DNA of 32,000 bases from Microcystis aeruginosa NIES-843 (GTDB taxonomy: Bacteria; Cyanobacteriota; Cyanobacteriia; Cyanobacteriales; Microcystaceae). The translations under genes and the position numbers were made by a program. A model generated the notes under the pieces. That model did no database searches. It worked only from the letters and a program-made list of their open reading frames with translations, and was not told where the DNA came from. Where the stretch lies: positions 5,160,001 to 5,192,000 of the forward strand of contig NC_010296.1 in assembly GCF_000010625.1 (NCBI RefSeq), given 5' to 3'. Every line of letters begins with the position of its first letter. Positions within the stretch are counted from its first letter, which is position 1. Below are positions 1 to 32,000 of the stretch, piece after piece.

Positions 1-272
1 AATAAATCTCCAGGTAACATCAATAAAGACTGACCTTGTTCATAGGCAATATAACGCTTTCCATCAACTCCTAGAACTCCAAAACGAATATCTCCACGAA
101 TTTTAGGTTTAGTTTCGGAAGTAACCTGAACTTCTGAATCTTTTGTCCACCAAGCATGGGACATTTGTAATCGCAAACCTGTATCTATGATACCCATATT
201 TCCAATATTGATGACAAGAAACCATAGCAAAGCGATTAAAGCCAATTCTGCTTTATATTTATTCTTTTTCAT
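1..272 (-). CDS. Hypothetical membrane-anchored protein, N-terminal part (gene continues past window start)
   Basis: Reverse-strand ATG at 272 stays open to position 1. Translation is MKKNKYKAELALIALLWFLVINIGNMGIIDTG..., with a hydrophobic N-terminal helix. It is absent from the ORF track because there is no in-window stop. Confidence 0.4.
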   Translation of the reverse strand, partial: MKKNKYKAELALIALLWFLVINIGNMGIIDTGLRLQMSHAWWTKDSEVQVTSETKPKIRGDIRFGVLGVDGKRYIAYEQGQSLLMLPGDL

Positions 273-322
273 GATTGCTCAATAAGTTAAAATTGTTCAC
301 ATTCAATTTTTGTTTCGCCAAT

Positions 323-442
323 TCAAGTCTGAATTGCATCACTGCCTGATCTATCTTCATAGAATACTTCATTCGGGGTAGGATAGTCAAGACATTTTTG
401 AGGACGATTGTTAATCAAGTTTACGGCTCTTTCTACTGGAGT
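323..442 (-). pseudogene. IS30-family transposase C-terminal fragment
   Basis: A stop-bounded 39-codon frame reads TPVERAVNLINNRPQKCLDYPTPNEVFYEDRSGSDAIQT*. It resembles the conserved IS30 C-terminal block (LNxRPRKxLxyxTPxEvF). There is no start codon or upstream body. Confidence 0.45.
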
Positions 443-708
443 TTAGACTAAATGTTTACCCAAGCGGTGATCGCCGAATCGCAAGGGCGATCGCTATTTC
501 AACGATCAAAGCCTGTTGTTTACATATATTAATAAAACGAGAATAACAGGTTCTTCGTTACTTAGTATGGTTCGATATGGGGGCATAAATCGACTGAATC
601 CTTATCTGGCAAGAGACTTAATTGATTAGTTCGCTCTAGATCGAAAACAATTGGCAAAAATTGCAGCAATGTCTTTCTATATAAGGGTTTCATCCCTTAT
701 AACCCCCG

Positions 709-870
709 TCCATTGCATAACACAAACCGAAGAGCCGGCTGGGAGAGATAGAAATGAGTTGAAAGTCTTGACCTTCATTATTTTGAATAATAATTTCTTG
801 GCCTTCTGCGGCGGCTTTAAGGAGTTCAGGTAGTTGACTTTGGGCTTCGTTTAAAGTTATTTTTAACATA
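709..870 (-). pseudogene. Truncated Phd/YefM-like antitoxin paralog
   Basis: The 53-aa ORF MLKITLNEAQSQLPELLKAAAEGQEIIIQNNEGQDFQLIS... matches the first ~40 aa of the intact antitoxin at 5052..5279. It then diverges and stops, and no vapC partner follows. Confidence 0.6.
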
Positions 871-922
871 GCTTTGTTGAGTTAAATATTAATTTTTAGC
901 TGATAATTTACTTTAGTTATCT

Positions 923-1110
923 CTAATTTATTATGAATTTATTCGAGAATTTTTTCACAATTTTTAAGCAAAAAATCGCCAATTCTTGGCATAATTTAAG
1001 CACTTGTTGGCAATAGCTGATAGCAAGTTCAGGGCGATTGGTTTTGTGGGCGATTTCAGCGAGAAACACCAATTCGGATTTGAAGTAGCGCAATGTTTCT
1101 AAATTATTGG
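923..1110 (-). pseudogene. Orphan TPR C-terminal tail fragment (copy T3)
   Basis: It encodes ...IANNLETLRYFKSELVFLAEIAHKTNRPELAISYCQQVLKLCQEL... Positions 980-1110 are near-identical in nucleotides to 5393-5525, and the fragment is related to the C-terminus of the 961-aa protein. The 3'-most part has diverged. The track ORF 923..1195 is a chimera with the relE remnant. Confidence 0.55.
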
Positions 1111-1364
1111 CGATAGACTTCTCTGCGATGTTTACATTGCAAGATGAGTATTGTCTGTTTCGCATCATCAATTTCATAAAGCACTCGATAATCACCGATA
1201 CGGAGACGGTGTTACTGTTCAGAATTTTTTAATTTAACAATGCCAGAAGGACAGGGTTCTATTTCCAAACCCTTAATTTTTTCAAGAATACGACCTTTCA
1301 TAGCATTAGGTAAGTCATCAATCTGTTTTTGTACAGATTTAGAGATTTTAATACTATAACCCAT
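1104..1364 (-). pseudogene. RelE/ParE-family toxin paralog with in-frame stop
   Basis: It reads MGYSIKISKSVQKQIDDLPNAMKGRILEKIKGLEIEPCPSGIVKLKNSEQ*HRLRIGDYRVLYEIDDAKQTILILQCKHRREVYRQ*. This is colinear with the intact 5520..5777 copy, but a TAA sits where a Tyr codon is expected. Confidence 0.65.
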
Positions 1365-1370
1365 TATGAT

Positions 1371-1605
1371 TTAATCCTTGCTCAAGTATTGTTCAAGGGT
1401 CACATAGTCGCCTGATTGATATTCATCCCGAACTTGCTGAAGTTCTGCTAGGGGTTTCCTCATCGTCTTGATAGGAAGCCTCTTCTGCTTGAAAAATTTG
1501 TTGTTCTAGTATTTCTAATAATTGTTGTTTTTGCGTTAAGTCAAGGGATTTAATGGCTTCGGTTAGAGATTCAAACGTAATTTTAAGATTGATGGTGGTA
1601 CTCAT
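1371..1605 (-). pseudogene. RelE-associated antitoxin paralog, frameshifted
   Basis: It is nearly identical to 5784..6017 in nucleotides. One extra base (ctgctaggggtttcc versus ctgctaaggtttcc) shifts the frame. The track ORF 1423..1605 therefore ends in the unrelated ...TPSRTSASSG. Confidence 0.65.
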
Positions 1606-1686
1606 GAAATTTCTCCTATTTGGATAAAAAGTTAAATTTTGAGAATTGCTTTAATTTTCATGGTTGGTATAGCTGATCAAGGGTTT

Positions 1687-1800
1687 CTAATTTCCTTCTA
1701 ATGTAACCTGAATTTTTACGAGGAGTTCCTCTCCGTCTTTCATTAGGGTAATGCCTAGCTCCTGGGGGAATTTAAGGGCTTGTTGGCAGTAGTTGAGAGC
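1687..1800 (-). pseudogene. Orphan TPR C-terminal tail fragment (copy T4)
   Basis: The reverse translation ALNYCQQALKFPQELGITLMKDGEELLVKIQVTLEGN* parallels ...LSHCQEALKLCQELGIPLVKDCEELLGQIQGNLGEANK* of the 961-aa protein. There is no start or upstream body. Confidence 0.5.
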
Positions 1801-1839
1801 GCAATCGCGGTCTTGAGAATTGTCCATCATATTTGAACG

Positions 1840-2178
1840 TTAAGCGACAGCAAAGCCTGTATAGGGTCTAATTTCAGGGGATTTAAAGGCTAAAATAATC
1901 TGGTTTTGAGGGATTCCCGCAGCTACTAATTCATCGGCAATACCATCCTCAGTTCCGTCGTGTTGAATCCAAATTTTTTGATCAATAATATCAATATGTA
2001 ATAGGGTTCCGTAGATTCGATAACCATTTTGCCAACCTGTTTCAACCAATAAATAGCGATCGCGGGTTTGATCTAGGACTAATTCGATTTGGATTTGGCG
2101 ATCGGTGTCGAGGAAGTCGGCATAATCTTGGAATGTTTTTTCAATAATTTGCCGATATTGGGCAATTAAGGAAGCCAT
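1840..2178 (-). CDS. xisI: XisI family protein
   Basis: The 112-aa product carries typical XisI blocks (LLVETGWQNGYRIYG, HIDIIDQKIWIQHDGTEDGIADELVAAGIP, PYTGFAVA). Its ATG overlaps the native 3' end of xisH. Confidence 0.85.
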   Translation of the reverse strand: MASLIAQYRQIIEKTFQDYADFLDTDRQIQIELVLDQTRDRYLLVETGWQNGYRIYGTLLHIDIIDQKIWIQHDGTEDGIADELVAAGIPQNQIILAFKSPEIRPYTGFAVA

Positions 2179-2215
2179 CGTACAATTACCTCCTGGTTGG
2201 GATCAAAACTAAATA

Positions 2216-2421
2216 GGGTTGGCTGAATAAATCTAAAAACCTTGTTGGGTAAAACTTTTAGACTTTTTGTCAATCAAAAAGTACCTGGCATGGGAGTGAT
2301 CAGGGGGAAAATTCAGGGACTTTTTCCCTGAAAATTAGGTAATTGACCACCTCAAAACCGGTAAAACCCCACACCCCACACCCCACACCCTGCCCCCAGG
2401 AAAAACTTTTTCAGCAGACCC
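2216..2421. mobile_element. MITE, non-autonomous relative of the IS5-family element at 19596..21277
   Basis: Its termini GGGTTGGCTGAATAAATCTAAAAACC ... GAAAAACTTTTTCAGCAGACCC match the IS ends. It is flanked by the direct repeat TAAATA (2210-2215 and 2422-2427). Internally it carries (CCCCACA)x3. Confidence 0.7.
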
Positions 2422-2803
2422 TAAATAACTGAATAATACCATCTTCAATTAAGGTTTGACCTGCTTCTTCTTCAAACACTGTTTTGCAGGTGTTTTCGCT
2501 AACAGCCAAAAATAGTTTATATTCGGGATAATAACGCCTTAAAAGATGGTTATAAACGACAAATTGACCAACTGCTTCTTCAAGGTCTTTCATGTCAGAG
2601 GGACGAGTAAAGCTCTTAATTTCAACGGCTATTTTTTCTGTTCCTTTTTCTGCGGCTAATAGTCTTTCTGCTCCCAAATCAACAAACAGGTTTTTACCTC
2701 TTGCTAAACGAATCCGTAGGGGGTCATGGGTAATTGTCCAGCCGTCTTTGATTAGGGCGTGTTTTACACAATCATGGAAAATATCTTTGGCAGGCATTTT
2801 CAT
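2411..2803 (-). CDS. xisH: XisH family protein, native C-terminus displaced by MITE insertion
   Basis: The 130-aa product has XisH-like blocks (MPAKDIFHDCVKHALIKDGWTITHDPL, IAVEIKSF). The last codons RVC* are read from the MITE terminal repeat. The native tail SFDPNQEVIVRWLP* is still readable at 2168-2213, on the other side of the MITE. Confidence 0.8.
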   Translation of the reverse strand: MKMPAKDIFHDCVKHALIKDGWTITHDPLRIRLARGKNLFVDLGAERLLAAEKGTEKIAVEIKSFTRPSDMKDLEEAVGQFVVYNHLLRRYYPEYKLFLAVSENTCKTVFEEEAGQTLIEDGIIQLFRVC

Positions 2804-2880
2804 GCTGTTCTATATAAACTCTATGTGATTATACATTTCTTCTGGTTCAAGAATTTCCCAGATTAAGAGTAGTCCTCGAA

Positions 2881-3144
2881 TTATTTGACCAATGATTTAC
2901 TTTGTTGGGGACAGTAAGCAATTCCTGCATGAGTTATAGATGATTGATTGATTCTTAAAAAATCAGTATCTTGAGTAAAAATCACGCGACCATTGGCTAA
3001 GGCAAATTGCAATTGTATTTCATCGGATACCCCCAATAAATTTTCTTCTGGAGTGGTAGTAACATCAAGGCCTCGCTGGCGCAATCCAAGAGCAATGTTA
3101 TAGCTTACATTTTCATCAAGGTGAAATTTAATTTTATTGCCCAT
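2881..3144 (-). CDS. DUF5615-like PIN/Mut7-C-type putative toxin
   Basis: The 87-aa product reads KFHLDENVSYNIALGLRQRGLDV...GRVIFTQDTDF, typical of DUF5615 partners of DUF433. Its start abuts the stop of the upstream gene. Confidence 0.7.
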   Translation of the reverse strand: MGNKIKFHLDENVSYNIALGLRQRGLDVTTTPEENLLGVSDEIQLQFALANGRVIFTQDTDFLRINQSSITHAGIAYCPQQSKSLVK

Positions 3145-3447
3145 TCATTTTTTTAGTTTTTCTTGGACTAGAGAAGGTGTTTTAGCTTGCATTTCCTTGG
3201 CAAAGGTATCATCATCTGTGATTTGTTGTCTAATTTCTTCAAGGTGATCGTGATAGTAAGAAAGGGCCGCGTAAACATCAGCTAAAGTAATGCTGGGATA
3301 ATGATAAACAATTTCATCGGGTGACATTCCCAGACGTTCGTGCCAAATAACGACATCTTGGACTTTGATGCGATGACCTGCGATGCGCGGTTTACCGCCA
3401 CAAGTTTCTGGGGTAATTTCAATGTGATTGATTAAAGTTGTTGTCAT
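3145..3447 (-). CDS. DUF433-like putative antitoxin
   Basis: The 100-aa product contains CGGKPRIAGHRIKVQDVVIWHERLGMSPDEIVYHYPSITLADVYAALSYY, the hallmark DUF433 core. It lies directly upstream of, and contiguous with, 2881..3144. Confidence 0.75.
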   Translation of the reverse strand: MTTTLINHIEITPETCGGKPRIAGHRIKVQDVVIWHERLGMSPDEIVYHYPSITLADVYAALSYYHDHLEEIRQQITDDDTFAKEMQAKTPSLVQEKLKK

Positions 3448-3555
3448 TGATAATAACGAATTTGTCCGATTATAGGGTCACAAGGAATCTGCGCCCAAAT
3501 GTTATATATATTATATCACGTCAAGGTTTATAGAATAATTTTATTATGACAACTC

Positions 3556-3774
3556 TTATAAACTTGAAGCTAATTGAGGCGCGACAATAGTTTCGAGGGA
3601 AAAAGCATTCAGATCCGTTAAGCTTCTGGCCTGTTCCAAGGTGATTGCACAAATGTTCCCATTTTTATCAAGATCTACCAAGGTATTTTCATTGATTTCT
3701 TGAGTCTCGACAATAGGATTGTTATTGAACTCTAAATATAGAGTGTCCGTATCTTGAAAGTAGGTGATTTTCAT
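3556..3774 (-). CDS. DUF2283-like small protein
   Basis: MKITYFQDTDTLYLEFNN...VDLDKNGNICAITLEQA matches the DUF2283 pattern. A disrupted paralog lies at 6819..7072. Confidence 0.7.
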   Translation of the reverse strand: MKITYFQDTDTLYLEFNNNPIVETQEINENTLVDLDKNGNICAITLEQARSLTDLNAFSLETIVAPQLASSL

Positions 3775-3793
3775 GGCTTAAAATTCCTCTACT

Positions 3794-4078
3794 TTAAATA
3801 AGTTGTAAGTCATCTTTTTCTAAGTCGTTAAGAGATTGATTCGTGATGAGAGAATAAAGAACATCGGGGTCTAAATCAGCCCCATTTTCCCAATAAATTG
3901 TTCCCCAATCAGGATTAATTTTGACGGTTTTTAAAAAATCTAAGTCTTTTAGCGGTTGAAAAATGCCAACAAACTCGATAATTTCTTCAAGATTAATAAT
4001 CCCCTCTTGATTATCTTCAAATTTAAGATAAAGTTGATAATTATTTAGAGGTTTCACTTCAACAATATCTTTTAGCAT
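3794..4078 (-). CDS. DUF2442-like small protein
   Basis: The 94-aa product has VKPLNNYQLYLKFEDNQEG and WGTIYWENGADLDPDVLY, the DUF2442 signature. It sits 19 nt upstream of the DUF2283-like gene. Confidence 0.7.
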   Translation of the reverse strand: MLKDIVEVKPLNNYQLYLKFEDNQEGIINLEEIIEFVGIFQPLKDLDFLKTVKINPDWGTIYWENGADLDPDVLYSLITNQSLNDLEKDDLQLI

Positions 4079-4174
4079 GGTTTATCCGTTTATTCTATTT
4101 AACTGATTCTCAACTTAGTCAAATATTAGGAAAAAATTTAAGATCCTTGATAAAAGTAAGAAGATAGTTAATTT

Positions 4175-4378
4175 TCATTCTTTTTCTAATTCAATTAAAG
4201 CTTCCTCAAGAGTTAAGGGTGTTTCATCTTTAACGTCTATCATGGCGCGATAGAGTCCAGTATCTTCATAGGTTTCTATTATTTGTTGATAATCTTCAAA
4301 ATTAATGATAACTTGCTGTATCTGACCTTGATTATCCGTAATCAAGTCTTGAGCAAAAGGATAATCTTTGATGTTCAT
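4175..4378 (-). CDS. Small acidic antitoxin-like protein
   Basis: MNIKDYPFAQDLI...YEDTGLYRAMIDVKDETPLTLEEALIELEKE has the acidic C-terminal pattern seen in RelB/ParD-like antitoxins. I prefer the ATG at 4378 over the track's GTG at 4420, because 4395-4420 is a remnant of another gene's 5' end. Confidence 0.5.
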   Translation of the reverse strand: MNIKDYPFAQDLITDNQGQIQQVIINFEDYQQIIETYEDTGLYRAMIDVKDETPLTLEEALIELEKE

Positions 4379-4412
4379 AATTAATTGTTCCTCATTTTGT
4401 GGACGGTTTGCA

Positions 4413-4595
4413 TTATTCACACTCCTTTGTTTCCAATTCTAATAGGATGGGAATTAAGTCTTTGGCAATATCAATGACGGCATCTATTGTATCAGCTTCA
4501 GCGACAAGTCCTTGTATATCGGGACTGGTGGCGACATAGTAATCTTGGCCGTTTTCTTGAAAGCGTTCAATGGTGAGGTTAATTGGGTTTTGCAT
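4413..4595 (-). CDS. HicB-like / DUF1902-like small protein
   Basis: The 60-aa product reads YYVATSPDIQGLVAEADTIDAVIDIAKDLIPILLE, typical of the HicB N-terminal/DUF1902 fold family. No hicA is evident upstream. Confidence 0.55.
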   Translation of the reverse strand: MQNPINLTIERFQENGQDYYVATSPDIQGLVAEADTIDAVIDIAKDLIPILLELETKECE

Positions 4596-4668
4596 GGAAA
4601 ATCAATAAGGTTTAAAGTTTGCCTGTTAGTTTTTGTGATTAATTTGCTAAAGTTTCTTCTTTTCAGGT

Positions 4669-5055
4669 TTACCACAATAAATTTTCAGTATATCGCTTAA
4701 ATAACTCATCTTTAGTGAGAATCGGAATATTTTCAGTTAAGCTTTGAGCGATTATTAGGCGATCAAAAGGATCTTTATGGTAGTAAGGGAGTCTCTTGAG
4801 TTGTTCGAGATGTTCGGCGTTAATAGATAGTATATCAAAGCCGTTATTATAAACATAATTTTGAATTAAATTTGGGAAAGTTGTCTTTAATTCTAATCTG
4901 TTAAGGCTGGCTTTGATGGACATTTCCCAGAGACTAGCGATACTTAATCGTTTTTGATATTGATTATTTTCGATCAGAGAACGAGCAGCATCACTGAGAT
5001 TATTATCACCTTCGATAAACCATAAAAAGGCGTGGGTATCCATTAAAATTTTCAT
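4669..5055 (-). CDS. vapC: PIN-domain toxin VapC
   Basis: The 128-aa product starts MKILMDTHAFLWF and contains DPFDRLIIAQS, both PIN acidic-residue motifs. Its start overlaps the upstream antitoxin stop in a 4-nt ATGA. Confidence 0.85.
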   Translation of the reverse strand: MKILMDTHAFLWFIEGDNNLSDAARSLIENNQYQKRLSIASLWEMSIKASLNRLELKTTFPNLIQNYVYNNGFDILSINAEHLEQLKRLPYYHKDPFDRLIIAQSLTENIPILTKDELFKRYTENLLW

Positions 5056-5279
5056 GGCATATATTCCTCAAATTCTTCGATGGGATCATCAAAATTGTCA
5101 AGCATTTTAACGATGCCTTTTGCGCTTCCATATTGGGGATGTTTAACAGTAGTAGGAAGAGAAATGAGTTGAAAGTCTTGACCTTCATGATTCTGGATAA
5201 TAACTTGTTCACCTTTTGAGGCAGCTTTAAGGAGGTCAGGTAGTTGACTTTGGGCTTCGTTTAAAGTTAGTTTTATCAT
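5052..5279 (-). CDS. Phd/YefM-like antitoxin of VapC
   Basis: The 75-aa product has an N-terminal LTLNEAQSQLPDLLKAASKGEQVIIQ and a C-terminal GSAKGIVKMLDNFDDPIEEFEEYM, typical of VapB/Phd-type partners. It is translationally coupled to vapC. Confidence 0.8.
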   Translation of the reverse strand: MIKLTLNEAQSQLPDLLKAASKGEQVIIQNHEGQDFQLISLPTTVKHPQYGSAKGIVKMLDNFDDPIEEFEEYMP

Positions 5280-5323
5280 AGCTTTGTTCAGTTAAATATT
5301 AATTTTTGAGATAATAATTTACC

Positions 5324-5533
5324 TTAATTATTCTCTAACGTAGCCTGAATTTGCCCTAACAGTTCCTCACAATATTTAACCAAGGGAATCCCCAATTCTT
5401 GGCATAATTTAAGCGCTTGTTGGCAATGGCTGAGGGCAAGTTGAGGGCGATTGGTTTTGTGGGCGATTTCGGCGAGAAACACCAATTCGGATTTGAAGTA
5501 GCGCAATGTTTCTAAATTATTAGCGATAGACAT
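5324..5533 (-). pseudogene. Orphan TPR C-terminal tail fragment (copy T2), 69-aa ORF overlapping the relE stop
   Basis: Positions 5344-5478 are ~95% identical by eye to 8275-8409, the 3' end of the 961-aa gene. It encodes ...AEIAHKTNRPQLALSHCQQALKLCQELGIPLVKYCEELLGQIQATLENN, a single TPR-like unit. Whether it is expressed is unknown. Confidence 0.5.
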
Positions 5534-5777
5534 CTCTTCGATGTTTACATTGCAAGATGAGTATTACCTGTTTTGGGTCATCAATTTCATAGCGAACTCG
5601 ATAGTCACCAACACGCAAACGGTATTCATAATCAGAATTTTTTAATTTGACTACACCAGGGGGACGAGGTTCTACTGATAAATCTTTGATTTTTTCAAGA
5701 ATACGACTTTTGATGGGATTAGGTAAGTTATCAATCTGTTTTTGTACAGATTTAGAGATTTTAATACTATAATCCAT
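5520..5777 (-). CDS. relE: RelE/ParE-family toxin
   Basis: The 85-aa product contains YRLRVGDYRVRYEIDDPKQVILILQCKHRRDVYR, a typical RelE/StbE C-terminal half. It lies 6 nt downstream of its antitoxin. Confidence 0.85.
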   Translation of the reverse strand: MDYSIKISKSVQKQIDNLPNPIKSRILEKIKDLSVEPRPPGVVKLKNSDYEYRLRVGDYRVRYEIDDPKQVILILQCKHRRDVYR

Positions 5778-5783
5778 TGTGAT

Positions 5784-6017
5784 TTAATCCTTGCTCAAGT
5801 ATTGTTCAAGGGTCACATAGTCGCCTGATTGATATTCATCCCGAACTTGTTGAAGTTCTGCTAAGGTTTCCTCGTCGTCTTGATAGGAAGTTTCTTCTGC
5901 TTGAAAAATTTGTTGTTCTAGTATTTCTAATAATTGTTGTTTTTGCGTTAAGTCAAGGGATTTAATGGCTTCGGTTAGAGATTCAAAAGTGATTTGAAGA
6001 TTGATGGTGGTACTCAT
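5784..6017 (-). CDS. Antitoxin partner of RelE/ParE
   Basis: This 77-aa acidic protein carries ...DDEETLAELQQVRDEYQSGDYVTLEQYL, a common cyanobacterial RelE-partner C-terminus. It sits directly upstream of relE. Confidence 0.75.
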   Translation of the reverse strand: MSTTINLQITFESLTEAIKSLDLTQKQQLLEILEQQIFQAEETSYQDDEETLAELQQVRDEYQSGDYVTLEQYLSKD

Positions 6018-6137
6018 GAAATTTCTCCTATTTGGATAAAAAGTTAAATTTTGATAATTGCTTTAATTTTCATGGTTGGTATAGGTGATCAAGAGTTTCT
6101 AATCTTCTTCTAATGTAGCCTGAATTTTTGCTAATCG

Positions 6138-6769
6138 TTAGTTAATAGAAGTTATCCAAGAAACGGGAACCGCTATCACGTCAATGGTTTCGTTATTGTC
6201 AAACATTTCTAGGAGATAACCGATAACACGATAACACGATAACAGATAACAGATAACAGATAACAGATAACAGATAACAGATAACAGATAACAGATAACA
6301 GATAACAGATAACAGATAACAGATAACAGATAACAGATAACAGATAACAGATAACAGATAACAGATAACAGATAACAGATAACAGATAACAGATAACAGA
6401 TAACAGATAACAGATAACAGATAACAGATAACAGATAACAGATAACAGATAACAGATAACAGATAACAGATAACAGATAACAGATAACAGATAACAGATA
6501 ACAGATAACAGATAACAGATAACAGATAACAGATAACAGATAACAGATAACAGATAACAGATAACAGATAACAGATAACAGATAACAGATAACAGATAAC
6601 AGATAACAGATAACAGATAACAGATAACAGATAACAGATAACCTGCTTCTGATTGTTGTTCCTTAGGAGGTAAATATTCAACAATTGTTCCCTGATCACC
6701 TTTTTTAAAAATAGTGTCGGGGACATCTCTACATAATTTGACTTGTTGAAAAAGTTGGACGGTTTGCAT
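6138..6769 (-). pseudogene. DUF4926-like gene disrupted by an internal GATAACA heptamer expansion
   Basis: The N-terminal part MQTVQLFQQVKLCRDVPDTIFKKGDQGTIVEYLPPKEQQSEAGYL runs into the array. The native continuation LEMFDNNETIDVIAVPVSWITSIN* lies after it in a different frame. The two GATAACC copies that bracket the insertion are 422 nt apart, which is not a multiple of 3. Confidence 0.7.
6215..6642. repeat. Heptanucleotide tandem array (GATAACA), 57 perfect units plus variant end units
   Basis: Perfect 7-bp periodicity runs 6238-6636 (399 nt), checked by phase at each line start. Variant units GATAACC and GATAACAC lie at 6215-6237, and a partial unit at 6637-6642. Confidence 0.95.
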
Positions 6770-6818
6770 TATTCACACTCCTTTGTTTCCAATTATAATA
6801 ATTTGTGATTACAAATTA

Positions 6819-7072
6819 TTATAAACTTGAAGCTAATTGAGGTGCGACAATAGTTTCGAGGGAAAAAGCATTCAGATACTTTAAGTTTTTGGCCTGTTTC
6901 AAGGTGATTGCACAAATATTCCCCTGCTGATCAAGATCGACCAAGGTATTTTGTATTTTGTATTTTGTATTTGGTATTTGGTATTTTCATTGATTTCTTG
7001 AGTCTCGACAATAGGATTGTTATTGAACTCTAGGTATAGAGTATCCGTATCCTGAAAGTAGGTGATTTTCAT
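6819..7072 (-). pseudogene. DUF2283-like paralog disrupted by a GTATTTT heptamer expansion
   Basis: It is colinear with 3556..3774 (start MKITYFQDTDTLYLEFNNNPIVETQEINE...). However, ccaaggtattttcattg in the intact copy is ccaag(gtatttt/gtatttg)x6 cattg here. That is 35 extra nt, giving a frameshift. Confidence 0.7.
6946..6987. repeat. Heptanucleotide tandem array (GTATTTT/GTATTTG) x6
   Basis: Read directly from the sequence: gtattttgtattttgtattttgtatttggtatttggtatttt. Confidence 0.9.
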
Positions 7073-7168
7073 GGCTGACTTGGGTTATCAAGAGTTTCTA
7101 ATCTTCTTCTAATAGTGATTCATTTGGCGGCGATTGCGGTTTTGAGAATTGTCCATCATATTTGAAAG

Positions 7169-7504
7169 TTAAGCGACAGCGAAGCCTGTATATTGACGTA
7201 TTTTAGGTTCATGGAATCCCAAAACAATATCTTCTTTAGCAATGCCTGCGCTTAGTAATTCTTTGGTGATACCGTCTTCGGTGTTGTCACATTGTACCCA
7301 AATTTTGTCGTTAATAATTTCTAAATGAATCAGACAATCATGATAACGCTGATTCTGTTGCCAACCTTCTGAAATGACGAGATATTGATCATTCTGAGGA
7401 TCAAAAGCTAGACGATTTTGAATGTCCGCATTGTTATAAATAATTTGGCTATAGGGGACAAGAATCTGATGAATAATTTTGCGGTAATGGTTTAGTTTAT
7501 CCAT
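7169..7504 (-). CDS. xisI: XisI family protein (second copy)
   Basis: The 111-aa product contains YLVISEGWQQNQRYHDCLIHLEIINDKIWVQCDNTEDGITKELLSAGI...YTGFAVA, parallel to 1840..2178. The downstream flank attgcggt.ttgagaattgtccatcatatttgaa is shared with the first copy. Confidence 0.85.
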   Translation of the reverse strand: MDKLNHYRKIIHQILVPYSQIIYNNADIQNRLAFDPQNDQYLVISEGWQQNQRYHDCLIHLEIINDKIWVQCDNTEDGITKELLSAGIAKEDIVLGFHEPKIRQYTGFAVA

Positions 7505-7655
7505 TGGGTGATTACCTCATTGTCATGGTTAAAGATAATTAGTTTTAGTGTTTTTTCTTCAAGGAGTATTTGACCAATTTCTTGATGAAATAAGCTGTTG
7601 AAAGTTTTTTCCCGAATAGCAAGATAAAGAGTTCTATCTAAAAGTTGGCGAAAGT
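7492..7655 (-). pseudogene. XisH 5'-truncated remnant
   Basis: The frame NFRQLLDRTLYLAIREKTFNSLFHQEIGQILLEEKTLKLIIFNHDNEVITQWIN* matches the C-terminal third of XisH and overlaps the xisI ATG, as in intact pairs. A stop lies immediately upstream and there is no N-terminal part. Confidence 0.65.
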
Positions 7656-7661
7656 TTTATC

Positions 7662-7907
7662 TTAGACTGAGACTAATTCAGGTTCACTGATCAGCCGTAG
7701 AAGTTTTGAGTGATCAACGGTTTCCATCGCAAAGGTTTGGCCGTTTTGATCGGTAAAATCAATCAGAAAAGCTTGCTGATTAAAAGACATTAAAACAGTT
7801 CCCATTTGTCCGCGACGCAGAAGGATGGGCTGATGGGTCGTTTTGTGAGTAGCCGTAACATCTTCCGTTAGGGCAACGAGATCGTATTCTTGAATGGTGT
7901 TCATCAT
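7662..7907 (-). CDS. DUF4926-like small protein, third gene of the TIR-STAND operon
   Basis: The 81-aa product reads EYDLVALTEDV...LRRGQMGTVLMSFNQQAFLIDFTDQNGQTFAMETV, as I recall the DUF4926 pattern. Its start is 7 nt after the stop of the DUF6883-like gene. Confidence 0.6.
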   Translation of the reverse strand: MMNTIQEYDLVALTEDVTATHKTTHQPILLRRGQMGTVLMSFNQQAFLIDFTDQNGQTFAMETVDHSKLLRLISEPELVSV

Positions 7908-7914
7908 GGGCTAG

Positions 7915-8247
7915 TTAATTAATGGGATAGACATTAGTAAGACGAGGAAAATTTTCAGTTATTTGGACAATCCAGCAACTTAAAATTAAGGATTCTCCGA
8001 TGTCGGTACAGAGGTTAAATTTCAGATCATAGTGAGTGCCATATTGATCGATTTTATAAAGTTCGGCTTCTCCTTCCATTACTGCTTTTTTAAGAGCATT
8101 TTCTAGGATTTCTTTATTAGCTAAGGTAATCCCTAATCTTTGTTTGAAAAGCAAGGCTTTATGTTTTCCTTTTGAATGCTCAGGATTGAGGCAGTAACGT
8201 TCAAGTTTGTCTCCTAGGTTGGCTTGATCGGCATTAGGAAGTTTCAT
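7915..8247 (-). CDS. DUF6883-like small protein, second gene of the TIR-STAND operon
   Basis: The 110-aa product contains KLERYCLNPEHSKGKHKALLFKQRLGITLAN...DQYGTHYDLKF...SCWIV...FPRLTNVYP. This matches my memory of the DUF6883 consensus (K..dYcLn..Hp.G.hKA.vF...LG.t...YG.rY...F....sWIv....PRL.t.Y). Its ATG lies 1 nt after the stop of the 961-aa gene. Confidence 0.6.
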   Translation of the reverse strand: MKLPNADQANLGDKLERYCLNPEHSKGKHKALLFKQRLGITLANKEILENALKKAVMEGEAELYKIDQYGTHYDLKFNLCTDIGESLILSCWIVQITENFPRLTNVYPIN

Positions 8248-8248
8248 T

Positions 8249-11134
8249 TTATTTGTTGGCTTCTCCTAAGTTTCCCTGAATTTGCCCTAACAGTTCCTCA
8301 CAATCTTTAACCAAGGGAATCCCCAATTCTTGGCATAATTTAAGCGCTTCTTGGCAATGGCTGAGGGCAAGTTCAGGGCGATTAGTTTTGTGGAAGATTT
8401 CGGCAAGAACTCTTAAACTATAGGCGATTAAATATTTATAATCAATATCTTGAGAAATTACTAAGGATGCTTGAATTTTGCTTTCGGCTTCGCTGTAGTT
8501 TTCTAGTTTGAGCAATATACTCCCTATAGTATGTAGAGAAGATGCTACCCCTTGCCAATCGCCGATTTTTTCACTGATGTCGAGAGATTGCTGGTGATAG
8601 GCGATCGCTTTTTCATACTGTCCCAAGGAAGAATAACAATTGCTTAGATTACCGAAAGAAATTGCCACCCCTTGCCGAAAGCTGATTTTTTCACTGATGT
8701 CGTGATATTGCTGGTAGAGGTCGATCGCTTTTTCATACTGTCCTAGGTCATAATAACAATTGCCTAAATTCCCGAGAGAAATTGCCACCCCTTTCCGATC
8801 GCCCATTGCTTCACTGATGTCGTGACATTGCTGGTGATAGAAAATTGCTTTTTCATACTGCCCCAAGGACTTATAACAATTGCCTAAATTACCGAGAGAA
8901 CTTGCCACCCCTTGCCGATAGCCGATTTCTTCACTGATTTCGAGAGATTGCTGATGATAGGCGATCGCCTTTTCATACTGCCCTAACGAGTAATAACAAC
9001 TACCCATATTGCCTAAAGAAATTGCCACCCCTCGCCGATCGCCGATTTCTTCACTGATGTCGTGATATTGCTGGTGATAGGCGATCGCCTTGTCATACTT
9101 CCCTAACGACTTATAACAAAATCCCAGATTGCCTAAAGAAATTGCCACCCCTTGCCAATCTTCCATTTCCTTACTGATGTCGAGACATTGCTGGTTGAAT
9201 GCGATCGCTTTTTCGTACTGTCCCAAGGAACGATAACAACTTCCCAAATAACTTAACGAGTTACGATAACAAACTTGTTCCCGTTGACTCCCTGCAATCA
9301 CCTGTTCATAATGATCTGCTTGCTTACGATAAAATCCTTGTAAATCTAAAAAACTATCAACCGATTTATTTTTCCATTCTCCGCCTCGATCCTCATCCAA
9401 AATATCGTAAGCTAACTGCCATTCTCCCAATTCCCCTGCATGGTAAAACGCCTCTAAATATTCCTTCAAATCTTCCAAGGATTCCCAGGGAGGGACAGGT
9501 AAATGAGCTAAATAATAATCTAAGGCTAATTGATGGGCAGATCGCAATATTTCAGGATTTGCTTGATCTTGCACCACCATGGAAATTAAAGGCAAAAACT
9601 GAAACTGTCGCCGTTTTACATTGTATTCGGGGGGAAATTCTTGTAATAAAGACAAACGAGCTAAATAGCGTAAATCTTCCTCAGTTATTTCTGGAATTAA
9701 CCCCTGGGCTAACCTGTCATCAAAATTCTCCCGCAGTACCGACAACCGCGTTAAACTCTCCCTAAATTCTTTCGATAATCGCTCTAAACTGGCGGTAATC
9801 ACTTCTCTAACACAGGTTTCCGTGTCGCGGTGATACCCTTCCACATCAAACATATTTAAGCCCAAATTTTGCGACTCAGTGACAGAAACCCCTTTCCCAA
9901 ACTTATCTTTCATCAAACTACAAACCAGTTCCATTAAGAGGGGATGACCTCCCATTTTATCGACAAATTGGGCTAATTCTTCATCGCTTCCCGTTAAGCC
10001 GTGATCTTCGGTGACATAACGCATCGCATCCGCTTCTTTTAACCCTTTTAAAGGCCAAGAATAATAATAATCTTGCAAATTGACGGGGAATTTTAGCTGT
10101 TCTCGACTGGTGACTAATAGCTTACTGCTGCTTTCTGTGTTTAACCATTTTTGCAAGAATTGCTGATAAACCAAATTTACTGGGGCAGTTAGTACCGTTT
10201 CCAAATTATTCAACACTAATAAACAGGGTTTAGCGGTTAACCCTTTGCTGATTGCGTCTATTAATTGCCCATCATTCCATTTTTCATCATAATTTTGTTT
10301 TAACTCCTCTAATAACCACCGTCCGAACTGTGCCAAAGGGTAAGGCTGGTTAAAATTAACCCATAATACCGGCCAATCAGCAGTTAATTGATCTGTAAAC
10401 TTTCTCGCCAGAGCAGTTTTACCATAACCCCCGGCGGCGGTAATCTCGATTAACCTTAGATGGTCATTCCCTAACGCTGTTTGGAGTTCTTGCAATTCTT
10501 CCCGTCGTCCTTGCCATCTACGCACGGGTGGGAGTTGCGTATCCACTAACCCAGAGGTGGTCAGGGGTTGGACCGCTTTTTTAGAGGGTTCAGACTGTTT
10601 TTTTTTAGATTCTTCAATCAGCGATCGCAATTTATCCTCAACGGATACGAAAACTTTTTCATATTCTGATTTCTTTAGATCACAGAGAGGATTGCTGGGA
10701 GAATTATTGCTAGGAGACTGAAATTGATGTAAGTAAAATCTTTGTTCTATTCCCTCTTCATTAGTGTATTTAAAAGAAACACTTTTCACAGTAGAATGTC
10801 TAAGAAATATAGGAATTATAACGACTCCTTCTTCTTCACGTCTTTTCAAAATACGGGGTAATTCTTCATTCTTCACATAACGAGAATTAAGCAGATCTTG
10901 GCTAACCAAGACCATCGCAATTGTTACTTGTGATAAACTGTCTTTAATTTTTTCATCCCAAATATCCCCCGGTTGTATGTCGATATCTGACCAGACTATT
11001 TTTTCCTCATCATTCAGAGGTTCGAGAAATTTTAACAGTCTGTCTCTCCATCCTTTGTCTTGGTGGGAATAACAAATAAAAATTGATGGCATATCTTTTT
11101 CCTCTGACATAACCACTTTTCTGTTATACCACAT
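8249..11134 (-). CDS. TIR domain / NB-ARC-type STAND P-loop NTPase / TPR-repeat protein (bacterial NLR-like)
   Basis: The N-terminus is TIR-like: IFICYSHQDKGWRDRLLKFLEPL...VLVSQDLLNSRYVKNEELPRIL...IIPIFL. The centre carries Walker A AAGGYGKTALA, a Walker B-like CLLVLNNLE, LLVTSRE and GGHPLLMEL (a GxP motif). The C-terminus has about 8 x 40-aa TPR units (LGNLGNCYxSLGQYEKAIxYHQQ). The start could instead be the ATG at 11110 (MSEEKD...). Confidence 0.85.
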   Translation of the reverse strand: MWYNRKVVMSEEKDMPSIFICYSHQDKGWRDRLLKFLEPLNDEEKIVWSDIDIQPGDIWDEKIKDSLSQVTIAMVLVSQDLLNSRYVKNEELPRILKRREEEGVVIIPIFLRHSTVKSVSFKYTNEEGIEQRFYLHQFQSPSNNSPSNPLCDLKKSEYEKVFVSVEDKLRSLIEESKKKQSEPSKKAVQPLTTSGLVDTQLPPVRRWQGRREELQELQTALGNDHLRLIEITAAGGYGKTALARKFTDQLTADWPVLWVNFNQPYPLAQFGRWLLEELKQNYDEKWNDGQLIDAISKGLTAKPCLLVLNNLETVLTAPVNLVYQQFLQKWLNTESSSKLLVTSREQLKFPVNLQDYYYSWPLKGLKEADAMRYVTEDHGLTGSDEELAQFVDKMGGHPLLMELVCSLMKDKFGKGVSVTESQNLGLNMFDVEGYHRDTETCVREVITASLERLSKEFRESLTRLSVLRENFDDRLAQGLIPEITEEDLRYLARLSLLQEFPPEYNVKRRQFQFLPLISMVVQDQANPEILRSAHQLALDYYLAHLPVPPWESLEDLKEYLEAFYHAGELGEWQLAYDILDEDRGGEWKNKSVDSFLDLQGFYRKQADHYEQVIAGSQREQVCYRNSLSYLGSCYRSLGQYEKAIAFNQQCLDISKEMEDWQGVAISLGNLGFCYKSLGKYDKAIAYHQQYHDISEEIGDRRGVAISLGNMGSCYYSLGQYEKAIAYHQQSLEISEEIGYRQGVASSLGNLGNCYKSLGQYEKAIFYHQQCHDISEAMGDRKGVAISLGNLGNCYYDLGQYEKAIDLYQQYHDISEKISFRQGVAISFGNLSNCYSSLGQYEKAIAYHQQSLDISEKIGDWQGVASSLHTIGSILLKLENYSEAESKIQASLVISQDIDYKYLIAYSLRVLAEIFHKTNRPELALSHCQEALKLCQELGIPLVKDCEELLGQIQGNLGEANK
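8500..9260. repeat. Intragenic 120-bp tandem periodicity (TPR-coding units)
   Basis: The motif (a/c)ttgccacccct(t/c)(g/t)cc recurs at 8661, 8781, 8901, 9021 and 9141. A related copy, gatgctaccccttgcc, lies in the same register at 8541, giving an exact 120-nt spacing. Long near-identical stretches occur between units. Confidence 0.85.
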
Positions 11135-11141
11135 CTAACCC

Positions 11142-11174
11142 AGAAAACGGGTTTCTCTAAGAAACCCGTTTTCT
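11142..11174. other. Perfect 15-bp-arm palindrome (hairpin) just upstream of the TIR-STAND start
   Basis: The sequence agaaaacgggtttct-cta-agaaacccgttttct begins 8 nt upstream of the ATG at 11134. No flanking T-run is present on either strand, so it is not a canonical terminator. Confidence 0.6.
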
Positions 11175-11227
11175 AACTTAAGATTGGTCGATTTCAATCC
11201 CGGCTACTTCTTTCAAACATTTTGTAA

Positions 11228-11374
11228 ATGGCCCTGTTTGAAGCCTATCACGTTCCGCTCTATTTAAAAGCAGAACAGATCTTGATCATGGATAATTATA
11301 CTTGTCTCCATTCTCGCCAATCCTACATTGACCCCAATCGCTGTCTTGAAAGGGTAATGTTCGATGTTCCCTAA
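11228..11374 (+). pseudogene. TauD/TfdA-family dioxygenase C-terminal fragment
   Basis: The 48-aa frame MALFEAYHVPLYLKAEQILIMDNYTCLHSRQSYIDPNRCLERVMFDVP* resembles the C-terminal (d)lLi.DN.r.lHgR..f....R.L.R block of TauD-like enzymes. An in-frame stop lies immediately upstream. Confidence 0.4.
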
Positions 11375-11409
11375 CGGGAAATCGGGGTTAACTACCGGCT
11401 TTATAAGTA

Positions 11410-11483
<74 letters not shown>

Positions 11484-11567
11484 GTTGCTTTATCTAGTAT
11501 AGAACTAAATCTCGGTAAATGCCAAGGAGTTTGTAATATTCCTTTACATTTACCGTCCGACCAGAGG

Positions 11568-13295
11568 TTAATACTTACGTTCCACGGGGGTGAAATCCTG
11601 AATCACCACGGGCATATAGTCGATATCGATGCCGGAGGGGGAATAATAGGCGAGGGTATGCTGAAGGAAATTTTGGTCATCCCGTTGGGGAAAATCTTCG
11701 CGGGAATGGGCCCCTCGGCTTTCTTGACGATTGAGGGCAGAGGTGAGGATAATTTCCCCCACCACCATGAGACTTTGTAATTCCCAGGCCTCGATTAGTT
11801 CCGTATTCCAGCAATCCCCCCTATCATCGAGGTAAATCTGCTCGTATTGGCGCTTTAATTCGCCGATTTGTTTAATTCCCTCGCGCATGGTCGCTTCGGT
11901 GCGAAAAACGCCGCAATGTTGGGTCATACAGTCTTGGAATTGCTGACGTAGTTGACCGATGCGAATCGTGCCTTTTTTGGTCAATAAAGCGGTGATTTCC
12001 TCTTTGGCATCCTGAAGGTAAATATCGGGATTAAAGACGGGAAAAGCGCGTTTTTCGACGTATTTAGCGATCGATTTGCCGGTTCTTCTCCCATAGACCA
12101 CACATTCTAACAGGGAATTACTGCCCAAACGATTGGCCCCGTGGACGGAGACACAGGAACATTCCCCGGCGGAGAAAAAGCCTTCGCTGAGGGTATCGGC
12201 ACTTAAGCGAACGCGACCATCGGTATTAACGGGAATGCCTCCCATACAATAGTGAACTGTAGGACGGACGGGCATCGGTTCCTCTACCGCATCGACACCG
12301 ACGAGACGGTGGGCCTCCTCCCAACAAAAGGGAATGCGACTCATAATTTTTTCCCGGCCTAAATGGCGTAAATCCAGATAGACAAAGGGACCCCCGGCGC
12401 TACCGTCCAGATTTACCCCCCGGCCGGCGCGAATTTCTAGGGTAATGGCCCGGGAAGTGATGTCCCGGGGTGCCAATTCCATGCGCGAGGGGGCGTAGTC
12501 TTCCATAAAACGACGACCTTCGCTATTGATTAAATAAGCGCCTTCACCCCGGACCGCTTCCGAGATTAAAACACCGACGGGATAGAGTCCCGTGGGGTGA
12601 AATTGGACAAATTCCATGTCTTCTAGGGGAATACCCGCTTTTGCCGATAAAGCTAAACCGTCTCCCGTACAGGCGAAATCGTTGGAGGTGGTGTTATAAA
12701 CGCGACCATAGCCCCCCGTCCCGAACATAATTGCTTTTGCCCGGAGGATTTCTAACTGTCCGGTGGCGATTTGGTACATTACTACCCCTTTAGCCGTACC
12801 TTCTTCGAGGATAAGACGCAAAACGTACCATTCATCGTAGATTTTTACCTGATTACGGCCTAAATTGCTGACTAATTCGTGCAGCATGGCGTGACCGGTT
12901 TTATCGGCGGCGTAACAGGCACGGTTATGGCTGTGACCGCCAAAGGCTCTTTGGGCAATGCGTCCATCTTCGAGACGGGAGAATAACACGCCTAGATGTT
13001 CCAATTCGATGATAACTTCGGGGGCTTCTTTGGTGAGAATATCCACTGCATCCTGGTCAGCCAGAAAATCGGAACCTTTGACAGTATCGTAGGCGTGGGC
13101 CTTGGGATTATCTTTGGGGTCAACGTTTTGCAGGGCGGCGGCGATACCTCCCTGGGCGGCGACGGAGTGGGAACGAATCGGGTGGGTTTTGGCAACGACA
13201 GCAACATCGATAGTCGGGTTGAGGCGTTTGATTTCTAAGGCGGCGCGGCATCCTGCTAACCCACCGCCCACTATAACGACATCGTGTTCTTTCAT
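11568..13295 (-). CDS. sdhA: Succinate dehydrogenase/fumarate reductase flavoprotein subunit
   Basis: The 575-aa product has an N-terminal FAD-binding [26 protein letters not shown] carries the covalent-FAD histidine context. HPTG, RGEG and the C-terminal [11 protein letters not shown] blocks are also present. Confidence 0.9.
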
Positions 13296-13381
13296 GGCTG
13301 ATTTTTCTAGGGGCTTCTGTTTCTATGGTGGGGTGAGAATTGCTCGGAAGTCAGTTTTGTAACCGAGACTTTATATTTCAC

Positions 13382-13451
13382 GAGACAGGAGACAGGAGAT
13401 AAGAGACAGGAGACAGGAGACAGGAGGCAGGAGATAGGAGATAGGAGACAG
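13382..13451. repeat. Heptamer STRR array (GAGACAG family, 10 units with variants)
   Basis: The units read gagacag gagacag gagataa gagacag gagacag gagacag gaggcag gagatag gagatag gagacag. The array lies ~87 nt upstream of the sdhA start. Confidence 0.9.
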
Positions 13452-13486
13452 TAGCCGGTCGTCAGGAGACTATTTTTATTGATTCT

Positions 13487-13616
13487 CCCCACTTCCCCAC
13501 TTCCCCACTTCCCCACTTCCCCACTTCCCCACTTCCCCACTTCCCCACACCCCACACCCCACACCCCACACCCCACACCCCACACCCCACACCCCACACC
13601 CCACACCCCACACCCC
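13487..13616. repeat. Adjacent C-rich tandem arrays: (CCCCACTT)x7 then (CCCCACA)x10
   Basis: Octamer units start at 13487, 13495 ... 13535. Heptamer units start at 13543 ... 13606, followed by a final CCCC. The complementary strand is GGGG-N3/4 repeated 18 times. Confidence 0.95.
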
Positions 13617-13649
13617 AAAAAAACAACCCGCGGCAGTTAACCGCGAGTT
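13612..13649 (-). terminator. Probable intrinsic terminator of petE
   Basis: The hairpin lies 23 nt past the petE stop. On the minus strand it reads aactCGCGGttaactgCCGCGggtt, extendable with one mismatch, and is followed by gttttttt. Confidence 0.55.
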
Positions 13650-13671
13650 ATTTTTGCTTAAAATCGGATAA

Positions 13672-14049
13672 TTACTGAACGGTAATCGTTCCGACCATAC
13701 CGGCGCCGCGATGGGGTTCGCAGTAGTAGGTGTAAGTACCCGGTTCGCTGAAAGTGCTTTCAAAGGACTCACCGGCGGAAAAAGCCAGACCTTTATGGGA
13801 TAATTTGCTGGCTTGGGCTTCGGGAACCTTGGTGCTATCGAAAACTATGTTATGGGGAGAAAGTTTGTTATTGACCCATTTCACCGTATCTCCTGCTTTA
13901 ATAGTGAGGGCGGGGGGATCAAATTGTAGTGTACCTGCATCACCGCCCATCTTCACTGTGAAGGTTTCGGCGGAAGCGGCGGCAGTGTTGAAGAAGAAGC
14001 TAGAGACGACTAGCACCAGGGTAGCGACCAATAAACCTAATTTTTTCAT
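13672..14049 (-). CDS. petE: Plastocyanin precursor
   Basis: The 125-aa product has a signal peptide ([27 protein letters not shown]). The mature sequence is [18 protein letters not shown]...PHNIVFD...[20 protein letters not shown], with the type-1 copper ligand pattern H...C..H....M. Confidence 0.95.
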
Positions 14050-14080
14050 GCTTGTTAATCCTTTACACGAGGGAAGATGA

Positions 14081-14185
14081 CAAGTTTGACAGCCTGTCTT
14101 TTGACAAAAAAGTAAAAGTTTGCTTTTAACTGTCCCATTGATTAATTCTACACCAAGTTTGACAGCTTGTCTTTTGACAAGAAAA
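14081..14185. promoter_or_regulatory. Duplicated ~31-bp box in the divergent petE-petJ intergenic region (candidate operator pair)
   Basis: caagtttgacagcctgtcttttgacaaaaaa (14081-14111) and caagtttgacagcttgtcttttgacaagaaaa (14154-14185) lie 73 bp apart. Each contains TTTGACA twice. The first contains the dyad GACAG-c-CTGTC (GAC-N5-GTC). Confidence 0.5.
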
Positions 14186-14241
14186 CCGGTTTTTTCTGAC
14201 CATGGTTGGGGAATTTCTTAAGAAATAGAGGAGAACCAATC

Positions 14242-14562
14242 GTGAAAAGACTATTAATTTCCCTGTGCTTGCTCTTGGCTGTGGTTACTTTCGGTATGGC
14301 TCGTCCCGCTTTAGCTGATGGGGCTTCGATTTTCAGTGCTAACTGCGCTTCCTGCCACATGGGCGGTAAAAACGTGGTTAATGCCGCTAAAACCCTGAAA
14401 AAAGAAGATTTAGTTAAATACGGCAAAGATTCCGTTGAAGCTATCGTTACCCAAGTTACCAAAGGTATGGGGGCGATGCCGGCTTTCGGTGGTCGTCTCA
14501 GCGCTGAAGATATCGAAGCTGTAGCTAACTATGTCCTCGCTCAAGCGGAAAAAGGCTGGTAA
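14242..14562 (+). CDS. petJ: Cytochrome c6 precursor
   Basis: The product starts [25 protein letters not shown], then [20 protein letters not shown] (CxxCH haem motif) ... MPAF ... The GTG at 14242 is preceded by GGAG about 8 nt upstream. The track's TTG at 14206 would add 12 unlikely residues. Confidence 0.9.
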
Positions 14563-14678
14563 AAATTAGTTATCGGTGGCGAGTTATCCGTTGTCAGTCT
14601 GGTAAGAATTGTAGCGATCGAAATTCTTGGGTCAATTGCTGGCTTAAAATAGCTAATGGTTCATCTCGGGACAAGGTT

Positions 14679-16358
14679 GTGAAATTGCGATCGTTTTTCT
14701 ATATTTTAGGTGCGACGGTAATCATTCTCCTAGGAGTCGCTACAGCCAGTTTTGCTTGGATTCTCGCCGATAGTCCTCTGTCTTTGCTCAAAGGTGGGGT
14801 GCTGCGGGAACCGATGGCGGCGATTTTTGTGCCGAAACAGGCCCCGGTTATGGTATCCTTGTTGGTCAATCCCGAACGTTTAGAGTCTTTTGGTCAATTA
14901 ATCGCTACACCGGCTAATCGACGACGTTCCCACCAACAAATTAAAGATTTAGAAAAAAGTCTGCTCGGTAAAACGGGATTAAATTATCAAAAGGAAATCA
15001 AACCCTGGTTAGGGGAGGAAATTACTCTCGCTGTTACTTCCCTAGATTTCGATCGCGATACCGATAATGGTATCCAACCGGGTTATCTTTTGGCAATTCA
15101 AAGTAAAGATGGTGAACGCGCTAAGGAATTTCTGCAAGCTTCCTACTCGAAACAGGCGGTTTCGGGCAAATTTGACCTCGTTTTTGAACTCTACAAGGGA
15201 GTTAACCTCATTTATCAACGTCCCTTGACCGCAGGAGATAATAATCGTTTTCTCGCTAGTGCCGTCGTCGGTGATACGGTGCTTTTTGCCAATAATATCA
15301 AGGTTTTGCGCGAGGCACTTAATAACGTGCAAGTACCGGATTTAAACCTAAAAAATAGCCCTGATTACCGAGAAGCCCTCAAAAATATCACCGAACCGCG
15401 TATAGCTATAGTTTACGGCAATTTACCTCCGTTATCGGCTTGGATCGCTAATCAACCCGTCCCGGAGAGTCCCGAAGCAAAACAACGATTAGCCACGGCT
15501 TTTTCCCTCAAATCCGGCGGAATAGTCGCTCAAACCGCCTTAATTGGAGTCTTAGGACAGGATGACCAAGCACCAATTTTATCTAGTCCCGTGGGAGCAT
15601 TATCTTTTATCGGCGAAAATAGCCTTTTAGTCGCCGCTAGTCGCGATTTAAATCGTTTTTGGACTCAGGTAGAGGAGGGGTTAGAAGCAGATAGTCCCCT
15701 ACAGGAATTAATAACACAGGTCTTAAACCGCTTCCAGTCGCCTTTAGGTTTAAATTTGCCTGAAGACATTTTTAGCTGGGTTAGAGGCGAATATAGCCTC
15801 GCTCTCGTGCCTAGTTCAAAGGGGATGGAACCCGATAGTGTTTTTGTAGGGGAACGGGTGATGGGGGTAGAGGTGGACAGTGCGATCGAGCATTTGGATG
15901 AGTTGGCCCGCAGTCGCGGCTATAATGTGGTTAATCTGCCTTTACTCGATCGAACGGTGACAGCTTGGACAAAGTTAACCACGGCGGTCCCGGGGGGAAA
16001 AGCGCAACTAGAGACGATCGTGACGGGAGTGCATACTAGGGTCGATAATTATGAAATTATCGCTAGTTCTGTGGAAGCGATGGGTTTAGCTTTATCTGCA
16101 CAGAAAAACCCCATCTTAAGTAGTGGTAAGTTTCGACAGGCAATTACTGCTCTACCCGCAGAAAATGATGGTTATTTTTACGTCGATTGGCGACAATTGC
16201 AACCAGTAATCGAGGCAAAATTTCCGATCGTGCGGGTGTTAGAATTGTCGATTAAGCCTTTATTTAATAATCTGCGTTCTCTTACTATTAGCAGCCAAGG
16301 TAGCGAAAATTCTGTGCGTCGGGGAACGATTTTCTTTAACTTGGGAGTGAAGTCTTAA
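14679..16358 (+). CDS. Conserved cyanobacterial membrane-anchored protein (DUF3352-like)
   Basis: The 559-aa product uses a GTG start and has an N-terminal TM helix (FFYILGATVIILLGVATASFAWIL). Codon usage and GC are core-like. The family name is from memory only. Confidence 0.55.
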   Translation: MKLRSFFYILGATVIILLGVATASFAWILADSPLSLLKGGVLREPMAAIFVPKQAPVMVSLLVNPERLESFGQLIATPANRRRSHQQIKDLEKSLLGKTGLNYQKEIKPWLGEEITLAVTSLDFDRDTDNGIQPGYLLAIQSKDGERAKEFLQASYSKQAVSGKFDLVFELYKGVNLIYQRPLTAGDNNRFLASAVVGDTVLFANNIKVLREALNNVQVPDLNLKNSPDYREALKNITEPRIAIVYGNLPPLSAWIANQPVPESPEAKQRLATAFSLKSGGIVAQTALIGVLGQDDQAPILSSPVGALSFIGENSLLVAASRDLNRFWTQVEEGLEADSPLQELITQVLNRFQSPLGLNLPEDIFSWVRGEYSLALVPSSKGMEPDSVFVGERVMGVEVDSAIEHLDELARSRGYNVVNLPLLDRTVTAWTKLTTAVPGGKAQLETIVTGVHTRVDNYEIIASSVEAMGLALSAQKNPILSSGKFRQAITALPAENDGYFYVDWRQLQPVIEAKFPIVRVLELSIKPLFNNLRSLTISSQGSENSVRRGTIFFNLGVKS

Positions 16359-16359
16359 T

Positions 16360-16387
16360 CAGTTATCAGTTATCAGTTATCAGATAG
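16360..16387. repeat. Heptamer STRR (CAGTTAT x3 + CAGATAG)
   Basis: The array is read directly and starts 2 nt after the stop of 14679..16358. Confidence 0.85.
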
Positions 16388-16598
16388 AAGCTTGTAGGTT
16401 TGGTTGAGCGATTTAATACTTAGGAGAAATTTGACAGCTTGTAGGTTGGGTTGAGCGCTTTAATACTTAGGGGAAACCTGCTCGATTCAATGGTTTGAGC
16501 GAAACCCAACATTCTTGACGACATTGGTGTGGTTGGGTTTCCCTCAAGCGTCGCTAATATTTGACAGACAAAAGTTATTATTGCTCAAGTCAACCTAC
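16388..16598. mobile_element. MITE-like composite repeat with GTAGGTTGGGTTGAGC termini
   Basis: Two tandem ~48-bp units begin agcttgtaggt(t)tgg(g)ttgagcg (16388 and 16436). A ~100-bp module follows, with an internal 10-bp stem GAAACCCAAC-N20-GTTGGGTTTC, ending in the inverted terminus gctcaagtcaacctac. Confidence 0.55.
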
Positions 16599-16683
16599 GG
16601 TTAGTATGTTAAAGTGCATAACAAGTATGGAAAAGCCAAATTATTTTGGATGAGCTTGCAAAATTCGCTTTACTGTTTAAACC

Positions 16684-16932
16684 ATGACTACTATCACAAT
16701 TGTTCCAGAATTTGCTGGAAAAACCTTGACATATAAAGCAATTTGTGGCAACCAAGAAACAAGTGGTTTGACTCCAGGTCAAGCACTGGATCTTATGGAA
16801 ACAAGTTTAATTGCTGAAGGTGAAAATATGGGTGAGACATTAGTGATTTTACAGCGTTTCCGTCCTGATAATTTATTCAGCAAACAGCAACAAGAACGTT
16901 TACAAGAACTGATGGAAGAATTTCATCAATAA
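16684..16932 (+). CDS. Small hypothetical protein, probably C-terminally truncated
   Basis: The 82-aa product contains ...TPGQALDLMETSL...LVILQRFRPDNLFSKQQQERLQELMEEFHQ*. As I recall, homologues in other cyanobacteria continue past this point. The stop lies in the overlap with a converging ORF. Confidence 0.45.
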   Translation: MTTITIVPEFAGKTLTYKAICGNQETSGLTPGQALDLMETSLIAEGENMGETLVILQRFRPDNLFSKQQQERLQELMEEFHQ

Positions 16933-17360
16933 TACATTGTTCCTTGGTTTGACCACCATTCTATTTCTGTCTCTTTCTTCTCGTTCTTCTCGTTCTTCTC
17001 TTTCTCTTTCTTCTATGTATCTTTCTTCTCGTTCTTTTCTTTCTCGGATGGCTTCTATACGCTGTTCAGCTAGTTTTTTAAACTGAGGAAACATGGTGAC
17101 AAGTTTTTTAAGTTCATCTAATTCGTATTTTTTTGATGTACTATTAACAAGGTAAGAAACATTCTTATCAAATACATCTTTAAACTCAGGCAAAGTAGCA
17201 AGAAACTCTTCGCCAACCGAAAATCTGGGTACTTATCTAGTAGTATCCTAACATCGGCAACAGATAAACCTCCGTCAATCATCTGTAACCATTGCTGGCG
17301 AACAGAATTTCGTTGGACAGGATCAGTAATGTGGTCAAAACAGTTATCGTAGTATGACAT
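16900..17360 (-). pseudogene. Hypothetical gene split by a frameshift, with an ER-rich low-complexity tail
   Basis: Track ORFs 17118..17360 (MSYYDNCFDHITDPVQRNSVRQQW...LLDKYPDF) and 16900..17193 (..VGEEFLATLPEFKDVFDKNV...EREREEREEREERDR) join if one base is corrected near 17225-17235. Confidence 0.45.
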
Positions 17361-17533
17361 ATTTTTTCCTCCGAATCACTTATAATCTCATTTTAACCGT
17401 TCCGGATCCGTTATCAAGTAGCCAGTGGTATTGATTCTGTGGGAGGACTCTCCTGGGGTAGTATAAATGTAGAGGGAGAAACATTACCTCTCCAGACGCG
17501 AATCGCCGAGGGTCATCAATTCCCAGCTTGTAG

Positions 17534-17636
17534 TGGATTGTTTCAGCTAAAATAGGGCAATAGATTTCGGCTTAAAGTCTTAGATTATAGAATTTATAGC
17601 ATTTTTCTAATACACCAAATTAGCTGAAACAATCCA
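17534..17636. repeat. Inverted repeat pair (17-bp perfect arms, 69-nt spacer)
   Basis: tggattgtttcagctaa (17534-17550) pairs with ttagctgaaacaatcca (17620-17636). It is followed by the 9-bp-stem hairpin ggtgcgtta-gcgttagcg-taacgcacc at 17641-17667. Confidence 0.6.
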
Positions 17637-17678
17637 GTAGGGTGCGTTAGCGTTAGCGTAACGCACCAATCCCAGTTA

Positions 17679-17776
17679 GAAACCCAACATTCTTGACGAC
17701 ATTGGTGTGGTTGGGTTTCGCTCAAGCGTCGCTAATATTTGACAGACAAGAGTTATTATTGCTCAACCCAACCTAC
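17679..17776. repeat. Second copy of the ~98-bp module of the 16388..16598 element
   Basis: Positions 17679-17776 match 16501-16598 with about 5 differences. Both are in the same orientation, so they form direct repeats flanking 16599-17678. Confidence 0.85.
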
Positions 17777-17793
17777 TGCTGTTGATAACTTGT

Positions 17794-18174
17794 TTATAGC
17801 GGTTCTCGCATCTGTGCGGCACACTTAAACCTTTGCTGATTAAGCTGTTCAGGATCGGGAATGTACCTCTTGTGAATCAGAAACGCTATAATTTGTTGTG
17901 CTAGGGTTTGGATTTCTTGGGCAAAATTGGTGTCTTTGAGCATTTCTACCTGTAAAAAAGGAACCACTTGCTGTTCAATCATCGCCTCGGATTTGGTTTG
18001 TTCTGCTGCCGCTAAAACCTGAGCGGCGGCGGGTTCCTTTTGTAACTTTTGCTTAATTTTTTTGCACAATTCTACACCTTTATCCATTGCTCCTTCCGTT
18101 AATTTACCGATAACAGCTTCAAAGGCGATTTTAGCGATTTCGGCGGCGGCTAATTCGGCTAACATAATTATCAA
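17794..18174 (-). CDS. Hypothetical alpha-helical protein, possibly an orphaned N-terminal domain
   Basis: The 126-aa product starts MLAELAAAEIAKIAFEAVIGKLTEGAMDKG... and is predicted helical. Its last ~30 codons approach the repeat ending at 17776, so the C-terminus may not be native. Confidence 0.4.
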   Translation of the reverse strand: MIIMLAELAAAEIAKIAFEAVIGKLTEGAMDKGVELCKKIKQKLQKEPAAAQVLAAAEQTKSEAMIEQQVVPFLQVEMLKDTNFAQEIQTLAQQIIAFLIHKRYIPDPEQLNQQRFKCAAQMREPL

Positions 18175-18260
18175 TCGGGGTAATTTTTCGCCATTCTAGC
18201 ACAACTATTTGGGGATGAAAGCAGGAAACTCAATCACTGATGTTGTCGGGAATCACCGTT

Positions 18261-18431
18261 CCCTTGATCCCCCCTTAATCCTAGGGTTAATTCATAGTAA
18301 GCTTAGACGCATTTAAGTTTCCTACTCGTATCCCTATCTACAAGGCGTTCCAGGATATTAAAGTGCAATGTAAGTGCGTCTAAGCTTAGGGTTGATTCAT
18401 GAATCAACCCTACCCTTGATAAGGGGGGAAA
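18261..18431. repeat. Nested-palindrome MITE-like element
   Basis: The outer arms are cccttgatCCCCCCTTA... and ...cccttgatAAGGGGGG. The inner arms are TAAGCTTAGACGC and GCGTCTAAGCTTA. There is also a perfect 24-bp palindrome, agggttgattcatgaatcaaccct. Confidence 0.6.
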
Positions 18432-18460
18432 TCTGATAATTTTTAACGCCTACCTACTTA

Positions 18461-18685
<225 letters not shown>

Positions 18686-19009
18686 TACTTATTCCGATAA
18701 ATCGACTAAAAACGTTACAGATAAGGATTTGAGAGAATGAAACGATCCTAGTGTTCATTCCATGAGATTGTCGGCTATGCTTAAGAATTAAGACGATCAC
18801 CTTCTTGTCGATGAGAAGCACGGCATAACTCAGCCGTTAGCTGGACTAAAAAGCCATCGCGATCGAGTTCCGCCTATTTCCCGTCCCGAAGTTATTAATG
18901 AGAGTAGATGAATTCGGAAACTTGAAGGCATAACTGCTTACATAGTATTCTTAGGTAGAAGAATAATACCAAATAATTTTTCGACGCAAAAAAATAAAAT
19001 TCAGGAAAG

Positions 19010-19595
19010 ATGACTGCTCAATCTCTGTGGAAACCCCAAAAAGTTCACGTAAACCTACTAAGCCGCGTATCTGTGCTTCCCACATCATTAACTTGGTTTC
19101 AGACAAACTTTACTGGAATTTGGTTTGGCTGTTTCGAGTCTGACCATGAAATCCAGGATCATCCAGTAACAATGCTGACTCGATTCTATCCCGGTGGTTT
19201 TTTTCCGCTGCATGGACATCCCGGTGGTGAAGAGATTTTGGTGCTTGAAGGCAATTTTGCAGATGAAACAGGGGTGCATCCACCGGGTACTTATATGCTT
19301 AACCCCGAAGGCTTTATCCATCGCCCCTATAGTGAGGAAGGATGCCTGACTTTTGTTAAATTGCGGCAACATGGTGGTAAAACTCGCCAACAAGTGAGAA
19401 TCAACATTTTTAATGGCTCCTGGCAAGCAGGTATAGTGCCTGAAATTAAGGTTCAACACCTCTACGAGCAAGCAGATTTCTCAGAAAAAGTCTGGATTGA
19501 GCGTTGGCTGCCCAACACTCAGTTGGTGAATGTTGTCGAAACTGAGATTAAAGAAATCTTTGTCATTGAAGGTACCTGGAGTGATGAGTTAGGTA
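19010..19595 (+). pseudogene. ChrR-like bicupin protein, 5' part (interrupted by IS)
   Basis: The cupin motif FFPLHGHPGGEEILVLEGNFADE...GTYMLNPEGFIHRPYSEEGC is present. The frame reads into the IS terminal repeat, giving an artificial ...ELGRVC* end. Confidence 0.7.
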
Positions 19596-21277
19596 GGGTT
19601 TGCTGAATAAATCTAAAAACCTTACAGGAAAGGGCTTTTAGCTTGATTGAGAGCTTCCCAAATGCACTTAAATCTGCTAGAATCTCTTAAAACCCTTGCA
19701 TCACCCTTGCATCTTCTCTAATTAGTGCTAATGTACCGTAAAAGCGAGTTACCCTCAACCCCACCAGAAAACTTCGAGCTGCCCTTTGAGGGGAAATTAT
19801 CCCAAGATAATCGTTGGGTAATTATGGCCAACCTCATTCCCTGGTCAGAATTTGAAGCGGAATACGCATCACTTTTTTCAGAAGAAATGGGCGCACCCGC
19901 CAAAACATTTAGGACAGCACTAGGAGCATTAATTATTAAAGAAAAATTAGGAACAAGCGATAGAGAAACGGTAGAACAAATCAAGGAAAATCCTTATTTA
20001 CAATACTTCTTGGGGTTTTCAGCCTACAGCAATGAACCCCAGTTTGAAGCGTCAATGTTGGTTCACTTTCGAGAAAGAATCACTCGGGAACTAATTAATA
20101 AAGTGAATCGCTTTATGGTCAAAAATTCGAGAGAAATAAAAGAAGAAGAAAACACCGAAAAAAAGTTAGAGAGCGAAACCCAAAGTCAACCAGAAAATCG
20201 AGGTAAATTAATTTTAGATGCCAGTTGTGCGCCCGCAGATATTAGTTATCCTACGGATTTAAACCTGTTAAATCAAGGAAGAAAACAAACCGAAAAAATT
20301 ATTGATATTCTCTATGAAACTATAAAAGGAAAACTTGTTCAAAAACCGAGAACCTATCGTCTCCTGGCCAGAAAAAGTTATTTAGAAGTAGCAAAAAAAA
20401 GAAAACCTACCGTCAAACAAAGACGAAAAGCTCTAAAAAGACAACTGCAATATCTGAAAAGAAATCTCGACCATATTGAACAACTTTTAGCAGAAGGAGC
20501 CTCTCTACAAAGCTTGAAAAAAAGAGACTATAAACTGTTATTAGTAGTCACAGAAGTTTATCGCCAACAACTCTGGATGTACCAAAATAACAAACAGAGT
20601 ATTGAAGACAGAATTGTCAGCTTAACTCAACCCCACATCCGTCCGATAGTCAGAGGAAAAGCTGGAAAACCCGTAGAATTTGGGGCCAAATTCTCAGCAA
20701 GCTGTATAGATGGTTACATATTTTTAGACCGGATTAGTTGGGATAACTTTAATGAATCGGGAGATTTAAAAGCACAAATAGAAGCTTATTATGACTATAC
20801 AGGATACTATCCAGAATCAGTTCATGTGGACAAAATTTATCGAACCAGAGAAAACCGAGCTTGGTGTAAAGAAAGGGGAATCAGAATCAGTGGTCCCCCA
20901 TTAGGAAGACCAGCCAAAAATGTTAGTAAAGAACAAAAGAAACAAGCTACTGATGATGAGAGGATTCGGAATTGTATAGAGGGCAAATTTGGACAAGGGA
21001 AAAGAAGATTTAGCTTAGGTAAAGTGATGGCTAAACTTCCTCATACTTCCTTTTCAGCGATTGCTATTACTTTTTTAGTCATGAATCTTTCTAACCTGTT
21101 GAGGCAGGTTTTTTGGGCTTTTTTATGTCTGAAATGGAAAAACAGCACTTTTTCTCGGTCAATGATTAGGATAAGTTATAATTTAAAAATTAATCAACAA
21201 CTAAAGCTTATGCTTGTAGCTAAGTGAAATCATTGATTAAGAGACCTGTACTTTTCAATGACTTTTTCAGCAAACCC
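19596..21277. mobile_element. IS5-family insertion sequence (1682 bp)
   Basis: The terminal inverted repeats are GGGTTTGCTGAA(T/A)AA at both ends. The direct repeat TAGGTA flanks it (19590-19595 and 21278-21283). It holds a single 500-aa transposase ORF. Removing the IS plus one repeat restores the cupin reading frame. Confidence 0.85.
19725..21227 (+). CDS. IS5/IS1182-type DDE transposase
   Basis: The N-terminus (RWVIMANLIPWSEFEAEY...GAPAKTFRTALGALIIKEKLGTSDRETVEQIKENPYLQYFLGF) matches the InsH-type transposase N-domain. The C-terminus carries VHVDKIYRTRENRAWCKERGIRISGPPLGRP and NCIEGKFGQGKRRF. Confidence 0.85.
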   Translation: MLMYRKSELPSTPPENFELPFEGKLSQDNRWVIMANLIPWSEFEAEYASLFSEEMGAPAKTFRTALGALIIKEKLGTSDRETVEQIKENPYLQYFLGFSAYSNEPQFEASMLVHFRERITRELINKVNRFMVKNSREIKEEENTEKKLESETQSQPENRGKLILDASCAPADISYPTDLNLLNQGRKQTEKIIDILYETIKGKLVQKPRTYRLLARKSYLEVAKKRKPTVKQRRKALKRQLQYLKRNLDHIEQLLAEGASLQSLKKRDYKLLLVVTEVYRQQLWMYQNNKQSIEDRIVSLTQPHIRPIVRGKAGKPVEFGAKFSASCIDGYIFLDRISWDNFNESGDLKAQIEAYYDYTGYYPESVHVDKIYRTRENRAWCKERGIRISGPPLGRPAKNVSKEQKKQATDDERIRNCIEGKFGQGKRRFSLGKVMAKLPHTSFSAIAITFLVMNLSNLLRQVFWAFLCLKWKNSTFSRSMIRISYNLKINQQLKLMLVAK

Positions 21278-21283
21278 TAGGTA

Positions 21284-21441
21284 GTTATCCAGTAGGCAGT
21301 TGGCTAAGATACCCCCCCAATTGCCCCTACAGTCCTTCCTCAACAACAGGTTGTCTCATTTACGTTAAAACCTATCCTGTTACTGATACAACCGCCAGAT
21401 TTGTGGTGGGTGATGATTTCCAACATCCTCAAACAATCTGA
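21284..21441 (+). pseudogene. ChrR-like bicupin protein, 3' part
   Basis: Joined to 19595, the frame continues ...SDELG-SYPVGSWLRYPPNCPYSPSSTTGCLIYVKTYPVTDTTARFVVGDDFQHPQTI*, which is a second cupin barrel. Confidence 0.7.
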
Positions 21442-21480
21442 AGCAACCATACTATGGGATTGAGGGTAGGACGTAGAGTT

Positions 21481-21508
21481 AAAAAAGACAGGCAGGGAGC
21501 CTGTCTAG
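21481..21508 (-). terminator. Probable intrinsic terminator of 21530..22468
   Basis: On the minus strand it reads AGACAGGC-tccct-GCCTGTCT followed by tttttt. It lies ~22 nt past the stop. Confidence 0.65.
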
Positions 21509-21529
21509 AAAACCAAACAAATTTATCTA

Positions 21530-22468
21530 TCAGTTGGCCACAAATAGGGAGTTTTTTGCGTCAAATTTCCAAGCAATACCATCGGGATCTCTGATGCGAC
21601 TCCAATCGGCGAATTCTGTTTCGGATTTATTTTTCTTGTTTCTACCCAAAACGGCCGGAGTAACTCCTAAACGTTTAGCCAAATCCGCCAAACTCATCGA
21701 TGAGATGGTTTCAGATACAGAGGTTAGGGATTCTTCCCTAACTTCTGATTCTGACTGGAACAAAGAACTGGCAGAACTGTTTAAACTAGGATTAATTATC
21801 TCCTCCGGTTCTTGAATTACCGTTTCTTGAACAGAGATTGCTGCAGTATTTTCTTCCTCTTTTTCCTCAAATAATTTACCTAAATTAGTCAGAGATTGGG
21901 AGGAGGAAATAACAGGAACCTCCGAGACAGAATTTTCGCTTTTCTCGGCGACAATCAGGGGGGATTTAGCCTCCTGCGATGGCTCTAAATTGGTCAGGGG
22001 AGATCTCGAGGCAGTAATCGCAGGAACTTGTTTTTCCCCTATTTCTTCTAAAGAGGGGTCACTCTCATCAAAAATACTACCCAGGGTACTGGCGGTGATA
22101 AAGTAATAGGCCATACCCTTATCGCCTACAGCTTTTTTTTGCGCTCCAAATTCCTCAGCTTTTCTGTCTAAAAATTGTCTGGCTAATTTGGCCGTGAGAT
22201 TGGCTTTTGCCGATAGGTCAATCGGGGTGAGACAACCTTGATTGTCCTGTAAAAGTTGATTGAAATAGGGGTTAATCACCATCGATAATTTTGACCAGCG
22301 ATAGTCTTGCCACACCTTGACTGCCAGAGTTAAGAGGAAGACAAGTAGGATCAATGGCCAAGCGGTAAAAAGAAGGATGATTAGCACCGCTAGGGGGATG
22401 ATGAGGACGAGAAACCCCGCCGTTTGACGATCGATAATTTTTCCAGTCATAATTTCATAAGCTGCCAC
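21530..22468 (-). CDS. Hypothetical membrane protein with acidic/Ser-rich linker
   Basis: The 312-aa product has two N-terminal TM helices (GFLVLIIPLAVLIILLFTAWPLILLVFLLTLAV), a low-complexity middle, and a conserved-looking C-terminus DWSRIRDPDGIAWKFDAKNSLF. Composition is core-like. Confidence 0.6.
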   Translation of the reverse strand: MAAYEIMTGKIIDRQTAGFLVLIIPLAVLIILLFTAWPLILLVFLLTLAVKVWQDYRWSKLSMVINPYFNQLLQDNQGCLTPIDLSAKANLTAKLARQFLDRKAEEFGAQKKAVGDKGMAYYFITASTLGSIFDESDPSLEEIGEKQVPAITASRSPLTNLEPSQEAKSPLIVAEKSENSVSEVPVISSSQSLTNLGKLFEEKEEENTAAISVQETVIQEPEEIINPSLNSSASSLFQSESEVREESLTSVSETISSMSLADLAKRLGVTPAVLGRNKKNKSETEFADWSRIRDPDGIAWKFDAKNSLFVAN

Positions 22469-22526
22469 AATTAAAATTCTTAATGGCTAGTTTGACTATC
22501 TCCTGCCATAAGTGTATATGACCAGT

Positions 22527-23330
22527 TTAGGCTTTATTGGTCACGCCGGTTAGTTCTAGTCGTTCAAACATGGCAAATCGTGCTTTCAGGGCCAGAGAAT
22601 CATCAAGTTTTGTTAAAAAAATCGGTTTTTGATACTTTTGTTCTAAAGCTTTTTGGATTAACCAATCGGCTAAAAAGGGATTTTTGGGTAGTAGGGGACC
22701 GTGGGCATAGGTAGCGATCGCATTGTGGTAAAATGCTCCTTCATAACCGTCCTCTCCGTTATTTCCGTAACCAGTAATCACCTTTCCCAAGGGAGAAACG
22801 GTTTGTAAATAGGTACGACCCCCGTGATTTTCAAAGCCAATTACTAGCGGTTTTTCCCCAGTCATAGCTTTAATTTCCTCCGCTAAGGGAGAGGCAGTAA
22901 TTTCAAAAACCACGTTACCGATACAGCGTTTTGCATTGGGGCCGGGATGTTTACTTACTAGGTCTAATAATCCTAATCCTTCGATTCTTTGACCGAAAGC
23001 TGGTTCGTAATAATGCCCTAATAATTGTGGGGAACCACAGGTAAAAACCCCCGGTATTCCTGCCGATAATTGTTCTTTCATCGCTGCCGCTTTTTTACCC
23101 TGTAAATCGCGCATAACGATCTCCTGTTGCCGATCCTGCGCTCCACCCCCAACAATTATATCTACTTGATAAAATGTCTCGGCTTCTGTTTGAGCATCTA
23201 GGGGAATAATTGTCACAGGAATATCACGCCATTGACATCTTCTTTGAATAGTAATAACATTACCTCGATCGCCGTAGGTACTCATTAAGGTCGGATATAA
23301 CCAGCCGATTTTTAGTTCTAGTTCTTGCAT
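22527..23330 (-). CDS. gatD: GatD-like glutamine amidotransferase (CobB/CobQ-type GATase, MurT partner)
   Basis: The 267-aa product contains LYPTLMSTYGDRGN, GGGAQDRQQ, the nucleophile context GVFTCGSPQLLGHYY and YAHGPLLPKNP. It sits downstream of murT on the same strand. Confidence 0.75.
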   Translation of the reverse strand: MQELELKIGWLYPTLMSTYGDRGNVITIQRRCQWRDIPVTIIPLDAQTEAETFYQVDIIVGGGAQDRQQEIVMRDLQGKKAAAMKEQLSAGIPGVFTCGSPQLLGHYYEPAFGQRIEGLGLLDLVSKHPGPNAKRCIGNVVFEITASPLAEEIKAMTGEKPLVIGFENHGGRTYLQTVSPLGKVITGYGNNGEDGYEGAFYHNAIATYAHGPLLPKNPFLADWLIQKALEQKYQKPIFLTKLDDSLALKARFAMFERLELTGVTNKA

Positions 23331-23340
23331 AATTTTTAAT

Positions 23341-23399
<59 letters not shown>

Positions 23400-23518
23400 A
23401 CTGCATCTCAAGTTTGTAGAAATATCAAAAATTATTACAAATATCTGAACAACTGCGTGTAAGCATCTCACAAAAAAAGCTAGTGTAAGCTTGCGCTTAT
23501 GTCCCCCTTTTCTAATTT

Positions 23519-24856
23519 CTACAAAATCTTTCGTCCCGTGAGAATCTCTCGTACTTCTAACATAGCAGAATAGGTGGGTAAAATATGTAAAGTTTCCTCA
23601 TTTTTGGTGTTATTAAGGGCAATTTGGATCGCTTTTTTTAGATCAGATTCAACAATTAAATTAACGGGATAAGCGAGACTATCCTGACTATATTGTAAGC
23701 GTAAAGCCATGTCATAAAGTCGATCGCCCGTTACTACTAAAGTTGTTCCCAAACGGGTTAATTTTTCCGTATCCACATCCCAAATCCAAGAAACATCCGT
23801 ACCGTCGGGGATGCGATCATTGAGAACTAAGAGAGTAGTAGAAGACTTTTCTTTCTGTAAAATATCAGCCACTGCGCGAATTGTTTCATTCATACCCACG
23901 GGATTTTTAGACAGTAAAATCCTAACTTTTTTACCCTCAATTTCTAATTCTTCCGCTCGACCAAAAGCCGCTTTAAAACCCTGAACTGTCTCAAAAATTT
24001 CTCGATCTTTAATCCCCAATTCCTGGGCTACTAAACCCGCTGCTAAAGTATTATATTTATTATAAACACCGATTAAAATCTGCGGCCAATCGTGACTATG
24101 AAAAGCAGGATTACTCTTTTTAAAGCCGCAACTAGGACAACTAAAATCCCCTAAATGGGAGAGATAAACCCCGCGATAATCCAAAGAAGCACCACATTTA
24201 GGACAGTAAATAGAATCCACAGCGTGGGGAATTTCTTCCAGATATAATTCCGGCTCACTTAAGCCAAAATATACAACTCTTTGGGGCAGTTGTTGACCCA
24301 AATGGGAAAGAGTCGGATCATCAGCATTGAGAATCACTAAAGTATCGGTGGGTAGGGGAGATATGGCCCCTTGCCAACGGCGACTAATCGTATCCACTTC
24401 CCCATAGCGATCGAGTTGATCGCGAAACAAATTTAGAGCTAAAATAGCGCGAGGACGACAATCTTTTAAAACCAAAGGGAGAATATTTTCATCCACTTCT
24501 AAAATGGCATAATCAGCCTTTAAAGTGCCGAATAAATTAGCATCGGCCAATAAAGCAGTGATTAAACCATTAATTAAATTTGCCCCAGTGGTATTATGGG
24601 TGACTTTTGCCCCCTGACGCTCTAGAATAGTTCTTAGGAGTAGGGAAGTGGTAGTTTTTCCATTTGTGCCAACCACCAAGATTACCCCCCGTCGGACTTG
24701 CCCACAGAGTAGGGGTAACAAACGGGGATGGAGACGACGGGCAATTTCCCCCGGCAAGACGCTGGCAGCCCCTAAACGGAGTCCTTTAACCACAGCAGTA
24801 ACGGTTTTAGCCACCGCTACGGCTATCCCTAAACGGATGCGATCAAACAATTGCAT
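23519..24856 (-). CDS. murT: MurT-like Mur-ligase family protein (lipid II isoglutaminyl synthase subunit)
   Basis: The 445-aa product has the Mur ligase P-loop VVGTNGKTTT, a Cys4 ribbon CPKCG...CPSCG, and a DUF1727-like C-terminal region (LLVLNDRIPDGTDVSWIWDVD). Confidence 0.8.
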   Translation of the reverse strand: MQLFDRIRLGIAVAVAKTVTAVVKGLRLGAASVLPGEIARRLHPRLLPLLCGQVRRGVILVVGTNGKTTTSLLLRTILERQGAKVTHNTTGANLINGLITALLADANLFGTLKADYAILEVDENILPLVLKDCRPRAILALNLFRDQLDRYGEVDTISRRWQGAISPLPTDTLVILNADDPTLSHLGQQLPQRVVYFGLSEPELYLEEIPHAVDSIYCPKCGASLDYRGVYLSHLGDFSCPSCGFKKSNPAFHSHDWPQILIGVYNKYNTLAAGLVAQELGIKDREIFETVQGFKAAFGRAEELEIEGKKVRILLSKNPVGMNETIRAVADILQKEKSSTTLLVLNDRIPDGTDVSWIWDVDTEKLTRLGTTLVVTGDRLYDMALRLQYSQDSLAYPVNLIVESDLKKAIQIALNNTKNEETLHILPTYSAMLEVREILTGRKIL

Positions 24857-25019
24857 GAACTGAGATTCTCATAGCTGTTTCGTGATTTTACCCCTAAAAG
24901 AAGACCCGTAAACGGGGTAAGTTCCCATTGATTCTTTCCTACCGACAAAAAAGACAGCCTATAATATAGGTAAGTTTGGGGCCGATTCTACCGCACACGA
25001 TATTTTAGGGCTAGAGCTT

Positions 25020-26210
25020 ATGGGTTTATTGACAAGATTGGGGATTTCACTGGGATTAATCGCCCTAGGTGGTACTGTGGGTGTGCTAGGAAATCAGTAT
25101 TTAAGCAGAAAAGCGCCCCTAGAGGTAAATAAACCGCCGGCAATCCTCCCCGCTTCCCTCTCTCTCCCTGTTATTCCCCAAAACGACGGCAATGTTAATT
25201 TTATCGCCCAGGCCGTGCAGAAAGTCGGGCCGGCGGTGGTGCGGATTGACTCGGCCCGGGAAGTGGCCGACCAAATTCCCGAAGAATTTAAACAGCCCTT
25301 TTTTCGGCGCTTTTTTGGTAATGAAGTGCCGATTCCCAGGGAGCATTTGGAACGGGGAACCGGTTCTGGGTTTATTGTTAGTACAGATGGACTACTTTTG
25401 ACTAATGCCCATGTGGTGGAAGGGACAACCCAAGTAAAAGTGACTCTGAAAAACGGTCAAACCTATCAGGGTAAAGTCCTGGGGGTTGACAATATGACCG
25501 ATGTGGCCCTGGTGAAAATCGAGGCGAAAAATTTACCGACGGTGACTTTTGGCAAGGCCGAAACTTTAACCCCCGGAGAGTGGGCGATCGCAATTGGCAA
25601 TCCCCTAGGCTTAGATAATACTGTTACGGTGGGCATTATTAGCGCCTTGGGCCGGACTAGCAGCGAAGTGGGGGTTCCCGATAAACGGGTTCGTTTTATC
25701 CAAACCGATGCCGCTATTAACCCCGGCAATTCCGGCGGCCCGTTGCTGAACGCCAAGGGGGAAGTTATCGGCATTAATACGGCAATTCGGGCCGATGCCC
25801 AGGGTTTAGGGTTTGCTATTCCCATCGAAACCGCCCAAAAAGTGGCGGGACAGCTATCTAGCAAGGGTAAAGCGGAACATCCCTACATCGGTATCCACAT
25901 GGTGACGCTAAACCCAGAATTACGGCAGCAATTGAACGAAACTAAAGAATTAAACTTTAATATTGACCAAAATGAAGGGGTAATCGTCCTGCGAGTGGTG
26001 GAAAATTCCCCCGCCCAAAAAGCCGGAATGCAAGCGGGTGATATCATCGAAACTGTGGCAGGAAACCCCGTTAAAACCGCTGCGGATGTGCAGCAAGGTG
26101 TAGAAACCAGTGCGATCGGTGGTAATCTGGAAATCGAGATTAACCGCAGGGGTAAACAACAAACTCTCACCGTACAACCGGGGGTTTTTCCCAGCAAGAC
26201 TAGCGATTAA
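25020..26210 (+). CDS. Deg/HtrA-family serine protease with PDZ domain (HhoA/HhoB-like)
   Basis: The 396-aa product has an N-terminal TM/signal sequence and trypsin-fold motifs TNAHVV, DVALVK and GNSGGPLLN. A C-terminal PDZ follows (VLRVVENSPAQKAGMQAGDII). Confidence 0.9.
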   Translation: MGLLTRLGISLGLIALGGTVGVLGNQYLSRKAPLEVNKPPAILPASLSLPVIPQNDGNVNFIAQAVQKVGPAVVRIDSAREVADQIPEEFKQPFFRRFFGNEVPIPREHLERGTGSGFIVSTDGLLLTNAHVVEGTTQVKVTLKNGQTYQGKVLGVDNMTDVALVKIEAKNLPTVTFGKAETLTPGEWAIAIGNPLGLDNTVTVGIISALGRTSSEVGVPDKRVRFIQTDAAINPGNSGGPLLNAKGEVIGINTAIRADAQGLGFAIPIETAQKVAGQLSSKGKAEHPYIGIHMVTLNPELRQQLNETKELNFNIDQNEGVIVLRVVENSPAQKAGMQAGDIIETVAGNPVKTAADVQQGVETSAIGGNLEIEINRRGKQQTLTVQPGVFPSKTSD

Positions 26211-26357
26211 AGCAAATACCAGACCATCCTGGCAACTGGGGCAAAAAGTATTAAGTGTACGGTAGAAGGTGGCTAGACTTGCGAGCAAGATGTGAGTCAG
26301 CATCGTTTCAGTATATAACCATGAGCAGGATGGAAAGGTTGACAAAGCTTTGTCCTA

Positions 26358-26552
26358 GTGAAACGTCAAGGCAAACGGGAAGGAAAGAACTTTGAGGAGA
26401 AGGCTTATTTCATCAGTAGTGAAAGATTGTCTGCGAAAGCCTTTTTGAAGCCAATTCAGGGGCATTGGAGTATTGAAAATCAGTTAAACTGGGTGAAAGA
26501 TGTCACCTTGAAGGAGGATAAACCGCCTCGGTGGGGGTCATTCTCCCGTTAA
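26358..26552 (+). pseudogene. ISAs1-family transposase C-terminal remnant
   Basis: EEKAYFISSERLSAKAFLKPIQGHWSIENQLNWVKDVTLKEDK matches the conserved ISAs1 C-terminal block (yyISS...HWgIEN.lHWvlDVtf.ED). The N-terminal 3/4 is missing. Further frameshifted residue runs to about 26650. Confidence 0.65.
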
Positions 26553-26703
26553 CTGGGCGATTTTATTTAGTTAGTTGATTTCCTTATTTCGCCGTGGAAG
26601 GTTTCGGACGGTTCCCTAAGCTCGGCGTTTATGGGCTAATCAAATTGAGACAATTTTTGCCACTTTTACCAAAGACAAAACGATTACAGGAGCAAATCAA
26701 ATC

Positions 26704-28416
26704 ATGAAAGCATCAGAAACCAGTCTTCGTAATTTACTTGAAGGTACTAAACAATTTCAAATCCCTCTATTTCAAAGACCTTATTCTTGGGACAAGTTAA
26801 AATGGGAGACTTTATGGGAAGATCTAATGAGTCTCTATGATAAGGAGCAAGAACCTCATTTTCTTGGTTCTATTGTCACCCAGTCAATTCCTGGAACAGC
26901 CGAAGGGATATCTCCGTATGTCGTAATAGATGGACAACAACGTCTTACTACTCTTGCCATCATCATAGCGGCTTTGCGAAATTATTTACAAGAGAAAAAC
27001 CATACAGAGTTGGCGGAAGAATTATATGAATACTATCTGATAAATAAGTTTAAAAAAGATGATGATTTTTATAAAATCTTGCCAACTCAAGGTGATCGTG
27101 AAGCTTACAAAAGTATCATCAAAAACCAAAATAGCAGAGAATTTGATAACAAAACAATATATAAGGCATATCAATACTTTAAGGAACGTCTTAAAAAGAA
27201 GAATTTTGCAGAGGGAGAACATAAACTCTTCAAAAATCTTCTTTTAGAGCGTTTAATTTTAGTCAATATTACTTCTGATAGCGAAGAAAATCCTTATCTT
27301 ATTTTTGAAAGTCTCAATACAAAAGGACAAGAACTTACCCAAGCAGATTTAGTCCGCAACTATGTTTTTATGAAGTTACCTAGTGAACAACGAGAAGATA
27401 TATACAAACAAAAGTGGCAACCTCTTGAAGCATCTTTTAAAAGACTAGCTATAGAGGAAAAAAAAGAGGAAAAATATGCTGAATTATTGACTGAATCTTT
27501 TTGGTTATATCTTCGCAAAGACGGTGAATCAATTAGTAAAAAAGAAGTTTATAAAGAAATTAAACAACGCCTAGACAAAAATGCTGAAAACAATAGTTTT
27601 AATATTAAATATCAACTAGATGAGTTGATTAACTTTGCTGAATATTATCAGTGTCTTGTTTTTCCCAAAGAAAGTGAAAATAAAGACGAACTAAAAGATA
27701 GATTTAGTCGATTAAATCGCCTAGATTTTACTACTTGTCGTATTTTTCTTCTCAATATCTATAGAGATTTTCAAGACAAGCATTTATCTATTCAGGATTT
27801 CCTTGAAATTGTTGATTGTTTAGAATCATACTTTGTTCGACGATCCTTTGTTAATAAATCTACAAAAACTTTAGGGAAAATTTTTGAAAATTTATATGAA
27901 GACATAAAAAAACAATCTAACTCTAATAATACACTGTTTAATCTAAAAAAAGTTCTGAGAGATTATCAAGGAGAAAAGTCATGGCCATCAGACGATGAAT
28001 TTCGTGAAGGACTAATCAAAAAAGACATCTATAGTAAAAATGCCAAAACAAATGATAGAGTTAAGCTTATTCTGGAAACCATAGAACGCCGCATGACCAA
28101 AGAGATGGTTAATACTAAGAACCTGACAATAGAGCATATAATGCCCCAGAACTTAACAGCGCACTGGCAAGATATGCTTGGTGATAATCACGAACAAATA
28201 CATAAAACTTGGCTACATACTTTAGGTAATCTGACTTTGACTGCCGACAATTCAGGCTTATCTAATAAACCATTTTCGGACAAAGTTATTTTGTTTAAAG
28301 ACAGTAATGTTTCTTTGAACAAATACTTTTCTGACAAAAATGTCTGGAATAAGGAAGAAATTGAAAAGCGAGCTAATTATCTAGCTGATCTGGCTATTGA
28401 AATTTGGTCAAGATAA
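26704..28416 (+). CDS. DUF262 + DUF1524 protein (GmrSD / type IV restriction-like nuclease)
   Basis: The 570-aa product has an N-terminal FQIPLFQRPYSW...VIDGQQRLTT (DUF262 ParB-like NTPase motif). The C-terminus has LTIEHIMPQ...HTLGNLTL...N (DUF1524 His-Me finger). The gene is markedly AT-richer than its flanks. Confidence 0.85.
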   Translation: MKASETSLRNLLEGTKQFQIPLFQRPYSWDKLKWETLWEDLMSLYDKEQEPHFLGSIVTQSIPGTAEGISPYVVIDGQQRLTTLAIIIAALRNYLQEKNHTELAEELYEYYLINKFKKDDDFYKILPTQGDREAYKSIIKNQNSREFDNKTIYKAYQYFKERLKKKNFAEGEHKLFKNLLLERLILVNITSDSEENPYLIFESLNTKGQELTQADLVRNYVFMKLPSEQREDIYKQKWQPLEASFKRLAIEEKKEEKYAELLTESFWLYLRKDGESISKKEVYKEIKQRLDKNAENNSFNIKYQLDELINFAEYYQCLVFPKESENKDELKDRFSRLNRLDFTTCRIFLLNIYRDFQDKHLSIQDFLEIVDCLESYFVRRSFVNKSTKTLGKIFENLYEDIKKQSNSNNTLFNLKKVLRDYQGEKSWPSDDEFREGLIKKDIYSKNAKTNDRVKLILETIERRMTKEMVNTKNLTIEHIMPQNLTAHWQDMLGDNHEQIHKTWLHTLGNLTLTADNSGLSNKPFSDKVILFKDSNVSLNKYFSDKNVWNKEEIEKRANYLADLAIEIWSR

Positions 28417-28647
28417 AATAACTAAAGATGTGCGAAACGTTTAGGCATCAAATAAGGAGCCAAATGCCTGAAATAATTGCCTAGTCAGGTCTTCAGTGAT
28501 CAAACGGCAGCCAATGGAAACCTAGAATCATCCGTAGTTAACTTGACCTTGAGTCAACTACAATGATATATAGACAGCCAATGAATGTCAGGCTGTATCC
28601 TTAACAAGGGAACAGTCAAACGAGGAGCCGTATGAGGTAAAACTCTC

Positions 28648-29874
28648 ATGTACGGTTCTGGATGGGAGGGGATGGAGGCGACTCTATTCTCGACCCCTAA
28701 TAAAATAGCAGCGGAGCGATCGAAATTGAGGCAGCGGTTACAATTAAAACTATCAATTGGGCGCGAGGCTGCCCTCCTAATCGGTTTGCTGGGATTAACA
28801 GCCTGTCAACCTCCCGATCCGCCGAAAATTTCGCCGACAGAATCGCCTAAAATTGAAGAAACTGGCCGCTTAATTCTCAATAATGCCACCTTAGAACAGG
28901 CTAACCCCTCGGGACAACCCCTCTGGAAAATTCAAGTCAAAAAAGCTACCTACACCCAAGACCAAAAAATTGCCCGTCTGGAAAATATCAAGGGTAATAT
29001 CTATCAAGATGGGAAAGTAGTTTTACAGGTTAGTGCTGACCGCGGTGAAGTTTACAAGGAAGGCCAGGAAATTCTCCTCAAAGATAATATTGTGGCTGTA
29101 GATCCCCGCAATAAGGCCATTATTAACGCGCCGGAATTGCGTTGGCTACCCAAGGCTGGTATTTTAATCTCCCCCAAAGGGATCAAAGGTAGTCATCTAC
29201 AACTAGAAGCTAAGGCCCGCCAAGGACGGTACGACACGCGCCAAGAAAAACTAGAATTACAAGGTCAAGTGGTGGCTACCGCCAAGGAATCTCGTGTTGT
29301 CCTGCAAACCGAGCGCCTGTACTGGGAAATTCCGCAACAGGTCATTAGTACCGATCAAAAAGTCGCTTTTGATCGCTATATTAGTAAAACTATTATCGAT
29401 CGCCTTACTGCTATCGGCGGTCGTTGGGAAAGAAAAAATAATCAGGTTATCCTGCAAGAAAACCTCGAATATCGCTCTTTAGAACCACCTTTACAGATTT
29501 CTGGTTCTCAGGCAATTTGGAACTATCAAAATCGTACCCTAACGTCTGATCGCCCCACGGAAATTTTTCAATATCAAGATCAAATCACTATTACTGGTAA
29601 TCGTGTGGTGGTGGAATTAGGCAATCGTATCGCTTATCTCAAGGATGGGGTTAAGGGAATTAATCAGAAAACTGGAGCGCAATTGTATAGTCAGATCTTA
29701 ACTTGGAAAATGTCGGAAAAAATTGTCGAGGCCGAGGGGAATATTATCTATGAACAACAGGAACCAAAATTTAATCTCACTGGCGATAAAGCGATCGGCA
29801 CTTTAGAAGATAATAACATTGTTGTTACCAGTAGCTCCCCCGATCGAGTTGTCACCGAGATTTATCCCCGTTAA
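28648..29874 (+). CDS. LptC-like periplasmic/lipoprotein (OstA-fold) protein
   Basis: The 408-aa product has a lipobox-like LLGLTAC. It also has repeated beta-jellyroll-like segments (LWKIQVKKATYTQDQKIARLENIKGNIYQDGKVVLQVSADRGEV). The exact start is uncertain (28648 or an internal Met). Confidence 0.55.
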   Translation: MYGSGWEGMEATLFSTPNKIAAERSKLRQRLQLKLSIGREAALLIGLLGLTACQPPDPPKISPTESPKIEETGRLILNNATLEQANPSGQPLWKIQVKKATYTQDQKIARLENIKGNIYQDGKVVLQVSADRGEVYKEGQEILLKDNIVAVDPRNKAIINAPELRWLPKAGILISPKGIKGSHLQLEAKARQGRYDTRQEKLELQGQVVATAKESRVVLQTERLYWEIPQQVISTDQKVAFDRYISKTIIDRLTAIGGRWERKNNQVILQENLEYRSLEPPLQISGSQAIWNYQNRTLTSDRPTEIFQYQDQITITGNRVVVELGNRIAYLKDGVKGINQKTGAQLYSQILTWKMSEKIVEAEGNIIYEQQEPKFNLTGDKAIGTLEDNNIVVTSSSPDRVVTEIYPR

Positions 29875-29890
29875 CAGGGAAAAATTAACC

Positions 29891-29921
29891 AAAAAAAACT
29901 CTCCCCAAAAAAGGGAGAGAG
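29891..29921 (-). terminator. Probable intrinsic terminator of the ndh operon (end of ndhE)
   Basis: On the minus strand it reads CTCTCCC-ttttttg-GGGAGAG followed by tttttttt. It lies between convergent genes. Confidence 0.7.
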
Positions 29922-29939
29922 GGGTAAATATTTAAAACC

Positions 29940-30251
29940 TTACCATTTGAGCAGATTAAACTGTTCCATATCGATGGTGTCGCGGTTACGATAGATAGTC
30001 AGGATAATCGCTAAACCCACGGCTGCCTCGGCTGCCGCTACGGTAATCACGAAAATAGTAAAAATTTGGCCTCGGATATTAGCGGGGTCAAGATAGTTGG
30101 AAAAACCCATTAAGTTAATGTTAACAGAATTGAGCATCAATTCGATCGACATTAAAACCCGGACAGCATTGCGACTGGTGACTAAACCGTAAATTCCGAT
30201 ACAAAATAAAGCCGCCGCTAATAACAAATAATACTCTAACTGAATCTGCAT
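29940..30251 (-). CDS. ndhE: NAD(P)H-quinone oxidoreductase subunit 4L
   Basis: The 103-aa product has three TM helices and the NuoK/NdhE signature [13 protein letters not shown]. Confidence 0.9.
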
Positions 30252-30270
30252 GATACCTCTTTCTTTTGTC

Positions 30271-30867
30271 TTATTTAGGGGCGGTTAATTCTCTAGGTCG
30301 TTCGGGCAATGTTAAGGCTGTGGCCGTAGGTTCTTCAGCTTTTAGGGTGGGGATAAGGTCACGACGAGCTAAAATAATTGCTCCGACCATGGCCATTAAT
30401 AATAGCACGGAAGCTAATTCAAAGGGTAGCAGGAAATCACTAAAGAAATGCTTACCGATTTCTACTAAAGTATTAGTTACTACGGCGGGAGAAGTGGTAG
30501 AAATTGACCAAGGCGTGATTAAAACCATGGTCGATAACAGCACAAATAAACCCACACAAACTAAAGCTGTAGATGCCTGACGAATCCAACGTTTAGGAAT
30601 ATCAGAAAAGTCCTCTTGCTTGTTAACAAGCATAATGGCAAAGAGAATTAAAACGTTAATTGCACCCACATAAATTAGAATTTGTGCCGCCGCTACAAAA
30701 TCAGCATTTAGTAAGAGATATAAACCTGAAATGCTGATAAAAACACCGCCCAATAAAAAGGCGGAATAAACGATATTAGACAATAGCACCACGCCTAAAG
30801 CTGTCCCGATTACTAGGGCTGCTAAAATGCCAAAAGATACTATTTGAACGCCCTCGGCTAAATTCAC
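30271..30867 (-). CDS. ndhG: NAD(P)H-quinone oxidoreductase subunit 6
   Basis: This 198-aa hydrophobic protein contains [24 protein letters not shown], typical of NdhG/NuoJ. It occupies the ndhA-I-G-E order. Confidence 0.9.
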
Positions 30868-31012
30868 AGTAGTTTCATCTCCTTTTATGCTTGAGAGTTA
30901 TTAATTATTAGTTATCAGCTTCTGAAGGCAAGAGGCAACAGGCAAGAGGCAAAAGACAGAATCTGGCAATTCTCCTACCTAAAAACCGTGACGGCTGATA
31001 GCTAACTGCTAA

Positions 31013-31585
31013 TTAATCAGTAATTTCTTCTGGACGTTTGCCGGCGCGTTGACTACCGGCGGGTAAATCGTGGGGTTCGATAACACCTTTAGGCAGATAA
31101 CCTAATTCCCTCAGAGGTGTCACCATCGGATCTTGGGTGACTTTGTAGGGTAAACGGCCTAGGGCGACGTTATCATAGTTTAATTCATGACGATCATAGG
31201 ATGCCAGTTCGTATTCTTCGGTCATCGATAGGCAATTAGTCGGACAGTATTCGACACAATTACCGCAGAAAATACAGACCCCAAAATCGATACTGTAGTG
31301 TTTGAGTTCTTTCTTTTTAATTTCCTTGTTAAAAGTCCAATCCACTACTGGTAAATTAATCGGACAAACTCGCACACAAACTTCACAGGCGATACATTTA
31401 TCGAACTCAAAGTGAATTCTACCCCGATAACGTTCCGAGGGAATTAACTTTTCGTAGGGATACTGGACGGTAATCGGACGACGACGCATATGGTCGAAGG
31501 TAACGGATAAACCTTCGCCGATGTATTTCGCCGCTTGAATGCTACCTTTGGCGTAATCGCTGACTTGTTTGAGGATGTTAAACAT
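31013..31585 (-). CDS. ndhI: NAD(P)H-quinone oxidoreductase subunit I
   Basis: The 190-aa product has two 4Fe-4S motifs, [12 protein letters not shown] and [12 protein letters not shown]. Confidence 0.95.
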
Positions 31586-31627
31586 GATGGTCAGAGGTAT
31601 AGTAGGTTAACAGGGCAAAAAAGGAAA

Positions 31628-32000
31628 TTAACCGCCAAAAGCAAAGGGAAAAGCTAGTTTTAGGGCGGCGGTAAGTAGTAGGTTAACTAAAGATACCGGT
31701 AAGAGGAATTTCCAGCCTAAATCGAGTAATTGGTCAATGCGAACCCGGGGTACGGTCCAACGCAAGAGAATAGCGATGAAGATGAGGAAATAGGCTTTTA
31801 ATACCGTCATCGTAATCCCGAGGGAAGCGGTGATAATTTGTAGCCAAGGATTGGTTTCACTAACTCCCAACCAGCCGGCTAAAGCATTGACGGGGATAGG
31901 AAATTCCCAACCGCCAAGATAGAGGACGGCGAAAACTAGGGCCGACAGCACGAGGTTGACGTAGGAACCCACATAAAAGAGAGCGAATTTCATCCCCGCG
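31628..32000 (-). CDS. ndhA: NAD(P)H-quinone oxidoreductase subunit 1, C-terminal part (gene continues past window end)
   Basis: The hydrophobic C-terminus contains [24 protein letters not shown], typical of NdhA/NuoH. The frame stays open to position 32000. Confidence 0.9.

Follow-up and report, generated by a model that had tools for sequence, protein, structure and literature searches.

Results

The window analysed here, 32,000 nt of the Microcystis aeruginosa NIES-843 genome, contains an island of small genes, all on the minus strand, headed by a 961-aa TIR-NB-ARC-TPR gene of the STAND/NLR-like type (8249..11134) that adjoins sdhA (11568-13295). Pfam places TIR_2 at residues 18-114, NB-ARC at residues 213-411, and TPR_12/TPR_1 repeats at the C terminus (best match at residues 703-775, with a MalT-like TPR region at 830-959); the STAND/NLR layout of N-terminal effector, NB-ARC NTPase, and C-terminal repeat sensor is complete. 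Two other loci (L003 and L005) carry orthologues of this head gene (90-96%), and a different NLR occupies the same slot in some strains. Each of the two complete chromosomes matched in our scan returned a single locus only.

The cargo consists of small cassettes identified with Pfam. Next to the head gene lies a cassette (7169..8247) of DUF6883 (7915-8247), DUF4926 (7662-7907), and XisI (7169-7504). It is followed by a TA cassette (5520..6017) with a 77-aa antitoxin (5784-6017) and a ParE/RelE toxin (5520-5777; ParE_toxin), and by a run of small paired cassettes (1840..5279). This run comprises a Phd-like antitoxin (5052-5279) with VapC/PIN (4669-5055), HicB-like/DUF1902 (4413-4595), RelB-like (4175-4420), DUF2442 (3794-4078), DUF2283 (3556-3774), DUF433 (3145-3447), DUF5615/PIN-like (2881-3144), XisH (2411-2803), and XisI (1840-2178). 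A second antitoxin-relE cassette (1212..1605) is decayed, its antitoxin frameshifted and its relE truncated. Adjacent small genes with ParE_toxin, PIN, RelB-like, and HicB-like/DUF1902 domains point to predicted type II TA cargo; the PhdYeFM match is weak and below the Pfam cut-off.

The 3' end of the head gene recurs within the island

We refer to the conserved 3' end of the NLR-like gene, its last ~45 codons encoding the last TPR helix and the C-terminal cap, as T. The native T (8249..8409, minus strand) contains a 66-nt common core (8276-8341), and its end, GNLGEANK plus stop, overlaps the DUF6883 start (TAAAATG). An initial annotation had described T as recurring between the cassettes. The repeats are real and co-stranded: three long copies exist besides the native one, as well as two deleted stubs, and a tail HMM recovers the four long copies. 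The first orphan, of the relE-linked class (5324..5490, core 5345-5410), lies in a 69-aa ORF (5324..5533) that overlaps the stop of relE/ParE (5520..5777) by 14 nt; its end, ATLENN plus stop, is linked to the Phd-like/VapC cassette. Its identity to the native tail, put at ~95% by eye, measured 94.8% over 135 nt (5344-5478 versus 8275-8409, E=1.7e-56). The second (923..1075) is a decayed, frameshifted duplicate of 5324-5490 (955-1065 matches the native tail at 85.7% over 112 nt, E=5e-31), and the third (1687..1830, core 1708-1773) is a 47-aa ORF of a diverged, xisI-linked class (1707-1800, ~70%, E=5e-6). These three orphans and both stubs are on the minus strand. The stub at 6099..6131 keeps only the last 10 codons (KIQATLEED plus stop) together with a shared downstream junction (6066-6114). 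The stub at 7098..7160 is an xisI-linked tail, ATGATGGACAAT..., of class U5, whose core was lost by internal deletion; its terminal codons are still there, as is the shared junction leading to the DUF2283 start (7065-7113). Between the orphans lie Phd/VapC, ParE, RelB, HicB-like, and XisHI pairs. The generalization that every copy sits directly 3' of a toxin gene or xisI is correct for the relE->T and xisI->T junctions and fails for the stub at 6099-6131, which is preceded by a heptamer-repeat array with no toxin gene or xisI there.

Segmental duplication had been suggested as the source of some copies, and a single 971-nt event (arms 750..1717 and 5160-6129, 89% identity) bears this out. Because both lie within this duplication, the copies at ~980 and ~5344 have both flanks in common, and the stubs have their downstream junction in common. 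After removal of the duplication, three independent junction types remain in the window: native gene, relE->T, and xisI->T.

T is joined to many different flanks across strains

We compared 58 Microcystis-type loci and assigned flank classes to the 82 T copies with both flanks readable. This comparison led to several observations. First, the sdhA-adjacent position is constant across strains and the order of the cassettes differs. Second, 11 upstream and 12 downstream flank classes occur in 30 combinations, and the native gene body alone is joined to 8 downstream classes. Third, no other element has as many different neighbors as T, for which we counted 9 successors (2.84 bits) and 9 predecessors (2.59 bits) against 6 for the element ranked next. 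Fourth, 85 of 86 core copies in the 58 loci are co-oriented. Finally, the last 5-12 codons of T change according to which cassette lies downstream, and they are not tied to the upstream context. In L052 and L053, the native body is joined via T to the Phd/VapC cassette, which is the product expected of a T x T exchange. A repeat such as T can be joined chimerically in short-read MAG or metagenome contigs, which supply many of the loci, and part of the 30 combinations may be artefacts of this kind. In isolate and complete genomes alone, three different cassettes follow the native T: one in the window and NIES-102, one in FBCC-A1114 and BLCC-F210, and one in LEGE 91341.

By hand tally, ~13 of ~40 distinct ends of synteny blocks shared with the window fall in or at T, which makes up 6.8% of the island; breakpoints inside T are thus about five times as frequent as its length predicts. 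Junctions without T also vary, namely those that follow DUF2283, the HicB-like gene, and the DUF4926-like remnant. These alignments indicate that T is the main cassette-reshuffling junction, though not the sole one. The initial annotation had named two outcomes that would sink its proposal of a preferred recombination site, a single duplication explaining all copies and breakpoints lying off the tail; the strain comparison shows neither.

Exchange points are scattered and no recombinase accompanies the arrays

SNPs within the core are nearly independent of both the upstream and the downstream flank class (AMI at most 0.17). All four gametes are present in 35 of 55 core SNP pairs, some only 2-10 nt apart, and exchange points are thus spread over the T core and not fixed. 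The 5' limits of the orphans vary as well (HMM positions 1-31).

One way to obtain such an array would be an integron-like system, in which T is the site of a dedicated recombinase encoded elsewhere, perhaps assisted by XisH/XisI, with cassettes excised in circular form and reintegrated at T. The unidirectional, TA-rich array of small cassettes with a repeated separator resembles chromosomal integrons, xisH and xisI are present with tails often after xisI, and a 15-nt imperfect inverted repeat surrounds the native-tail core. However, only native tails have this inverted repeat, and orphan classes that lack its left arm still exchange. We found no tyrosine (intI) or serine integrase/recombinase among the window ORFs and Pfam matches, or in the flanks of L003, L005, L007, and L036; the array head carries the STAND gene and sdhA in place of attI with intI. 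DNA folding of the tails on both strands gave z-scores of -1.5 to +1.15, with no attC-like hairpin. Between genera, T is conserved at the protein level only (third-codon-position identity 0.47), with no conservation at the DNA level. Together with the scattered exchange points, these results make a dedicated recombinase very improbable. The earlier idea of T as a preferred recombination site is upheld by the combinatorial flanks and the approximately fivefold excess of breakpoints, whereas its extension to a "landing site" with a conserved secondary structure or recombinase site is contradicted by the non-significant folding, the lack of an integrase, and the lack of a fixed position.

The orphans probably derive from one gene

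The initial annotation had distinguished two tail classes and read them as several truncated TPR genes. The supposed second class is composed of "NNLETL...", the 3' flank of relE, which follows relE in L020, where the tail is absent, and of "AEIAHKTNRP", the common allele of the same head gene in other strains. Both observations bear on the proposal that the island is a graveyard, in which orphans are independent relics of tandem STAND-TPR genes that lost their bodies by deletion or to TA modules, and T is inert in later exchange. The differing 5' truncation points of the classes, the decayed copies and stubs (923-1075, 6099-6131, and 7098-7160), and the different NLR seen in the head slot of some strains agree with this proposal, as do ~65 further TPR codons kept by one class (L043 and L050). 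That extension is, however, the only STAND remnant besides the tail in the 58 arrays: TIR, NB-ARC, and other TPR fragments are absent from inside all of them, and the two complete chromosomes returned a single locus each. Moreover, the truncation points all fall in the last 5-12% of the gene, and the combinatorial flanks and the co-variation of the T end with the downstream cassette require exchange within T. The graveyard reading appears largely refuted by these comparisons, and we regard it as very unlikely.

Outside Microcystis, orphans in L020, L013, L032, and L030 are 71-98% identical at the nucleotide level to the native tail of their own lineage (85-98% for five of six) and 68-76% identical to Microcystis tails. 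Because they are closer to their own native tail, orphan formation recurred independently, and the identities indicate that related arrays arose independently in Pseudanabaena-type relatives.

Does T serve the neighboring genes?

T directly precedes DUF6883 in 17 of 17 cases. This regularity, and the overlap of the DUF6883 start with the T stop, would fit a role of T remnants as expression signals (promoter, RBS, or translational coupling) of the next cassette. Deletions into T would then silence the antitoxin and be lethal, surviving deletions would stop inside T, and T would mark protected leaders and not drive exchange. Such a role would account for truncation points 60-160 nt from the stop, and it agrees with orphans always keeping the 3' end and losing the 5' end; a 3'-end remnant of the HicB-like gene likewise precedes another ORF (4400-4444 = 6756-6800). 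Nevertheless, a consensus scan detected promoter-like sites neither inside T nor in excess across the island, several cassettes begin 26-45 nt past the stop and have their own leaders, and in L021 and L023 a DUF6883 cassette has its own leader and no T. Nor does a leader role alone give the 30 flank combinations. We consider it unlikely as the explanation of the array, although it is compatible with recombination at T and both can be true together.

Alternatively, the orphans might encode functional peptides, for example TPR-cap peptides that modulate the NLR. Of 55 orphan cores, 54 have an open frame with a nearby stop, ATG starts occur in some orphans, and ORFs of 43-93 aa are annotated here in many genomes. 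Conversion from the native gene would leave frames intact as well, and the start contexts differ between classes or are missing. Decayed and deleted copies are tolerated, and a by-eye count for the xisI-linked class in two strains gave ~9 nonsynonymous versus 5 synonymous changes. A peptide function is hence extremely unlikely.

Discussion

We favor, as the probable explanation, cassette shuffling without a recombinase, by homologous recombination at a portable homology patch, T, with the orphans as non-functional by-products. A few illegitimate events would have fused cassette ends to points inside T, giving 5'-truncated orphans, and would also have placed new cassettes at or just before the T stop codon. 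From then on, the ~66-135-nt stretch common to the native tail and the orphans could act as the patch. RecA-type homologous recombination and gene conversion would operate among the T copies of one chromosome as well as between these and the DNA of other strains, and T x T exchanges would delete, duplicate, insert, or swap the intervening blocks. Each exchange would rewrite the last 5-12 residues of the NLR, and the orphans, though non-functional, would be kept "fresh" by conversion. RecA-type recombination is the agent that we infer; donor DNA presumably arrives by transformation, and TA addiction may guard the blocks against loss through T x T deletion. Two features sit less easily with this model. 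The homology amounts to a 66-nt core in which stretches of perfect identity span ~20-40 nt; this is short, near the lower limit for efficient RecA recombination, and counts against the model. Furthermore, the orphan 5' truncation points lie almost always in the last ~53 of 961 codons (~120 codons in one class), and recombination at T does not explain this clustering near the end of the gene well.

A bolder possibility, which we hold only tentatively and think rather doubtful, is that the array functions as an analogue of an integron that needs no recombinase, and is not debris. The NLR 3' end would capture, stack, and swap TA/defence cassettes through DNA uptake and homologous recombination in and between bloom-forming cyanobacteria. 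TA addiction would stabilize the stack, captures would rewrite the receptor C terminus, selection would maintain the arrangement, and origins would be independent in Microcystis and in Pseudanabaena/Snowella-type lineages.

The genomes of Microcystis are well known for their fluidity and for a wealth of TA and defence genes; to our knowledge, the turnover of small-gene islands in them is poorly described. Recombination at T offers a rule that can be checked: cassettes are gained, lost, and exchanged without a mobility gene, mainly at the seam formed by a ~100-nt remnant of an immune-receptor gene. If general, this rule would account for strain-level TA/defence variation in bloom populations, make sdhA-NLR a marker locus for strain typing, add a recombinase-free path to integron-like modular evolution, and provide an example of NLR gene ends that are repeatedly rewritten. 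Annotators should note that the "hypothetical proteins" of 43-93 aa predicted at these sites are remnants of a gene.

Several known systems share parts of this architecture. Chromosomal integrons, such as the Vibrio superintegron, are attC-bounded cassette arrays with an IntI integrase and attI. Like them, the Microcystis array is a one-directional series of small cassettes with many TA modules, a repeat between cassettes, and a strain-variable order, and its recombination element is split, the end of T going with the downstream genes and its start with the upstream genes. Unlike them, it has neither IntI nor attI, its repeat is what is left of a protein-coding gene and has no attC hairpin, and its exchange points are scattered. 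Islands in the 3' ends of tRNA, tmRNA, and protein genes (for example, e14 in icd) duplicate that end. Here too, direct repeats of a gene 3' end bound inserted DNA, the target is intact, and tandem accretion leaves displaced ends, but the Microcystis array has no integrase or fixed att core, and its repeats differ in where they begin at the 5' side.

Polymorphic toxin loci (Rhs, CdiA, and MafB) likewise have 5'-truncated, same-strand 3' copies downstream of a full-length gene, with small partner genes between them and common homology that lets the end of the main gene be replaced. Each of their orphans brings a new functional toxin tip together with an immunity gene, and the shared sequence is located 5' of the part that varies. 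In the array described here, by contrast, the conserved end itself is repeated, only 5-12 residues differ, and the cargo consists of independent TA-type pairs; the orphans encode the conserved last TPR helix, and we found no alternative functional C-terminal domains with cognate immunity genes in them.

Within the same genus, M. aeruginosa PCC 7806 has, downstream of the orthocaspase gene MaOC1, a TA module enclosed by a pair of identical 152-bp direct repeats (PMC7935541). Both cases combine a TA pair downstream of a cell-death/immunity-type gene, direct repeats, and strain-variable presence; the MaOC1 repeat differs in being non-coding, with an internal inverted repeat, a single cassette, no remnant of the upstream gene, and no array (PMC7935541).

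Alternative cargo between conserved flanks is also a feature of the Neisseria minimal mobile elements and replacement-type flexible islands. Those rely on transformation and homologous recombination without mobility genes, and their flanks are intact neighboring genes, whereas the flank here is a gene remnant of ~100 nt, present in repeated copies and multiplying inside the array. The marks of recombinase-free homologous exchange are present in Microcystis: one flank with alternative cargo between strains, spread exchange points, and no mobility gene. The T-bounded array is a variant of these known cassette-array and orphan-module architectures.

The 3' end of a STAND gene recurs between small-gene cassettes

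Every gene of the island (~600-11134 of the window) lies on the minus strand, and its head gene, which encodes a 961-aa TIR-NB-ARC-TPR STAND protein (8249-11134, minus strand; Pfam), adjoins sdhA (11568-13295). The last ~45 codons of the head gene, hereafter the native tail (8249-8409, minus strand), recur as 5'-truncated orphan tails at 5344-5478 (94.8% identity to the native tail over 135 nt, E=1.7e-56), 955-1065 (85.7%, E=5e-31; part of a decayed and frameshifted copy at 923-1075), and 1697-1800 (~70%; E=1e-8 against the 5344 copy). Two stubs complete the set: 6099-6131 retains the last 10 codons, and 7098-7160 is a xisI-linked tail with its core deleted. The recurrence is confirmed both by alignment and by a tail HMM, which recovered the four long copies. 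The repeats reported in the initial annotation are therefore present, but they amount to less independent evidence than it assumed, because 750-1717 and 5160-6129 are a single 971-nt segmental duplication (89% identity), and the xisI-to-tail junction and the tail-to-"ATGAAAAT" junction are each common to two or three copies. Three independent junction types remain in the window: native gene, relE to tail, and xisI to tail. Within the head gene itself, the TPR region (8403-9302) is built of six 120-nt units with 63-81% identity to a reference unit, a high internal conservation like that of fungal NLR repeats; the length of the gene varies by strain (858, 960, or 961 aa).

The DNA between the tails consists of small paired genes typical of type II toxin-antitoxin (TA) and related modules. 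Pfam assignments include DUF6883/DUF4926, XisI and XisH, a 77-aa antitoxin with a ParE/RelE toxin, a Phd-like antitoxin with VapC (PIN), HicB-like/DUF1902, RelB-like, DUF2442/DUF2283, and DUF433/DUF5615 (PIN-like). A 45-nt repeat, 98% identical at 4400-4444 and 6756-6800, corresponds to the HicB-like gene's 3' end; this remnant precedes a DUF4926-like ORF and is a second example of a gene 3' end persisting at a cassette junction. Inside the DUF4926-like ORF remnant (start 6769), ~85 tandem copies of the heptamer TTATCTG (6140-6747) give rise to "LSVICYL" repeat ORFs of 175-186 aa. This array, probably a hypervariable microsatellite, is apparently shorter in the near-identical M. viridis NIES-102, where the called ORF (8876-9325) is ~110 nt shorter than that of the window. 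At two other loci (L009 2347-2853 and L014 7917-8423), the Phd-like antitoxin comes immediately after the 77-aa antitoxin, with relE and the tail absent, and this deletion ends just past the tail stop (window 5762 and 5321).

Tails join different flanks in different strains

A protein search with the 69-aa ORF formed by the 5344 copy gave 35 clusters, almost all of them Microcystis, with lengths of 43-121 aa; that it missed the long genes reflects a word-index limit, not biology. In these clusters, the relE-class upstream junction ("...SIANNLETLRYFKSELVFLAEIAHKTNRP") bears at least five different C-terminal ends, and three clusters (P0010, P0023, and P0026) are hybrids between classes. Scanning species-representative genomes, we obtained 35 loci, of which those in Microcystis occupy one chromosomal site beside sdhA and have very different cassette orders. 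We rejected the idea that the tail is a genome-wide dispersed repeat or MITE, as the scan hit a single locus in each of the two complete chromosomes that it covered, always beside sdhA.

An anchored alignment of all tails divides the sequence into three parts. The 5' part tracks the upstream context: the native TPR body, the stop of relE or of xisI, the end of an 89-aa RelE-like toxin, or the end of NCAB1, which belongs to an alternative EAD4-NB-ARC-TPR NLR that fills the slot in other strains. At the other end, the final 5-12 codons and stop track the downstream cassette: for example, GNLGEANK* is found with DUF6883, ATLENN* with Phd/VapC, DSDNNLK* with xisH, and ATLEGD* with the HicB-like gene, and ATLEED* goes with a remnant of a DUF2283 start followed by antitoxin-relE. 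Common to all copies is a 66-nt core, GAATTATGCCAAGAATTGGGGATTCCCTTGGTTAAAGATTGTGAGGAACTGTTAGGGCAAATTCAGG. The alternative NLR, seen in the sdhA-adjacent slot at L002 (4561-8221) and also at L031, L047, L094, and L095, comprises an EAD4-NB-ARC-TPR protein (1145 aa) and an NCAB1 fragment, and its junction with the tail falls precisely where the core begins; it has the linker "SEPSKKAV" in common with the head gene of the window, which suggests that N-terminal modules are swapped as well.

We scaled up the comparison by adding sites that encode the 69-aa ORF, including NIES-102, and 55 metagenome loci, for a total of 86 core copies at 58 Microcystis-type loci. All but one of the copies (85/86) are co-oriented with the array; the sole inverted copy, at L001 (373-821), is one of two convergent, overlapping tails. 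The 82 copies with both flanks readable fall into 11 upstream and 12 downstream classes in 30 combinations, some of which could be assembly chimeras, since the tail is repetitive and contigs of MAGs or metagenomes assembled from short reads account for many of the loci. Eight of the downstream classes are joined to the native gene body. Isolate and closed genomes alone show the native tail followed by three different cassettes (in the window and NIES-102; in FBCC-A1114 and BLCC-F210; and in LEGE 91341), and the NCAB1-linked tail followed by two further ones, in T1-4 and LSC13-02. In a gene-order graph, the tail has nine distinct successors (2.84 bits) and nine predecessors; the next most promiscuous elements have six, four, and three successors. 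By hand tally, ~13 of ~40 distinct synteny-block ends relative to the window lie in or at the tail, which makes up 6.8% of the island. At L052 and L053, the native body leads through the tail directly into the Phd/VapC cassette, the product expected of an exchange between the first and second tails of the window. The proposal in the initial annotation that cassettes are exchanged through the tail thus stands on both counts: the copies are not explained by a single duplication, and breakpoints between strains coincide with the tail.

The tails probably derive from one gene

The initial annotation also considered a graveyard of several different STAND genes, citing a second class of TPR tails. 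We found that this class is no evidence for different genes. Its "NNLETL..." is a continuation of the relE 3' flank and also follows relE, without a tail there, at L020, a locus in another lineage, and "AEIAHKTNRP" is the common allele of the same gene. We also rejected "NNLET" in the 69-aa ORF as a collapsed STAND gene: its match to the Walker-B region of the STAND gene (LVLNNLETVL) covers only ~15 nt, and this, together with the L020 arrangement, identifies it as relE flank. No TIR or NB-ARC fragment was found inside any array, and the sole other TPR fragment is one class with ~65 extra codons.

Exchange points are scattered through the core

We found nothing pointing to a dedicated recombinase. 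Neither the window nor the DNA beside the arrays in complete genomes contains an integrase or serine recombinase, and the distal ends of the arrays are IS remnants or core genes. At the distal end in the window, an ORF at 259-418 (minus strand) resembles by eye the C-terminal remnant of an IS30-family transposase; a similar ORF also follows the array at L003. Tails fold no better than shuffled sequence (z -1.5 to +1.15), and we rejected a hairpin of the attC type or a recombinase site. Native tails contain an imperfect inverted repeat of 15 nt, but it is absent from orphan classes that exchange equally freely, and the likeness of GTTAGGG/CTCAAC to attC R boxes is imperfect and lacking in several exchanging classes. 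Nor is DNA-level conservation across genera a sign of a recognition site: third-position identity in the core is 0.47, and between Microcystis and Pseudanabaena-type genes only the protein sequence of the tail is conserved.

Common SNPs within the core show hardly any linkage to either flank class (adjusted mutual information <=0.17), and all four gametes occur in 35 of 55 SNP pairs, some only 2-10 nt apart. Exchange points are thus scattered, as expected of homologous recombination with gene conversion rather than of a fixed crossover. On these sequence patterns, we lean toward the tail being a portable homology patch: a handful of illegitimate events would have made the upstream and downstream junction classes, and recombination between tails, within a chromosome or with incoming DNA, would then have made the combinations. 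Recombination between direct repeats is expected to delete the intervening block. In other systems, TA modules can counter-select such deletions, and TA cassettes have been proposed to stabilize chromosomal integrons in this way. We infer that the same effect may be why the DNA surviving between tails is mostly TA-like.

The orphan tails themselves are probably not functional. Their start codons vary from class to class or are missing, decayed copies and copies with internal deletions are tolerated, and a by-eye count in the diverged xisI-linked class gave ~9 nonsynonymous versus 5 synonymous differences between two strains. An open frame is retained in 54 of 55 orphan cores, as conversion from the native gene would produce. 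The main unexplained point is where the truncations lie: all are within the last ~53 codons of the 961-codon gene, except for one class at ~120, which random deletion would not give and homologous recombination alone does not fully explain. This clustering motivates a rival explanation, in which the remnants would serve as protected leaders for the cassette that follows. The tail precedes DUF6883 in 17 of 17 cases and its stop overlaps the DUF6883 start, as a leader might, but a simple promoter scan gives no support, and nothing beyond shuffled expectation was found for promoters or terminators within the tail.

Other lineages

Orthologs of the STAND-TPR gene with 58-68% aa identity are present in Pseudanabaena, Snowella, Merismopediaceae, and uncultured cyanobacteria. 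At L020, three orphan tails lie behind the full-length gene, with antitoxin-relE, DUF4926, HicAB-like pairs, and a RelB-like gene between them; single orphans occur at L013 and L032. Orphans of these lineages share 71-98% nt identity with the tail of their own lineage (five of six at 85-98%) and 68-76% with Microcystis tails, so the architecture has arisen more than once. Cassette proteins at L017, L020, L021, L023, and L033 are far more similar to those of the window (DUF4926 86-95%, DUF6883 86-88%, RelB-like 81-88%, HicB-like 75-90%, antitoxin 81%, and relE 84%) than are the head genes (54-63%) between Microcystis and Snowella, Merismopediaceae, or uncultured cyanobacteria; overall, several cassettes reach 80-95% protein identity across these genera, against ~60% for the head gene. 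This similarity hints that cassettes move between bloom cyanobacteria that occur together.

Other features of the window

Intergenic short tandem repeats, (GGAGACA)n, (TCCCCACT)n, and (ACCCCAC)n, at 13364-13640 and 23326-23410 yield spurious repeat ORFs. A 98-nt direct repeat (16501-16598 and 17679-17776; 96% identity) is possibly a MITE-like element. By eye, a 500-aa ORF at 19725-21227 (plus strand) is transposase-like, and the N terminus of a 570-aa ORF at 26704-28416 (plus strand) resembles DUF262/GmrSD-type nucleases; if truly of that type, it would be another defense-type gene in the window.

Comparison with known systems

We found no description of tail-punctuated arrays in the literature searched. 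The nearest published Microcystis case that we found is a single TA module between two identical 152-bp non-coding direct repeats, after the gene for the orthocaspase MaOC1 (PMC7935541). The tail array lacks features that define integron arrays and Rhs/CDI orphan arrays, and also those that define integrase-borne islands in gene 3' ends. It nevertheless works like the first two: like an integron array, without the integrase and the attC fold, and like an Rhs/CDI orphan array, without the alternative functional C-terminal domains.

Follow-up and report, generated by a model that had tools for sequence, protein, structure and literature searches.

The window analysed here, 32,000 nt of Microcystis aeruginosa NIES-843 DNA, carries a gene for a TIR–NB-ARC–TPR protein followed after 1 nt by a DUF6883 gene and, after a further 7 nt, by a DUF4926 gene, and the question which this locus raises is whether the three work as one conflict system, as the first-pass annotation had proposed, or are merely neighbours. 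As regards the genes themselves, that annotation was accurate: the ORF calls agree with it in coordinates, lengths, gaps and minus-strand orientation, and its domain calls (TIR, NB-ARC, TPR, DUF6883 and DUF4926) were all found correct by Pfam HMM search (Table 1). Its central proposal did not survive comparison with other genomes. In fact, the locus very probably consists of two independent functional units which became adjacent through the way in which the island was built, the DUF6883/DUF4926 pair being an interchangeable TA-like cassette in a recombination slot.

Table 1. Features of the locus and of the adjoining island, in window coordinates.
Feature	Position	Strand	Evidence or remark
TIR–NB-ARC(STAND)–TPR gene, 961 aa, predicted NLR-like sensor/effector	8249..11134	-	ORF, Pfam, family alignment
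TIR domain, aa 18-114	10793..11083	-	Pfam TIR_2, E 3.6e-13; PADLOC ThsB-like TIR, E 1.6e-18
NB-ARC/STAND NTPase core, aa 213-411	9902..10498	-	Pfam NB-ARC, AAA_16, AAA_22
TPR array, aa 631-950	8285..9244	-	Tandem repeat, period 120, 5.9 copies, 81% matches
DUF6883 gene, 110 aa, predicted stand-alone toxin	7915..8247	-	ORF, Pfam, AF2, Foldseek, preprint
DUF4926 gene, 81 aa, predicted immunity protein/antitoxin	7662..7907	-	ORF, Pfam, AF2
tRNA-Met(CAT)	11411..11484	-	ARAGORN, Rfam; just upstream of STAND gene
TPR-cap stub copy 1, last ~50 STAND codons	8262..8409	-	Direct-repeat family D3; junction alignment
TPR-cap stub copy 2, 92-95% identical to copy 1	5334..5478	-	Inside 69-aa ORF fragment 5324-5533; precedes Phd-like/PIN
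TPR-cap stub copy 3, 70-86% identical	922..1065	-	Part of segmental duplication 750-1717 ≈ 5160-6129
Strain-variable ~2.8-kb segment between TPR-stub direct repeats	5470..8275	-	Absent in L083, L087, L089
Orphan XisI gene, without XisH	7169..7504	-	Pfam XisI, E 1.7e-43
Phd-like antitoxin (5052-5279) and PIN toxin (4669-5055)	4669..5279	-	Pfam; directly after STAND gene in L087, L089, L108
77-aa antitoxin-like ORF (5784-6017) and ParE toxin (5520-5777)	5520..6017	-	Pfam; cassette type after STAND gene in L105

The large protein, whose identical sequence is annotated 'tetratricopeptide repeat protein [Microcystis aeruginosa]', has the composition that had been read from its translation. The conserved acidic residue pointed out in SRYVKNEELP is E91, which aligns to E84 of TIR-SAVED (7qqk), a catalytic residue defined experimentally (bioRxiv 10.1101/2022.05.04.490601); from its position, E91 is a candidate catalytic Glu. 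The Pfam NB-ARC match is marginal (24.6 bits, the gathering score being 23.5), and the quoted motifs are all present, with Walker A GGYGKT in an intact P-loop (GGYGKTALA), LLVTSRE in the sensor-1 region and the GxP motif GGHPLL, each conserved across the STAND family alignment (n = 15 members). Walker B is atypical (LLVLNNLE), and the Asn standing for Asp suggests that the NTPase might be unable to hydrolyse ATP. The C-terminal region (Pfam TPR_12, E 7e-63) comprises six near-identical 40-aa (120-nt) units and two degenerate cap units, which makes the eight repeats that had been estimated, and ortholog lengths vary in steps of ~40 aa, TPR unit number being polymorphic between strains. Microcystis paralogs with an NB-ARC 90-95% identical have an N-terminal EAD4 replacing TIR. 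By its sequence, the gene is a member of a STAND–TPR class, described computationally, in which TIR and EAD4 N-termini can be swapped.

Two groups of known systems resemble this protein. An AP-ATPase with C-terminal TPRs and N-terminal TIR was described by Kaur, Burroughs, Iyer and Aravind (eLife 2020, PMC7159879; see also eLife 2021, PMC8195603), and the domain order, the EAD4-for-TIR paralogs and the near-identical repeat units varying in number by strain are all shared with such systems, whereas no vWA-MoxR, peptide-processing or EAD partner genes lie near this locus. The TIR-STAND sensors, namely the P4-satellite TIR-NLR, Avs, bNACHT and plant TNLs, have in common with it the N-terminal TIR, the central STAND NTPase, the C-terminal repeat sensor, the Glu at the catalytic position and the location in a variable island; the single-gene TIR-NLR from E. 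coli has been demonstrated by experiment to be anti-phage (PMC9122126). The Microcystis protein, a predicted sensor, differs from these in having an NB-ARC/AP-ATPase-like NTPase, a TPR instead of an LRR or Avs-type sensor, and a family-wide Walker B of the form hhhh[N/D]N[L/M]E, not hhhhDD/E. In PADLOC it matched no Avs or bNACHT model, and its NCBIfam FxSxx_TPR score was far under the cut-off (89.8 against 300 bits).

The pairing had been regarded as uncharacterised, a view now outdated, since a 2026 preprint (10.64898/2026.08.28.747851) places DUF6883 among the BECR RNase toxins, under the name 'BECR-Tox3', and reports both MuF fusions and a DUF4926 immunity protein conserved downstream. The DUF6883 protein matches its Pfam family over the full length (E 8.7e-21), keeps 32/32 invariant positions and gave an AF2 model (pLDDT 95.5) with three helices and a four-stranded sheet. 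Foldseek had been recommended for both small proteins. Against BFVD, the DUF6883 model matched (TM 0.83-0.88) the C-terminal domains of 'minor capsid' proteins of the phage MuF type, one with TM 0.88, rmsd 1.7 Å, 30% identity and E 6e-9 and another with TM 0.83 and E 2.5e-9; further hits were a Zn-peptidase protein of a phage and a polyvalent ADP-ribosyltransferase protein. Against the PDB nothing was significant, cystatin-like folds being best and a Salmonella TA-complex chain reaching TM 0.40 only. The assignment to RNase/BECR thus depends on the preprint together with the match to a domain in the toxin position of phage proteins, and DUF6883 is predicted to be a small toxin domain such as phage MuF 'minor capsid' proteins carry at their C-termini. 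The DUF4926 protein (Pfam E 5.6e-16, 20/20 invariant positions) was modelled as all-beta (pLDDT 87), its top Foldseek matches being all SH3 domains (TM 0.5-0.7) with non-significant E-values; presumably, it is an immunity protein/antitoxin with an SH3-like beta-barrel which binds and neutralises DUF6883. This role is less than fully secure because, in locus L090, a second DUF4926-family protein is paired with a DUF1902/HicB-like gene instead. With the pairs of the preprint the module shares the Pfam families, the immediately downstream DUF4926 and the phage MuF C-terminal fold. It differs from them in that the 110-aa toxin stands alone, without delivery or capsid domain, and therefore behaves as a chromosomal TA-like cassette, in that the Microcystis DUF6883 carries a TPR-cap stub on its 5' side, and in that no solved BECR structure matched the model significantly, RNase activity being predicted here.

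The independence of the pair becomes evident across cyanobacteria. Among 80 loci, from species-level genomes, DUF4926 lies 6-27 nt downstream of DUF6883 in 79, the sole exception ending at a contig end, while a TIR gene precedes the pair in none and a STAND/TPR gene only occasionally. The upstream neighbours include Type ISP restriction genes in four loci (plus one Type ISP stub and one Type I S subunit), a ComM/YifB-like ATPase (Pfam-confirmed in L068 and L081; same-sized ORFs in L073 and L080, with C-terminal peptide matches in L080), a RecQ-like helicase (Pfam-confirmed in L071 and L074; C-terminal peptide matches in L076), a NACHT gene in one locus, NB-ARC and/or TPR genes in six and TPR stubs only in seven, the remaining loci having other genes or none. 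Thus, the association with STAND genes that had been anticipated does exist, inasmuch as the pair recurs beside TPR/STAND genes or stubs, at TPR-gene 3' ends, in at least four separate clades, but it concerns a minority of loci and is no stronger than that with restriction, ComM-like or RecQ-like genes. DUF6883 followed by DUF4926 is an autonomous cassette.

Within Microcystis, all four combinations of presence and absence of the TIR-STAND gene and the pair were found. TIR-STAND orthologs at the same petE–sdhA–tRNA-Met site were compared, and in seven of 13 ortholog loci, this window included, (L083, L087, L089 and the isolate genomes L105-L108) a different TA cassette takes the place of the pair, the TIR/NB-ARC regions of orthologs with and without it being 95-99% identical. 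The cassette after the STAND gene may be DUF6883/DUF4926, Phd-like/PIN, antitoxin/ParE or 78-aa/DUF2283. In three conspecific genomes (L003, L004 and L006) the pair is 100% identical and preceded only by a 46-54-codon TPR-gene stub; L003 (strain W13-11) has, at the same petE–sdhA site, an opposite-strand TauD-like gene in the STAND gene's place, and L004 and L006 have the same DUF6883 module.

The tight spacing, which had been interpreted as translational coupling and from which co-transcription had been deduced, has its own explanation. The STAND stop and the DUF6883 start form the junction TAA-A-ATG, and the 7 nt that follow the DUF6883 stop end at an ATGATG; the second gap may really be 10 nt, because homologs of DUF4926 begin at the second Met (ATG at 7904 here). 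In this strain, the pair has no obvious promoter of its own, a promoter scan having stayed at the background level (12 sites against 11.7 expected), and it is probably co-transcribed with the STAND gene. When ortholog junctions were aligned, the STAND frame's final 6-8 codons, with the stop, co-varied perfectly with the next cassette: GNLGEANK leads to DUF6883 (gap 1 nt), ATLENN or TTLDNN to Phd-like/PIN (44 nt in L087, L089 and L108, the link in L083 being DNA continuity into window 5469-5123 only), VTLEGD to antitoxin/ParE (81 nt) and GDVADNL to 78-aa/DUF2283 (80 nt). Since each cassette brings its own last codons and stop, the 1-nt spacing travels with the cassette and not with the STAND gene, and it is therefore no evidence of sensor and pair acting together.

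The point of exchange could be located within TPR-cap copy 1, where the cassette-side breakpoint follows …EELLGQIQ and inter-strain homology breaks at 8340-8409. Direct repeats 92% identical (8266-8409 and 5335-5478) flank the strain-variable indel, which holds DUF6883, DUF4926, XisI, a DUF2283 fragment, a heptamer array and an antitoxin/ParE pair; by blastn, in the three loci lacking it, the STAND 3' end runs straight into window 5469→4428. The repeated element between cassettes being a coding TPR-cap stub, homologous recombination among paralogous STAND-TPR 3' ends is indicated. The cap coding sequence (~145 nt) would act as portable homology, by means of which TA cassettes, each with its own cap end and terminal codons, would be exchanged behind STAND-TPR genes, leaving cap 'stubs' between cassettes.

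The surroundings had been correctly described as the tRNA-proximal end of a TA island. Downstream of the STAND gene, small two-gene modules (Phd/PIN, ParE, XisH/XisI, DUF433/DUF5615, DUF2283 and DUF1902/RelB-like) are densely arrayed in a single orientation, and the island edge, given by the break of inter-strain homology with L003 and L006, is at ~11234, ~177 nt downstream of where the tRNA-Met ends and 100 nt ahead of the STAND ATG. The XisI gene accompanies the DUF6883 module in Microcystis; its distance from DUF6883 is ~414 nt in L003-L006, and L085, L086 and L088 likewise have it downstream of the pair. Truncated cassettes also occur in the island, namely the DUF2283 fragment, the XisI that lacks a XisH and a DUF4926-like gene interrupted by the heptamer array. 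Density, co-orientation, the adjacent tRNA and strong inter-strain cassette turnover recall superintegron-like arrays and other tRNA-adjacent defence/TA islands; unlike superintegron-like arrays, the window has no integrase and no inverted repeats (0 found, attC-like ones included), its inter-cassette repeat being the coding TPR-cap stub.

That DUF6883 and DUF4926 are dedicated partners of the TIR-STAND protein, as effector/immunity or trigger mimic in an obligate three-gene system, is now highly improbable. The gaps do suggest one transcript, the arrangement is identical in L001, L002, L085, L086 and L088, and the pair also directly follows a paralog that lacks TIR (L093); nevertheless, the STAND gene is missing upstream of most pairs, the pair is kept intact where that gene is missing and replaced where it is present, the tight junction is a property of the cassette, and no PADLOC model joins the three families. 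Pair census, strain assortment and junctions contradict such a system and favour what had been its stated alternative, a hitch-hiking TA cassette. It is also very doubtful that the pair is a decaying remnant, without present function, of a phage MuF-type polymorphic toxin locus: its closest structural relatives belong to phage minor capsid proteins and the island holds many truncated cassettes, but both ORFs are full length with every invariant position kept, several Microcystis strains share the pair with 100% identity and no phage structural genes lie nearby. An intact pair kept across 79 species argues for selection.

A facultative 'effector slot', in which whichever TA cassette lies behind the STAND gene would be transcribed with it and serve the sensor, either as an addiction module that prevents the loss of a costly gene by deletion or as a reserve or second effector set free when the sensor fires, is unlikely, although several observations speak for it. 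The first gene downstream of every ortholog examined is some TA cassette, always co-oriented and at 1-81 nt, TIR-less paralogs likewise precede TA cassettes, DUF6883 cassettes recur beside TPR genes or stubs in at least four clades, and TA toxins have been recruited as co-effectors of NTPase conflict systems, as with DUF397 (PMC7159879). However, neither fold nor target relates these cassettes to one another, and a passive slot accounts for this better than a specific partnership would; they also lie deep within the array and in genomes that have no STAND gene at all, the coupling of DUF6883 cassettes to restriction, ComM-like and RecQ-like genes is just as tight, and variable islands are expected to be TA-enriched without functional link.

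Under the preferred reading of two independent units, cassette and sensor gene may still be loosely linked in function, for instance because they are co-transcribed or because the cassette stabilises the sensor gene. On the model of Avs, bNACHT, the TIR-NLR of E. coli and plant TNLs, the large gene would be a single-gene NLR-like sensor/effector, whose TPR array would bind an invader-derived ligand and whose NB-ARC module would oligomerise, the clustered TIR domains then forming composite NADase sites with E91 and aborting infection through NAD+ depletion or a signal made. The second unit would be an autonomous DUF6883 toxin–DUF4926 immunity cassette, which, like other TA modules, most likely persists by addiction, incidentally stabilising the island.

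The three open reading frames described in the first-pass annotation are all present, together with every domain named for them, as established by ORF calls and a Pfam profile search, and a protein identical to the 961-aa product of the large gene (here called the STAND gene) carries the annotation "tetratricopeptide repeat protein" in Microcystis aeruginosa. The STAND gene meets the DUF6883 gene at a TAA-A-ATG junction with a gap of 1 nt, and the DUF4926 gene, co-oriented and directly 3', follows after 7 nt with an ATGATG, the second Met being the start in homologs. The sdhA-like and plastocyanin genes are situated past tRNA-Met(CAT), and the minus strand 3' of the three genes is a dense run of small TA-type modules, among which XisI and XisH also look like modules of this type. 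In a promoter scan of window 7000-11700 the number of sites remained at chance level (12 vs 11.7 in shuffled expectation), and a terminator scan of the same region gave 4 vs 4.0; a minus-strand promoter-like site at 8445-8417, within the TPR 3' end, has no statistical weight. In another part of the window, a 570-aa ORF just 5' of a match to group II intron domain V/VI could be an intron-encoded protein.

Features of the locus and its surroundings (window positions)
Feature	Position	Strand	Remarks
tRNA-Met(CAT)	11411-11484		
STAND gene	8249-11134	minus	ORF, 961 aa
DUF6883 gene	7915-8247	minus	ORF, 110 aa; Pfam DUF6883 over full length, E 8.7e-21
DUF4926 gene	7662-7907	minus	ORF, 81 aa; Pfam DUF4926, E 5.6e-16
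Orphan XisI and DUF2283 fragment	7169-7504 (XisI)	minus	array member; XisI without XisH
Interrupted DUF4926-like gene	6209-6769 (ORF)	minus	array member; 61 perfect tandem copies of the 7-nt unit AGATAAC at 6214-6642
Antitoxin/ParE pair; Phd-like/PIN pair		minus	array members
DUF1902 with RelB-like gene, then DUF2442 and DUF2283		minus	array members
DUF433/DUF5615; XisH/XisI	2411-2803 / 1840-2178 (XisH/XisI)	minus	array members; complete XisH/XisI pair, deeper in the island
TPR stubs between TA cassettes	8262-8409; 5334-5478; 922-1065; 1707-1800		last copy weak
Direct repeats	8266-8409; 5335-5478		92% identical
Segmental duplication, ~1 kb	750-1717; 5160-6129		~4412 nt apart, 86-95% identical
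Short tandem arrays	13382-13617		between sdhA-like and plastocyanin genes; GAGACAG ×10, TCCCCACT ×8, CCCCACA ×11; one motif recurs inside the island at 2366-2390
570-aa ORF	26704-28416	plus	
Group II intron domain V/VI	28622-28701	plus	Rfam RF00029 49.1 bits; RF04357 63.8 bits

The N-terminus of the STAND protein matches TIR_2 (aa 18-114, E 3.6e-13, 50.5 bits vs a gathering score of 28), TIR (PF01582; 23.8 vs 21.3) and the ThsB-like TIR model of PADLOC (1.6e-18). The acidic residue which the first-pass annotation had singled out in this domain, E91, occupies the catalytic position, being aligned, although weakly (E 0.022), to E84 of MkeTIR-SAVED (7qqk), and its motif is identical in the aligned TIR-bearing orthologs P0250 and P0291. 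In TIR-SAVED, E84 is the catalytic residue and the E84Q variant is catalytically dead (bioRxiv 10.1101/2022.05.04.490601). The NB-ARC match (aa 213-411) is marginal, with 24.6 bits vs a gathering score of 23.5; AAA_16 and AAA_22 also match, under their Pfam cut-offs, and a search of this region against PDB sequences returned nothing meaningful. The Walker A P-loop is intact (GGYGKT), G235-K239 being invariant in 15 family members. In the Walker B motif (CLLVLNNLE, aa 303-310, window ~10205-10228) an Asn stands in the usual STAND Asp position, and the acidic residue, absent here, is found in some paralogs; ATP hydrolysis may be impaired or reliant on another residue. A pseudogene reading of this 'NN' was rejected, since N310 and E312 are invariant in the 15 members and the motif hhhh[N/D]N[L/M]E extends across Microcystis, Crocosphaera and Pseudanabaena, so that LLVLNNLE is a family trait and not a lesion of the gene.

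From about aa 600 to the C-terminus there are strong TPR matches (TPR_12, E 7e-63), corresponding to eight 40-aa units. The orthologs P0241-P0290 have lengths of about 800, 880, 920 and 960 aa, steps of ~40 aa which therefore indicate a polymorphism in TPR unit number, and between strains the TIR/NB-ARC part is 95-99% identical and the TPR region only 63-86%; as far as these alignments tell, the TPR array (window 8285-9244) gains and loses units and diversifies. Moreover, in paralogs or alleles with 90-95% identical NB-ARC (P0295-P0324), the TIR domain is replaced by an EAD4 (PF19959) N-terminus, as in P0297 from M. aeruginosa PCC 7806SL; in other paralogs the N-terminal domain is not recognisable.

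The family corresponds to a computationally described group, the AP-ATPase–TPR conflict systems whose N-termini are TIR or effector-associated (PMC7159879), and anti-phage defence by a single-gene TIR-NLR has been proven in E. coli (PMC9122126). None of the PADLOC models for Avs1-5 and bNACHT matched the protein at E ≤ 0.01, the only matches being generic TPR and TIR models, and a keyword search of the 2026 Nature STAND survey (PMC13581612) yielded nothing on the NB-ARC–TPR/TIR class. Membership of the FxSxx-COOH/peptide-processing STAND proteins was rejected (NCBIfam FxSxx_TPR, 89.8 bits vs a cut-off of 300), and no linked peptide-processing genes were found within the window. The large gene is best explained as a member of this known NLR-like class, with a predicted activity. 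By analogy, the TPR array would bind a ligand, upon which the NB-ARC domain would oligomerise and the TIR NADase would be assembled, and this is the likely mechanism of the protein.

The two small genes have a description of their own. DUF6883 has been equated with the BECR-fold RNase family 'BECR-Tox3' in a 2026 preprint, in which DUF4926, conserved 3' of it, was considered a likely immunity protein and fusions of DUF6883 to Phage_Mu_F were noted (10.64898/2026.08.28.747851). This agrees with the viral-structure matches obtained here. In fact, the DUF6883 model (pLDDT 95.5; three helices at the N-terminus plus an antiparallel sheet of four strands) matched, in the BFVD collection of predicted viral structures, the C-terminal domains of two phage MuF-type 'minor capsid' proteins, the first with TM 0.88, rmsd 1.7 Å, 30% identity and E about 1e-9, the second with TM 0.83 and E about 1e-9; the other domains matched belong to a phage Zn-peptidase protein and a polyvalent ADP-ribosyltransferase protein. 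Against the PDB, Foldseek gave nothing at E ≤ 1e-3, solved BECR RNases included; the top matches were cystatin-like folds, and a chain of a Salmonella TA complex reached a TM of only 0.40. Likewise, a profile of 23 DUF6883 proteins found only chance-level resolvase matches among PDB sequences (E 0.4-1), and neither small protein matched PADLOC, NCBIfam or PHROGs. The DUF4926 model is all-beta, an SH3-like barrel. Our conclusion is that the two genes make up a stand-alone cassette of the toxin–immunity (TA-like) type, and we infer that DUF6883 is an RNase neutralised by DUF4926. A caveat on the toxin–immunity reading is a second DUF4926-family protein, which pairs with a DUF1902/HicB-like gene in locus L090. 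In the window, the AGATAAC array stands in place of the 3' part of a second DUF4926-family gene; L090 and L094 have its homologs intact, at 69 aa, each behind a DUF1902/HicB-like gene, and hence the DUF4926 family has partners besides DUF6883.

An alignment was made of 23 DUF6883 homologs, H24, K30, E98 and R102 being among the invariant residues, and 80 species-level cyanobacterial loci were fetched. DUF4926 lies 6-27 nt after DUF6883 in 79 of the 80, the lone exception being at a contig end, and the gene 5' of the pair is not conserved; a TIR gene was found there in none of the 80. NB-ARC and/or TPR genes precede the pair in 6 loci (in 3 of them with other small ORFs between), a NACHT gene in 1, and only a C-terminal TPR fragment in 7. 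Other 5' neighbours are a Type ISP restriction enzyme ending 8-13 nt before the ATG (4 loci), a Type ISP C-terminal stub only (1), a Type I S subunit (1), a ComM/YifB-like ATPase (4; L068 and L081 Pfam-confirmed, L073 and L080 by same-sized ORFs, L080 also by a matching C-terminal peptide) and a RecQ-like helicase (3; L071 and L074 Pfam-confirmed, L076 by a matching C-terminal peptide), the remaining loci having unrelated or opposite-strand genes. In the DUF6883 protein tree, TPR/STAND-linked cassettes fall in at least four clades interleaved with other contexts, and the Type ISP-, ComM- and RecQ-linked ones form one clade each. The pairing is conserved across genomes independently of the flanking genes.

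Within Microcystis, sensor and pair assort separately. Between the plastocyanin gene and 11234, strain W13-11 (L003) and the window are 96% identical; ~1 kb of unrelated sequence follows, in which the opposite strand carries a TauD-like gene, and homology is recovered at 8340-7130 (98%). W13-11 thus lacks the TIR-STAND gene body but has DUF6883, DUF4926 and XisI intact. L004 and L006 contain the same module from window ~8406, within other cassette arrays. A metagenome scan provided orthologs 95-99% identical in the TIR–NB-ARC domains, with the pair 3' of the gene in L085, L086 and L088; in L083, L087 and L089 the 3' end continues into window 5469→4428, that is, into the second TPR stub and then Phd-like/PIN. 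Furthermore, in four isolate genomes the same petE–sdhA site is occupied by the TIR-STAND ortholog, but DUF6883 is absent from all four, the first 3' cassette being antitoxin/ParE, 78-aa/DUF2283 (2 genomes) or Phd-like/PIN. Altogether the pair is absent from 7 of the 13 TIR-STAND ortholog loci. Since strains differ in the cassettes 3' of the STAND gene, window 5470-8275, bounded by the direct repeats, is a strain-variable segment. The orphan XisI is a constant companion of the DUF6883 module in Microcystis. In L085, DUF6883 occurs a second time at 10818-12639, as a disrupted copy (85% identical over residues 3-75) with a TPR stub of its own in front; an intact DUF4926 (98%) lies ~1.2 kb beyond it, which suggests an insertion within that cassette.

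The tight spacing is a property of the cassette. The STAND protein's C-terminal tail and the cassette that follows show perfect co-variation in 12 ortholog loci: GNLGEANK precedes DUF6883 (gap of 1 nt), ATLENN or TTLDNN Phd-like/PIN (44 nt; L083, where the contig ends before the ORF, was linked by DNA continuity), VTLEGD antitoxin/ParE (81 nt) and GDVADNL 78-aa/DUF2283 (80 nt). The cassette breakpoint lies just past …EELLGQIQ. The tail …CAAATTCAGG|GAAACTTAGGAGAAGCCAACAAATAAAATG is common to all DUF6883-linked stubs, that is, copies of the last ~50 codons (the TPR cap) of a STAND-TPR gene, even where the STAND gene is missing, and in Phd-linked stubs divergence begins directly after CAAATTCAGG. 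Because the tail co-varies with the cassette, also without the STAND gene, the 1-nt spacing was inherited with the cassette, and it is uninformative on functional partnership. The cap-coding sequence is conserved family-wide, from Microcystis to Pseudanabaena, and so constitutes the homology for exchange. Stubs between cassettes are found in relatives too; in Microcystis they are derived from TPR caps, and in one other genome a Type ISP C-terminus is the source. The Type ISP-linked cassettes (L037, L038, L043, L065, L050) repeat the pattern seen behind TPR genes, L050 retaining at 5735-5956 only a C-terminal fragment (…MQQIDEAIPGFPIE) whose end is separated from the DUF6883 ATG by 13 nt. Window 8275-8555 is also present in L005 as an inverted copy, which adjoins the cassette boundary at 8407. 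The segmental duplication of the window takes in a TPR stub together with the antitoxin/ParE pair and the beginning of a Phd-like gene, its distal copy having decayed (Phd-like ORF cut to 59 aa, antitoxin to 60 aa). Integrase- or attC-type mobility was rejected: an integrase is lacking, and window 1-14000 has no inverted repeats.

The first-pass annotation had proposed that TIR-STAND, DUF6883 and DUF4926 form one three-gene conflict system, a proposal for which the stop 1 nt before the next ATG seemed to speak. As an obligate system it is not supported, since no conserved co-occurrence of all three genes was found: no TIR gene lies upstream in the 80 loci, the pair is missing behind more than half of the orthologs, and it also exists without any STAND gene. 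Two independent units account best for the locus, namely the member of the NLR-like class and a toxin–immunity cassette that has already been described. The cassette belongs to a set of at least four TA cassettes that replace one another, by recombination, in the slot after the sensor gene. Some looser tie between sensor and cassette could exist, either as co-transcription in NIES-843 or with the cassettes as addiction modules or accessory effectors. In a more specific and rather improbable version, the STAND–TPR 3' end would be a dedicated exchange slot, into which promoter-less cassettes would be swapped via the TPR-cap homology arm, each bringing the sensor's last few codons and stop; expression of the resident cassette would depend on the sensor gene, whose addiction module or back-up effector it would be. 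If true, this would be an integrase-free, integron-like mechanism tying TA cassettes to innate-immune sensors. Nothing at the locus, read as two independent units, is new in kind.

In Microcystis, which forms toxic blooms, an unusually large and variable complement of defence and TA genes shapes the interactions with cyanophages. In this context, the stub pattern offers a concrete recombination mechanism for the turnover of TA cassettes in such islands. The result also underlines a caution for annotation: what seemed operon logic is really a property of a mobile cassette carrying its own copy of the end of the upstream gene. Moreover, as a candidate NLR-like TIR sensor of a cyanobacterium the STAND gene is clean and testable, and its natural variants, which differ in TPR unit number or in having TIR vs EAD4 at the N-terminus, could serve to map sensor specificity.
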